A stretch of DNA of 63,365 nt, filler included, from Folioceros fuciformis (taxonomy: Eukaryota), in NCBI GenBank assembly GCA_049999805.1. It is 7 parts of 7 records of this genome, joined end to end, with 100 filler letters (N's around TTAATTAATTAA, not from the genome) between each part and the next. Parts side by side here need not be neighbours in the genome. Positions count along the whole stretch, not along the records: positions 31,204 to 48,623 come from JBNGIO010006076.1; 6 more parts are not named here. The stretch is one strand, 5' to 3'. Below, piece by piece: positions 1-63,365 of this stretch. A program made the position numbers and the translations under genes. Positions within the stretch are counted from its first letter, which is position 1; each line of letters opens with the position of its first letter. The notes under the pieces are model-generated. The model ran no database searches. It was not told the DNA's origin and was given only the letters and a program-made list of their open reading frames with translations.

Positions 1-1
1 A

Positions 2-464
2 TATACAGATGCTGATTGGGCTGGTTGTGCGTATGACAGAAGATCAACCAGTGGATATGCATTCAGTCTGGGAAGTAGTATGATCAGTTGGCAAAGCAAG
101 AAACAACCGACAGTTGCTTTGTCAAGCACAGTAGCAGAGTATCGAGGAGCTACAATGGCAGCCTGTGAAGCAGCTTGGTTGCAGAAGTTGCTACATGATC
201 TTGGAAATATAGTGAACAACAAGGTTACAATCTACTGTGACAACATGAGTAGCATGAGGTTGGCTACTTATCCTGTGTTTCATGCTCGTTCGAAGCACAT
301 AGAAGTACAGTATCATTTCATCAGGGAAGCGGTATTATCTGAGAAGATAGATCTTCGGCACGTGAAGACCGAAGAACCAGGTAGCAAATATCTTTACTAA
401 GTCGCTAGGTAGAGATAAGTTCTTACACTTTTGTGAACTACTTGGAGTGTTACAAATAGTCTGA
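2..464 (+). mobile_element. Ty1-copia retrotransposon A, RNase H end of pol (frameshifted)
   Basis: Frame from nt 2 reads YTDADWAG...RSTSGY...[20 protein letters not shown]...IYCDN...[17 protein letters not shown]. After a frameshift near 377 it continues [15 protein letters not shown] to TGA at 462-464. Confidence 0.95.
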
Positions 465-477
465 GCTTGAGGGGGAG

Positions 478-738
478 TGTTAGAAATCAAGCTCTAACTG
501 AATTGTTATTAAGAGCATACAACACTTAGGATAGTGTAGATTATCCCATATTGAACTCGTAGTTATCTATCACCTAAGTGTTATCAGGATATATCAAGAT
601 ATACTAGGATATTGCACCCTCGAGACTAAGGCTTACCTTATCGAGGGTTGCCCCGCCTGAAGGCTATATATGTAGCATCCTGTGCACCATAAGTAAGGAA
701 CTGTGGAGTCCTTCTAGGCCTATGGTGCTATTTCAACA
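478..738 (+). repeat. 3' LTR of copia A, preceded by polypurine tract GAGGGGGAG (469-477)
   Basis: PPT immediately followed by TGTTAG...TTTCAACA, with a TATATA box near 665. LINE sequence resumes at 739, so the copia is inserted into LINE A ORF2. Confidence 0.85.
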
Positions 739-3700
739 GCTTGCTGCCTTAAGAGATGTCGTACCTTTTCCTCTAATCCCTCATGCAACCATGAAAAAAT
801 GAACCTAATGTACCGGGCCCCAATGCCAAAATCCCCTTTGACCTTCTCTACCTCCTTCCAGCGGGACTCGGCTCTATTCCATAAATGGCCAAGCTGGATA
901 ACGCCTTTTCGACAAGCCAGCCCGAAGATTTGTAACTGATATACCCTAGACCTGAAGTCCTGTACCCATAGTCTCGAAAAATCCTGCAAAGGGATACCAA
1001 GAACATCGTCCACATGGGAGAAGTTGCTAGGAAGAATATAGTGTTTGACCTCCAAGTAATTGCTCCAGATGGACTTAAAAAGCGGGGAGCATTCTGTAGT
1101 ATGAAGTAGCGGTTTGTTAGCCAGAATGTTGTCTATAGACCTCCTTCCCCTGGGCACAGCTTGGGTGCAATCCAAATGCTGTGTTAGAAGGCTCTTCCAA
1201 GGATAGTATGCCGGATCAGCTGCCCTGACAACCCATTGCGCATGCAAAACTTTCATCTTGGCACCCGAGTCTACCACCCCGAGACCCCGCACTTCACATG
1301 CCTGAATAGTATGTTGCCAAGACACTTTAGAACACCCAGCCATACTATCTCCCGAACGCTTGCACAGGAAAGAAGTCAGCACCTGTTGTACGCGCCTCAC
1401 CTCTGACTTAGAAGGGGCCCACAAAAACAAATAGTACCAAAGAGTTGCAGTAAGGATATGGTTGATCACCACCAACCTACTTGCCAAATTGAGCTCCAAC
1501 AATTGTAAACCAACTGCTTTGCAATTGAACCTGAGACAGACGTACTTCCCTATCTCCCCATTCTCATCCCCTTCTTGGAAAGGGAGTCCCAAATACTTGT
1601 GAGTAGACCCCAAGGTCACTCACCTAATGTGGTTAACACACTGAGGGGGCTCCCCCTCCATGTGTAGACACATCATGCGCGTCTTATTCTAATTCACCTT
1701 GCAGCCTGAAAGTTCACCAAAGACCTTGACCTGTTGGAGCAGTGCTTTTAATGAGGCCTCCTCTGCCGAGGAAAAGAGAAGAGTATCATCTGCAAATGCA
1801 GATACCCTTAGTTGTGTCCCATCTGGGTTCCGAATACCCACCACAGCTGGGTCTTGCTTGACTGCTCTGAGAAAGAAGTCAATGACGATAATAAATAAGA
1901 ACGGAGCAAGGGGGCAACCCTGACGTACCGATCGGGAGATTTCGAAACGCTCCATAAAAGAACCATTGACAACCACCTTGGCACTTGCGTCTTCACACAA
2001 AATGGCTACCCATCTATAAAAGATATTCCCGAAGCCGAAACTACGTAGGCATCGCCACAGGAAGTGCCACTCAACTCAGTCATAGGCCTTGTAGAAGTCA
2101 AGGGAAATGAAAACAACGGCTTTCTTCTGTACCTGTGCGTTGTACTTAGCCTCCCTCAGAAGAAGTAGGTTGTCCAGGATGCACCTATTTTGAATGAACC
2201 CTCTCTGTTCTTTCTCAATCCAATCATCAAGAAATGGAGTCATTCGGTTAGCCAGTGCCTTAGCAATCACCTTGTATGTGGTAGTGAGCAAGGTAATCGG
2301 GTGCCAATTGGAAATTGATAAACCGGTGTCTTGCTTAGGCAGCAGGGAGATAACCCCCATATTGAACCAACTCCCCATGCTACCCTCCTCCCAGAACGTA
2401 TTAACCCCTCCATGAATAGCAGTTGCATAAATTCCCACCCCCAGAGCAGGAATTCAGGGGGAATACCATCGTGCCCTGAGGATTTATCCCTTGGCATCCC
2501 CTTCAGGACCCGAAACACCTCATCGGCAGTTATCGGCTGATCTAGAGTCCTGCGTTGGTCTTCAGACACTTTGGCTGAAAACGCACCATATGTCAAAGAC
2601 CAAAGCCGTTCCCACCCTGCCATCTTCCCAACACTAGAGAAAATGCCAAATAAAGAAGAGGGTAATAAGGGATTTTAAAACTTCAAGCGACTCTTGCACC
2701 ACGCCATGCACGTCTGGGAGGGCCGGGATTCGCATCCTATGCCGGTTAGCGGCCAACTTGTCGAAGAAGAATTTAGAGGGGCCATCCCCCTTTCTTACCC
2801 ACTTAACTTTGGCCCGCTTAAACCATCCTCTTGCCCTGTCTTCTTCCAACTTAGCCAAGGCGCACTGCACCTCTGTTTTCTGGGCCTCTTCCACACTTGT
2901 GAAGTCCCGGCCCTCGCAGCTCCTTTGTAACCAACCCAGTTCTTCCCTCAAAAAACCTTCTTGCTGACGTTGTTCTCTTGCTCGTTGAACCCCCCTCCTC
3001 TGCAGATACCTAGTCGCTTCATTGTTAGCACGCATCAATTTGATCACGCATTCTCTTCTTCCTGTGCAACTCCTTGCCAGCTGTTTTTGATATCTTCAAA
3101 GACACCTTTCTCCTCCAGTAAGGAGGTGTTCGTCCGAAAATGTTGCATGCGCCTCCTTGGGTGCTCCGAACCAGGAGCGAGCCTCAAATGCAAGCTAATA
3201 GGGTGGTGATCAGAAAGTATCGTACCAGCAAGAATACTGTACAACTCAACGAAAGCCAACCACCCTGACGGTAGATAAAACGTGTCCAACATGCGCGCTC
3301 CCAGATTCTGGTGTTGTTGGTTGGACCAGCTGAACATCAAGGAATGTGGTTGGCGATGCGCCGGAAGGGCCACCCAAGGATCCTACACCGCTAAGATCGT
3401 ATCTCTCAGCTCCTGCCAAGACATAGGCACTGCTTGAACATCAACTGGGCTATCGCCACGAATGTCTTCACGGTGTTCAACAAAGTTGAAGTCGCCAGCC
3501 AAAAGCCACGGAATCTGCACATCAAGCTGCTCACCAAGCCTGCACCAGAGGGTATTCCTGTCAACAACAACATTAGGCGCATAAATATTGCAAATTCTAA
3601 CCAGACCTTGAGAAGTTTGCAGCACCAGCCACACAAACCTCCCATCCTCATCCTGCCCCGATTTCAGGATGTTATGAGTTTGCTCAGGGTGAACTGTAAT

Positions 3701-4008
3701 GGACACTCCTCCGCGGGTCGTTGAAACGCGTTGAAAGGTGATTTCACCCCCGCTTGTCTCTCCTGCTCTAGCAGCTGCCCAAACAATTCTCCCATGAAGA
3801 AAGATTTTCTTCACTTTCTAAATATGCTCCAATGACAATTTATGCTCTTGCAAGCAAACCACATCCCATGTGACTTCCTCTTCGAGCAAATTCTTTAGTC
3901 TTCTACATTCCACGCTGTCTTCGACCACCCCCCCAGCCCCCTAACATTCCAGGAAATGATCCGCAAATGGGACCCCCTCTCATAATTTGTCAAAGTGTCA
4001 ATACCCAT
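739..4008 (-). mobile_element. L1-type LINE A, ORF2 (APE endonuclease + reverse transcriptase), degenerate
   Basis: Motifs LRIISWNVRGLG, DVVCLQEHK, NIYAPN, GDFN, SDHHPI, SSGHDG, ISNWHPITLL, RQGCPLAP, FADDT, KYLGLP. Multiple stops and frameshifts. Confidence 0.95.
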
Positions 4009-4023
4009 TTAACGAGATTTGCT

Positions 4024-7000
4024 TCAAAGATTCCGGACAGCAGATGGCTTGGGCATCCTAGCCCCAGAGACTGGCTTAGGCCGAGTTGAATGGCCCTTAG
4101 CTTGGAACTCAAGGGACAATCTTTGAAGCGTTTCTGACTTGCGCACAACAGGAGCAGTCCTCAATTCCTGGCCATCTAAGGGCCCCTCACTCCCACCCAG
4201 TGCCGTGGATGGCTCCCAAAACCTGTCATTCGCCCAAGGTGTCTCCAAGGACCATCTTCACTCTGGAATAAGTGAAATACTGGGACCATAAACTTGTTTT
4301 AACCGGATGTCAGCAAAAAAATGACCTTCCTTTTGGTATATCCCACTAAAAGATTCCACATCCTTACCCTCCTTGCCTACAGGTACACCTCTGGCAAACA
4401 AGAAGTCAAATATCTTCTCCTGCCCTGCGTGCAGATGGGGCAGTGTGATGCTAAGGGGTAGTTGTTCCCCCCTATCTCCTATCACCACTAGAAAAGAATA
4501 AAGGTCCTGAACCTGTCTCATAACCGTTAGGTTGATCATAAAAGGTCTGCCTGTTCTCCTTGTTGTACCTTCCGCCTTCCTGAGCGCCTGACCACTTGGC
4601 AAACCTGATACCTCCTGCCCTGAAGGAGAGTATCCATCCTGCGCCACCTCAGCCCGTACCAAATCCTTTTCTAGGGAATTTAATGGAGAGGTGCATCCTT
4701 CATCCTCGGAGAAGACGGCCTGCACCTCATGCCAGACAGTGTCAGCGTCCTTGTCGTCTTCAACATAAGGGGTGGAGAATAAGTCATCCTCGGATGCGTA
4801 TACTGCATTATCTCTCAGGGTGGGATTGGTACAGTTTATGGGGCTAGTGCAAACCACCTTGGATTTTCTGAAACACACAGCACCACTTCCACCCATTCCA
4901 AACCCCCGTCCTGCTCCAAGGCTGTGCTGCCCGCGTATTGCCCATGGGGCGTTCCCCATCCCTGCAGAGGCTTTCCAGAGAGATCTATTGCCACCACTGG
5001 TCCCTTCCACGACCTTACTCTTTTTCCCTTCCGGGGAGGCGATATCCAAGGCCAGGCGTTGAACAACCTTGTTCAATGCCTTCCTTGCCTCGGCCACAGC
5101 TATCTGGTCTTGCCGCTGATTACCTAATAACAGATCTTCCGAGACACCAGTCCTCTTCCCCACACCCATCTTCATGCTCCTCCGTGCGCCTGTAGTGAAC
5201 ACAGACGTTGATACCACTTTCCAAGCATCGGGCCTGGAAGCTGTTCCGGCGCCTGGCCTTGTGGTTCCAACAGGGCCGAGGTCACCCCTGAGCCCGAGAG
5301 ACTGAGGACCCGGAACCGGCAAGTTGTGGAATGCCGGGTTCACCCACGTAGAAGCAGGCAACGGAGGCCCATGAGGCTCCTTGAGGGATTCCTTTCCCAC
5401 TTCCTCCCCAACTACTTGAGTGGAAAATACAGGGCCAATCCCCTGGATCAAGCTCGCAGGAGCCATCCTATCACCAAGCACATGAGGAGTCGATGCCATC
5501 TGCTCATCAAAAACCAGGGTGGATCCTTTATTAGACCTCGAGAGCGTATCTAAAATTACCTCAGTCCCTAAAACCATGAGCATCGATGGCGACCCAGTGA
5601 CCCGAATGGCTTCAAGATGGCCGCTACCCACCTCCGAACCCGATACTTGCTTATTGGCATAGTCTGCCTCCAGACAATGCACTTTAGCTGCCCCAAGCCT
5701 GGAAGGAGATTGCTCCTTCTTACCAATGGCATTCGTGGAAGCTACTAAATTCAGCTTCCTATCCTATGTTCACCCTGCTTGGTGGACTCCAACAATAGGG
5801 ATCGTCTGCACACCTAGCTCCTCCTGACCGACCCAGCCACATTCTAAGGCACTCCACCCCCCTCTCGTCATCCTCCCTAGCAACAGCGTCTGACTCAGGA
5901 CTTGCTAGAGCATTCGCGTGATGTGTGTTGTCGAGTAGCGAGCCCGCCGCCTCCCGAGAGCTATCTTCGTCTAGGGGAGTGGAAAAACCATCCTTCTTAT
6001 TTGTCTGTTAAGGATTCACAGCCGCCTCCTGGCCTTGGGATCCCTCTGCCCGATGGATCCCCACCACAACGACCTCGCTCTCCACAGGCCTCTCATCCCT
6101 CCCCTTCAGCGCAGTGGACGGTTTATGCATCACCTATCCACACCTTGAAACATCCGTCACCGGAGAAATCCTACAGTCTTGAAGTTACGTGTTGAATCTG
6201 TCCGATGTCTCGGGGGAATGGGGTTTTTGCCACACACCTGAAACACTCGCCAGGCTGCGCCTCCCAACCTCAGTGCTAGGATCCCAGACAGACCGCACCA
6301 CCGACTCTTCATCAACCTCCCCACCGGGCTGCAGGGGTGGGAGTACGAAGCTCGCTTCCAAGAGACCAAGGTGGTGTGAATTCGCGGCTAGGGTCTGTGC
6401 CAAGGATTCCTCCTGAGACGAGAGCTCCGACCCGTTTCCCACCTCCTGTGTCACCCTATTGCCACTTGCTTGAGCCAACCTTCCCTTTGCAACTGAATCA
6501 CCCCAACCACTTGTATCCTGCCTGCCCGTCTCCTCGAAACCCCCCATTAACAAATCTGTCGGGATTACCATTTGACAGTCTACAGCCGCCTCCCCAGAGA
6601 CTACCCCAACAAGGACCTTCTGGCAAGAAGCGGGTCCCCGAGTAGCCAAACTCCCTTTGCTTTCTTGGACATATTCAGCTTGGGGACTGCCAACACCGAG
6701 AGCCGACCACTCACTCACCTCACCCCGGCCTGGCTGTCAATGATCGGTCACAACACTCGGACACCTCACTAAAGTAGCTCCGTCTTCACCAGCAACCCCG
6801 GCGTGTTCACGATCACCCGACTTAAGGTTGCTACCAGCCCTCAGGACGTCCTCCACCCATTTCCATCTTGCACACGTGGCCAAGTCAGCACCATTCTTTT
6901 GAACCATGATGGAAAGCATAGACGGGTCTGCTTGCATCGGCACCAGGCTCCCCTCGACAGCCAGGATTTGGTCCAGGGAATTTTCTTGAGATAGACGTCC

Positions 7001-10000
7001 CGACTTGTTCCCCAATCCCGATGACACCCTACTGCCTTGTGTTTGCACCTCCCGATGGCCCTTTGCAACTGGATCAACCCAAACACCGTCTTCTTCTTGC
7101 CTGCCCGTCTCCTCAGAACCCACCTTTAACAAGGCTGCTGGTTGCTCCGCTTCACTGGCATGATCCATACTCGCCTCCCCAAGGGCTGACCCAAGGGATG
7201 TATTCTGGCAGGCAGCAAGCGCCCAAGAAACCGGTCCCTCTTCTCCATCTTGCACAAGTTCTACTTGAAAACTGCCATCACCGAGAGCCAACAGCGCTCT
7301 CGCCTCACTTCGGACTGGCTGACAACCTTCAATCGCCTCACTCGGGTGTCTCACCACAGCAGCCCATTCTTCGACAGCAACCCCAAAGTTCTCGTGATCA
7401 CCGATCATACAGCTGCTGCCAGCCCTCGGGGCGTCCTCCACCCAATCCCATCCTGCACCAGAGGCTACCTCGGCGCAAAGCCTCTGCGCCTTGAAGGAAA
7501 ACAGTGATGGTTCAGCTTGCACCGACACCAAGGCCTCCCCGACGGGCTGGGCCACCGCCTCGATAACATTCCTCATAGCCAAGACCTCAATCTCCCACTC
7601 CATCTCAGTGGGAGATTCTTGCGCCACCTTCCCAACTACCCCAATCTCCGGTTCTGGAGAACTCTCGCTGGCTTGTTGAAGTCGCCTACTAGGATGGTTT
7701 TCCATACTGTCCACACTTGCCTCGCGGCTAAATCCACCCTCCGTCTGCTCCTTAAGTGCGCTCCCCTCACCTCCCCTTGCCGACTTGGGGAGGAGCCCAA
7801 CGCCCACTGCTGGAAAGCCAGAGGGACGATCAGCTGGATCCAGCACCAGGGATCCTTCCAAGGTCCGATAGCCCACACAGCTCTCTGCTTCCACTGACCC
7901 CGGGAATCGTTGACCTGCCCCACCCTTATCTTTGCAAGCTTTTCAACCATCACCAACGCCTCCTCACCTGGCACAGTCGAAGAGGCACCGTCAAACTCCA
8001 GTCCTTGACAGGGAACTGAATCTCTGCCTATCCCTGTGTCCTGCTGCCGACTTGGGTTGTTCTGACGATCCTGACGCTCACCCTGTTGTGCCACCAACTC
8101 CCTCGTCTCCCTCCTACTCTCGTGCCCGGCAAGCGCACCTACCTCCAAGTCCTGATCCTCCCGTGCATCAAACACATGAGGGCCTGACCCGACAGTTCTC
8201 GTCGAGCTTGAACCTTCCTGTTTGCATACCTGTCTCCAGACCTGTTGCCCTGCACCCTTGCATGTAGCCAGGACACTCCCACCAACCAAAGGCTTGCCAG
8301 AGAGCACCGACCCTTCCTCCACCCCCTCAGGACCAGTGTCCAGAGCAGCTCCAGCGGAGCTTCCCGGAGTGGGAAGCTTATTGTAAGCGGTCAGCACTAC
8401 CTCTGAGGTGCTGAGTGGCTTGGTGGCATCAAACACTGCCTTCAAAGCTCTCCTTGCCGATGCACTCTCGAGGCATGCAGGTTGAAACCTGTGCAGCGAC
8501 TTGTCTGTACTCTTGGTTGCAACTTGGCTCTCTGGACTCCCGATTGCCACTTGTTCCTCTTGAGGAGGGTCGCATAGGATATTTGTTGGCGCCATCCCTG
8601 CTTTCCGGGTGTGCTCACCATTGTCAAGATCCACCTCCATAGGCACAGAGTCCTCTGCGAACATGTCTTCTGCCCATCTGAGCTCCTAGGTGCCTGGTAA
8701 TTTAAAACGAGATCGGGGCTGTGAGTAAGCCCAAGAACCCCAAATGAGCCTTGAAGACCACCCTAGATGCCAGTGTGACTCTGCCTTTGCCGAACTTCGC
8801 ATCTCTAATGTAGGCCAGCACTTGTGGCTCCCCCATCCATTGTGGCACACTATCGTCCCGAATTGTATACTCATCACCCAACTCAATCAGTGTGACCACA
8901 AACAAGATGGAAGAGGAGTCAACTAGTCGGTGGCACACCAGACTGTGCCTAGCTCCTCGCAGGACCTTGCTCACGGCTAGTTCACTATACCCCAGCCCCG
9001 CCTGCAGCATAACCTGAGACCTCATCTTAACAGTATCCTAAAAAACGGAAACCTGGTGCCCCGTCACGGCCCCAATTTGGAGGGCACGCGTAGGTAAGGG
9101 TCTGAATTCTCCCACCTTCGGCATCCAGTAGTAGAAAACCTTACCCACCTTCTTCCTCATAAGTACACACACTTTGATGTGCATGTTGGCTGCGTCCACA
9201 CTACCCGAGAAGAAACATTTCTGGATTCTACCTGCCCACTGCTGCGTTCCGGGGTTGGACCTCCAAGGTTTCTTGAACACACCTTGAAAGCCTGGTAGTG
9301 GACCCGGAAGGGCCTTCTCCGATTTGTCCCCTCCATTGCCAAACCTACCACGGAGAGGACAAGTCTGCTTAAGGTGGCTCTTCAAGCCACAAACACCGCA
9401 CCTGACAAGCAGATCCAGATAGTCAAAAAGTTGCGTAAAACAACAAGCTGGGTCCTTCGGATCTCGAATGATGACACCTTCAGGCAGATCCAGGAGGCTG
9501 TCCACCCTCACTCTACAACGCGGGGGCTTGTTGCTATCAAAAAAGTGCGAATCCACCTTGGGAATCTCCACCACTCGGCCTATAGTCCCCAGGATCTTGC
9601 GTAACATTGGAATGAGCTGCACAGGAAGAGCAGGAAGCCCCACCCAGAGGAATTGCCTCTTGATTGTCGACTGCATAATGGTGTTCCCTGGGGACTAGGC
9701 TTCCACCAGCAACGAAATGGAATCTCAAAGAGGCAGCATTGTGTTTAAGATTGCTTGTGCTCTCGCTACCTCATCACACTTGATTTGAAAGGAACCATCT
9801 ACTTTCAGGAACACATATGCTGGTGGGCATCGCGAGACTTGAGTCACCCAACTTTCTAGCTCCTCCACGGAAGGAGGGCCGCCGGACAACAACTGCCCCA
9901 CAACAGATTTGGCGGCGAGATTGTCTTCTTCCTATTGAAAATACCTCGCTTCAGTGATAAACTCCGCAAGGGGGCCCAGTTGAAGGCCTGGCCCCTCTTT

Positions 10001-10786
10001 TGCCGAAACCAAGGCAGATGCTTGAGATGTGTTTGCCTATGCCTGTACATGAACATGGTCCTCCACTATTGTCCGTACCNNNNNNNNNNNNNNNNNNNNN
10101 NNNNNNNNNNNNNNNNNNNNNNNNNNNNNNNNNNNNNNNNNNNNNNNNNNNNNNNNNNNNNNNNNNNNNNNNNNNNNNNTCCCCAGGGACCAGGCTTCCA
10201 CCAGCACCGGAATGGAATCTCGAAGAGGCAACATTGTGTTTAAGATTGCTTGTGCTCCCGCTACCTCGTCACACTTGATTTGAAAGGAACCATCTGCTTT
10301 CAGGAACAAATATGTTGGCGGGCATCCCGAGACTTGAGTCACCCAACTTTCCAGCTCCTCCACGGAAGGAGGGCTGCCGGACAACAACCGCCCCACAACA
10401 GATCTGGTGGCGAGATTGTCTTCTTCCTGTTGAAAATACCTCGCTTCAGTGACAAACTCCACAAGGGGGCCCTGTTGAAGGCCTAGCCCCTCTTTTGTCG
10501 AAACCGAGGCAGACGCTTGCGATGTGTTCGCCTGTGCCTGTACATGAACATGGTCCTCCACTATTGTTCGTACCTGAGAGTTGGTTTCAGCTTCAGCTTT
10601 CGTCCAGCTAATGTCAGATGGATTAGGGTCCCTTCCCCCTACGTTTAGCCTCCTCGCACTCTGTTTACTAGGACACATACTGACCACGGCTACCCATGTG
10701 CCACCTGTTGAGCCCCCCGTGGGGGGCTCATCGCTGCCATTGAGACCCCAAGCTAGGCCGTTGCCAGCATCGCCTTGAGACCCCAC
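4024..10786 (-). mobile_element. L1-type LINE A, ORF1 region (RRM/DUF4283-like domain, CCHC zinc knuckle, long extension), degenerate
   Basis: RSVVGRLL...WSLG RRM-like segment, LWVGLPALP, and CGVCGLKSHLKQTC (CX2CX4HX4C), followed by consecutive minus-strand ORFs running down to the ORF2 start. Confidence 0.8.
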
Positions 10787-10817
10787 GTTTCTCCAAGACC
10801 TTGATAAGTCTATTGTA

Positions 10818-11167
10818 GTTCATAAGGTTGACATAGTGTGCAACTTTGAATCTCAGTTCTGAGGCGTATATAGATCAAAAAGCTGTTACAAGCACATGCT
10901 CCTATAGATCTAGTTGAGACAAACATAATGATATGTTTCAAGTTTGTAGTTGACAAGTAGTTTTGGACTGAACATTATTCAAAGTTTCAAACATTTGGTT
11001 CACAAGGTTAACATAGTGTGCAACTTCGAATCTCAGTTCCGAGGTGAATACAGATCAGAAAGCCTTTTTAAGCACATGCTCCTGTAGAGATTGTTAAGAC
11101 GAATAGAATGGTATGTTTCAAGTTTGAAGTTGACAAGTATTTTTGGACTAAACATTATTCAAAGTTT
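10818..11167. repeat. Two diverged copies of a 180-bp tandem repeat
   Basis: cataaggttgacatagtgtgcaac... at 10821 recurs as cacaaggttaacatagtgtgcaac... at 11001. Confidence 0.85.
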
Positions 11168-11236
11168 GCACACTATCATTGCAATGTGGGATAGAACAAC
11201 TATGAAAACCACTAGATGATAACTGAAACGAAATCT

Positions 11237-12584
11237 CTACACACTCAAAAACGACTTCAAGACATCTATCGTGGCTTGACCCAAAGGATCCCCTAGTTGG
11301 CGTTCCATGCTTGTTCTTTGTTGGGGATGCCCATATTCTCGAACAAGGTACTCCTCTCGGAGCTCACCTTTATCAATACCAATGTTATGTAAGATGCAAC
11401 ACGCATATGTCAGTTCAGCAAGGTACTTCATGTTGGATCTCCACGCTTTCCTTGCCAAAATGACCCGTTAGATTTCCGAAAGCTCGCTCAACTACCATGC
11501 GAGTAGAAGAGTGTTTGTAATTATAGTTGTCATCAACAGCAGACAGACCTGATCCAAGTATGGGCACAAGTAGCCATGGCAAAAGAGGATACCCAGCATC
11601 TCCCAATATGTATTTTCCTACCTCATATTCTAATACCCTTTCCTTAGGGCCATGTAACTAAGTTCCTTCAACTGCAGCTCTATAGAACTCTGAATTCACC
11701 AAGATTCTAGTATCATTAGCCTTGCCTAGCCACTTTGTAACCACATCAAGAAACCATTTATCTGGGCCAACAATGGCTTGCATAGCCATAGAGAGACGTT
11801 TGTGGCCATACTAAGTGAATTTCTGTTGGCCCATGGGCTGCTCAATATTGAAATGAGTGGCATCTATGACTCCCAAACAATTGAGGAAACCATGTTGATC
11901 TCGGAATTGACTCTTGATCGCTTTTTGTTGGGCCACATTTGGCCAAGTAAGATGATGTCCACCAGATTTTAATAAAGCACATATAAAGTGACGACAACAG
12001 TTGAAGGTTGTGGTAGTTCCCACACCAAATTGTTCTTGAAGGCTCTTATAAGAATCCCCTGATGCCAATCTACGTAGAGCAATTGCCACTTGCTTGCGGA
12101 CTGAAAAAATTCATCTAGCGATCTCCGAGAATCTTGGCACAATTGTGGATTGAAAGTCATTGTGGACAAGACCGCAAACATATTGAAACGTAGCATGCAA
12201 AAACCTGGTGAAGTTTTTAAAACAACTATGATCATCGAGAATAACATAGCGTTTGTAGATGTCCCAACAACCTGGTGCTCGTGGTTTAATGTACCACCAG
12301 AAGCTTTGTTGTAGGTCTACCAAACGTTTTGGGGTCCATTTTGCTAGAGCAAGCATAGAAAGTAGAAGACCCTTGATGGATCTTGTCATAAGCAAGATGT
12401 GCGCCACCATAGTGTCTCCTTGATCGTGGAGGCCAAGAACTTCATTCGGAGAAACAGAATCCAACTGACTTTGAAAAAGAGCCAATCCCTGCCTGGCGAT
12501 GTCGAGGGCATCCCGTAGTCCAGCACTCATTGTCATAATACCAAGTACAACCTCCAAGTCCATCACCTTAAAGAATCTAGCCAA
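11237..12584 (-). mobile_element. PIF/Harbinger (HARBI1-like, DDE_Tnp_4) transposase, degenerate
   Basis: KQVAIALRRLASGDSY...FGVG (HTH), CLGVIDATH, GDAGYPLLPWLLVP, HSSTRMVVERAFG, ACCILHNI. Frameshifted. Confidence 0.92.
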
Positions 12585-12890
12585 GCTGACAAAAGATGCA
12601 CATCAACACAAGGAATCGCACACAAACAGGAGTGCATAGATGAACAGAGCAATATCGCATGAGCACACATATGAGTGCAAGAAGAAGATGAATACACATA
12701 TGTAGAAAATATGGATTCAAACTGTATAATATATATATTTGTACATACGTGCCACGATGACGGTCATCTCGGATCGATAAAATCCTTCTCGTTTCTAAAT
12801 ATAGATTCATCTTTTATCAACCGGTTCACATAGAAAACGACAAACGCCCGGTCGTCAAGTTAGTCATTTGGTCAAAACCGGCCCGGGGCT

Positions 12891-12913
12891 GGGCTCATGG
12901 AAACTGGCCCTTA
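12891..12913 (-). repeat. Probable Harbinger terminal inverted repeat with TTA target site
   Basis: Minus strand begins GGGCCAGTTTCCATG at 12910 and is flanked by TTA (12911-12913), matching PIF-type termini. The other end was not found. Confidence 0.6.
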
Positions 12914-13302
12914 GCCCTCCTTCTCTGGACACAAAATACAATACTTTGCCTTAAGTCGTACCTGTACCTGGCTTCTACACGAGTGAACACATCTTCCATA
13001 GTCCGTGTGCCGGCCTCTAGGGTAGACCATGGAGATCACCTACGAAGGTTCGAGGATAGATCCAAACAAAACACGTAATCCCTGCAGTTCAGATGCAGAC
13101 CAGGAAGAGGTATCTCCGGGACTCGAGTCACCGAGGCGCTTGCGTGGAAATGCAAAGGCATGCGAAAGCGGACCTCAGCTCAAAAGAAGAGCATGGGAAC
13201 TGCTTCCAGAACTATATATGTCTAGCGTTTCTACATTTCCTCTCGACTGCACACTGACTGCCTCTGGAGCTGGCGCAGCTTCGTGGAGGATGGATACTTC
13301 TC

Positions 13303-15131
13303 ATGCCTGCGCTCGTAGTCGTGCTCAGCGCGTGTGCCTCACCGTCCTGTGCCCAGGGCATCGGCCAAGTGGACAACGTTATCACCCGGTGGAATGCGGT
13401 GAACCAGCAGGTACCGGAAACATCACTTCCAGCAATGCAGAATGTAATCGATCCGCAGCGCCTGCTGACTGCACATTGCCAATGCTTTGCAGGTGACGAG
13501 AACCGTGGGAATCCCAAACCAGATCGCGGCGAGCATCTTCTCCCTGCTGCACCTCTCCCAGTACATGGCCTTGCAGCGGGCTTACAAGAAGGGTGTCCCA
13601 CACCCGGAAGCAGCTGCTGCCTATGCTGCGCACTACGTTCTCTCTGAGTGAGAACTGCTGCAAGCTCCTCAAGAGAGACGTCACATTTGATTGGAAACTA
13701 AAATTCTGGTGGATTGTGCAGGATCTTCCCAGCGCAGCAGTCCCAAATGTTCGACAGCCTCCTCGCCGAAGAGATCTATCCGTTGAATCTCTCCGGCGTA
13801 CAGGATAGCCAGATCTCCGCCATCGGCCTGGCATTCCCTAAAGCGCTGCTGAAATTAAGGTGTTTGGATTTCCATCCTGCGCAAGTTTTTTGTCCCTGCA
13901 AACTGCTCAGACCACGTCGCACAACATAACACGGTAAGTGCATGACTGGCGCCTGGCACTGCCTTCGTCCAGGACCGCCGACGGCAGCCAGAATTGGTAC
14001 AAGTTCAAAGTAGCGCCCCCCGGCAGCCCCCCTGGACAGTACCAGTACACCCCGAACCAGACATTCGTGGTCTACCCGCAGCTGAAGGACACCAGGCCAT
14101 TTGTAAGCAAGACGGTGAAGGCAGACGACATCTACGGCGGGCCGCCAAAGATTCCAAGCGCCCGCTACAACGCCGACTACGACATGGTGGCCGAAGTAGG
14201 CGACGCCAGCGCTCCCACGCACACGCTGGCGGAGTCAGAAACAGCCTGGTTCTGGGAAGACGGTGCTGGTGATGGCACGCATCCACCGATCCAATTGCCG
14301 CCAGGATCTGGACTTCAATTCCTTGTTTGAATTTCTGTCTCTGCTGCCTTGCTGTGCTTGCAGGCACCGCGCAGCTGGCCAGCCACCTGTTTAACGTGAG
14401 CATCGCAGCCGTGGGGAAGAACCTCACGGTGAATGAGACGGCGAAGCCGTTCGCCAATTTGGCGGTGGCCAACTTCGAGGCGCACATCGCCGTCTGGTAC
14501 CAGAAGTACAAGTACCTCTTTTGGCGGCCGGTGACGGCGTTCTGGCAGGGCGATTCCAGCCACGAGCCGCGGCTTGAATTCCGATCCGCCATTAATCCGC
14601 CGGCGGAGCCCGAGTACCCGAGCGGCCATGGCGCGTCCGGGGGAGCATACGCGGCCATAGTGTCGGCATTTCTAGGCAAGGCGCCCGAGGAGGCGGTCCC
14701 AAACGGGCCGTATGTAGTCGCCACCGAGTCGCCCCACAACCTCCCCCCGCGTACTTTCACAACTATCGACGAGCCGGCAAAGCAGATTCCTCTCAGCCGG
14801 TACGATGCGAAATGCTATTTCCCTCTGCCCTGAACCAACATATCCTGTCACAAGCTAAGGAACCGCCCTGCTGCCCGTCTCGCAGGGTTTATGGAGGAAT
14901 TCATTTTCCCAATTCCGCTGAAGTCGGCTATAAGGTCGGATTTGCGGTAAGTTCTAGCACCTCTATCTGTTCTCGGATTTGGTGTACGTTATACCACCTC
15001 GATCTGTTCTTGCAGTCGTTGCATTCACTTCCACATGATGTTTATTCGATCACAACAAACAACACCACGTTCTTGTACAGGTTGGCAAGTACACCTGGGC
15101 ACACTTGGAGAAACTTTTTGGGACTTTGTGA
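13303..15131 (+). CDS. Secreted vanadium-dependent haloperoxidase-like / PAP2-superfamily protein, about 414 aa, 7 exons
   Basis: Manual splice model 13303-13410, 13493-13647, 13722-13859, 13973-14268, 14364-14799, 14886-14946, 15081-15131 is all GT-AG, phase-consistent and totals 1245 nt. It has a hydrophobic N-terminus and the motifs KYKYLFWRP, EYPSGH and SRVYGGIHF. A small extra 5' exon from ATG 13193 is possible. Confidence 0.88.
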
Positions 15132-15496
15132 TGGACCAGATCCTGATATATGTTGTTAAAATCATCAAATGCACATAGGGCTACATGTAGCCACTTCTAA
15201 AGTTTTTGGGGCATTGTGAAACTCAGTTCTTGAGATCTGTTGTTAGAATCATCGGATATACACAGGCTTTCACGTCGCCCCTTTCACAATCTTGGGATGT
15301 GCAAGTAAGGATAGTGCAAGTGAGTTCGTATCCATAACAACACTTACGGTCGCCACAATGTCATAGCCAAGAGCCCGTGACGGATCGCCCCAGGAGCTCC
15401 GATCCGTTCCACTGAAAAATCGCCCGACTGAATGACAAAAACTGCAGCTCTTGTTTCAGCCACAGCAAACGAAAATTAAATCTACGTACACAACGC

Positions 15497-18400
15497 CTAT
15501 TTCCATTTCTCTGTTAGGTCCTTCCTTTCCGACCAAATCCAGGTAACTGCAATTCCAACAAGCAATGCTACAATAGTTATCAGGAGAAGTGCATAGCTAA
15601 ACTCCTCGGTCAAAGAATCGTAGGTCTTAGACGGTGCCGTCCTGGTGTAGAAAACGTCCAAACCATAGGCAAAGACCAGTGACGTCGACTCAAGACCAGC
15701 TGGAAATGTTACAATCCCTCTCAAGCCCTCTACTTGGTGAACATGTGTCAGATACGCCTGCAAAATAACACGTGTGACTGACCCGAATGAGACTCTGTCC
15801 AGCAATGCGTCTTAAACTCAGCTGTCACAACAAATGATCATGGTATATGATAAAGGGGGCTTATTTCTTCTACCTGGGGGAAAATGGGGAGAACATCTGT
15901 GTGCGGGATAATGCCCTCCTCCTTTTCAGCGGCGGTTGGGTTCAGCGTTCTTCGAGGATCCAACAAACGTTTATCTAGAGCTAGCACCTGCAATCATAGT
16001 CAGCAATCAAGAGGATGATCAGACCAAGTTCAGCCACTTTATGTCGGTGTATACACGCTTTGATTTTGAAACATACAAACCTGATCTGTGACGGTGCCCA
16101 CAAGAACTTGCTTCGATGTTATACCACGGGCAGTGTCTGTAACTGTCATGGCCTTGACCGTGTACGTGAAGAAATAGCTCTGACTTTTCACCTCAAGACC
16201 AGGGTTTGAGAAAGAAGACACAGCACTAGATACATTATGCCTTCCAAGGATCAGAGGTAGCAAACCCATGTCTCCCTGCGTCCGCACGTTTAAACTTGTG
16301 AAGATTTCAAAGCAAGTGGGCAGTTAGGTGGACTAAGCACGCCCTCAAGGTCCACTAAATGCATCAAGTCCCTTACCAGTCGTGATTTCTCATAGACTTC
16401 CAGCACCGACATCTCATAGCGACTTGTTCTCAGGTTGAAAGCATTGAAAACTATCCAGTTCTCACGAAATACCTGTTCAAACACAGGAGACCTGTGAGCG
16501 GAAGTTGCAATTCGCAGCAGGCAACACGCTTGACACACTACCTTCCACGCAGGAGCATTGATTGGGCCTTTCCAGACATTACCGCATGGACAGGGCCGAT
16601 TAAATGATGATATGTGACGCGATGGATGATCCGTCCTGTGACAGTATCAATTAGGTAGGCTACGACCCAGTTCTTGTCTGGTGTCACAGCTCCCAGGGAC
16701 CCAGGGCTGTGAGGTGCAACCGTGGTGACAAAGACTGTATTCTTATTTAGATACTTGTACAAGACATCCCGATCACTTAGCACCTTTGTCTGGGTGTGAA
16801 CTATCTGGACGAAGTACACAGCACACAAGCTGTTAGGAAATTGTGTGACGGGGACCTGCAGAAAGAAGTACAGAAATAGGAACACACAATACCTCATCCA
16901 GTTTTCTCGAAACAACCGTTGATATCGTTTCCGTCTCTGAAGGAAACACAACTGTCCACAGCTTCTCTGAATCAAATACTGGCGCCTCACTTGTATCCAA
17001 CACAGATCGGACGCCTTTTCTCACAGAAAACCCAGTGATCGCACCCTTCTCTTGGTCCACCACATAGTGATAAGTGTCATGGACACGATTCTGAAAGAGG
17101 TCAAGGCTCTCCTGGGAAGAGGGTAACAAATGTGCCTTCAGATGATTATCGATTAAGAGGTGCAGGCGTTGCTCTGACCTATCTGTAACTGGAAGAGGAA
17201 TAATCTGCTTAACAGGGTAGCTTAAGCGCAAATGCCTCAGTTCAACTCCTAAGCGGACATCCACCCACGACAAGACACCAGGAGCATCTGTAGATGGACC
17301 CAACTTGGCTAGAACTAGCACCACAGGGTTCTCATCCAGGGCATGCTGGTGAGGTATCTGCCAAGGCACAAAGGTCACAGGTATAGCATAGCTCCCATCA
17401 TCATGGCTTCTAAACGCTGGTAATAGAATAGACCAAACGATATGCCCATCCCCACTGTGCAAGGCAAGCAATTTCCCTGCCTTCGTCAACACGATGAGAA
17501 GCTTGCGGAACCCATTGTGGTCTCTTGTCATCTTTGTTTTGTCTGCACTGTGCAGTTGCAATGCCTTCAATGCTTCCCTGTCTTCAGGGGTAGCAAACAT
17601 GAGTGTCGCCTTGAGCTTCAGCCAATGTCCCTGTTCAGATATCACAAATTTCAATGCGAACAAGACCACACGGAAAAGGGCATACCACGGAAAAGCACAA
17701 AGTGAAACATCTCTCACCTTCAGCCACTCAACAAGTCCATGTTCAACTTCCGAAACTGAGACCCCCTCAAGCTCAGGTGGCAAGTCAGCAGTTTTTGTAT
17801 CAAGGATAGCTCCAAGGCCATCTTCCCTCACCCATACAACCTCCCCTTGCTGGAGAAGTGACAAAGAGCTGTCCTCGCCGACAACCAGAGCCCTAAATCC
17901 ATGGGATCGGTCTACCCGGGTGTATGAATTCAGAAAAATCAGACGCATAGATCCCCTGTGGCAAGGCAGGGACAAGGCATCTTTGGCAAGTTCATCCTTA
18001 AACTCAGAAGCTTCTACAACCCGGAAAGAGAAGTCCTGGTGGGTGCTGTTGACGCTCTCACTCTGGAATATTGCAACCGCATGCTTATGATCAATAAATC
18101 TCAAACTCTCACTTATGCCACCCGGTTGTCTGATTGTTTGCACGGCATGAAACTTCTCATCTGCCCCATGCTTCAAAATCAAAATCTTGCTTTTGATTCT
18201 CAAAGCGAATGCACCTTCAATCCGCAGTGGTAGAAGCACTGCATGGCTTGACGTAGATGCAAATAGGCTTCCCACTGCAGTTTGAGTCAGTTTTTCATGT
18301 TGATCACCAGCAAGGCTAGCGGTCAAGATGGTGGAGCCTTCGGAATTGATGGCCACAACCACATCGTTGTTGAGCACCACTGCTTCAGTTGACAGAATTC

Positions 18401-19570
18401 CAGAGAAGTGAAACCGTTTGGTATGGATGACCTTCCCTGTCAAGAGATCCACAACAGCTACAGCTAACTCTGAGGTTCCGACAAAGCCAGCCGCAATGAC
18501 TCCCGTTTTATCATTTGAGAGCTGTAGGAGTCGAATGTTGACGTCCCCACTGAGGATAGCCACCATCACGTCAATGGGCAGTCATGTCCTCGCAAAAGGT
18601 GTAAATCAACATCCAGCAGCTCAACATGGTCCAGGTAATTTCTCCTACTCACCCAAAACTTGGGAAATCGGCCTTCCACACCGTTCTCCCATCAAGAACG
18701 GAAATTGCAGAAATAGAACTACCCGATGCCACAAATATGACCTGGACCTTATGATTGTTAATGTCAACCTGCACGACATCCAGAAAACTTGAGTTTTCCG
18801 TCCAAGATTCGCGTTTGAGTCACAAAGCTATAAATCCAACTGCAGCTCCTTACGTCTGGCACCAACAAGATGGGCGGAATGTTTGAGAAAGGAACAATAG
18901 CCTCCCACAGAAGGCCTCCATCATTTTCATTCCAGGCTCTTACGCTACTCCCACCCGACAAGGAGATGATGCCTGCAACGAGGTAGATACCCTAAGTATC
19001 AGATTCTCAGGATTAACCTCAAGTAGCATCAAACTAAACAACACAGCAGATACGAATCAACTCCAGCCTTACACTTCTTATGCGCATACTCCAGAGCGTC
19101 AATGTGATCATTTACACCCAACACCTTCCTCCAAACTGCTCATCACATCCACACGAGGGAGACGGCAAGATCACAACCAGACTGAAGAATGAACACTCTA
19201 AAAGACGCACCATATGAATTCCCCAACACAATCTCGTACGGATCTCTCCGGTGCGGAGATTCAAGGATGCTACTGCATGCTCCTCGGTTGCCACGAACAC
19301 CCGCCTAACACCTGTGCTCCGTGTTGAAAATGCAGCATGCGTCACCCTCCCGAGGTACTGCTGGTGCCTGCATCTCCCAACCAAGAGCCATCTCCTATCA
19401 ATACCACGCCTGAAATCCACCAACTCTTGCGCCACCACAAGCGGCAGCTGGCAGAATTACCAATCCCATTGTCCGACTTGATCTTCATACAGCGCTTCGC
19501 AGGGCACCAGCAGTGCCACCAAGACAAACACGAACAACATCCCTGGCCTGACGCCCACAGTGCCAGGCAT
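15497..19570 (-). CDS. EMC1: ER membrane protein complex subunit 1, multi-exon
   Basis: Signal peptide then ALYEDQVGQWDW; later WVREDGL, RDHNGFRKL, VLYKYLNKN, YLIDTVTGRI, ENWIV, LESTSLVFAYGLDVFYTRTAPSKTYDSL; C-terminal TM helix and DLTEKWK*. Confidence 0.95.
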
Positions 19571-19799
19571 CGATGTTGCCTTTGTCCCGGAACGCCTTAG
19601 ACCACAGCTCATGGACGACACAGGCACCATGCCAGGAAGTCCCTTGCCAAGACTGTAGGTCTGAACCTAACCCTAGAGTTAATTTTTTTCTCGGTAAATT
19701 ACCACGATTCTCAGCGCCGATCATGAGGTTACTAAGGCATTTCGGCATCTTAGTCGGTTCTGATTGTCAGGCTGCTAAGCTACCTACAAGTCCAAACCT

Positions 19800-20075
19800 C
19801 TGTAAGTGACATCACATAATTTGGCAAGCTCATCTAGTAACGGCTCCATATATATGTCCATGTTTTCATGAGGTTTGGGATTATGAGGGGAAGTAGTGCA
19901 TTCTTTGTCTTTGTGGCAAGCCATGGCAATGGATTGCAAAAAACTACCGCAAGGGCTACATAGAATATGCACTTGATGGATATCCATCTTGACTTCATTG
20001 GTTGAGAGTGAGAAGGGAGTGTTCTTATTCTTCCTATGAACTTACCAACCCCTCCAATTGGACCAATACCCATGC
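19800..20075 (-). mobile_element. CACTA/EnSpm (Transposase_21-like) remnant
   Basis: LIIP..PKPHENMDIYMEPLLDELAKL resembles the conserved IDVYLEPLIDEL block of TNP2 transposases. Heavily degraded. Confidence 0.55.
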
Positions 20076-20942
20076 TAGAGTATTCGGCACTTTAACATCC
20101 GGTCAAGCTTTCGGGTGGTTGGAACAATGCAAGCTGGATGAGAACGAAGGGAGCTGATTACCCATTTTCTTGGGGATAGGGAATGAATCGACATCTTGAA
20201 GTGATACGCCAATGTCAGAGCCATCAGCAGTTCGGAATTGTGCTAACACAATTCTCACTACTGTGCTTATGAACCATGTTTGGTTGTCTACAAGCTTCAT
20301 CAAAGCAAGATGCATTCCTCACTAAAAAATAAAACAAGATCTTCCTTCTCATAGGAGCATTGCACTTTTTCCTCTCTTGTGCTATGAGTTGCAAATGACC
20401 TCTCTTGTGCTATGAGTTGCAAATGACTAGGATTTGTTACATGGAAGTAGGGTTTTGAGCAAAACAAGGTATTTTGTGCTGCTAAGTGAGCAGCTTTAGA
20501 TGTACATGCAAGAGAGATGTGGTTGTAAGTGCCTTTTGGTATCCTAGAAGGGCAACCTTCTTCTTAGTTCTAGATAGGGTGAGCCTCAATGTAGAAGGGG
20601 AGCCACACTCTATAAGGGGAGGATATCACGCTGTCTGTCTTTAGACTCGAAGGCTCAGTATTGATCTGTTCACTCCCGGCGGACAAAGCTTGTTTAGAAA
20701 TGCCATCCAGATTTTATTAGTACTTCTTAGTTCTGCCAGACAGTACTCTGGAAAGGCTGATAGATGAAAGGCTCATGCAACTGCGAACTTCCGTAGATAC
20801 ACAAGTTGTATGCTGTACGCGCCGTAGGTTCTAATTTGTAGGACGCGTCTTGCCTCGTACATACTACGGCGGGCACGCCTGCCTTATCATCCTACGCCAT
20901 CTCTATGAGTGGATTGAACGTGGCCTCTGGGGCGACGGTGAA

Positions 20943-21042
20943 NNNNNNNNNNNNNNNNNNNNNNNNNNNNNNNNNNNNNNNNNNNNTTAATTAATTAANN
21001 NNNNNNNNNNNNNNNNNNNNNNNNNNNNNNNNNNNNNNNNNN
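20943..21042. other. Assembly join 44N-TTAATTAATTAA-44N (also at 31104, 48624, 52049, 59815, 61990)
   Basis: Identical six-frame stop linker centred in 100-bp gaps; artificial. Confidence 0.95.
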
Positions 21043-21378
21043 GGAGCTGCCGGAGTACTGGCTCAGCGTGGTGAAGGACACAGTGAACTCCTCCAGAAAG
21101 GTCTGGCTGCCCGGGGTATTAGAGTTGGCCACGAACAAGCCCCGCGCCTTGCCCAGGAGGGTGCTGTCCACGGTGGCCCCGCCGGTGATAGGGTACTCAA
21201 AGACGGTACCCTGGCCGAAGTTCGACACTGTGTCCCCGCCCTCGAGGACCGATCCGAACACCGGCGTGGAGTCCGTGAAGTGCATCCAGAATCCCACCAC
21301 GTACTTGGTGGCCGCAGCTTCGCTTGCCAGCGCCAGAAACAGCAACACCGCCAGGATTTGCCCCTCCATCCTCGCCAT
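21043..21378 (-). CDS. Dirigent-like protein (5' part; runs into gap)
   Basis: Signal peptide, then FWMH, NFGQGTVFEYPITGG...STLLGKARGLFV...FTVSF, typical of dirigent domains. A possible C-terminus FTVAPEATFNPLIEMA* lies at 20892-20942 across the linker gap (unverified). Confidence 0.8.
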
Positions 21379-21576
21379 CACTGTGCTCCGAAGACGAAAG
21401 CTCACCAAAGCTCTCCTCCTCCCCATACTCAGGCTTCCCTTTTCTCACACACAATAATGCGCCAATAATTCATCCGCCACCGTCGTGCTGCGTATACGGT
21501 TACCTCACATCTCGCCATTTTGAAGAAATTTTATTCAATATAAAAATCATTCTCCTAACTTGAGGGAACCAAGTGT

Positions 21577-23860
21577 TTGGCAAGGGCACTCGCGAGTCGT
21601 GGCACCTCGGTAAGTGAGCTAGCAGGATGTCCTGGCTGGAGTACGCGGAGCCAGGATGTCCTCCGGTTAAACGAATTCCACCAGCCAGCTTGGGCGAATG
21701 CTTCAGCTGTTGATATGCGCAAGCGGGGGATGGGTTGTTGTGTTGCACGTGACGATGGTGGCGTTTCTCTTGAATGCGTGAGTAGGCTCTGTCATGATGG
21801 CGATCTCCGTCCGGCCGTCCAGACTCTGGAATCCTGGAGGCGTGTGTAAGTGTGAGGACTCAGGCGTTGGAGAAGGAGAACCATCTTCACGCACAGCTCA
21901 GGGAACGGGGGTATGAATCTGAGGTTACTGTAGCCAACATTTTGGTGAGTATGTATGCAAAGTGTTGCAGCTTAGAGGATGCCCAGACAGTTTTCAATGG
22001 GCTTGGTCGGAAGGATGTGGTGACATGGAATGCCATGATAGCAGGGTATTCCCAGCAGGGCATGGGTCGCGAGGCGCTTCATCTCTACAGGGCTATGCCA
22101 GAAGAGGGCAGGTCTGTGCCTGATTCCATGATATTTGTTTGCCTCTTGCAGGCATGTGCAAGTTTGGGCTCTGCAGGCCTGGAGAAGGGGAAGCAGCTGC
22201 ATGAGGATATTCGGGAACGCGCACTTGAAGCTCATGTATTTCTGGGCAGCACTCTTGTGAACATGTATGCAAATTGTAGAAGTCTGGAAGAAGCTCAGGG
22301 AGTCTTTGACAGACGTGCTCAAAAAGAAAGTGGTGACCTGGAATGCGTTGTAGCAGGGTACTCCCAGCATGGTATGGGGCAGGAAGCCCTTTAGCTCTAC
22401 AGTGTTATGCAACGACAAGGCATGGCTGCACCCAATTCTGTGACGTTTGTGTGCCTCCTGCATGCAGGTGCAAGTATGGGTACCCAGGCATTGAAGAAGG
22501 GGAGAAGTCTCCATGCACAGATTAGAGAACGAGAGCTCAAAGGTGATGATGGTGTGGCCAACAGTTTGATGAACATGTAATCAAACTGTGGCAGCGTGGA
22601 AAATGCACAGAGTGGATGCACTTTGTCGTACTTGTTCACAAAGATGTGGTCACCTGGCCTGCCATGATAGCAGGGTATTGTCTGCAGGGCTTAGGCCAGG
22701 AAGCATTTTCTCTGTGCAGTGCAATGCAGGAAGAAGGCATGGTTGTGCCCAGCGCAGTGACATTTGTGTCCCTTCTGCAGGCATGTGAAAGTGTGGGCAA
22801 CCCAGCGTTGCAGCAGGGAAAACACCAGCATGCACATATAAGAAAACGAGGACACGAAGCTGATGTGTATGTAGCCGCAGCTTGGCGAACATGACTGCAA
22901 AGTGTGGAAGCTTGGAAGATGCTCAGGAAATGTTTGACAGACTTGACGAAAAAAATGTGGGGGCCTGGACTGCTATGATAGCAGGGTATTTCCAGAAGGG
23001 CATGGGCCAGGAAGCCCTTCACGTCTACCGTTCTATGCAGGAAGATGGCATGCCTGTACCCAATTTGTCTGCCTCCTGCTGGCATGTGCAATCGTGGCAG
23101 CTTTGCATTTGGCAAGGCAGCTTCATGCGCAGATAGTAGAACTAGGGCTTGACGGTGACTCGTGTATAGCGAGCAGTTTGATTAGCATGTACGGAAAGTG
23201 CTGGAGCATGGGCGATGCACAGAAGGTGTTGGATGAATTGCCTGAGAGGAATGTCATCACCTGGAGTGCACCGATTGCAGACTACAGTGCCCAAGGAGAG
23301 AGTGAAGTGGTGTTGGACTTTGTCTACAGAATGAGAGAGGATTCCATACAACCAAATGGGATCACTTTCCTGAGTGTGCTGACGGTGTGCAGTCGTGCTG
23401 GTCTAGTGATGAAGGCGTGGGAGTTCTTTGGGGCCATGAGTAGAGACTATGTCTTCGCTCCCACGGCAGACCACTACGTATGCATGGTGGATGTCGTGGG
23501 CCGTGCAGGTCAGCTGGATGAGGCACTAGCTTGGGTGAGATCCATGCCTGTACCGCCCTCTGCTGCAGTTTGGCACACTCTATTGGGTGCTCGTCGAAAA
23601 TAGGGCTATGTCGAGGTGGAGCTTCTTGCTTTCTACCAATCAGTGAAGCTAGAGGTGAACGATGCTGCAACATACGTTTTGATGTACGACATCTACACAG
23701 CTGTCCAGATGTGGAATCACGCTGAGGAGATGCGGGCGAGGAGGAAAAGGATTGGGAGCGTGGGACCAGCCAGGTCAGGCCTGGCGGACAGACAAGGAGG
23801 GTGTGGTGCGTAGCTTTTTGGTTGGGGATGAGAAGCATGATTTCGACAAGATCCAGCACG
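21577..23860 (+). pseudogene. PLS-class pentatricopeptide repeat (PPR) pseudogene with E domain
   Basis: Repeated LVSMYAKC.SLEDA..VF...DVVTWNAMIAGY.Q.G...EAL units, HYVCMVDVVGRAGQLDEA, and an E-domain remnant ending SFLVGDEKH. Several stops and frameshifts. Confidence 0.92.
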
Positions 23861-24693
23861 TCTGAAACAGGTACATATTTTGCAGAACCTAGAGAGATGA
23901 TTTTATGGTAAGCCAGGCATATGATACGGGTGAGACGTACTTGTTTGCAACTTACTGGAAAAAGAAGAGTTACACGCGTATTGATTTAGGTGGACATGTT
24001 ACCAGTGGATCCCGGGAACAGAACCCTAGCAAACATATAGAACCCTAACAAGGTTCGTAGAGAACATGTTTCCCGAAGGTGCGGGAAGCGTTCAGTGCAC
24101 ATTGCAAGGAGCGCACTGATGTAGGCTCGTCTTTCATCATGGAGTGGAAACAGTGGGAGAGAAAATGCCTTCACTCGTATTATACGTATGCAGGATTGAT
24201 ACACGAAAGCCCTGAAAACGTGCCGGGGAGACTTTTGCATCAGCGTGAACGGAGGAGGCGAGAAAGGGGTGGAGCCGGGGGAGGAATTGGGGGTGGAGGA
24301 GAATATCCTGATGAGGCTTTCACATCGAAGTCGACAAGACTGACTGCGCTGTCCGCATTGACTTCCGAAAAGAAGGCTCAAGCGTCTCACTGCGCCTTTC
24401 GTAGCGTTGTGTGCCCGTAAATAGCCTCACATTCAGCAGGGTGCGGGCCTTACATATCCCGGGATCTTAAACTCCAGGAATTTCCCCCGACATTGGCGGC
24501 CGCGGCCACCCGTGGCCGCGTTTACGCGTGGTGCGCCTACCCTCGGTTTTCTATTCCCAGTGCCGTTCTGCCCCCTCGTCTCCCCTCAAGTACATACATG
24601 TCTTTGCCTTTGGCCTCGACGCTTCCTCTCGGTTAGGTCGGTCTTTGCCTCCTGGCCTCGGCTCATGCTAAATCTTCGGACAACGCTTTCCAA

Positions 24694-25135
24694 GCACGTA
24701 AGCCCCACCACATGCCATCACGTAAGCCCCACCACATGCCATCCACCTTGCCCATGCTCCATGCATACCATGAGGCCACCCTGTATTCTGTACCTTGTAT
24801 ATTTATTGAATACCATATCTCAAACTCGGTGGCAATGTTTCGAAAACTTTCGTCGCTCGCGTTCCTCATGCTTAAGCCTCGAAAGCTAGGAGCTGGACTG
24901 TAGTTTGCACGAGCCTCAACTTTGTGCACGAGCCTCAACGTTTTGCACGAGCCTCAACTTTAGCAGCTTGGAGCTGAACTAAATTGTATTTTGCACGCAC
25001 CTCAACTTTAGCTGCTTGGAGCTGAACTATAATTTGCAAGTAGAGCTCGAGCTGGACTGTAATTTGCAGGCGCTAGGGCTAGAGCTGGACTATAATTTGT
25101 AGGCACTGGAGCTGGAGTTGGAGCTGAACTTTAAT
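24694..25135. repeat. Cluster of short tandem repeats upstream of the MULE-like transposase
   Basis: cacgtaagccccaccacatgccat x2, tgcacgagcctcaac x3, and several ggagctg(g/a)act...aatttg units. Confidence 0.75.
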
Positions 25136-25799
25136 GATTTATAACTACCTGCTACTGTAGCATTTGGCTGTGCCCGCTATCCAGCCATTGTTATACCTCC
25201 ACAATCATGAAAACAAGTAAGAGTGCGTGGACGCTCAGGTTTGGAATTTGCATCGGAGTTTATTATGGTTGACTTCAATTGAAGTCATGCTTGTGCCAAA
25301 GTATGATTATCAACATTGAAACAAACCAAGGTGTTGGTTCAGTGATTGTAGTTCATCATAGTGGAGATTGAGCCCTCCCAGCAAACCATTGTGCACACTC
25401 ACCCTTGCAGCAGACAATTATATTGTCCTCTTATACTACAATCTATCATTGCCTTCCTAATGTTTGAGGTATTTTGTTGCTGACATGAACGATCTCTTTC
25501 TCTCTTATTATTTTTGTTCTTATGAATTCATTGTTGCTCAACTCAGAGGTCATGAGTTGGTGATTTCAAACGTAGCTATGTGCTAACTTTCATTTTCAGG
25601 AATTCCAGGCATCAAGTCACAGCCCAAGAAAGGCCAGCTTGGACTCGGATGTTGCACTTGAGGGTTGCCCCTTTCTCATCCCATATCAACCACCTGGTTC
25701 ATTTGGGAAAGAGTCATTTAAGTACTCATACTGTTTACTAGAAAATGGCTTGCATTAAGTAGACCACTAGAAAGCTCCCTTTCAAACTCTAGCGCTGCA

Positions 25800-28098
25800 G
25801 AATATACGAAGTATGAGTGTGCTTATGGGTGTAAGGACGAAAAGCTAACTGACAAGGAGCCCTTGCTGTATATGTCAGCACAACCCAAAGTCGGAAAAGG
25901 CAATAGAAAAGCCTGGGTAAATGCTTGTGAAAGCATGAAACGAGGTTGCCAATTTAATTTCTTCATTAGTCGTTTGGTCTATTGGCTTGTTGTTGCTCAA
26001 ATTCGTATTCATGGTTGGTTTCATGTTGATAGTGATAATAACTTTTGTGATGGGCTCTTAGATTTTGATGGGCCAACTAAGTTTCCATTAGCGCTTTCCC
26101 TAAACAACACTAAAAAAGAGTGGGTAAAGCATAAGTTGCTTTGCAAATTAAGTCCACATGATATTCTTGAAGACCATGTAGCTCAGGTTTATGGGAAGAG
26201 GAAAGCTAATCCTAATTGTCAACTTCAACGAGATGATTGTTTGGTTATGAAGGACATTTAAAATCTTCAAAGTGAGTTGTAAGCAAGGTCTTGGAGGCTA
26301 CACAATAATGATACAAATAGTGTGCATTTGTGGAAGGACCTTCATTCGAAGTGCATTTTTCATTGTACTACAGGGTATCAAGGTACGTCTCCAAAGTTTA
26401 TTCTTGGCATACAAACTCCATTTCAACATAGTATGATGCTAAAGTGGGTCATAAGTCCTTGATCGTCATGGACATCACATTTAGAACCAACAAATGGAAA
26501 AATACAACACCACACTTTAGTAATCACATTTAGAACCAACAAATGGAAAAATACAACACCACACTTTAGTANNNNNNNNNNCACATTTAGAACCAACAAA
26601 TGGAAAAATACAACACCACACTTTAGTATAGGTGTTCATATTTTAAGTTAATTTTTTTAATTTAAGCTCATAAGTTCAATTATTTTATTAAGTTGATAAC
26701 TTAATAAACTAACTTGATGTTTGGCTTGCATGGTTTGTAGTTTCAATTATTCACTTGTGTGGTATTCGACGACCACATGAATGGCATTCTTGCAGCTTAG
26801 ATTATTACTAACTCAACAATTGTTTTGGACATTAGTACTTGGCTTTCGGACCTAACGCTATCTATGCGTCAAAGCAAGGGTGAGTGGACACCTAATCCTT
26901 TTTTAGTTGATGATTGCCAAGTTGAGATTAATGTCATTCAACTTACATTTGGGTCATATACATTGTTTTTCCTATGCCTTTGGCATGTTTGCCATGCTTG
27001 ACTAAGACAATTGTTAAGGAAGGTGAAGAATGCTCAAACACGAGGTGATATGATGTTAATGCTTGGTGACATTATGTATATTGACACAAAAGGGTGTAGC
27101 ATTCATGATGCTAAGGCAAAGCTGCAATTGTTCTACAGCATTTATGAGGTTGATCAACCTGCATTTATGCAATATTTCAAAGGTCAATGCGGGAAAAATA
27201 TGCACATGTGGATATGGGCTGTCCACACGTTACTTCATGTAGAGCAAGATTGTAACAGCAGTATTGAATCTTATCACAGCCATTTGAAAACGCGATGTAG
27301 CATGACCAAGAAACGAATGGAGGGACAGCGAGTTGATTGGTTAATCCATATGCTAGTGGAAGATGTAGATAGACATTTTTGGTTCCAAGCGGAATGCAAA
27401 AAAAAAGGTATTATAGGATATGTTAAATTGGAAAGAATAGTGCAACATGTCGTGACAAATGCGTAAAAAATCAATGATGCAAATGTTGTTTTGCCTATAG
27501 AGAACAATTCTTCCGCCTATGTCCAAAGCGAAAAACAAAATCACTTGTTGGTATATGAGGTGAAATATGGCTTCAATAATTGGCCTTTGTGTAATTGTCC
27601 GTATGCTATGCAAAGCTTTATTTGTAAACACCAAGTGAAGGTTAGGATGTTATTGGGAAAATTTACTCCGACTTAGCAACTCGTGTGGCAATTTATGCAC
27701 ATGGCACAACTTGAAGATGTCCCCTTTTATCTTATAGCAAAAGCATTGGATCACAAATATGCGGGAAAGAAATTCCGAAGGCCATGAATGAAGATATAAG
27801 TGCGAACCAATGCAACCAACAATGTCAAAGAGGTGAAGTTTTGGAGGCGTAATTCAAGAAAATATGCACAATAGTTGACAAATGGTTGCACTTAGAGAAG
27901 TATATTACAGGCTTGTTGCAACAAGCCATCAGGAAAACTGAAGAGCTAGGAACACAAGAGTTAGGTGTCCATCAACAATTTACTTTTCCGGAAGGTGTCC
28001 TTATGAGAGATAATAGCTTAAAAAGAAAACCAGCATTTTGGGAAAGTCAAGGTCCTAGGCATATTGCAAAGGGTGCTCTTCCTATAAATTTTTTTTGA
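25800..28098 (+). mobile_element. Mutator-like (MULE) transposase with SWIM zinc finger, degenerate
   Basis: KRGCQFNF, LGIQTPFQ, MDITFRTNK, FLVDDCQVE, FLCLWHV, NSSIESYHSHLK and SWIM motif CNCPYAMQSFICKH. Many stops. Confidence 0.85.
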
Positions 28099-28417
28099 GG
28101 CTTAGCAAGTTCCTATTATGAAGCAACAGAAACGAACATTTACAAACTAGGCATCTAGTGGTCAACAAGGTGATAGCCAAGTATATACTGCAATGTACTA
28201 TACTGAATTGGTGACATAGAGAAAAAAAATCCCTTCCCACTTCAAAGGCCACAACTCGTGCCTCACATGTTGCATCTTGTAGTATCAAACGTAGTCGAAA
28301 GCTTAATTTTCTGAACATTGGATGCTCCTCGCAATAACCATAGCTGCCAAATGAAGGCAACTTCGAATTACAGCCGGGGCAGGCCTCACACAGAAGAAGC
28401 TTGTCACACTGCACCAC
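28082..28417 (-). pseudogene. RPA1 C-terminal OB-fold/zinc-ribbon-like fragment
   Basis: EACPGCNSKL...YCEEH...FRLRLILQDATCEARVVAFE resembles the RPA70 DBD-C pattern. Confidence 0.6.
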
Positions 28418-28427
28418 AATGAGAACA

Positions 28428-30434
28428 TGTTGGTTAGTTTCAGGTCAATAGGTAAGAACCCTAGCAGTTGTAACTATCAACTACTTGAGTTCACGAGACA
28501 TGGTTTGTACGCAACACGCATTATGCTATGGAAGCATTCCTTGCTTCATAGGCGCGCCCCCTACTTGTCATGGTATTAGAGCTGCTTTACACTTATTGAT
28601 TCATGCTATGGCCTGATGGATCATTCTCCTTGATCATGGCAATGCGTTCTTTCCTACATATCATGGGAATATGCAATGCTGTGGTTGTCTTTTAAGGAAG
28701 CCGAGGTGTTGACAACAAACGCATCCAGTCAATTGTCGCCTGGAGAATGTCTACAGCATCACGCTTGATTAGCAACAATGCCTGGACTTAGGAAGAGACA
28801 GCGCTTGGCACACAAAGCACAAAGGCTGCAAAGCTTAAGAGCTTGGCAGCGTGAGAAGGACGAGGCGTACCTTCGAACACTTGCTCCCACGCGCTGGCAA
28901 CAAGTTTGGATGAAGATCTGCATCATTTGTGAATTAATGGCAACCAATATTCTTAATGGCTATCCTACCCTTGATGGTTATGATTGGAGTAGCATCAATG
29001 TTTCTAACCTCGTTTGAACACTACGTTACTTCCTTAGAGCATCAAGTCCTTTTACTTATATTTTCCAACATCAACATATGCTGTGTATGCAAGCTTGCGT
29101 GAACACTTGAATGCCCTCTTTTTGGGAGCACCTGCACATGAGCCACCGTACATAGTACATCAGTATGCAGCTCACATACTGTACAAGATTGAATAAGAGT
29201 ATAGCGTTCACGACGCACATATATTAGAGGTCACCATTCAGCGCTGTAGTGAAATAAACAAGCCGTACTTCTACAAGGCCTCATATAGAGCCATTTTGCT
29301 TTAAGAAGGGCGGATATGGCAAACCAAGCCTTAGCAGCCATTCAGCATACATCCCTGTCTACTATTGCCAAAGAAGGCAAGTTTGATGGGGAGAACTTCC
29401 ACGTTTGGAAGTTTCGAATCGAGGTTGTGCTAAAGTCAAGAAAGCTGTGGAACCATGTTGGTGGGGTAGGTATGCCTCCAGTACCTATACCCAAGCCTGG
29501 AGTAGGATCTGCACCTGAGGACATTGCCAAGTGGGAGGAAGCTGATCAGCAGGCAAAAGACCTACTGCATTTTAGAGTGAAAAGCACTCACATTGGCATC
29601 TTTCAAGGAGCTGGTGACACAGCAGCAGACTGGTGGAAGCAAGTCAAATTAGTTTATGACTCAAGGGACCTAATGTTACAAACTCTAGTTCTCAAGAAAT
29701 TCTTAGGCCTTAAGATGACTGAAGGTGATACTGTTGATAAACATGTATTGGAATTTCGTAACTAGAGAGGAAAAATGATTTCTGCAAGGTTTGACCTGGA
29801 AGAAGAGCTATTGGCCATCATCTTGCTTACTACACTCCTAGATACATGGTCTGGAGTGGTACAAAGCTAGCAAGATGTATCCACAATTACAATCAATAGA
29901 GTAATTGCAGCAATGCTTACGGAGGAATCCCAGAGGAAGATGTCTAGTGCATCTATCTCTTCTAGTGACAAGGCCTTTTATTTGAATAAACCTTTTAGAG
30001 GTAGAGGCCGAGGCCGTCCGTTTGCGAGAGGAGGCCGTGGTGGCCGAGGAGGCACCAGACCCTAATAATTCAGAGGAAGTACAAAGCAATGACCTCCATG
30101 TGGCCACTGTAGGATGAAAAACCACACGAGGGAAACTTGTCGAAAAAGACTTGCCGAGGAAGGTGGTCAGTCTTCAGGTCATCTGGTTGTCACAATGAGC
30201 AAATACTGCCGTGCTTTTGTTACACATGTAACCACCACAAAGGAGAAGCAGGACGATTCACCTGAATCACATTTAATTCCATCGTGCAATGTAGCTACAT
30301 GCTTTGTCAATCAGCCAACACATGATTGATATATTGACAGTGGGGCCTCTCAACACATGACCCCACATTCTGCATACTTCACTGAACTGCATGATAGCGC
30401 TCCTACTGAGTTTGTGTGTTTGGGAGATGATACC
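28428..30434 (+). mobile_element. Truncated Ty1-copia B: putative short 5' LTR (28428-28570), PBS, gag and protease
   Basis: TG...CA followed by TGGTATTAGAGC (tRNA-iMet PBS-like). Gag from 29316 has KFDGENFHVWKFRIEVVL and zinc knuckle CGHCRMKNHTRETC, then protease YIDSGASQHMT. The link between the LTR/PBS and this gag is inferred. Confidence 0.75.
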
Positions 30435-31103
30435 TATTAAGTTTGTAGACAGCGGGGAGCGAGAGCCGGAGGGCGAGAGGCATTAGCATACAAACTATCC
30501 AAATGATTAAGTGTAGGGTTATCCCTTTCAACACTCCCTCTTAACCTAACGGCGTCAACGGATTACGGCATAGAGGGGAACGTCGATACGTTCCGTTCTG
30601 TGGAGAAGCGGAAGCGCCATCGCCCAGCACTGTCGAGCTCCAGGCGCCCAAGATGGGCAAATCCACGACGGAAACCCTCACTGTGGCGGCTCTCCTCGTT
30701 GCTCTAGCAGATGGAAGACAGGAGCATCAGAGCTGGACGCCATTGAGGGTGGAACAGCTGATCAAATTTGTTGGTTGGGAGGGCAAGTGGTCGATGGAGA
30801 TCGCCATAGCCAGAGTTAGGCGTGCCGAAGAAGTCCTCAAGCGGCCTGAAGACACCAGCACGGAGCACGCCCGCGAACTGCTGTAGATGGCTGCCAAGGT
30901 CCCCTTGCCCATGGAATTTGTGCCGGCCACCAGAGGGATGGAAGGGAGTACTGTAGAAGCTGGAGCAGAGTGATTAGATCAGGTATATGAAGCTTCATCC
31001 ACCTGCAACAGCATGACAAAAAAAAGGACACTGACGGACTGTAGATATGGACTGCAGGAGACGGTGCCTGGAGAGGAGCAGCAACAAGGGAACTTAGGTT
31101 CCC
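30435..31103 (-). mobile_element. 3' end of a minus-strand LTR retrotransposon (short LTR about 30435-30533, PPT 30534-30542) inserted into copia B
   Basis: Minus strand reads AAGAGGGAG-TGTTGAAAGGG, a PPT/LTR junction of the same type as the copia elements in this window. It interrupts the copia B protease. Confidence 0.55.
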
Positions 31104-31449
31104 NNNNNNNNNNNNNNNNNNNNNNNNNNNNNNNNNNNNNNNNNNNNTTAATTAATTAANNNNNNNNNNNNNNNNNNNNNNNNNNNNNNNNNNNNNNNNN
31201 NNNTTTAGCATATGGAGCATGAGGTGTGGTTGTGGGCCCTCTGTGCGTCGTTGGTTGGAGTTGGCTTCTCCCTAACTGTTTACTATAATGAAAGTCTATG
31301 GGTTTCACATTCATGAGCCTACACATCTGGACGGGTGGAGGGCGCCTGCATGGTTCATTGTAATGAAAGTCAATGGGTTTCGCATTCATGAGCCTACACA
31401 TCTGTCCAGATGTGTAGTATGCCATTGATTGCCGAGGGTGATAAATGAA

Positions 31450-32167
31450 CATCTAGTCCTGCTGAGGGGAGGGGAACTGTAATGTGGTCCATGCATGGCG
31501 GGGAACTGTCGAGGTCTTTGATAGCTATCTGTTCTGTGTTTCCTTTCCAATAACGTCAGCCGTGGGCTATGCCACGAGGCCATGTTTGGTTCATGAACGG
31601 CTTCATGGGGAAATCATTCTGGAACTCACTGTTGAAAGGTGGTCATGAAAGGGGGCTAGTGTCGTGGAATGCGTGTTTGGTATGTCTAAGATGATTGACT
31701 TGGGTGTGCAGATGTGTACCAAGACGGTTTAAACAAGCATTGAAACTCATGGATGAGAGGAAAAAACTGAATAAGCACATGTCTAAAGAGTATACAGAGC
31801 CACATAAGTATATGTTGTTGTGCATTGATGGCATGGACCAAAAGAAGACTACGTTGCCACACATTCTTAGATGGCCAAAGGAATTGAAGGAGGATAGCAA
31901 AATTAATGTACACGTCGTGGGGTGTATGGTTCACAACTACAAATTCAAGGCAAGGACATACCTACATTATGCCAATATACCAAACGATGCCAATTTGACT
32001 ATATGCATTATTTAGGATATCATTCACACATACGAGGGGCTACTTCCACAGGTTTTAGACATTTAGCTAGACATTTAGTTGGATTTCTTCTTGTAAGCCA
32101 TACACATGACCAAGTAGACCAAATGTTCTCTTGTTTCTCCAAGCATTTGAGGCACAAAGAGATGAAG
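31450..32167 (+). mobile_element. DUF7869/Sola-like DNA transposase remnant, copy 1
   Basis: LLCIDGMDQKKTTLPH, HVVGCMVH, DANLTI, FLLVSHTHDQVDQMFSCFS. Superfamily assignment is tentative. Confidence 0.65.
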
Positions 32168-35100
32168 TGTGGGCAAGCGGGTATGGTATCCCTACCAGGC
32201 ACCCGCTCACATGTCTCGTGGCCACATCAATCCCACGGTCGTTGTAGGTTTCCCCGGAATCGCTCCCCTCTAAGCCTGGTCAGCTACGTCTATCGCTCCC
32301 CTACACTAGTCAACTCTCCCAACCATGTACCTACCAATCTAGCCACGCGTCCCATCAATAGGTAGGCACCATTCCTTCACTTGGAAGGGCCCCAATACCT
32401 CTCCTACCGATTTCTACCTTCCAATCACGTTCCTACCAATCTTGCACCACGTCTCGTCGGTAGGTAGGCACCATGCCTTCACTTGGAAGGGCCCCAGTAC
32501 CTCCCCTACCAATTTCTACCTCCCTACACTCAATACCTTTTCCTCACAAGGCTCCCTACGACACCTTCCTCTACCCATCATCTAGCTACTCGTCTCCCTA
32601 TGCCCAGCAACCAACAAGTTTTCCTCCGAGCCTACTCCGCTCCCTCCAACTCTGTTTATCGTTCACCTATGACCTTCAACCTTTCCGCCGTACCTTCAAC
32701 ACGTCCAGTTAGTAGGAAGGCACCATTCCTTCACTTGGAAGGGCCCTAGTACCTCCCCCTACCAACTTCCAACTACCTACACCCAGCACCTTTCCCCACA
32801 AGTCTCCTCACAACACCTTCTACACGATCCAACTCCGTGTTTCCCTACGTTCAAGACTCCCAACTAGACATCACAAGAACCTTTGTGATCGGCAACAAAA
32901 AGGGCACTCGCAGCTTCCCCTCCTGTTAGGATGTCCACGGAGGCTTACGAAAATTGGTTCTCTATTCGTCACAAAACGCTTACAATCAAAGAACGGGGAC
33001 TTCCTCTGGCTCAAGTTCTTCATTCTACTTATATAGGATGGCAGACGGCCTCCTACCTATCACTAGCCGCGGCCAGCTTTAACTACGCACACCTAGGAAG
33101 AGGCTAAGACCTACCAATAGTTGCAAAGGCAATGCGCACCGATGAAGATTAGGATTGTCGGTGCTGCCATAGAAGATTCGTTGACCCCTTTTTCAAAAAG
33201 GTATGACTAGGATGGCTCACGAAGAGAGGCAGAGTCTGAAAGGCCCCCCTCCATTATTGGGATTCGTCTTCTTTTGGATCCACGAGCTTCCACCGTACCT
33301 TCCTTTGTGTGGATCTCTTGGGCTATCCCTTCACCACCACCTACAAGTTTGGTAGGGGAGGGTTCCCCTTGTTCCTCAACTTGAGGCTCCTTCCCTACGT
33401 AGGGTGGGAATGTTTCCTCCGTAGGTAGGGTCCCTACCATTCCTTCCTCTCCTCTCGTAGGTAGGTTCCCTACCCCTTCTCTTGTAGGTAGGTTCCCTGC
33501 GGGAGTAGGTACCCCTTGTTGCGTGCTTTTCCTAGCCCATAGCAGCTCCTCAGGTTTCCATTGCGAGCTCTCTAGGTCCATACTGTTGTCCTCTTGAAAG
33601 TCTGTTGGTAGGGGCACTGTCTCCAGAGCCTCACGGTCGTCATCATGTGGCCCAAGATACCTTCGCCTTGCCAATGCTGCCAGTTCCTTGTGATGAGCGA
33701 GTAGACGTTGGTGTAGGTGGAGGTTGCAATTCTGTTGAGCTAGATCTATGGTATCCATGTCAACAACCCAATCCCCACCCTCGCATCTACTCTTGTAGAT
33801 ATCTCATTCAGCCTCCATCGCCCCTACTTTCAACTGTAGGTCAAGGTTTTCTTGATGAGTTGCATGAAGCTTGGTCATGCACCCCATCAAGTAGGCATAG
33901 TCAGCACGAAACCTACGAGCTCGAACCACCAGCATCCTGTGAATCTTGGTCTGATGCTCAGCTTCTTGTTGTGCTTTCTCCTGCCGAAGGTCTTCTAATT
34001 GATTGGTCAATTGTTCCATCTCCTCTCGCTCTCATTGCCCTGCTTCAAGGCGTTTGCTGGAGTTCTTGGTTCGCTTTAGCATTCTCTGCCTCCAACTCAT
34101 CTAGCTTGCCTTGTAAATCCTTTGCAAGGTACACTTGTTCCCGTAGCTGTTCCTCCACCACCTTCCTAGTTTCCTCAGACTGGGTGAGGTCCCTTCGACA
34201 TGCAATGATCTCATGGGATAAACCTTGTTGGGAAGTCTGCAACGTGATCACTTGCTAGGTCAACTTCTCCAGTCCTTGTCTTTGCTCACCATCCTTGAAG
34301 AGATACTGTTCTCGCTCCTTTTCCAATTCTTGCACTTTGGATTCTAGTCGTGCCTGGTTTGCATCCCGACTTATGTGCTCCTATAGTAGGGCTGCAATCA
34401 TTGCACAGGCCTCTCCCTAATTGATGTTTTGTAGCTGTTGGCCACACCAAATGATGTTGCTCCACACTCCCAACGAAGTGTCGTTACCTTGGCTTGTGGC
34501 TTGTGCTCCCCGGGCTGCCTCCCAATTCATTGGGCTCCTTCTCCCCAAATCTGGTGCTCTACTCTATGCTTGCACTACTGGTGTCATCGCCAAATCCCTT
34601 ACCTTGTGGTACCCTACTTCAACTATTGGTTGGCTTGGTCCAAGATCCCTCACTGTCTCCATCTTAGTTGGGGTGGAATCTAGGGCTGCGGGGGTGGTGA
34701 CTAATGGTAGCCTTTGGTCCCTTTGTTGTTCCCTGAGTCTTGGTATCAATGAGGTGTCATCTTCATCAGACTCATCATAGGTTGCCATGGCTGATTCGAA
34801 ATCAAGCGGGGACTCCTCATCCGTAAGAGGGGTCGACACTCCACCGGAAATAAAAGCCTCCCCCTACAACGGGACAACTACAAAAGGTTGTTCCGCCTCC
34901 TCCAACTCCTCTTGTGTTAACAACCCTTCTGTCTTCCATAAGTGCACCAAGTAAGTCGAGAGATAGTAGGGTCACGCACTCCCCCCCTCCCTACCGTTCG
35001 GCTTGAGCAACTTCTCCATGTGGTAGGTATACGCCTCATACATAATTAACCCCCAGTCTAGCTTTGCTCCTTGAGTCACTCTCCAAAGGAAGTGGAGGAA

Positions 35101-36330
35101 AGCATTGCTGAAATATGAGGTGCGTTGATAGTTCACCAATCCAAGAACCACCTTAGTGAACAACCGCCATTTGAGCTCCTTGATCCTCTCAGTCCTCCAC
35201 CCATTCTTGGTTCTTGCTAACTCCCCTCCCAACAGAAATTCTAGTGTCCCAGATGGTAGGGTGGTGTTGGGTGACCTCTGCCCATCTATGGTTTTATCCA
35301 GGATCCCAATACCATCGCTCTCCTCTTCTGACCTACCGTACACCTGTCGGATGCTCCGGATAGTCCAACACCGAGGGTCAGTCCTCGAGTTTCGTTTAGG
35401 TTGGGCTTCCAACTCCTCCTTCAATTGCTTTAGGTTGGTATAGCACTCCTTCACCAAGCCTTCATGAATATACGACCAATGTCTGCCATATATCCAGTCA
35501 AGCTGGATGTTTGCATCACATGCCCAAGTCCGTAGGTCTATCAAATCCCTTGAGTTCAGTTGGCCCCCAAAGCAGGAAAAGAATGGAACATTGGTTAAGG
35601 GAGAGCTGGCTGCCCTCGTGGGTCGTCCCCTACTGCCGGAACCCACTTGAGTATTGTTGGAGGTTCGCATCATAGTTGATGGAACAAAACCCCAAGAATG
35701 TCGATTGCCCTCCTTTACGCAAGGTTATACCCCTACTTCCGTAGGCAACTGCTCCCAGCTTCTGTCCAGCTGATTTCACGTCCCCTGAACCATTCCTCCC
35801 TATGGCTCTCACCATAGCAAAGCCCTTTCTCTCGCTTTGAGTCCGCTTGGTCACAAAAAGTAGGCCCCCGGCGTAGGTGTCTTGTCGCACAGCTACTTCC
35901 TTGTTCCCTGCTATGTAGGTAGATGTAGATCCCTACGTGGAGGTGAGCACCCTTTGTTGATGGGACACCTTAGGTAGGGACCCCTTTAAATACCCTCTTG
36001 TCGTAGGTATACTTCTATATGTAGTAACTGTCCTTAATAGATACCCTACACACGTGTCCCCTTTTCTGTAGGTAGCTTGCCCTTCACAACTATATTTCTT
36101 ATTTAAGTACTACCTCCCACATAGATATCCTCCTCCTGTGGGCATACTTCCTTATAGGTAGCCATCACAAAGAAGGTAACTTCTTTATAATACTACCCCT
36201 TATTATCGCCACTCATCTAACCTACCAAACTAAGACCAAACTTCTAACCTACCAAACTAAGACCAAACAAAATTAAAAATGTTATTAGCCGCTCCCTACC
36301 TATTGCGGTCCTTGCCAAAAACCCGCATTC
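32168..36330 (-). mobile_element. LTR-retrotransposon-like element 3' part: about 1-kb LTR-like repeat (32168-33185) plus degenerate extra ORF (about 35680-33207)
   Basis: Repeat is homologous to 55557-56670, starts with TG on the + strand, has a minus-strand TATA (about 33030) and a purine tract at about 33186-33194. The ORF has LVKECYTNL...GAKLDWGLIM...PYYLSTYL (plant transposon protein/Transposase_32-like) followed by coiled coil. Confidence 0.55.
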
Positions 36331-36768
36331 CATAGAACTCAAGGCTGGACACTGGGGGAAGTCTGAGGGAGTATCAAAACCCCAAGGCTGGGGAACGCAC
36401 AAGGCTTAGAGCTAGGCTGGAGTTTGATGAGCGGGTGCCACATCAGGAGGGTGTTGAATACAGCGTGAGTATCCCAGACTGCATGCAGGCGCTTGGAGCA
36501 GAGACTAGTCAGGAATGTTTGGAAGGAACACAGGCAAAGGGTGCCCCTGCGGCTCAGCAAGGTGAAGAGAATTCTACAAGGGACGAGTTGCATGAAGGGG
36601 GTAGGGTGGCTGAGGAAGGTGACACCGGGGTATCACCGGTTGTGTGGAGAAACATAGGGAAGTCAACCTCAGGTTGGAGCAGGGCCTAGGAAGTCGCTGG
36701 AGAAGTACTCCGTCGGTGTGGAAAGGATGGACAGGTGGGAGATCCTTCAGTTTTGGCGGCAACAACAA

Positions 36769-39700
36769 TGATGAATTGAGGAAAAGATGTTGTGGTCATT
36801 GATTTTATTTCGGAAAAGAGAGAGTATCTGTTGTATGATGAATGGGCTACATCTAGCATCTTGAGGAGTTCAGTCTATCGAAGAGACACGACCGTTCAGC
36901 TAATAAGTCACGACTGTTCAGGTCTCGATCGTTTGCGGCTTACACACTGCACTACTGCGCACACACCCCCTTAAGCTCAAGCGTCGAGATAGGGGAACTA
37001 CTAACAATCTGTAAGTCCTAATGCGGAAGTAAACTGAGCATGCTTAATCTTCGCAAGTGGCTTGGTGAAGATATCAGCCACCTGTTCCTCGGTTGGTACA
37101 TACGTTAAGCGCACTTCGTTACTCTCAACTTTGGAACGCAGAAAATGGTATCTGAGCTCAATGTGTTTTGAGCGCTCGTGAAATCTCAGATCCTTGGATA
37201 GAGAGATCGTAGCTTGATTGTCACAACGCAGCTCGATTGGTCCTTGATGTGGATAGCCAAGGTCAGTCAGCAGTTGGACTAACCACAAACCTTCCTTGGC
37301 GGCAGAGGCGGCAGAAATGTATTCCGATTCTGCAAAGCTGAGAGCTATAGAAGTTTGTTTCTTTGCTTTCCAACTGATTGCTCCACCGGCGAGTAAGAAA
37401 ACGTAGCCACTTGTGGACCTACGAGAATCAAGGTCGCCGGCCCAGTCTGCATCAGTCCAGCCAATCAGTTTGTCTTGAGCTCCTGGGCCACCATGGTATT
37501 TAATACCCTTCTTCTTCGTACCTTGTAGGTATCGGAGGATACATTTTACAACAACCCAGTGAGGTAGACCAGCATTTGAAAGGAATTGGGAAGTCAATGA
37601 AGTTGGTAAGGCTATGTCCGGTCGAGTATTTTGTACGAGATGCTGGAGACTACCCACAGCTCCTGAATAGGGGACAGAGCTCATTTCTTCTACTTCTGCA
37701 GGAGTTTGAGGGCACAATGTTTTGCTAAGTCGAGGACCTGTCTGCATTGGAGTGTCAGCAGGTTTGCAGTTTGACATGTTGAATTTATCAAGTACATCCA
37801 GAATGTAGCGCTCCTGGTGTAGTAAAATGCTCTCTTGAGTTGGGTTATACTTCACTTGAACACCCAAGCAGAACTGCATAATTCCGTTGTCTGTCATAGA
37901 GAATTGCTGCATAAGTTCAGCTTTAGATTCTGCCAAGTATTTCTTATTATTGGATATCATAATAACATCGTCTACATAGATGCCCATCATCAGCATTCGA
38001 GAATCTATGTTTCTGATGAATACACTGGCGTCCACATTACTCTTGGTGTATCCTAACCTTCTGAGGGATCTGTAACATTCTTCGTACCACTCCTTACCAG
38101 ATTGTTTAAGGCCGTACAAGGTTTTGTGAAGCTTACAGACCAAGTGTTCTTTGCCAGGTGCAATGTACCCATTCGGCTGTTGGATGTATATCTCTTCCTG
38201 GAGTATTCCATTTAAGAACGCAGTTTGCACGTCCAGCTGATGAACGTGAAGGTTTTGCAAAGCTGCCAAGGCTAACATAAGGCGAAGTGATGTTAGTTTC
38301 ACGACTGGAGTGTATACCCTGTCTTCATAATAATCGATTCCATCCCTTTGAGTGAAACCCCGGGCAACGAATCGGGCCTTCAGTGTCGAGACTTGGCCAT
38401 CGGCATTGTACTTTTTGCGTAATACCCATTTGCTACCCACAGCATGGCGTCCCGGGGGTAAAGGTACAAGGCTCCATGTGTTGTTGTTGACCAAGGATTG
38501 ATATTCGCTATCCATGGCCTTTCTCCAAGCTGCTGCTTCAGGTCCAGCTAGGGCTTCATCGGTTGGAACTATGTTAGGTCGATCAGCCGTATCACCTGCT
38601 AAACCGCGTGTTGTGCGAAATTCCAAGTCATGGAATTTGGTGCCGGGAATTCCCTTTGTGGTCCTTGAAGAGTTGCGGACAGGGGGGTTAGGAACTGGTG
38701 TATTTCGCTCCAGAGGGGCGTCCTCCTGATTCGTTCCTGTTGCAAGTTGGCGTGAAGGGAATTGCAAATCAGGTGTATTGGTTTCACTACCAGTCTCGCT
38801 ACTCGCTCCCCCTGTGAGCTGCAATGGAGGGAACGCCTGTGTAGAGGCTAACGGTGAAGTCATAGCGGAACCGCCGGGGGGTAAAGGCGGAATGGAACCA
38901 AAGGGAGGATCTATGGGCCAATCCGGACCGGGGTCATCATCCGGGGTAGGAGCAGCCGGTGGTGGGAGCGGAGGCATGGGTGGTGCCAAGGCTGCAGATG
39001 GAGAGGGATCCGGGGCGGGAGGGGCCGGGGTGGTAGCAGGGAGAAAATCCAGGGCAGAGATGCGCTCGAAATCTGGGGCACCCCCTGAAGGGAAAAGGAG
39101 GGCTGCTTCATCAAAGATGACATTTCTGCCCAAGGTAACCCTGCGAGTGGCTCTGTCAAGTAGTCGGTAACCTTTCACCCCGTCACTTTCGCCATAGCCA
39201 ATGAAAGTAAGTCTCACAGATCGGTGATCTAATTTTCGACGCCCTTCCGTTGGAATATGTTTGTAAGCCGGACAACCAAAGATGCGAAGGTGGCTGACCT
39301 GTGGCTTTCTACCTGTCCAGATTTCATAAGGCGTCTTGTCTGGTAGGGTGGAGGTGCCACATCGGTTTTGTACATAGCAAGCAGTTGCCGCAGCGTCAGC
39401 CCACAAGACGTTGGGTAGAGCGGCTGTGGCAAGAGAGCTCCTAGTGGCCTCCATAAGAGAGCGATGTCTTCTTTCCGCTTTGCCTAATTGGGCATGGGCA
39501 TATGGCACGATTTTTTGGTGCAAAATACCATGGGTGGATAGATAGGCCTCGAACGCAGGAGAAGTAAGTTCGCCTGCGTTGTCAGTTCTAAGAATTTTGA
39601 TGAGCTTCCCAGTCTAGTTTTCCACTAACGCTTTATAGATCTGGAAGGAGGCAAAGGCTTCTGACTTGTGCCGTAGAAAGGACAGAAATGTGTAATGACT

Positions 39701-41845
39701 GAAATCATCCAAGAGGACGAACAGGTGTAGTTTGCCTGTGAGGGATTCTGTTTGCATAGGGCCACACAAGTCAGCATGTACGAGTTCAAGAATACTAGTG
39801 GTAGTGCTCACTGATCTAGGGTAAGGTTGAGTATGCTGCTTGCCTAGCAAGCAACCTTCACATAAGGGTAGATCACTGGAAAATTTTTCAAGGAGACCTT
39901 CGACCATATGTGTAGCTTGCATACGTTTTATTCCTTGGAAGTGTAAGTGGGCGAGTCGTAGGTGCCAGAGTCTAGCAGATAGATTGTGGTTCAGATTGGC
40001 AGTGAGGCTTACACTCGTTGGTTGGGCAGGTGTAGAAATCCCGATGCCCAATGGAAACAATCCCCCTGTACGAGGACACTGTATACATCTTGTGTGGCCA
40101 TCTGAGGTAGTTGTATGGATCAGACATCCATACTAGTTAAAGGTAACTTGGGAGTTGGGGTTACTGACGATTTGATTCACAGAAAGTAGGTTTTTGGATA
40201 ATCCAGGAACATGTAGGACGTTTCTAACATGAGCAGTGAGGTCTTGTATTTGTATTTGGATGGTACCCTGACCCACAGCCATATGAGTAGAATCATCACC
40301 CATGAGAACAGGTAGGGGTACTTCCAGAGTAGAATATTCAGAAAACCAATCCTTTCTTGGTGTCATATGTTCAGTGGCCCCAGAGTCAAGGAGCCAAGTA
40401 TCTGGGAGTATGGAGCTGGTAGCCAAGGCAGAGGTGGCAGTAAAGAGGTAAGTATTTTTGGAACTTGTGGCTAAGGCAGATGTGCTAGGGGTACTCCCTT
40501 GGGAATTAAATATTCCAGCAGCTCTGTCACGCTGCCTTTTTCTGCATTCTGGGGCTATATGCCCTTTCTTAGAGCAGTAATGACAAATTTTATCCTTATG
40601 ATTAGGATTTGAAGATGGTGGGCGATACAGTGCAGAATTCCTAGGTCCAGCTTTGAATCTAGGAGCTCTTCGTCCACCAGCAAATAGAACTGAAGGAGGA
40701 GAATGTGAATTGTCTCCTACAATCAAGACTTCCTCATTGCGAATTTTTAGTAAGAGGCTTGGTAAAGTCAAAGGTGCTGCTGCAGTAGCCTGACTGGCTT
40801 GTGTAGAAACGAAAGATCTCCATGATTTAGGGAGGGCCATGAGTAGTTGGGTAACCTGTTGTTCTTCTTTCAAGTTGAGTCCCGTGGAAATGGCTTCATC
40901 TAATGTCCTTTCCCAGGTTTCCAGGAATTCAGAGACTGAAGCGCCCTCCTTGAGCTTGATGGAGGCTAGTTTTTGAGCAGCAAGCAGTTGAGAAGGTAAA
41001 CTTACCTCCTGAAGAGATGATGTTAGTTTATCCCATAATAGTTTTGCAGTCGATTGTCGTTTGACAGTCGGCAAAATCCTATCTCCGATGTGAAGGATGA
41101 GCTTTGCGTGGGCAGAGGCATCCTTCATAATCCATGCAGCTTCGTCTGCATGCCCTATGGGTGGTCTAGGTTCTGTGCCATCTACTACAGACCATAACGC
41201 TAGTCTTTTAAGGAGGGATTCTACCCATATTGACCATGTGGCATAATTTAGATGTGTAAGTTTCTCTATAAGATAATTTCTTGCTTGTGTAGCAGAGAGG
41301 CTTGAGGATCCCATCCTAAAAGGGGAGGAGACCTTACAGGTCTAACACGTGAATAATGCCTGAGTAATCATGATGTATGATGTGCTTTCTTGATTGTAGT
41401 ATGAAGTCAAAATCATCATCTCTGATTGCAGTTTGCTGTAATTTGTACAGGTTGGGTTCTACATCTTTGCAACGCTGATAAGAGAAGTGTGGGACTTGAA
41501 ATGTATATACAAATCGCTTCAGCGAATTTGTATCCTGCATCTTAAGTTTGTGATTTTGTCCTGAGAGGTTATGAAACCTATGTATTCTACAGGATTGGTA
41601 TAATGGATTGTGGGTCTCCATTAGAGAGAATCATCTGCTCTGATACCAAGTGATGAATTGAGGAAAAGATGTTGTGGTCATTGATTTTATTGCGGAAAAG
41701 AGAGAGTATCTGTTGTATGATGAATGGGCTACATCTAGCATCTTGAGGAGTTCAGTCTATCGAAGAGACACGACCGTTCAGCTAATAAGTCACGACTGTT
41801 CAGGTCTCGATCGGTTGCAGCTTACACACTGCACTACTGCGCACA
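36769..41845 (-). mobile_element. Full-length Ty1-copia retrotransposon C
   Basis: 195-bp LTRs at 41651-41845 and 36769-36963 (TG...CA, 3 mismatches). PBS TGGTATCAGAGC at 41637-41648, PPT at 36964-36972, flanked by ACAA on both sides. Confidence 0.97.
37001..41314 (-). pseudogene. Copia C gag-pol polyprotein (single frame, two premature TAG stops)
   Basis: ORFs 41314, 40060 and 39523 share a frame: UBN2 gag, CHYCSKKGHIAPEC, WLLDSGAT, LWHLRLAH, HADLCGP, LRTDNAGE, YVDD, DADWAGD, RNase H. Stops at 40133 and 39614. Confidence 0.95.
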
Positions 41846-44800
41846 ACAACAGCCTTCTCAAGAGGTGTTGGGCACCTATCCTAACTGGGAACGATCCGTC
41901 CGTCTTGCTTCCGACACTAAAGAGGAATGGAACGGGGAGGTTGAGGCGGAGATCCAACTTGCTGGAGGAGCCGGAGCCCTGGACCAGACATAGCGAATCC
42001 GGTCATGGCTCAGGGCTCAGTTGGGTGAAGGACCACGTGACCCATCACTGAGGAACAATGTGGCTTCTCGGTTGGAAGCTGGTCCACAATCTGGGCAGGA
42101 TGTTGATATGGACCCCCCAGGGGTATGCTCATAGTACGAAGCCTCCCACGTCCCTAGAGGCGGGGTGGGAGAGAAGTGGAGGCTGCCTGGGCTCAGGGGA
42201 AATGTTCTGCGAGGGCGCCCTAGGTGCCTTTGGCTTGGCATCTATAGCTAGGGGTGAAGAGGACCTACGTGTGGGGTCTGCTGCAGGGGGTGGTTGGTAT
42301 GGACGGGAGATTCAGGGCGATCAGCTAGTATCCAGAGCCAGCGAGGTCCATGTCGAGTCCTTTCAGGGAGGGGCGGCGTCTTTGCCTGATAGCGTCCCTG
42401 CTAACCACAGGGCGTCCGATGGGAAGAAACCTGAGGAGATGGAGGCACTGGACACAATTGGGCAGGTCATGGAGGTCCTGACAAAGCAATTCATGGCAGT
42501 GTTCATGGCTCAGATGGATGAAGAATCATGCGACTCTTCTATGCTGAACATCACGGGTGCGGGTTGGGAAGTTGGTGCACAATCAAAGCTCGAAGTTGCT
42601 AAGGATCCCTCAGGGGTTTTCTTGCAGGGTGCTTCCTCCCTGCTCCTGGAGGCGGGGCTAGAGCAGGGTGGAGTCTGTCATGACACCTGTGGCAGGTTTT
42701 GCGAGAGTGGCCAAGGTGCCGCTGGTTTGGATGCTTCAGCTGGGGGAGAAGAGATCTCGCCTATAGAGCCTGGGGCAAGGAATCATCGATCTGGCCCGGG
42801 GCTCCAGGATGAGCAGCTAGTCCCCAGCGCCAACGGGGTCCAAGTCGGGGCTTTTCAAGGTGACATGATGGATTCGATAGGAAACTCCACCATCAAGCAC
42901 CTGGCGAATGAGGAGATGGATGTTGATGCGACGGGATATTGTTTGCCCACAGGAACATAAACTTTCTGTGGAGCATATCCAGAGAGTGAAGAAGGTTTTC
43001 CTTCCAGGAAGTACAGAGTGGGTGGCAGCCAGAGTAGAAGATGTAAACAATGGGGAACATTCTACTCAGCGAGTTTCAGCAACCCGGGGAGGCGTGTCTG
43101 TTATTGTTCACCCAGAACACACTCACAATATCTTGGAGATGGGTCACGATGAAGGTGGAAGGTTTGTGTGGCTGGTGATGCAAACACCCCAAGGCCCACT
43201 TGGCATATGTAACATCTATGCTCCCAATGCTGCCACCGATAGGAGCAATCTCTGGTGTAGGTTGGGGGAACATCTGGATGAGCAGATCTTGTGGATGCTG
43301 GTTGGGGATTTCAACTTTGTTGAAAGACGGGAAGATATCCGGGGGGAAAGCCCTGTAGATATTCGGTCGGTGCCTATGTTTTGGCAGGAACTAAGAGATA
43401 CCCTTTTGGCTGTTCAGGACCCATGGTTAGCCCTTCTCAGCACATCGTCAACCGCAATCCTTGAAGTTCAGCTGGACTAACCAACAACAGCAGAATTTGG
43501 GAGAGCGCAGTCTGGACAGGTTCTATGTTCCTTCCGGGTGGTTGGCCTATGTGCAGGCGTACAGTATTCTCGCTGGTACGATCCTATTGGACCATCATCT
43601 AATTAGCTTGCACTTGAGGCTTGCGCCGAACTCGGGGCGGCAAAGGAGGCATATGCAAAACTTTCGGATGAACACGTTCTTGCTCGAGGAAAAGGGGTTG
43701 TTCGAGGAGGTCAAAAACATCTGGTAGGGAATAGAACAGGGGGAAGAGCCTGATGTTTCCCAATTGATATGCGCTAATAATGAAGCAACTAGATACTTGA
43801 GGAGGCGGGGGGTCCAACGGGTGAAGGAGTTGCATCAACGAGAATGCTTTTGGAGAGAGGAACTAAGCTGGTTGCAAAGGAAAGGGGAGGAGCGAGACTT
43901 CACAATCGAGGAAGAAGCCTGGAAAACGGAGGTACAATGCGCATTGGCCAAGTTGGAAGAAGATAGAGCTAGAGGTTGGTTTAAATAAGCTAAGGTCAAG
44001 TGGGTGAGGGAAGGGGACAGCCCGTCTAAGTTCTTCTTCGATAAAGTGGCTGCTAACCAGTATAGCTCGAGACTTCCTACTCTTCTAGACGCCCAAGGAG
44101 TGATGCAAGAGTCGTTGGAAGGTTTAAAAAAGCACGTTACCCTCTTCTTTGTGGGTATTTTCTCGAGTGTGGGGAAGGTGGAGGGTGGGGAATAGCTGTG
44201 GTCAGCTTCCTACAGATCACTCTCGGCTAAGGTGTCCGAGGCCCAACGCAGGGCGCTGGATAAGCCGATTATAGCTGAGGAAGTACTCCAGGCTCTGAAG
44301 GGGATGCCAAGGAATAAATCCCAAGGGCACGATGGTATCCCGCTCGAGTTCCTGCTTTGGGGTTGGGAGTTTATGGAACCTTTATTCATGGAGGCTATGG
44401 CCATAATCTGGGAAGAGGGCAGCATGGGGAGTTGGTTTTTAACATGGGGGTCATCACCCTGCTCCCTAAGTAGGACACTCTATCAATCTCCAATTGGCCC
44501 CCAATCACCCTGCTTATAACTACATACAAGGTGATAGCCAAGGTACTGGCCAACCGCATCAAGCCTTTTATGGACGATTGGATTGAGAAAGAGCAGAGAG
44601 GGCTCATCCAAAACCGATGCATTCTGGACAACCTTCTACTCTTGCGGGAAGCTAAGTATAATGTCCAGGTTTAGAAGAAAGCTATAGCTTTTATCTCCTT
44701 GGACTTTTGCAAGGCGTATGATTCCATTGAGTGGCACTTTTTGTGGAGATGCTTGCGTAGCCTTGGGTTCGGGAATAACTTCTGTAGGTGGATTGCCATT

Positions 44801-47429
44801 TTGTGTGAAGATGCAGGAGCCAAGGTGGCCATCAATGGATCTCATACGGAGCGTTTTGGCATTCATCGGCTGGTACGTCAGGGGTGCCCCCTAGCTCCTT
44901 TTTTATTTATTATCGTGACTGACTTCTTCCTTCGGGCAGTTAAGCAAGACCACGCAGTCGAGGGTGTTCGCAATCCGGATGGATCGCAATTAAGGGTTTC
45001 AACGTTTGCAGATGATACCCTTCTTTTTTGCTCGGCAGAGGAGACCTCTTTGAATGCTTTGCTCTGGCAGGTCGAGGTTTTTGGGGAGCTGTCGGGTTGC
45101 AAGGTTAATTGGGGGAAGACCCGCATGATGTGTCTACACACGGAAGGGGTGCTACCTCAATGCATCCACCATATTCTGAGGGTGTTGCAAGGGTCCACTC
45201 ACAAGTATCTAGGTCTTCCCTTCCATGAAGGGAATGAGAACGGTGAGATAGGGAAGTATGTGTTCCTCATATTCATTCGTAAAGCGGCGAGCTTGCAGAT
45301 GTTGGAACTTAACCTAGCAGGAAGGTTGGTGGTGATTAACCATATCCTAACAGCCTCTCTTTGGTATTATTTGTGCTTATGGGCCCCCTCCAAGGCAGAG
45401 GTGAAATGGTTGCAACAGGTGTTGACCTCATTCTTGTGGAAACGTGCGGGGGACAACTCAGCGGGGTGCTCTAAGGTGGCTTGGCATCACATTATTTAGG
45501 CACGATGGTTGGGAGGCCTAGGGGTGGTTGATCAGGTTGCCAAGATGAAAGTCTTGCTTGCTCAGTGGGTTATCAGGGCAGCGAACCCTACCTACTACCC
45601 TTGGAAAAGTCTGCTAACACAGCATCTAGAGTGCACGCAAGCTGTTCCTCGGAGAAGGAGATCTATTGCCAACATTCTTGCAGACAAGCCTTTACTTGAT
45701 ACTGCACAGTGCTCCCCACTCTTCAAGTCAATCTGGAGCAGCTACTTAGAAGTCAAGCGGTACATTACCCCAGGTAACCCCATGCATGTGGATGACGTTA
45801 TGGGAGTGCCTTTGCAAGGATTCTCGAGACTGTGGGCTCAAGAATTTAGGGCCAGGGTGTATCGGTCACAAATCTTCGGTTTGGCGTGTCAGAAAAGAGT
45901 TATCCAACTTGGTCACTCATGGAACAGATTAGAGGCCCGTTGAAAAGAGGTGGCGGAGGGCAAGGAAGAATTTGGTTTAGTGGCTAGACATGTTAGGCTC
46001 ATTTTTTCATGGTTGCAAGAGGGACTAGAGGATAAGGTTCAACAGGTTTTAAGGCAACAACCTACCCTAGACGTTGAGGGGTGGTATACGTACTCCATGG
46101 GTAGTAAGGATGCAGATTCTGAGGAGAATGAATAAGAGGATGACCTAGAATTGGATAGGGCTATTTGGCTTTCAGGTACGGCTGACAAAGAAAACCTTCG
46201 GACATTCAAGGTTATTTCGCCTGAAGGACTTTTGGAAAGTCAAGGCAGGAACGATGGTGATGTCCAAAGAGGGGAACTAATGGCCATCACGGTCCTCTCT
46301 AAGTCTGGTCGTGCAGGGCGATGGCTCACTCAACTCGAAGGCCCTAGTGGACAACCACCCTCGGACAAACCAGTTGTCCGATGTTGGTTCCAGCTTGCGG
46401 AGAACTGGGATTTGGCATTCAGACCAGATCTCTACAAATGGCCCAGGTGTCCAGGGTGCAAGGCGGATAGTCTTCGATCGTTCTTCAACTTCCCAACGGC
46501 CGACATATTCCTCTGGCTGGTGCGAGCGCAGAAAATCAGACAAAGGCAACCAATGGCTCCCTGGCTACAACTCTCTGTGCAGCGACAAAAGGAAACTATC
46601 AAGCTACTTTGGAAGTCAGACGGAATTCCCCCCAAGGTTAGGACAACGGTTTTGTGGTTTTTTTAAGCTTGTTTGCCTAATGCGGATAGATGGGATGGGT
46701 TGTAGGTTGCTACGGGAGAAGACCAGTGTCGACTATGCTCCTTGGGTGCTCCAAAAAAAAGTCAGCACATGTTCTTCCACTGCAGCTTTGCCCAGGAGAT
46801 ATGGAGTGAGGTAGGTGGGCAGGTGGTTGCACATAATTCTTTCCGGCACCAACCTCAGGATCACGAAACAAACTACCCTCTTTTGGTTGGATGCAACCTC
46901 GGACAAAGCTCTACTTCCGTCACAATGGTGGGGTTTACTGTGGTCTTCTTGTCTTTTCCACCTTTGGGTCAACTGGTCTTCCGTGGTCTATGGAGGTTCG
47001 GTGTTAGCCTCATCTAAGCCTTTGCTATGGCGCATCTGGGAGCACTTATTGATTGCAGCCGAAGGTCTGAGGCAATCCCATCGGAAACGATTCAAGTGGA
47101 GGGAGTGAAAGTCGGCGGGTTTCCTAGTTCCTGGTAATGAAGAACATTGGAATCATGTTTGCCCTTGGGGTAGGTGAGTTCCCATGGTCTTCGAGTAAAG
47201 TTGAGGTTTAAAGCTAAATGGATTTGGTAGGCGAATGGTCTTAGCAGTCTGCTAGGGTCAAGGTGATAAGGAGTTTTTTTTGCGTCTTGTCCTGTGGTTT
47301 GGGCATGAGGTCGGTTTTTACTCCTGGTCATGGTACTCATGCTTTGTAAATACGTGAGCAGGGTCCTCTTAGTACTGCAAGAGGATGATCATCTTAATGA
47401 GAATTATTTTCTTTGCGAATTTTTTTTTG

Positions 47430-47960
47430 GCGTCGTTTCATATATTAGCATAATGTAGGTATGTCCTTGCCATGAATTTGTGGTTGTGAACCATACACCC
47501 CACAACGTGTACAATTTTGTTGTCCTCCTTCAATTCCTTTGGCCATCTAAGAATGTGCGGCAATGCAGTCTTCTTTTGGTCCATGCCATCAATGCGCAAC
47601 TACATATACTTGTGTGGCTTTGTATACCCTTTTGACCTATGCTTGTTCAATTTTTTCCTCTCATCCATGAGTTTCACTCAATGCTTGTTTAAAGCAGATT
47701 GGTACACTTCTGCACACCCAAGACAATCATCTTAGGCATACCAAGCACATATTCCACAACACTAGTCCTCTTTCATGACCACCTTTCAATAGTGAGTTCC
47801 TAAACAATTTCCCCACGAATCCGTTCATGAATCAAACACGGCCCCGTGGAGTAGCCCATGGTTGACATTGTTAGGAAGGAAACATAGAACAAGCAGCTGT
47901 CAAAGACCTTGAAATGCTGGCACCATCAATGCACAACATTGTAGGGCATCGGCTTATCGG
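47430..47960 (-). mobile_element. DUF7869/Sola-like transposase remnant, copy 2
   Basis: Reverse-complement nucleotide homolog of about 31490-31990, including the IDGMDQKKT region. Confidence 0.7.
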
Positions 47961-48289
47961 TTGCATCGGTGTCAACTCACACGAGTGGTGTAAGTACCAT
48001 TCAACTATAAAAGACTGCACGCGACCGATAGTTCCGCGGTATGAAAACCTAGATCATTCATACCACCTTTTGTTCGGGTTTATAGTGCACATCATTTTCA
48101 AAGGTTGAGCTGGAATACGTGAAGCACTTCACTTTGGAAGACATCACGAAGTTCCAGCCAATATTTGATAACATCGTAAGCATGCTAACCCCAATGTGAT
48201 ATTATGTGTGATGGGTGCACACTTGGGCGCGCCACATCCTAAGCGTGAACGCATTGTCTGAATGTTGTGTAGACCCTTCGAGAGGCCGA

Positions 48290-48623
48290 GGAATACAAGG
48301 AGAAGGTTATTCTTGACACCGTCAAAGAGCATGTCAATGCAGCTTGGAATTGGAAGCGAGTCGAGGGCTTGCATCGAAAATTAGCGGAAGAGGACAACGA
48401 TGCAAAACTATCGACATTTCATGTCCCTAATAGCAAACAAAAGATGAAGTACCAGGTTATAAATGGTGATCTCTCAGAGAAATGGCTGCATACTTGGGCA
48501 AGCGAGAATACAAGCTGCTAATATTAGACATGCCAAAAGGGAACTACAAAAGAACCCTAGGACAAGGAGTTTACAACAAATGACCTGGAGAAAGTAATGG
48601 AGGGTTTTTCAAAGTCATCGAGT
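48290..48623 (+). pseudogene. DNA amino-methyltransferase-like pseudogene, paralog 2 (N-terminal part; cut by gap)
   Basis: Manual translation KLAEEDNDAKLSTFHVPNSKQKMKYQVINGDLSE / MAAYLGKREYKLLILDMPKG / TTKEP*DKEFTTNDLEKVMEGFSKS aligns with the 50400-50645 translation. Confidence 0.65.
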
Positions 48624-48723
48624 NNNNNNNNNNNNNNNNNNNNNNNNNNNNNNNNNNNNNNNNNNNNTTAATTAATTAANNNNNNNNNNNNNNNNNNNNN
48701 NNNNNNNNNNNNNNNNNNNNNNN

Positions 48724-49735
48724 CTTCATCACCAGCTCCGTCATGCTGGGTCGATCTCCAGGACTCTGCTCGAGGCATTGAACTGCCATATCGGCCACAA
48801 AGCGCATAGAGTTCCTGCTGTTTACATCCATTCTATATTGGTGCCTCAGCGGTGCATCGAGAACCTGATCTATTTCGTCATGCTTGGTCGCCTGCACTGC
48901 TGGCACCACATTGCTCCCCTCCAATCCTATGGGAGGCTTTGCAGTGAGCAGCTCCATCAGCACTACCCCGAAGGCGTACACATCGCTCTTAGCCGTGAGC
49001 TTGCCGGTGATGAAAGTCTCTGGATCCATGTAACCTGGGGTGCCGGCGGACGCTGTGCTCACATGAGTTGCAGCCAGGGCGGCCGTTCTTGAAATGCCAA
49101 AATCTGCCACCTTCGCATCTAGGTTGTCGTCCAACAGAATATTGGCAGACTTGACGTCGCGGTGTATAATCTGTGGATTGGCCCGAGAATGAAGGTACGC
49201 AATCGCATCCGCTGTCTGGAAGGCGATGGTGAGCCTCCTCTCCCATGTCAGTCCGCCACCTTGGCGCCTTTTGCCCCGCAGATGCTCCTCGAGTGTTCCT
49301 TGTGATACAAACTCGAACACCAGGGCCGCCAAGTTCGGGGTGAGGCAACATCCCAACAGCAGCACGAGCCCGCGGTAATTCACTTGCGCGAGAATGCGCA
49401 CCTCGTTCAGGAATTGGGGTTTGTGCGCCTCAGATCCAACCCGCTTGCTCAACTTGATGGCCACCTCGTGGCCGTCTGAGAGCGTGCCCCTGTACACCGT
49501 GCCTAACCCTCCAACTCCAATCTTGTTGCTTTCAGAAAAATTCCGAGTGGCCTGGCGCAGTACGCTTACAGACATTGTAGTCACATTTATCCCCTCCTGA
49601 ATTGCTGCCGTCAGGTCCTGGTCTGTAGTTTCCAATCTGGCCGCCTTGATCCGTGAACGGCACACAGCAAACACGGAGACTGCGATCACGACAGCAAGGG
49701 ATCCCGCCACAGCCGCCGCCACCACGGTCGTAACT
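48724..49735 (-). CDS. Receptor-like Ser/Thr kinase (WAK/LRK10L-like), TM + kinase exon; ectodomain not seen
   Basis: TM helix, IGVGGLGTVYRG, VAIK, HRDVKSANILLD, DFG, GTPGYMDPE, SDVYAFGVVL, DRPSMTE. Acceptor-like ccttcaacag lies just upstream. Confidence 0.9.
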
Positions 49736-49916
49736 GTTGAAGGAAAGGAAGACAGTTTTGTCGCTCGTCAGACCGAAGGACCCGGACTGACCGGAAAAGT
49801 GTGACACTTTTCAGGAAGCAAAACAGATGTACCTGAAGCATACTGAAGATGACCACCTTTTGAAGTTCCAAACAGCCTTTGCAAAAGTGGTATGTTTTTT
49901 TTGTTGTTTTCCTTCC

Positions 49917-50240
49917 CACTAGTGCATTGTTTATTGAACTGGAGTGCGCCGGTCTACCGGCGCACTCTAGCCTGCTCGAGCAGCAGTGCGCCGGTCGATC
50001 GGCGCACTGGAGCCGGGTCTGACCCCAGGGTGCCGGTAGACCGCCGCCCTCTTGCCTGGTGCGCTAAGTCTACCAACGCACTGCTACCAGCTCGGGCTCC
50101 AGTGCGTCGGTAGACCTGTGCACTCAGGCAGCCGGCTTGAGCTCCAGTGCGCCGGTCTACCGGCTTGAGCTCCAGTGCGCCGGTAGACCGGCGCACTCCC
50201 GTCAGCTCAGACCCCAGTGCGCCGGTCTTCCGGCGCACTC
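49917..50240 (+). repeat. Transposon terminus CACTAGTG with array of about 7 palindromic subterminal repeats
   Basis: Perfect hairpin GAGTGCGCCGGT-CT-ACCGGCGCACTC at 49942-49967, with variants near 49985, 50030, 50101, 50146, 50174 and 50216. Confidence 0.75.
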
Positions 50241-50303
50241 CTGTCTACTCAGGTTAAAGTGGCCATATCGGTAGCCACAGTAATGAGTACTATTCTGGTT
50301 GCA

Positions 50304-51509
50304 GAAACTTGGAGATATAACAGACTTGGAGTCATTGCTGAAGGCATTTTAGGATTTTGTATATTCGGCAAAAAACTGAAAAAAGAATGAAAGAAGAGAA
50401 GCAAAAGCTGGCGGCTGCTGATATGGATGCAAGGTTATCGGACTTCTGAGTTCCAGCGAGTAACAAAAAGGTGAAATATTAAGTTATTCAAAGGAATATT
50501 CTGGAAATGAAGGCCTTTCTTGTCAAACGCCCCTATACGCTGCTATTTGCAGACTTGCCTCGAGGATTACAGCGGCATGAGTATGACAAGCAGATGAATG
50601 TAGCAGAGTTGGATGAAATGATTCGAGGGTTCAACAAATGCACATTGAGTAATATTTTTAGAGTTATTCTAATGCATGGAGTTGATTTCATATTGGAAGC
50701 AAGGGAGGCACTACGACCATGGTGCAAGAAGGGGAGAATATAGACATTGGTATGGGAGAAGACTAACATACCCCCAAACGTAGGAGCAGTGGAAACAGTT
50801 GAATATGTGACTATTGGAAGTGCAATGCAAATAGAGGCTCAGGAATCGAAGGCTCCACATTTTGCGAATTAAGGATTTCTCTTACCACGAGTGATAAGGC
50901 ATGATGTGGTGGTGAAGAAGCACCTTTTCCATTCTGAAGATGCGCATTCATCTCTCCTTACCTGAAACCATTAGGTTTGATGAGTATGCTCATAAATATG
51001 TTTTCTTGTGAAGGGGACTAGGTGGTTGATGCATGCGCAGGCTCGGATCTCTTCTCCAAAGTGCAATTCAACATGGAAGGCATGCGGTGGCAATCGATGT
51101 GGACGTGAGGTGCACTCCATATATTATGTAGCGGATTATCGGGCTAGGGTCTTTGCCTGACGTTGATGAGGAGATTACGACAAAGTCGTTTACACAAGGC
51201 CCATCAAAGTTTTGGGCGAAGCAAGTGTGCGGGGATGGCAGCGTTGATTGCAAAATGCTGGTGTTCAGTATATTGGGCAAGAAAGGAGAGGTGATATCCC
51301 AGATTGATGATAGGCCAGCAGAGGACCTTTACACCATCACCATTTGGGATGAGAATAGTACTTTGCTGCCCCAAACTACAGAGGACCCCAACTTTAAGGT
51401 ACTACGTGTTGGTGGTGATGACTTTGGCGATACGGATGCACAACGACTGAGAGATTTAGATGTAGTTGTGTATTCCGAGGCCAACCAGGATGACCTAGTT
51501 TTTGTATGA
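50304..51509 (+). pseudogene. Beta-class DNA N4-cytosine/N6-adenine methyltransferase-like pseudogene, paralog 1
   Basis: Manual translation across stops and frameshifts: VIQRNILEM...YTLLFADLPRG...LVWEKTNIPP...VEYVTIG...PYLKPLGLMSMLINMFSCEGD*VVDACAGS/GSLLQSAIQHGRHAVAIDVD. Motif order matches the N6_N4_Mtase family. Confidence 0.8.
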
Positions 51510-51802
51510 GACTCTTGTACTTAACTTGAACATGAAGTATTTTGAATAGCTTATGCACCGAGTGATCGGCACACCATATGTTTCAGTTGCCAAATATCAA
51601 GTTTCGCATAGAAGACTCACAATGTTTACTGCATCTATTTTGGTTTTATTGATATTTGTTGAATAAATAATATATGCACACATGTCGGTGGCCTTTTTTA
51701 TTTGTGACAAGAGATCTAAGCGTATATAGAGCGCAGATCAAGACAAATTTTAAAACCCAAAATGGGCTTTGTAGAATCCGCCGATCTGGGTTAGACCTTG
51801 TT

Positions 51803-52048
51803 TCATTCTACCATATCCGGGCCCTGGCTAGAGGTACCCGACGACAATGAGCCCGACTTGTTGGAGCCCAGTAATAAAGGGTTTAATTCTACCATATCCG
51901 GGCCCTGGCTAGAGTTACCCGACGACAATGAGCCCGACTTGTTGGAGCCCAGTAATACAGGCGCTCCGTCGTGCTCCTTAAACGTTAGGCCAGGTTTGGG
52001 CCGGTAGGAACTCAGCTGCTGTCCCAGCTTCATCACCAGCTCCGTCAT
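51803..52048 (-). CDS. C-terminal tail of the receptor-like kinase, with an internal 81-bp (27-aa) duplication
   Basis: Begins with the same 21 nt (MTELVMK) at which the kinase at 48724 is cut. LLGSNKSGSLSSG.SSQGPDMVE occurs twice. Confidence 0.75.
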   Translation of the reverse strand: MTELVMKLGQQLSSYRPKPGLTFKEHDGAPVLLGSNKSGSLSSGNSSQGPDMVELNPLLLGSNKSGSLSSGTSSQGPDMVE

Positions 52049-55000
52049 NNNNNNNNNNNNNNNNNNNNNNNNNNNNNNNNNNNNNNNNNNNNTTAATTAA
52101 TTAANNNNNNNNNNNNNNNNNNNNNNNNNNNNNNNNNNNNNNNNNNNNTCTGCCTACTACTGTATGACTCCATATACCAATTGACGCTGTCTGTCGTGGT
52201 GTGGGACCACTGACCGGGCCCGGGCCAGAGGTAGAGCTTCGCATTCCTCGTCCCTGTAATATGCCAGACCTGATTCATCAAAGTGCGGAGCCCCGTTTTC
52301 TCATCCATCACGTCCAGCAAGTGGAGGACGTGGCAGATCTCCTGCAATTGAACGTGTTCAGGATGAAGTCAAAAATTTGTGGAGATGCCTGAGGTGATCA
52401 TGGCGGCATAAGCTGGCTACCTGCAATTGCATGTAGAGTGTCACAACAGTAGGTATTGGAGAAAGGTTAAAGATGAAAGGAACTCGAGCCCGTCTCGACA
52501 TACCTTGCCGAGCAAGCATATGTGCCACTCGTTGCTGGCGTCGGCATCGAGTTCCTTGGACCGCGAACTCATCCAGAGAGTAATCGGGTTGCACGAGGAT
52601 GCCCTCACCGACCACCTCCATGCCCTCCGATCTTCGGCAAGCACGAAGTGATTTTCTGGATGTCCAAACCAAATTAAGAAAGCAAGCATGACTTGACATC
52701 AGCATCAGCGTTTCACACATCACATGCCAGCATCGATCTCCCCTGCCTGAACTCAAATCTGGGCTCAACCAAAAGGAGCTGTGAGCCTCATCCAAGAGCG
52801 CACCTATTGTGGTTGCAATCCTTTAGAGGCAAGCCGGAGAGACACCTGTACGCGTGTAAACACATCCACGGGGCCAAACAGAGAAAGGTGAGAAGCAAAA
52901 GCTCGAGCTGCACTATTCTTGCCAAGTAAAGATATCGGCTGACTGACGCCGACTCTCTCCGACCTTGCCATCCGCCGGATCCAAGGGCTCAACCAGAGAA
53001 GCTCTCAAAGTGATAAGCTTGTTCTGGTCATTGGAAGGCCGTGGCGCGAAGCAGGATGCAGGTACATTCAAGTGCACGCGCGAGCAACGTCACACACATG
53101 TACAGGTTCAATCACATACGTCACAAGCACATAAGCCATGCCTGGAGCTCCAGCTGGGCTGCAACAGTTTTTGCCCAGCACAGAAAACGTATTCACGTGT
53201 GCAGACACGCATAAGGGTCGCAGTTAAGCAAGCTTTTTCAGCAGGGCAGGGCAACGCGCCTGCAAGCACAAGCGCTAGCACCGATCTCATGCATTGGACA
53301 TGTATGTCACAGACTTAAGCGCGCACGCACGCGCACATGAACTCCGAAACAGTCGATCTCAAACGCAAGCGAGTCAGAACCACACAAACGGAACTCCGAG
53401 AATGTCCACCTCTTACAAACACGCAGAGCACACAAATGATACTCCGAAAGAGCAGAACAGAGAGCAGCATCCAGAGCACCCACAGCAACTCCAAGAAAAC
53501 GCCAAAAGCGCGCATCCAGAAACTTGGGAAACTTGCAACCGAATAGAGGAGAAATGGAGGCTTGCCTTCCTGGGAACCACGCTGGCTAGCGCTGCAACGT
53601 TCGTGACGACGCTCAAGTTTTCTCTCGACGGCATTCTCCCAAACTCGTTGAGGAAGTGGTCAAAGTCCATGAGCTCCCAACAATGAGAGCTTGAGACCTT
53701 GAGCGTTCCCAGCGTCCATGAATCCTGGCGTTCCCTGCGTGCTCCGAGTGGTAGGCTTTATCACTGACAACGAAGTTCTTCGTCAACGATAAGGCCCACG
53801 ACTTGGAGCACGCAGGGTTGGCTGTAGCTAACGAGGAAGGGGCTGTGCGCCTCCACCTCCTCATCCTCCTCGCCCACCTTCCTCTTCCACTTCCTCTCCT
53901 GATCCGCATGCTCCGCCGCCTCTCTGGCCTCCTCCCACAACCTCACCTCATCCGTCATGGCTCTCCCGGTGCGAGAGAAGGAGGAAGCTGGAACCAAGGC
54001 GAAAACCCGAGGGGCAAGGGGAGGGTAGAGCCCCGTCCTCCGATCCGGGAGGCGTCCGGGCCGGAACAGATGGACGCCGGGGCCCCGGGCCCACGGCCCC
54101 ACGCGACTCGCTCCTCTGCGGTCGTGGTCCCGCAACGGCCAGCAAGAAACTGTGTGAAAGCCCCTGACGGTCGGGGACCCAGCTCCGGGGACCCTGCAAT
54201 GTGGGCGCCGCCGTTGCTCGCGTCTTTTATCAGCCAATTAACGGAGCCTGTACCACTTCCCGTCCGTCGATGACATCGTCAATCCAGGGCTGGCATTGGG
54301 TCACAGGGTATCAACAGGTTCCTTCATGGCTTCCTCCCGATACGGCCAGAGGCCAGTGGCCAACGGGAAAATGAGATGCCCTAATAGAGCGAGAAAGACA
54401 CGCACCTGTCACGGACCACCAGCATTCACCTCTTAATCACCGACGGTCTGACTCCAACGGCGACAGGTCCTTCGCCTTGTGAGGGCATCAAGCAAGGAGA
54501 GTACACCTTACCGTCCACGAGGCAAGCTTGCCCCTTTCGTTGAATTGGAAGCAAGGCCCGTTTCGTTATGCACAGCTGGAGCTTGTGCAGCCAGATTGCT
54601 ATGCACATAGTAGAGGAGTCGTACATGTTACAGGACGAACTGCGTTGCGCTAAGGTTTGATGCCCATCATCTGAATCAGCTGCGGGACCATCGCGATCAG
54701 CTGTTACCAGTATGCTTCACCATAAACATCACCAGGAGGCGACGGCCTTGCGTTCAACCAACTCAATCTCAATGAGCCGGATATAGCTGTAAGCTTTGTA
54801 CCGTACACTACTGCAAGCCGCTGAGGCCTGTAAGCTTCCCCATTTCTGGTGGGGAGAAGTATAGAGCATATCACGCTTCAAAGGCAGGATGCAGGAACGC
54901 CCGTCTTAATCCAGGAGGCCACGAACCTGTCACGAATGTGGCAGTGATGCCACTCCCTGAGAAGGAAAAGAAAGATTTGCGCTGTGGGCTTGTTGACCCT

Positions 55001-55182
55001 TCGGCTTTGGCCTCTTGAACGCTCTAGTGCTCCTAGTGGGACACGTCTTCCTGGGTAGCTAAGAATCCATGCATGTGTCGTGAAAGCCACAATTGCACGA
55101 AGATCATGCCCACGCTCACCGACATTATTCAGTGTGTCCTTCAGAAAACATGTGAAGCTTACTAATTCCATTTCTGCGCGCA

Positions 55183-55432
55183 GTGAGACATGGTGCGATG
55201 AGGCGGAGGCCGCACAGTGAGACATGGTGCGATGAGGCGGAGGCCGTAATAGTAGAGTAAAGGAGGAGAAGTGAGACATGGTGTGATGAGGTGGAAGCCG
55301 TAATAGAAGAGTAAAGGGGGAGAAGTGAGACATGGTGTGATGAGGTGGAGGCCGTAATAGAAGAGTAAAGGGGGAGAAGGGAGACACGGTGTGATGAGGC
55401 GGACGTCGTAATAGAGGAATAAGGGGGAGAAG
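55183..55432. repeat. Minisatellite, 54-bp unit, about 4.5 copies
   Basis: gtgagacatggtgtgatgagg.ggaggccgtaatagaagagtaaagggggagaa at 55217, 55271, 55325 and 55379, plus a partial copy at 55183. Confidence 0.9.
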
Positions 55433-55556
55433 TGCCCTTATGCTTAAATGAGTTATAGTACCTTGGAGAGCGATTCCAGGAAAGCCCTACAAGGACCGAG
55501 GATTAATATCGCCACAACACCTCCGAGCGATTGGCCACGACATTTGTAAGAGGAGG

Positions 55557-56813
55557 TGTGGCCGATCGGGTATGGTACCTTTACCAGACACTACTCACAT
55601 GTATCGTGGCTACATCAATCCCACGGTTCTAAGTTTGGATGTCCTCACGTTTCAACTCACTCTTCTCATGCATCCACCCAATCTCACTTCCAATTCATCG
55701 AACTACCTCCCTCACTGACCGAAGGCTCCCAGCAATGGCGCCAAAAGTATGGGTGAGTAGGTATGTACCCTACCTAACACACTGCTCACATCTATCGTGG
55801 CCACATCAATTGATTGATGTGGCCGTGGGATAACAACCATGGGATATCCCATGGTCATTGTAGGCTTGCCCTCCCCTTCGAGCTAGTCAACTCCTCCAAC
55901 TATGTTTATTGATCACCTATGACATTTAACCTTCCCAATCGCATACCTATCAATCTTACAACATGTCCAGTCAGTAAGGAGGCACCATTCCTTCATTTAG
56001 AAGGACCCCAATACTCCCCTTCCTGATTTCTACCTCGCTATACTCAACAGCTCTTTCTCAACAAGGCTCCCTATTACACCTTTCTCAACCCAACACTCCA
56101 TCTACTCGTCTCTTTAAATACAATAACCAACAAGGTTTTCCTTGGGCCGGTTGCGAGAGAACTTCCACGGAGTCTTTCCCTAAAGTCTACCCTCAAGCAA
56201 ACAATCACGTAGGTATTGCTCCACACCTACGGCAAAGCAACTCACACAACAACCATTCACAAGAAAAGCAACTTGCAGAGGCCTAGGGTGCCCATGGAAG
56301 AATATGAGCCCTCCGCCAAGCACTTTGACCATAGTGACTGCAACTCTAGCTACAACCAAGCGCTGTGATGGCACACAACCAGCAACGAAATCACTACGCT
56401 TAGCTGAGTATGAAGACTCGATATGAGAAGAGTGTAGAATGTGGTAGTTCATTTCTTTGTGTAGCCCCTTCTTGTAGGAGAGATCGACATATGAATCCTC
56501 CCCAACATGTAGGTGGTGGGCTAGGCTACCCTCCTCTCACACTACCTGCCACCAACTTTAACCACACACACTTACCAAGAGACTGAGACCTACCAATAAT
56601 TGCCATGGGAGTGTGCACCACTGAAAATTGGGACTTTCAGCGCCGCCGTAGAAGATTCTTAAACCCCCCTTTCGAGAGGGAGTGGCTAGGACTCTTCTTA
56701 AGGGAGGTAGAGCTAGTGAGCTTAGCTACTAGGCCCCCTCCATCATTGGGATCCATCTTCTCTTGGATCCGCAAGCTTCATGTGGATCTCTTGGGACGTC
56801 CCCTCACCACCAC
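55557..56813 (-). mobile_element. Second copy of the LTR-like repeat family at 32168, with the end of its extra ORF
   Basis: tgtgg...gggtatggta...ctcacatgt.tcgtggc.acatcaatcccacgg, ggcaccattccttca and agacctaccaata blocks are shared with 32168-33340. Confidence 0.7.
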
Positions 56814-59800
56814 TGTAAAAAGGCTTGAGGAAGCTGTGTGCAGGTTTGCAGAACATAAAAATATTAAGAACAAACATACAACATATATAGTCAGAGTACT
56901 ATCAGAGTATTATTTACTCGCGACCCTTCATAAACTTAAACCTAAATTAACAGCGTGTACATATTAACTATAGATAAAGGGGCTTTTATCTTAACACACC
57001 CCCTTAAGAACACGCCTGTTACTGCTACGCTTAGGAGACTGCTCCAATGACTGAAACACTGCTCTTGCTGTTGTCAATCTGCACCTTGGCCATAGCCGCA
57101 TATCTATTACATGTGCACGTCTGCGCGGAACAGAAGAGGAGAGACAAGAAACAGAATGCAGCAGCTGGAGGAAGAGGCTGGAGGGAATATGCAGCAGAAT
57201 ATCGTGTGGCCTTCATAGAAAGGGAGTACAAACTGCGCGTTGCGGTGACGCACAGAAGAACCCAGCTAGCACATGTAGGAGAAGAACCAGCCAGAGCGTG
57301 TGTGAAGGATCTGTAGAGTCAGATGGCAGAGGCAAAGCAAGTCCCGCTGCCAGCTGAAGAGCAACAACAAGTATGGCGATTAGATAGCACACTGAAGCTG
57401 CATCCGCGGTAACCTGTTGCTGTAGCTGTGGAAAAGCATCATCAGACACAGAGGGAAAGAGTCGAGAGACTACTAGACTGAGTGCCTAGAGACTGAAGAG
57501 ATTAGGAAGAAGAGGAAGGTGGAGAAGCACTAGGGTGATCCACTAACCCCATTTGTTCTAAATGAAAGGTATGCTTCGAAGTAGGCAATGCCTTTGTAAG
57601 TAAATCTGCAACATTTAATTCTGTGGACACATGCTCAATCTTGACCACTTGCCTCTCGACAGAATGACGCACGAAATGGTGCTGAATCTCTATGTGTTTG
57701 GTACGAGCGTGAAAGTGGGGATTCCCAACAAGTGCAATTGTGGACTGATTATCGCAGCAGATAGTGGTAGGGTTGGGGCTGTGCAACATGAAGACTGGCC
57801 AAGAAGCTGTGGACATAGCTTCAGCCTCATCATCATCCTTGGGTGAATGCTCAGAGGTAAGCCTTAATCCAACATTTCCGGGAGTACTGACTGATCGTGC
57901 ACTGTCCAAATTGAAACGCCGTAGGGTTTCATTAATGTATTTGGCCTGGTGCAGAACCAGGGTTTTATTATGTCTGTCACGCCACAGCTGAACTCCCAGG
58001 ACAAATGTAAGTGTCCCGATGTCCTTCATGTCATACTGCTTGTGTAGCATTCGTTTGGCCCAGTCCAACAGCTCACGATTGTCAGATGCCAAGATAGCAT
58101 CATCAACGTAGAGAGTGAGCAGGTGTCCGCCAGTCAGCTGCTGCATAAGGTACCTCGGCCCATTGATTTCTAGGTCTGTGCCTCGTGGGGGTACCTACGT
58201 TCAAGTTCAGTAGAAATAACAGGCTCTTCTTGTGGATCTGAATGTACATCAGTAGAAACTGTGGAGACGGGCAGAATATCATCATCCGGAAAAACAACGG
58301 GAACAGGAATCCCTTGATCATAAGAAGCAACGGCCGCAGGACGAGCATCGGCAATAGCAGCATCACTAGAAAGATCAACATGTGCAGGAACAGGACTGTC
58401 AGCAGTAGCAGATTCGGTGATATCACCCCCTCAAGCTGCAATCGGCTGATCCTGAGGGTAGACAGAAAGCTCATAGGCATCCGAATCATCCAAGTCATCA
58501 GGGATACTAGTCGAAGGAGAAGGAGCATCCAGAAAATGGGGCTGAGCAGGCTGCCAAAGTTCCTTAAACGTGACACTGCGAGCAAGAATGGATTTGTGCG
58601 CAAGAGGATCATAAAGCTTATAAGCTTTAGCTTCCTCCCCATAGCCGACAAAGACCAAGGGCTTGGCTCTGTCTTGCAACTTACGACGGAGCGCGGAGGG
58701 AACATATGCATATGCAGGCGAGCCAAAAATGCGAAGATGCAAAATACTCGGCTTCCTACCCCACATGAGCTCATAAGGTGTCGTCTCAACGACAGCAAAG
58801 GTAATCAACCGGTTGAGGATGTACGTTGCAGTGACAACAGCCTCCGCCCAGTAAGCTTTGCCTAAACCAGACCATGCAATCATGCTTCGTGTCATGCCAA
58901 GTAGAGTCTGATTGCGGCATTCCGCAACCCCGTTTTGTTGCTGGGTATATGGAACAATAAGCTACCTGATAATGCCTTGTGATGACAGGAACTGGTCGAA
59001 AGAGGTATTTACGAACTCAGTGCCATTATCAGAACACAAGCAACGCAGCAATCGACCAGTCCGCTTGTGAACCATAGTCACCCATTCCTGGAATAAGGGG
59101 AAGGTGTCAAATTTAGACTTCATAGGAAAGGTCCAGGAATAGCGACTGTAGTCATCAGTCAGTGTGAGGTAGTAAGAAGCTCCTCCTAGCGAGGAGACAT
59201 GAATTCTGCCAGAAATATCATCATGCACCAAGTTGAGAACATTCGTAGTCCTGTAGGCGGGAACAGCTGGGAAAGGCAACTCTTTTTGTTTTGCAACGAC
59301 ACATGCATCACACAGAGGGAGTTCCTTAAAACACTTCGGCAAAGGTTCACGGTAGCAATCCATATAAGACATCTTTACCAACTTCTGTTTGTTAGCATGT
59401 CCAAAACGGGCATGCCATAACTGTGCTTGAGCAGCCATTGATTTCTCTGCTATAAACAGCTTAGGAGGACGGCAACAAACCACATGGAGTCTGTACAGAT
59501 CATTAAAACGCACCCCCTTTGCCACAACGTGGGTAGATGAACCTTTTATGGTAAGTACACAACCCGTGGATGTGAACAGCAGATCAAAACGGCGAAGACT
59601 CATAAGCTGGCTTACTGATATTAAATGCTTGGCCATGGCAGGTACAAAAAGCACATGCTCGAGATACAGCATACTGTTATCAACAAGTCGGAAAGCACAC
59701 GTACCGGTGCCAAGGATCTTCAAGCCTGTGTGAGAATGCTCATCACCTAACAGCACTCTTTCAGCTGTGGAGGTTGAGGTGAAATTACTCATTAAAGCTT

Positions 59801-59814
59801 TATCCTTGCATATG
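56814..59814 (-). mobile_element. Ty1-copia D, internally deleted (pre-integrase, integrase, partial RT, RNase H; 3' LTR 56814-56996)
   Basis: LWHARFGH, CDACVVAK, VHDDISG, SDNGTEF, YWAEAV, LYVDD, CDNQS, HARTKHIEIQHHF, NVADLLTKAL. PPT at 56997-57005 followed by LTR with TG...CA ends. Confidence 0.92.
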
Positions 59815-60699
59815 NNNNNNNNNNNNNNNNNNNNNNNNNNNNNNNNNNNNNNNNNNNNTTAATTAATTAANNNNNNNNNNNNNNNNNNNNNNNNNNNNNN
59901 NNNNNNNNNNNNNNCAACTCGCAGAGGCCGTCCTCTTCAGCAGAGGCGGACCGTGAATGAACGCAACGAGACGGAACAGAACCACTGAACTACCCGAGTC
60001 CACGCTTGGTGGTGCAACGGAAGGAAAGGGGCAAGGGGAAACGACACCGACGGAGGGAAGGGGCCAGGTGGAGGTCCGGGGAAGCCTATATGTCATCAGG
60101 GCAGGAGCCATCTCCCCTTGGAGATTCAACCTCTGCCTCTCGACTATCTGGAAATTTAGAAGGGACATGAGTTCTATATATCGCCGGTTGGTTGGTTAGC
60201 TGTGGTAGCTTTTGACGCTTCCTGCGGTCGGGGGAAATCCTGAATGCCACTGCTCGCAATCTGGCACGGGTAGATATGCGTTTGCCGACCACAACATCGG
60301 CCGTATATCATTGCTGGAATCTACGTTTGTTTCCGCCTCTGATTCTCTTCCGAGAGGAGGTGTGCTATATATGGATTGAACCGCAACTTTCACTACAAAA
60401 AGAGAATGTGTGCTGTACAGAAAGGAGAGAAGCGATCATCCATGTGTACGGCCTGACGTCGGGCGATTCTTCCCAATCGAGCATTGATTTACTGTGGAAT
60501 TGCGAGTTGCCTGGCAATTTTGACAAGGGGCAGCTTGCAAGTTGCCGCTCTACACGGCCTCCTTGGTAGGGGGCTGTATTAGAGCTTGGTTAAGACATAT
60601 TCGATACTACACTGGAAGGCGAGTACTGTGGGCCTCTGAGTTTGAAGCCACGGTCCGCAGCGAGAAACGCTGACTCAGAGCGATCATGTTCCCAGCAAG

Positions 60700-60850
60700 G
60701 CAGTGTCACATCCCATCGAGTCCGATGCCAAGACCACAAGGCACATCTTCTTCGGTTACTGTCAAGACTTCAAAGGTTACAAGCTTTTTGATCCCTCCAC
60801 TCGCTCGCAGCGTGTTTTTTCACGAAATTATGTTTCTGAAGGAGTCCCCT
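60700..60850 (+). mobile_element. Copia integrase C-terminal (SH3-like) fragment
   Basis: DAKTTRHIFFGYCQDFKGYKLFDP...VFSRN. Confidence 0.65.
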
Positions 60851-61524
60851 CGGTTTATCTCGTGATGGTGATGGTTTATCTTTAGATGATGATGGTTTCT
60901 CGTCCCCGACTTCCGAGGGGGCACCCATCACTGCGAAGCTCCTCCCGTTCCAGCACCTCCCGGCTGCCAAGAGCCTGGCCCCAAACTGGACCGCTTGAGC
61001 GTGTTCAGTGTCCGGGAGAGGACGTTCCATCCTCTAGGTACTGCTCACAAGTGGCCCGATTTTGGTGGTCTGGAGGCCTGGGCTTCCAAGACTAGGCAGA
61101 CTCTAGACGGGCACCAACCTCTCCACCTGCTCCCCTATGACCCCTTCCACAGCATCAGGACAGCACGGCTCCCCCTCTGCTGTGGAGCTCGCCTGTCCAT
61201 CCTTGCACCTCACAACGACCCCAGCACCTTCCTTCCTAGATTTATGTGGCTTTGCGTCCGTATCTCTTGGGGCTAGCAGAAATCTTGTACTACCTTCCCC
61301 CTGACCCGCAACCTGCTCGGGAATTTGGTACTGAAGCAAGGAGCCAGAAGCTTGAACATCTTCCCTCAGCCCTATCGCCGTATCGAGTTTGCAAACCTCA
61401 AGCACTCCTCTTCCCTGCAGCCCACTAGTTGGAGATGGACTTCTCCCATCCCTTGCTCCCTTGCTCCATCTGGGAAGATATCGGTCTTCATTGTTGAGAT
61501 GTCACCCCCGCCATGCTCAAAGGA

Positions 61525-61680
61525 GGTTAAAATAAGTTAGTTGAAGCAAGATGCAGAATCCCAAAACTAAGAGCACTGGTTAAAATAAGTTAGTTGAAGC
61601 AAGATGCAGAATCCCAAAACTAAGAGCACTATAACAAAAGCAAGATGCAGAATCCCAAAACTAAGAGCACTATAACAAGG
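61525..61680. repeat. Short tandem duplications (53-bp and about 40-bp units)
   Basis: aagcaagatgcagaatcccaaaactaagagcact occurs three times. Confidence 0.85.
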
Positions 61681-62090
61681 CTCTTAAACTCAAATAAAAA
61701 GGAGAATTACAAAAACAACACAATACAAGTGAAGAGGGAGTTAGACTGCATATACTAAGAGGGTTCATCCCTTGTTTTATGGACCTATGGGTAACTCTCT
61801 CATTTCGTGTTCAATATGGGATAAATGACCCCAACCAAACCCTACAATACTTCTTTTGCCCAACATAGCAAAGTCTAATAAGCTATATATATATATTAAT
61901 CATAACCTTAATCACTCTTACCACTAATTAGTACAAACTCAATAAGCTGGATTAGCACTAATTAATATCAACGTTAATCATGCTTAACANNNNNNNNNNN
62001 NNNNNNNNNNNNNNNNNNNNNNNNNNNNNNNNNTTAATTAATTAANNNNNNNNNNNNNNNNNNNNNNNNNNNNNNNNNNNNNNNNNNNNT

Positions 62091-63365
62091 CATGCTGATT
62101 CTGCTAGTGATGAAGATGCCATCTTTGACCAGCCTTTGCCACCTATACAGCCTCCACAGCCTGCACTTCGTTATCCTGCCAGAGAGCGACGAGCACCAGA
62201 TTTCTATCAGTCCGAGGATTTTCGACATCCTATGGCTAATGCAGCTATACCCTTGGACCCTATTGAACCTCAGTCCTATGAAGAAGCCATTAGCCGACCT
62301 GATGCTGCTGAATGGAGAAAAGCTATCCAATCTGAGTATGATTCCTTAATAAAAAATGGCACATGGGAGCTTGCAAAGTTACCTCCTGGACGAAAAGTTG
62401 TATCCTGCAAATGGGTCTTCAAGCTGAAAGTCAAAGCTGATGGCTCATTTGATCGATACAAGGCACGGCTTGTTGCTCGTGGGTTTTCACAAGTGCCAGG
62501 ACTTGACTATTTCGAAACATACGCTCCAGTCATGAAGCTTGCTACTTTCCGCATTATCTGTGCCCTAGCAGCATACCATGATCATGAGTTAGACATGTTT
62601 GACGTCAAAACAGCTTTTCTACATGGGAAACGAGACACTGAAATCTATATGCAACAACCTACAGGCTATGAAGTAAAGGGAAAAGAAGACCATGTCTTAC
62701 TTCTCAAGAAAACCTTGTATGGGCTGAAGCAATCAGCTCTGGAATGGAACGCAGTCCTTGATGAAGAACTGCGTGCTTTAGGTTTCATTAAATGTATCTC
62801 TGACAACAGCCTGTACGTGTACAGATCCGGAGGTGTGGTGTGCTACCTTGCAGTTTATGTTGACGACTTGATTCTCTCCTGTAACAGCCCTACATTCATC
62901 ACAAAGATCAACAAGTTGTTAGCCTCCAAGTTTGAAATGACAAATCTTGGAGCACTGGAGAGCTGTTTAGGAGTGCTAATCAAACGTGACAGGAAACAGA
63001 AATCTATTTCACTTACTCAGCCTAGGTATCTGCTTGAGTGTGCTGAACAGCTTGGCTTAAAGGATGCTAAGCCAGCTGCCACTCCGTTACCATCTGGACT
63101 CAAGTACAGCAAGTCTATGTGTCCTGAAACACAGAAAGAAAAGGATCAGATGGCAGCAGTCCCTTACAGGAAGGGTGTTGGTAAGCTTATTTACGCAGCC
63201 AATACTACCAGACTTGACATAACGTTCGCCACCAGCGTGCTTTCACAGTACCTGGAAAACCTTGGACAGTTGCACTGGACAGGGGTTAAACGGGTTGTTA
63301 GGTATCTCAAAGGCACAGCAGATGTGGGAATCAATTTTAGATATGTACCTGGGTCATCTCTACAA
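62091..63365 (+). mobile_element. Ty1-copia E reverse transcriptase, open frame running off the window
   Basis: EPQSYEEA...GTWEL...KWVFK...KARLVARGFSQ...DVKTAFLHG...LYGLKQS...VYVDD...HWTGVKRVVRYLKGT. No stop seen; absent from the ORF track because it is unterminated. Confidence 0.95.

Follow-up and report, generated by a model that had tools for sequence, protein, structure and literature searches.

DUF7869 and beta-class methyltransferase-like gene remnants in the Folioceros fuciformis genome and the linkage of their relatives in metagenome contigs

Gene remnants and their surroundings in the window

The window, that is the whole stretch of 63,365 nucleotides of Folioceros fuciformis DNA analysed here, is a chain of separate contigs held together by six identical artificial linkers, N44-TTAATTAATTAA-N44, at positions 20943-21042, 31104-31203, 48624-48723, 52049-52148, 59815-59914 and 61990-62089; other N runs are a plain N100 at 10080-10179 and an N10 at 26572-26581. 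Since the linkers lie between contigs, proximity across them within the window carries no meaning. Comparison of the long open reading frames with Pfam revealed PPR repeats, a receptor-type kinase, copia-type retrotransposons and LINE reverse transcriptases, which mark the DNA as coming from a plant-like nuclear genome. Apparent host genes are found at 16836-19456 and 21798-23600, namely a minus-strand set of EMC1 N-terminal beta-propeller pieces and a plus-strand PPR-repeat gene. A LINE reverse transcriptase is found at 1692-2453 and further copia fragments at 57505-59813 and 62091-63365. The piece that concerns us most is 31204-48623, which is free of N and contains a copia element (37004-41341, minus strand), a LINE (about 42-47 kb, plus strand) and, at its right end, both a fragment of a DUF7869 gene and a fragment of a methylase-like gene, here called copy A. 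A census of the window with hidden Markov models (HMMs) gave exactly two DUF7869 sites and two methylase-like sites.

The DUF7869 (transposase-like) gene fragment next to copy A lies at 47427..47912 on the minus strand and retains about 100 of at least 672 codons, with three in-frame stops and both ends missing. At the protein level 47432-47725 aligns with residues 132-230 of a relative 672 codons long, and the peptide IDGMDQKKT is encoded at 47567-47593 inside the fragment on the same strand. It is detected by tblastn with relatives P0010, P0011 and P0014 and with the open reading frame (ORF) of metagenome contig L006 (E 6.5e-21 to 3e-22) and by our own DUF7869 HMM (E 9.7e-28); when queried as a 53-residue piece it has no match in Pfam. 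The second, longer fragment is located at 31509..32161 on the plus strand and spans residues ~153-313 of this relative, interrupted by stops and by an internal loss. This one matches PF25273 in two frames, with E-values of 1.6e-8 (34.8 bits) and 6.3e-9 (36.1 bits) against a cut-off of 26, and is found by tblastn with DUF7869 relatives at E ~1e-32. The 47.4-kb fragment is 86.5% identical at the nucleotide level to 31509-31993 in inverted orientation, and the two window fragments are 51-55% identical to their relatives, in which the blocks ...DGMDQ..., ...LQLDN... and ...GHTHDQIDQ... are conserved.

DUF7869 (PF25273) is listed in Pfam as a domain of unknown function, and a full-text search of the literature found no paper naming it. 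Its closest clusters in the Atlas comprise DUF7869 proteins from Streptophyta and Mollusca. A PDB sequence search with the protein and its profile gave no meaningful match, and the fold prediction has a mean pLDDT of 34.0, too low for fold reading. Conserved acidic blocks, the multi-copy state and the presence of decayed copies suggest that DUF7869 may be a transposase.

As a separate observation, the two DUF7869 fragments form inverted arms that are 81-91% complementary, with their common outer boundaries pointing outwards, and these arms (31509-47912) enclose 15.4 kb with the copia element and the LINE. Either a deletion derivative inserted twice or a single large composite could account for them. 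A window-wide search for an inverted counterpart of the fragment's terminal 24-mer gave no site beyond the two already known; the flanks read ...AACTG and AATG..., in which no clear target duplication can be made out.

Copy A, at 48273..48623 on the plus strand, corresponds to the N-terminal ~116 codons, out of roughly 375-450, of a beta-class (N6_N4) DNA-methyltransferase-like gene and has DMPKG at the position of motif IV. It ends at 48623 because the contig ends there and the N run starts. Two frameshifts, near 48470 and 48575, divide it into segments at 48273-~48470, ~48473-48574 and ~48576-48623. As it stands the reading frame has three stops, and all 116 codons become open once 2 nt at 48470 and 1 nt at 48575 are removed. 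The commoner variant contigs (depth 37-44) are without the 2 nt at 48470 and without the 1 nt at 48575; they keep the copy-A frame open, and thus better-preserved copies of the copy-A type exist in the genome.

Copy B, a near full-length methyltransferase-like pseudogene at 50366..51185 on the plus strand, is located in another piece (48724-52048), and the artificial linker 48624-48723 stands between the two copies. It has in-frame stops and one frameshift, and its open frame runs on to 51506. The N-terminal half contains DLPRGL at the motif IV position at about 50.55 kb, and the C-terminal half contains ...YLKP... followed by ...DACAGS/GS... at motif I, at about 51.03 kb. Our own methylase HMM matches copy B with E-values of 9.5e-32, 2e-8 and 2.7e-8. 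An intact reading frame is absent from copy A and copy B alike. When the two are aligned, the breaks being filled with X, they agree at 35 of 86 residues (41%); the Smith-Waterman score is 163, as against 28 +/- 4.6 for 300 shuffles (maximum 51), and tblastn inside the window relates them at E 1e-5 to 1e-6. Comparison at the nucleotide level found no similarity between them, and they are therefore old paralogs.

Identity of the methylase-like family

When copy B was searched with phmmer against 1.84 billion representatives, eight proteins were recovered at E<=1e-3, of which P0001 was the best (E 3.4e-10). PF01555 (N6_N4_Mtase) is present in the C-terminal half of three of the seven relatives scanned with Pfam (P0001, P0003 and P0004), and above cut-off also in the ORFs of metagenome contigs L001 and L003. 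The C-terminal half of copy B was itself found by tblastn with the proteins of these relatives. Its C-terminal piece of 32 residues reaches PF01555 at E 3.6e-4 and 21 bits, under the 26.7-bit cut-off, and the N-terminal pieces of copies A and B gave no match in Pfam. Judged from sequence, the window copies belong to PF01555 by transitive homology only.

Positions 48-290 of the family profile align end to end with residues 32-278 of 8urk_A (E 6.4e-8), and the profile also matches M.RsrI, MboIIA, CcrM and N4-cytosine enzymes; NCBIfam adds weak CcrM-type matches only. In copy B, DLPRGL stands before ...DACAGS/GS, which places the motif IV region N-terminally and the SAM-binding motif I C-terminally; copy A is cut upstream of motif I. 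The same order, motif IV region first and motif I last, characterizes the beta-class N6-adenine/N4-cytosine methyltransferases (PF01555; 8urk_A, M.RsrI 1eg2, CcrM 6pbd), and like them the family has ...QKP... and D-x-C-x-G-[ST]-G blocks. The genes differ from those of the beta-class enzymes named here in being eukaryotic with predicted spliceosomal introns, and the window copies differ further in being pseudogenes.

The consensus of the beta-class catalytic tetrapeptide is (D/N/S)-P-P-(Y/F/W), and both window copies depart from it, with DLPR in copy B and DMPK in copy A. In the profile alignment DLPRGL of the family falls on DPPYGL of 8urk_A. Among the 33 family proteins in which the motif IV region was located, 26 have D[IV]PYGF, five DLPRGL, and one each YIPYGF and DIPFGF; most members of the family therefore have D[IV]PY, unlike the DPPY of beta-class enzymes, and DLPR is the form of the clade to which the window copies belong. 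In the phylogenetic tree copy B groups with this DLPRG clade with 98/97 support and on a long branch, and the D[IV]PYG clade is its sister. The gene is thus rightly described as methyltransferase-like, although its catalytic tetrapeptide is non-canonical. The family to which it belongs is a rare one and has no name: when 5.8 billion (5.8e9) proteins were searched with its profile, 45 clusters were recovered at E<=1e-5, none of them with a real name, and the nearest Atlas clusters are all PF01555.

A preliminary description of this DNA had called the two genes MTase-like and DUF7869. Both names stand, the former with PF01555 in the relatives and the end-to-end profile match to 8urk_A, the latter with the 31.5-kb paralog above the Pfam cut-off; both series of peptides quoted there for the MTase-like paralogs are present in the sequence.

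Linkage of the two genes in metagenome contigs

Metagenome contigs were scanned with four proteins of the DLPRG clade, which yielded six contigs (L001-L006) of 2.2-5.0 kb from one metagenome, all belonging to the D[IV]PYG clade, the sister of the clade of copy B. Every one of the six has an intact methylase-like frame. Two of them, L001 and L004, are uninformative about the neighbouring gene, since the contig stops 528 and 524 bases past the methylase match, before a DUF7869 gene could start. In all four informative contigs (L002, L003, L005 and L006) a DUF7869 gene lies directly downstream on the opposite strand, so that the two genes are arranged tail to tail; in L002 about 320 bp separate their stop codons. 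These DUF7869 genes are up to 75% identical to P0014, and the one in L006 is nearly complete. Among the metagenome copies dN is 0.10-0.34 and synonymous sites are mostly saturated; where dN/dS could be calculated it is 0.03-0.13 for the methylase-like gene, 0.08-0.11 for DUF7869 and 0.06 for ORF1, a frame described below. Such low ratios at saturated synonymous divergence indicate that the layout has been kept under selection for a long time.

Scanning of genome contigs with the DLPRG-clade alignment gave one ordinary bacterial methylase (L007), and the same scan of viral contigs found nothing. The metagenome contigs end before any terminus. The longest contig is 6091 nt for P0041 (methylase) and for P0013 (DUF7869) alike, which is a hint only.

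Upstream of the methylase frame the metagenome relatives have two more conserved frames, ORF0 and ORF1. Conserved donors of the GAG|GTAA type and ...CAG| acceptors, all in phase 0, connect ORF0, ORF1 and the methylase frame into one large predicted gene in L001-L005 (e.g. L003, 138-4565). Conserved phase-0 introns of this kind indicate that the genes are eukaryotic and that the protein extends well beyond the methylase domain, which forms its end. ORF0 has no match in Pfam. In one of six members ORF1 reaches HTH_ParB at E 8.6e-4, under the cut-off. Spo0J is matched by ORF1 at E 0.45, and its structure prediction has a mean pLDDT of 39.4, too low for fold reading; an identification of ORF1 as ParB was set aside because the signals are too weak. 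Short tandem repeats are seen in the predicted introns.

The junction in the window and its interpretation

Between the end of the DUF7869 repeat at 47912 and the start of methylase homology at 48273 lies a spacer of 360 bp (47913..48272) without detectable homology, which also gave no match to the ORF1, ORF0 and DUF7869 N-terminal profiles. The preliminary description had placed a methylase-like copy on the plus strand near a minus-strand DUF7869 fragment of the same contig, and this holds, with the 360-bp gap inside an N-free piece. It had further proposed that transposase and methylase may be the two genes of one element family. At the level of the family this fits the four informative metagenome contigs out of four and the purifying selection on them, in the sister clade of the window copies; the adjacency in the window is no repeated feature internal to an element, as the layout is divergent, the junction is single-copy and other copies diverge at 47912. 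The two genes of the window are head to head, whereas those of the metagenome loci are tail to tail, and a head-to-head layout across a unique 360-bp spacer argues against one preserved two-gene unit. Remnants of ORF0 and ORF1 were sought in the window, with ORF1 HMMs and by tblastn with ORF0, ORF1 and the DUF7869 N-terminus, and none were found.

Copy number was judged from contig depth, summed over the contigs of two sequencing runs that contain a given stretch. Single-copy stretches have a depth of about 10-12, and the depth rises up to 223 over the DUF7869 core and to 40-105 over 48264-48623, which indicates several genomic copies of both parts. The spacer at 48020-48263 has a depth of about 12 and is single-copy. 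The two methylase-like copies in one window had also been taken as a sign of family expansion; they sit on separate concatenated contigs and are weak evidence for this, although the depth does show that several genomic copies exist. The boundaries of the repeated parts are informative as well. Three DUF7869 copies have a common boundary at 47912/31509: similarity to the 31.5-kb copy is lost at 47912, the base at which a third genomic copy also departs. In 141 bases these two copies show 24 and 13 differences, respectively. Another copy continues with coding sequence at 47427, which makes that end of the fragment a truncation. From the common end at 47912 and the truncation at 47427 it follows that the 47.4-kb fragment is a bounded repeat unit and that the methylase piece lies outside it.

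These data bear directly on the idea that genes of the DLPRG clade are arranged head to head and that 47427-48623 is the decayed centre of one copy of a single element with another layout. The fragments are merely 360 bp apart, and the clade of the window is other than the clade of the known layout. In addition, the spacer contains a speculative upstream exon, an open frame at ~48083-48175 followed by a GT..AG interval (48176-48272) in phase with 48273, which would stretch the methylase gene towards the DUF7869 fragment; its signals are a GTAAGC donor at 48176 and a TGTGTAG acceptor ending at 48272, about where relatives have an intron, and this exon and intron are a candidate read from the bases of the spacer, without homology support. 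Such an element would, however, have to hold at least 131 N-terminal codons of DUF7869 plus the upstream part of the methylase gene in 548 bp (47726-48272). With a single-copy spacer between repeated flanks, and two other DUF7869 copies diverging at 47912, we consider a single element of this layout distinctly unlikely.

A chimeric join of repeats during assembly would also produce a junction of this kind, and the window is indeed a chain of short contigs in which both flanks of the junction are repeated. Yet error-free contigs of the two runs (47566-47799, 47771-48012 and 47987-48312) tile the junction at even single-copy depth, although these runs may be the source data of the assembly and are then not independent of it. 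An assembly artefact is accordingly very improbable.

Another possibility is that the two fragments met by chance in a transposon graveyard, the methylase pseudogenes being derived from a horizontally acquired or host family unrelated to DUF7869. The copia element and the LINE in piece 31204-48623 are in keeping with such nesting, as is an orientation unlike that of the known unit. No DUF7869 remnant was found on the 3.3-kb contig of copy B and no methylase remnant beside the 31.5-kb DUF7869 fragment, so that adjacency is seen for just one of the two methylase copies and one of the two DUF7869 fragments. In a simulation in which two fragments of each kind were placed randomly in 63 kb, adjacency within 360 bp arose in 4.5% of cases, which is not negligible. 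What speaks against chance is the behaviour of the families elsewhere: the methylase family amounts to the 45 clusters mentioned above among 5.8e9 proteins, and both rare families nevertheless adjoin in all four informative independent contigs, across saturated synonymous divergence. An explanation by chance nesting is thus unlikely.

The reading we prefer, with a probability of roughly 0.6, is that the window holds non-functional debris of a mobile-element family that pairs a DUF7869 gene with a beta-class methyltransferase-like gene, and that the adjacency in the window is scrambled rather than the canonical unit. In intact members of this family, a DUF7869 (transposase-like) gene would be accompanied by a gene whose terminal domain is beta-class DNA-methyltransferase-like and of bacterial/phage type. 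At the window locus both genes are dead, and the junction would represent the meeting of two separately truncated pieces, either from neighbouring or nested copies or through rearrangement. The transposase role of DUF7869, mobility of the unit and the role of the methylase-like protein are what we infer beyond the homologies, decay, copy number, linkage and purifying selection described above. Our best guess for the role of the methylase-like protein is that in intact elements it would bind or mark the DNA or chromatin of the element itself and so control how active the element is. Methylation is probably retained in the D[IV]PYG clade, and the DLPRG clade, which includes the window copies and has lost the catalytic aromatic residue, is probably altered or inactive as an enzyme.

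Several points weigh against this preferred reading. The linkage is seen in the D[IV]PYG clade only, and copy B belongs to the sister DLPRG clade. The six loci come from one metagenome and may represent gene clusters conserved among several related organisms, not mobile copies. Copy B has no DUF7869 remnant on its contig, nor has the 31.5-kb DUF7869 fragment a methylase remnant near it. DUF7869 is a putative transposase, as neither Pfam nor the search for solved structures assigned it a function. Finally, termini, target-site duplications and empty sites were sought, and none were found.

DNA methyltransferase genes in mobile elements have precedents. Eukaryotic retrotransposons carry C5 DNMTs, according to the available part of PMC5890265, and Dam-like adenine methyltransferases, according to that of bioRxiv 10.64898/2026.05.21.726589. 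The DUF7869 unit would resemble these as selfish DNA in which selection maintains a DNA methyltransferase gene of prokaryotic type; as far as the available text goes, the retrotransposon systems have a Dam or C5 enzyme inside a polyprotein, whereas the DUF7869 unit has no reverse transcriptase, a DUF7869 partner and a beta-class N6_N4 domain. In the accessible text of Bao and Jurka (2013; PMC3627910), virus-borne Mariner elements encode a transposase, an endonuclease and a methyltransferase, and methyltransferases in transposons are stated to have been unreported until then. The likeness is that of a DNA transposon with an extra methyltransferase gene; the Mariner systems, as presented there, differ in their transposase superfamily, their Methyltransf_26 / C5 methylases, their location in giant-virus genomes and the restriction-type nuclease alongside.

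A further comparison is offered by Sola, judged from the same accessible text, as a little-known type of eukaryotic element whose transposase is large and which can take up passenger genes (Fanzor in Sola2); Sola2 has 4-bp AT-rich target duplications and short terminal inverted repeats (PMC3627910). A look-up of short motifs in the supplements of PMC3627910 and PMC3985635, made to tie DUF7869 to Sola, gave no matching Sola sequence among the files searched. The part of Iyer et al. (PMC4738411) available to us lists several clades of prokaryote-derived adenine methylases found in eukaryotes, among them some that have ParB-type domains or that lie near transposons. Within the partial texts covered, our literature search found no description of a beta-class N6_N4 methylase-like gene paired with DUF7869, and none of the papers listed for N6_N4_Mtase together with transposable elements deals with such an element by title or abstract start.

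Beyond the preferred reading, we offer tentatively, and at somewhat less than even odds, a wider model. Streptophyte-associated genomes may hold undescribed DNA-transposon-like elements composed of a DUF7869 transposase and a large multi-exon gene whose last exon encodes a beta-class methyltransferase domain of phage/bacterial type. Proteins of the D[IV]PYG clade would place 6mA or 4mC marks in or near the element and thereby steer its chromatin state, and in the DLPRG clade, with the window copies, a dead enzyme would have turned into a DNA- or SAM-binding regulator. Mobile elements that bear a methylase have been described among retrotransposons and in a few virus-borne Mariner elements, and they are studied as selfish DNA that manipulates host epigenetic marks. 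A conserved pairing of DUF7869 with a beta-class N6/N4 methylase-like gene would add a case of the DNA-transposon type and, if true, an undescribed class that is the counterpart of the methylase-bearing retrotransposons, and it would supply a genomic context for DUF7869. Two clades in which the catalytic aromatic residue is kept or lost would form a natural pair for testing the use of the methylase to the element. The window copies themselves are dead, and their importance is limited to pointing at the family.

The 3.3-kb contig that contains copy B (48724-52048) has a further peculiarity, in that its two ends have an identical sequence of 21 bases. Across the end-to-end join runs the frame of a minus-strand gene for a receptor-type kinase (PK domain, E 1.4e-47), and past this join the C-terminal tail of the kinase contains an 81-bp tandem repeat (51800-51961). 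The identical ends and the kinase reading across the join make the contig look like a circular or collapsed tandem unit, the content of which would be the kinase and the copy-B pseudogene.

Follow-up and report, generated by a model that had tools for sequence, protein, structure and literature searches.

A decayed amino-methyltransferase-like gene of the DLPRG family in a multi-copy, probably transposon-derived repeat of Folioceros fuciformis

In the stretch of DNA analyzed in this study (63,365 nucleotides from Folioceros fuciformis, here called the window), positions 50283 to 51509 of the plus strand contain the remains of an intronless gene for a beta-class amino-methyltransferase-like protein, a member of a very small family that we name after its DLPRG loop. 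With a probability of about 0.6, this dead gene belongs to a dispersed repeat that is most likely a decayed CACTA/EnSpm-like transposon with the methyltransferase-like gene as its passenger. The pseudogene adjoins an array of palindromes, and the repeat around it, at about 49.9 to 51.7 kb, occurs in many diverged copies, often with internal deletions.

The pseudogene is read from an ATG at 50283, which is a tentative start, to a final TGA at 51507-51509. Its well-supported part is broken by six premature stops (50447, 50480, 50741, 50870, 51019, and 51129) and two firm frameshifts (about 50947-50950 and about 51044-51045). At the N-terminus, where the collinearity of 50283-50389 with the relatives is weak (E = 0.18), there are one more stop (50350) and up to two more shifts, all tentative. 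Frame 2 (50366-50949), with the first four of the six stops, reads ...YTLLFADLPRGLQ...LVWEKTNI...; frame 1 (50950-51045) reads ISPYLKPLGLMSMLINMFSCEGD and, behind the stop at 51019, VVDACAGS; and frame 0 (51045-51509) reads GSLLQSAIQHGRHAVAIDVDVR..., with a stop at 51129 and the end TGA at 51507. The motif order is permuted: DLPRG (about 50549) precedes W.KTN (about 50750), which in turn precedes D.CAGSGS (about 51025-51050). In the catalytic-side half (50390-50833, plus strand), the DLPRG loop occupies the motif IV position at about 50549-50563, and W.KTN follows at about 50750-50764; the AdoMet-binding half (50950-51185, plus strand) holds YLKPL...D.CAGSGS...GRHAVAIDVD (motifs X and I to III) in two frames that are split at about 51045. 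A C-terminal extension of about 107 codons follows (51186-51506, plus strand) and has no assignable domain. In the open frame of 125 aa at 51132-51509, the first approximately 15 residues (RIIGLGSLPDVDEEI) are alignable to the relatives; the remaining approximately 110 residues gave no Pfam, NCBIfam, or PHROG match and no usable Atlas match, and the extension could not be aligned with the tails of the relatives. All sequence features named in an earlier note on this DNA are present: the beta-class motif order through stops and frameshifts is recovered as DLPRG, W.KTN, and YxKP...D.C.GSGS...VAIDVD in three frames, and the extension of about 120 aa is indeed without an assignment. The copy in the window is presumably inactive.

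Because the gene is broken over three frames, a single piece cannot attain the gathering score of PF01555; one of the three window pieces matches this profile (50962-51066, E = 3.3e-4, 21.1 bits against a cut-off of 26.7). None of the three matches NCBIfam, and a 35-aa piece alone matches PHROGs. No match was obtained for P0001 in the PDB by phmmer. Word-index protein searches with the N- and C-terminal pieces against longer proteins were also empty, because the decayed pieces have too few exact words in common with proteins. On the other hand, a family HMM built from four intact relatives and scored on 636 six-frame tiles of the 63-kb window matches at 50390-50833 (E = 7e-25), 50950-51045 (E = 1e-7), and 51045-51185 (E = 1.6e-8). 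These three matches are collinear (profile positions 26-180, 235-266, and 267-313), and the next best match elsewhere in the window has an E-value of only 0.016.

The relatives were found by an exhaustive phmmer search of 1,835,955,588 proteins with the 161-aa N-terminal piece, which gave five matches at E of 1e-3 or lower. The true relatives are P0005 to P0008 (E = 1.7e-8 to 7.8e-8), and a profile search added a fifth; P0004 was rejected as a relative, being a repeat protein. The pseudogene is the sixth, decayed member of a family that otherwise comprises five sequences in about 15 billion predicted proteins. P0005, P0007, P0008, and P0009 are each one sequence on one contig and do not look like a high-copy transposon in their source. 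Three relatives exceed the PF01555 gathering cut-off of 26.7 bits (P0007, 50.1; P0008, 47.3; P0005, 30.0). The sequence of P0006 ends before the PF01555 domain, and phrog_498 (DNA methyltransferase) spans residues 69-312 of P0007 (E = 2.1e-14). Most of the protein clusters that come nearest in language-model features are PF01555 clusters of phages. Only the last 20-26% of the protein resembles any prokaryote or phage protein in sequence, and none of 470 phage records covers at least 80% of it; the family and the bacterial matches have only about 60-80 alignable columns in common, and hhalign of the family against three bacterial matches aligns 66 C-terminal columns. Scans with the family profile gave no relative among 90 pattern matches in JGI metagenome contigs or among 212 pattern matches in 185,579 prokaryote (GTDB) genomes, and a single weak phage methylase locus, L001, in IMG/VR viral contigs, which matches in the motif I region only.

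The fold was assessed on the relative P0007 rather than on the window copy. The AF2 model of this protein (pTM = 0.62, core pLDDT = 75-89, mean pLDDT = 55.6) resembles CcrM, M.BceJIV, M.MboIIA, M1.HpyAVI, M.RsrI, and M.PvuII with VIA Z-scores of 15.2-18.0 among the first 20 matches, which also hold the Mod subunits of EcoP15I and Mbo45V and the rotifer N4CMT. MT-A70 proteins rank next (Z = 11.5-12.2), and the best Foldseek match has an E-value of 1.6e-10. The predicted structure supports a permuted (beta-class) N6A/N4C amino-methyltransferase fold of the prokaryote/phage type, and we consider that the membership of the pseudogene in the family and the fold of the family have been demonstrated. 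The glycine-rich motif I is DGCSGSGS, DMCSGSGT, or DGCAGAGS in the relatives and DACAGS followed by GS across the frame break in the window; it is aligned to DFFAGSG of M.RsrI, and in the PDB, a profile of the relatives pairs the AdoMet-binding region with M.RsrI and others. At the position of motif IV, all five family sequences covering the site have DLPRG, and the canonical (D/N/S)PP(Y/F/W) is found in none. By the aligned ranges (60..319 of the model to 36..297 of RsrI), DLPRG falls at the place of the RsrI DPPY, which we take to be residues 65-68; this placement rests on the structure match because hhalign covers only the 66 C-terminal columns. Some bacterial matches have DIPYG at motif IV, so the radical change in DLPRG is only that of Tyr to Arg. 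With a non-canonical loop in all five covering sequences, the family proteins are putative N6-A/N4-C DNA methyltransferases. The prokaryote-type DNA amino-methyltransferase gene that the earlier note had described is a decayed gene of that fold with a non-canonical motif IV.

The copy number was examined with contigs of X1 and X2, which are DNA runs of the same sample, and of two further runs, X3 (bisulfite-like) and X4. At 80% identity or more, 481 contigs of X1 and 470 of X2 match the window; 364 of the 481 X1 contigs are less than 95% identical to it, and the identity classes reach below 90%. Over 49834-51720 the summed depth ranges from 45 to 574, compared with 50-102 for the kinase part of the contig described below. 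Eleven internal-deletion skips of 141-1273 nt are among the joints shown, and the loose ends of the matching contigs are heterogeneous. An extra G behind 50947, exactly at the first frameshift, is present in two X1 and three X2 contigs, and an extra G behind 51044, exactly at the second, in one X1 and two X2 contigs; these forms make up a minority of the X1 depth (24/123 and 20/238, respectively). The palindromic unit is found again in other genomic copies, with different spacers. The divergence, the deletions, and the extra G in some copies fit the behavior of a transposon family, and the gene belongs to a multi-copy, diverged, deletion-prone repeat; it is not a single-copy host gene.

On the left, the multi-copy depth starts in 49834-49944 and one X3 contig matches from 49893, placing the border of the repeat within about 25 nt of CACTAGTG (49917-49924, plus strand), a candidate CACTA-type left terminus 19 nt ahead of the first strict palindrome. 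By our estimate, a CACTA would fall by chance within 30 nt of where the array begins with a probability of about 0.03; the 13-mer CACTAGTGCATTG is not significant (3 matches at no more than two mismatches against 1.82 expected). The subterminal array (49929-50246) has, with degenerate units counted, about eight units at a spacing of roughly 42 nt, each centered on the 24-nt palindrome AGTGCGCCGGTnnnnCGGCGCACT, which consists of two inverted half-sites of 10-12 nt. Five strict sites are found, all in 49943-50239, where none is expected (100 shuffles); half-sites lie at 49943, 49985, 50027, 50101, 50146, 50174, and 50216, and a 42-nt repeat family in the array has six copies and many inverted pairs. 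The array is more GC-rich than the ORF (0.66 vs 0.44), CCGG and GCGC are frequent in its palindromes, and about 44 nt separate it from the start of the gene.

The right border of the multi-copy DNA lies approximately at 51700-51760, with no recognizable terminal inverted repeat: the X3 depth drops from 118 in 51610-51720 to 0 in 51721-51831, that of X1 falls from 145 to 88, and loose ends at 51691 and 51695 resemble the window as far as about 51722. A degenerate palindromic unit can be read 3' of the ORF (51551-51576), and in five X1 contigs the letters directly before 51586 include ACCGGCGCAC, an intact half-site. The segment 51655-51690 was rejected as a second terminus or terminal inverted repeat, being AT-rich and weak (63% column identity); in a test for a 3-bp target-site duplication, this candidate end would give the flanks TCC and GCC. 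No inverted partner or second occurrence of CACTAGTG and no second palindrome cluster were found in the contig, and the palindrome pattern in metagenome contigs gave 23 loci, each a lone chance match with no further likeness. The joints 49892 to 50435 and 49897 to 50371 connect DNA upstream of CACTAGTG to the ORF, which implies whole-locus paralogues, a repeat start to the left of CACTAGTG, or a separate insertion of the palindrome block. Of the transposon family with a passenger gene just inside a palindrome-bearing end that the earlier note had proposed, the multi-copy repeat and the presence of CACTAGTG and of the array are borne out, whereas an inverted partner, a target-site duplication, and a transposase were not found.

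The contig (48724-52048 of the window) also carries the last exon of a plant-type receptor-like kinase, with a transmembrane segment and a kinase domain (48724-49733, minus strand; Pkinase E = 5.9e-46), which runs across the contig ends into 52048-51803. Its best PDB matches are Pto, BRI1, SYMRK, FERONIA, and BAK1 (E of about 1e-53), with IRAK4 behind (1e-37). An acceptor-like site is present at about 49734, the joint 52027 to 48724 occurs in X1, X2, and X4 contigs, and an exact X1 contig (51527-51834) bridges the repeat into the 3' flank of the kinase. We read the pseudogene copy as lying in or beside an intron of the receptor-kinase gene. The 3.3-kb contig is a closed loop in the assembly, with a 21-mer common to both ends; since it closes on itself, the flanks may be mis-joined, and the CACTA assignment is only tentative. 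No transposase was found in the contig or among the nine largest window ORFs scanned with Pfam, and Rfam gave no match on the contig. The ORF has a CpG observed/expected ratio of 0.60, and the kinase exon one of 0.82. All 30 of the listed C>T places in the bisulfite-like run are CHH, which fits a CG/CHG-methylated repeat. No RNA data set is listed as containing the stretch, and in X4, a run guessed to be RNA, the depth over 49834-51831 is 0, observations with no bearing on expression either way.

Several other explanations of the locus have to be weighed. In a Pack-type capture, a transposon would have amplified a whole methyltransferase-like gene, taken from the host or acquired earlier by horizontal transfer, as inert cargo. 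Such capture by Pack-CACTA elements is documented in the accessible part of the literature, no transposase accompanies the gene in the contig, a kinase gene fragment lies on the same contig, and the frameshifted state at both sites appears to be common to most of the depth, as though amplification had started from a dead copy. Fragments are the usual cargo of Pack elements, however, whereas this ORF is complete from near its start to its stop, intronless, and collinear with its relatives, and it is placed and oriented like the 5' gene of a transposon, 44 nt behind the array; we regard capture as unlikely. That the carrier is a transposon of some other superfamily (a Mutator-like one whose termini are long and structured, or one of an undescribed kind) is quite improbable: a CACTA start followed by short inverted subterminal motifs is the classic En/Spm layout, and the left edge of the multi-copy DNA is no more than about 25 nt from the CACTA. 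The likeness would then be a coincidence, for which the estimated chance of about 0.03, the non-significant 13-mer, and the missing matching CACTA end leave some room; moreover, the accessible part of a red-algal study (10.1101/2025.02.11.637652) places PF01555 accessory genes on Mutator and Zisupton elements as well, initially misclassified as MULEs.

The locus might also have no transposon origin. An island of endogenous virus-like or horizontally acquired DNA would then have left the gene as a relic, and segmental or tandem duplication, for instance along with the kinase array, would have multiplied it, with CACTAGTG and the palindromes as an unrelated neighboring repeat or a separate MITE-like insertion. 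The hundreds of short contigs at 80-95% identity, with varied deletions and flanks, look dispersed rather than tandem, the half-site 3' of the ORF recurs in other copies, and viral hallmark genes were not seen in the contig, the IMG/VR scan having given one weak phage methylase locus. These observations make a relic doubtful, although the nearest language-model clusters are mostly from phages, the kinase depth is about five times that of the exact transposon contigs (50-56 vs 10-21), which points to a locus that is tandem or paralogous, the 3.3-kb contig forms a loop, joints jump from 49892/49897 to 50371/50435, and no second terminus was found. Chance open frames or bacterial contamination, for which one could cite only that the window pieces by themselves stay under the Pfam cut-off, are in our view already refuted by the family HMM match (E = 7e-25) with its three collinear frames, the plant-type receptor kinase on the same contig, the exact bridging contigs in two runs, the multi-copy and decayed state of the locus, and the failure to find a relative in 185,579 prokaryote genomes or in the JGI metagenomes.

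In the preferred reading, that of a decayed transposon, the gene would sit in a dispersed repeat of about 1.8 kb with tens of diverged, often internally deleted copies. The repeat would be a decayed DNA transposon, non-autonomous or truncated and most likely CACTA/EnSpm-like, and the methyltransferase-like gene would be its accessory (passenger) gene. In intact elements, the protein may bind AdoMet, as its intact motif I suggests, and would act on DNA: it would write 6mA/4mC by means of its atypical DLPRG loop, or it would bind the palindromes of its own element in a sequence-specific way. A bolder form of this idea, which we think rather improbable, is that a land-plant transposon lineage keeps a methyltransferase-derived protein whose loop (DLPRG) has Arg in place of the base-stacking Tyr, that this protein recognizes the 24-nt palindromes and writes 6mA/4mC there, or clamps them in an AdoMet-dependent manner, and that the element thereby marks its ends or shields them from the 5mC silencing of the host. 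A self-marking or anti-silencing role is speculation, and palindrome binding by the family protein is pure conjecture.

In the family, as in the PF01555 enzymes of bacteria and phages (CcrM, M.RsrI, M.MboIIA, M1.HpyAVI, and M.PvuII), the order is permuted, and the catalytic loop lies on the N-terminal side of the AdoMet loop; the P0007 model is alike in fold to the same enzymes, with Z of 15-18 over about 190-240 residues. The motifs TNV(F/W)R, (H)P.QKP, and D....GSG are shared, whereas (D/N/S)PP(Y/F/W) of these enzymes is DLPRG in the family, whose setting here is eukaryotic, intronless, and multi-copy. Among eukaryotes, MpDN4MT1a/b of Marchantia (a tandem pair) and N4CMT of bdelloid rotifers (an allelic pair) are 4mC writers of bacterial origin that are host genes. 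They are beta-class proteins of the PF01555 type like the family, and the N4CMT structure matches the P0007 model with a Z of about 16. Unlike these proteins, which have the canonical TSPPY or active catalytic motifs and, in N4CMT, a chromodomain, the family has DLPRG and no chromodomain and is multi-copy and decayed. With neither TSPPY nor a chromodomain in the family, a specific link to MpDN4MT1 or N4CMT, the eukaryotic cases to which the earlier note had turned, is not upheld.

The layout, in which a gene stands directly behind an end packed with short inverted motifs, is like that of TnpA of En/Spm and VANC of VANDAL elements, whereas both proteins are unrelated to the family protein in sequence and fold. 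TnpA binds the subterminal repeats of its own element and counters silencing. In the bolder form of the idea given above, a protein derived from a restriction-modification enzyme would play the part of TnpA or VANC. VANC is a self-binding anti-silencing protein, as cited in the accessible part of 10.1101/2025.02.11.637652. The same part of this study describes, in red algae (Bostrychia), a PF01555 accessory gene, PAG2, on Plavaka (EnSpm/CACTA superfamily), Mutator, and Zisupton transposons; the PAG2 elements are 17-19 kb long and carry a DDE transposase along with two further accessory genes, and PAG2 is fused to a SET domain. As described there (10.1101/2025.02.11.637652), these elements share with the repeat presented here a PF01555-type gene, mostly degenerate copies, and tandem inverted-repeat arrays by the accessory gene. 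Compared with that description, the present repeat is only about 1.8 kb long, has a plant-like host, and shows no SET domain, transposase, or PAG1/PAG3 on its contig; SET (PF00856) gave no match in the window pieces or in P0005 to P0008. The novelty that the earlier note had attached to a transposon-borne DNA-modifying gene is reduced by these red-algal precedents, as far as the accessible part of the study presents them (10.1101/2025.02.11.637652).

Genes for methyltransferases of the bacterial N6A/N4C type are rare in eukaryotes, and the rotifer and Marchantia cases raised the question of eukaryotic 4mC. In the accessible literature, transposon-borne PF01555 genes have hitherto been reported from red algae, and the repeat described here is in a plant-like genome. 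The case adds a decayed member to a very small unannotated family that has a conserved non-canonical catalytic loop and behaves as a repeat in such a genome; the window copy itself is dead, and what matters is the family and its connection with the repeat. If intact, active copies exist, transposons would provide plants with a DNA-modifying or DNA-clamping activity that has so far never been assayed. With an inactive loop, the family would illustrate cleanly how a restriction-modification enzyme can be put to new use in sequence-specific binding.

Translated through its stop codons, the stretch 50366-51509 (+) yields three collinear frames. Frame 2 (50366-50949) passes through KRPYTLLFADLPRGLQ, FRVILMHGVDF, LVWEKTNI, and VEYVTIG and is interrupted at 50447, 50480, 50741, and 50870; frame 1 (50950-51045) reads ISPYLKPLGLMSMLINMFSCEGD, a stop at 51019, and VVDACAGS; and frame 0 (51045-51509) reads GSLLQSAIQHGRHAVAIDVDVRCTPYIM, a stop at 51129, and RIIGLGSLPDVDEEI, followed by about 110 codons to the TGA at 51507. 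In total, the gene carries six premature stops and two frameshifts. Positions 50299-50418 are weakly collinear with the N-termini of its relatives (E 0.18), which suggests that the original start was the ATG at 50283; this start would bring one further stop and up to two further shifts. The observed/expected CpG ratio is 0.60 for the ORF and 0.82 for the kinase exon on the same contig. Upstream, the candidate CACTA-type left terminus CACTAGTG is present at 49917, and the 24-nt palindrome AGTGCGCCGGTnnnnCGGCGCACT occurs in strict form at five sites in 49943-50239, as against none in 100 shuffles; with degenerate units included, the array comprises about eight units at a spacing of roughly 42 nt. 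On the other side of the gene, 51551-51576 is a degenerate palindromic unit, and the intact half-site ACCGGCGCAC precedes 51586 in five contigs of X1, a public DNA run. The sequence features claimed in the earlier note, i.e., the motif order, the stops and frameshifts, the C-terminal extension, CACTAGTG, and the palindromes, were all found in place.

The window sequence by itself is marginal evidence for a methyltransferase. One of its three pieces matches PF01555, at 21.1 bits with a cut-off of 26.7, and only a 35-aa motif I piece matches in PHROGs; NCBIfam and two word-index protein searches with the pieces returned nothing, nor did a PDB sequence search with the 161-aa N-terminal piece (P0001). 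An exhaustive phmmer search with this N-terminal piece against 1.84 billion proteins gave five matches at E<=1e-3. Four of these, P0005 to P0008 (E 1.7e-8 to 7.8e-8), are intact and have the same layout over the full length, sharing with the window gene, in order, a DWP.G segment, a hydrophobic strand ending in DLPRGL, an H.P.D motif, W.KTN, TNVF, YQKP..L...L...S..G.W..D.CSGSG, RNV.AVDVDP, and LP..DQEIG. The remaining "significant" match, P0004 (E 1.7e-8), is spurious and was rejected; it is a 1,034-aa protein of about 30-residue repeats, with DUF6077 as its only match, and was hit via three short low-complexity stretches.

PF01555, the profile proposed for a check in the earlier note, stays below its cut-off in the window pieces but exceeds it in P0007 (50.1 bits), P0008 (47.3), and P0005 (30.0); P0006 stops short of the domain. 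PHROG family 498 (DNA methyltransferase) spans residues 69-312 of P0007 (E 2.1e-14), and PF01555 was found in all of the ten best Atlas clusters. The AlphaFold model of P0007, built from only four sequences, has a mean pLDDT of 55.6 (75-89 in the core blocks) and a pTM of 0.62. With this model, Foldseek retrieved beta-class DNA N6-adenine and N4-cytosine methyltransferases (E down to 1.6e-10), and the first 20 VIA-align matches (Z 15.2-18.0) include CcrM, M.BceJIV, M.MboIIA, M1.HpyAVI, M.RsrI, TTHA0409, M.PvuII, the EcoP15I and Mbo45V Mod subunits, and the rotifer N4CMT, followed by the MT-A70 group (METTL3 and MTA1c/AMT1; Z 11.5-12.2). The family has the beta-class fold. A family HMM built from P0005 to P0008 and scored on 636 six-frame tiles of the whole window matched this locus alone (E 7e-25, 1e-7, and 1.6e-8), collinearly at profile positions 26-180, 235-266, and 267-313; the next best match elsewhere has an E of 0.016. 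By these matches, the window gene is identified as a decayed member of the family, which we call DLPRG after its loop.

The motif IV position reads D-L-P-R-G in all five sequences that cover it, versus (D/N/S)PP(Y/F/W) in the canonical motif. In the structural alignment, residues 60 to 319 of the P0007 model correspond to 36 to 297 of the M.RsrI chain, and from these ranges we take DLPRG to fall at the DPPY of M.RsrI. The leucine in place of the first proline has precedent, since two bacterial matches read DIPYG, and we know of no precedent for arginine in place of the aromatic residue. AdoMet binding is likely because motif I is intact. Since the canonical motif IV is a defining feature of the enzyme family and the DLPRG proteins fail it, we class them as proteins of unproven activity with the beta-class methyltransferase fold rather than as DNA methyltransferases.

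Public data contain almost no members of the DLPRG family. When a 5.8-billion-cluster index was searched with a profile, the only relatives returned were P0005, P0007, P0008, and the fragment P0009, all from run assemblies and each one sequence on one contig; the five bacterial-type methylases that follow match only 20-24% of the query. No relatives were found in 185,579 prokaryote genomes or in the JGI metagenomes. One weak phage locus in IMG/VR matches the profile, and none of the 470 phage records with a tblastn match to P0007 covers 80% of it, all of them matching at the motif I region. An hhalign comparison of the family with three bacterial matches aligned only 66 columns.

The window of 63,365 bases consists of seven separate contigs joined by spacers of the form N44-TTAATTAATTAA-N44 (20943-21042, 31104-31203, 48624-48723, 52049-52148, 59815-59914, and 61990-62089), and features across the spacers are not linked in the genome. 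The methyltransferase-like locus lies on the fourth contig (48724-52048), which has only 3,325 bases. Both contig ends share an exact 21-mer (48724-48744 and 52028-52048), and contigs of the DNA runs X1 and X2 and of X4, guessed to be RNA, cross the joint from 52027 to 48724; in the assembly graph the contig thus closes on itself, and its origin may be a locus that is tandem or paralogous or else mis-joining through repeats. The reading frame of a receptor-like kinase continues over this joint. Its transmembrane and kinase exon is coded on the minus strand (Pkinase, E 5.9e-46), and its best solved relatives, Pto, BRI1, SYMRK, FERONIA, and BAK1 (E about 1e-53), support a plant-like host. An acceptor-like site lies at about 49734 and an X4 contig departs from the window sequence at about 49739; the repeat, which is antisense to the kinase, therefore sits inside an intron or next to one. 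An 81-nt tandem duplication (51800-51961, 96% identical) within the C-terminal tail of the kinase frame adds a repeated 27-residue segment ahead of the stop at 51803, and at its end contigs of X1 and X2 show 5-6 differences from the window. Elsewhere, the third contig carries Ty1-copia-type retrotransposon genes (gag, Pol beta-barrel, RVT_2, and SH3-like; 37001-41341, minus strand) and a separate RVT_1 reverse-transcriptase fragment (44675-45499, plus strand). Three long open frames of 501, 401, and 349 aa lie at 4258-8685 (-) in a G+C-rich stretch with strong negative GC skew; the 501- and 401-aa frames, the two scanned, have no Pfam family.

Contigs from public runs provided the only outside view of this genome. 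Of the words sampled from the stretch, 86% occur in X1 and 82% in X2, which are DNA runs of one sample. At >=80% identity, 481 X1 contigs match (58, 59, 171, and 193 in the classes >=99, 95-99, 90-95, and <90%), as do 470 X2 contigs (57, 69, 161, and 183). Summed X1 depth is 50-102 over the kinase part (48724-49833), 45-574 over 49834-51720, and back to 88 over 51721-51831; in X3, a third, low-coverage run of the same sample, depth is confined to 49834-51720, save traces of 0.8-2.5 in 49390-49611. Contigs that match the window copy exactly have a depth of 10-21, and a rough reading is tens of copies, summed depth not being a copy number. Among the joints shown are eleven internal-deletion skips of 141-1273 nt, and the palindromic unit recurs in other copies with different spacers. 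An extra G follows 50947 in two X1 and three X2 contigs and 51044 in one X1 and two X2 contigs, exactly at the two frameshift sites of the window gene, so that those copies keep the frame of the protein relatives; such copies account for a minority of X1 depth (24/123 and 20/238, respectively). The single-copy host gene named in the earlier note as the opposing outcome is ruled out by these multi-copy, diverged, and internally deleted contigs. Such is the appearance of a decaying DNA-transposon family.

We consider the window gene, with a probability of about 0.6, to be a dead copy of an accessory gene that is carried by a transposon and codes for a protein with the methyltransferase fold, from a family that is very rare and has no name. 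Of the prokaryote-type DNA methyltransferase on a transposon proposed in the earlier note, the beta-class fold and the decayed multi-copy repeat stand, but the canonical motif IV fails and further transposon parts were not recovered: no second terminus was found in contig 48724-52048 (51655-51690 is a weak candidate), a target-site duplication could not be read at the locus, and no transposase was found in this contig or, with Pfam, among the nine largest ORFs of the window. The resemblance of other copies to the window extends to about 51722, and no inverted terminus can be seen there. Assignment of the repeat to the CACTA superfamily is likely but unproven. Two joints link 49835-49892/49897, upstream of CACTAGTG, to 50371/50435, the letters between not being known. 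A repeat starting left of CACTAGTG would fit them, as would a palindrome block inserted separately; since depth over the kinase part is about 5 times that of the exact contigs, we favor a third reading, in which the entire kinase-plus-repeat locus has paralogous copies whose array is shortened.

X3 differs from the window by C>T at 143 places, G>A at 40, and each other change at 1-28, and from this C>T excess, its library type not being on record, it looks like a bisulfite-type library. All 30 of the C>T places listed are CHH (40 of 612 differences shown), and the plus-strand cytosines of 50300-51650 comprise 157 CHH, 36 CHG, and 36 CG. In single X3 contigs, the conversions listed skip the CG and CHG cytosines that lie between converted CHH sites, again among the 40 of 612 differences shown. 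This fits a CG/CHG-methylated, silenced repeat family and, because of that fraction, is a lead, not a result.

MpDN4MT1a/b are two tandem host genes with a TSPPY motif, and the allelic host gene N4CMT carries a chromodomain and is described as lacking eukaryotic homologues. The DLPRG family has their fold class in common, whereas it has neither their motif nor their domain and behaves as a repeat. The closest published concept is PAG2, an accessory gene (PF01555 plus SET) of giant red-algal Plavaka elements of the EnSpm/CACTA superfamily; PAG2 occurs on Mutator, Zisupton, and Fanzor-encoding elements as well, and tandem inverted-repeat arrays adjoin another accessory gene (10.1101/2025.02.11.637652). 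Because of PAG2 on Plavaka, it is not a new idea in general that a CACTA-type transposon may carry an N6/N4 methylase gene. A literature search, which covered a limited library, turned up no land-plant transposon reported to carry a PF01555-type gene. The land-plant-like host, the stand-alone protein without the SET of PAG2, and the conserved DLPRG loop appear to be new here.
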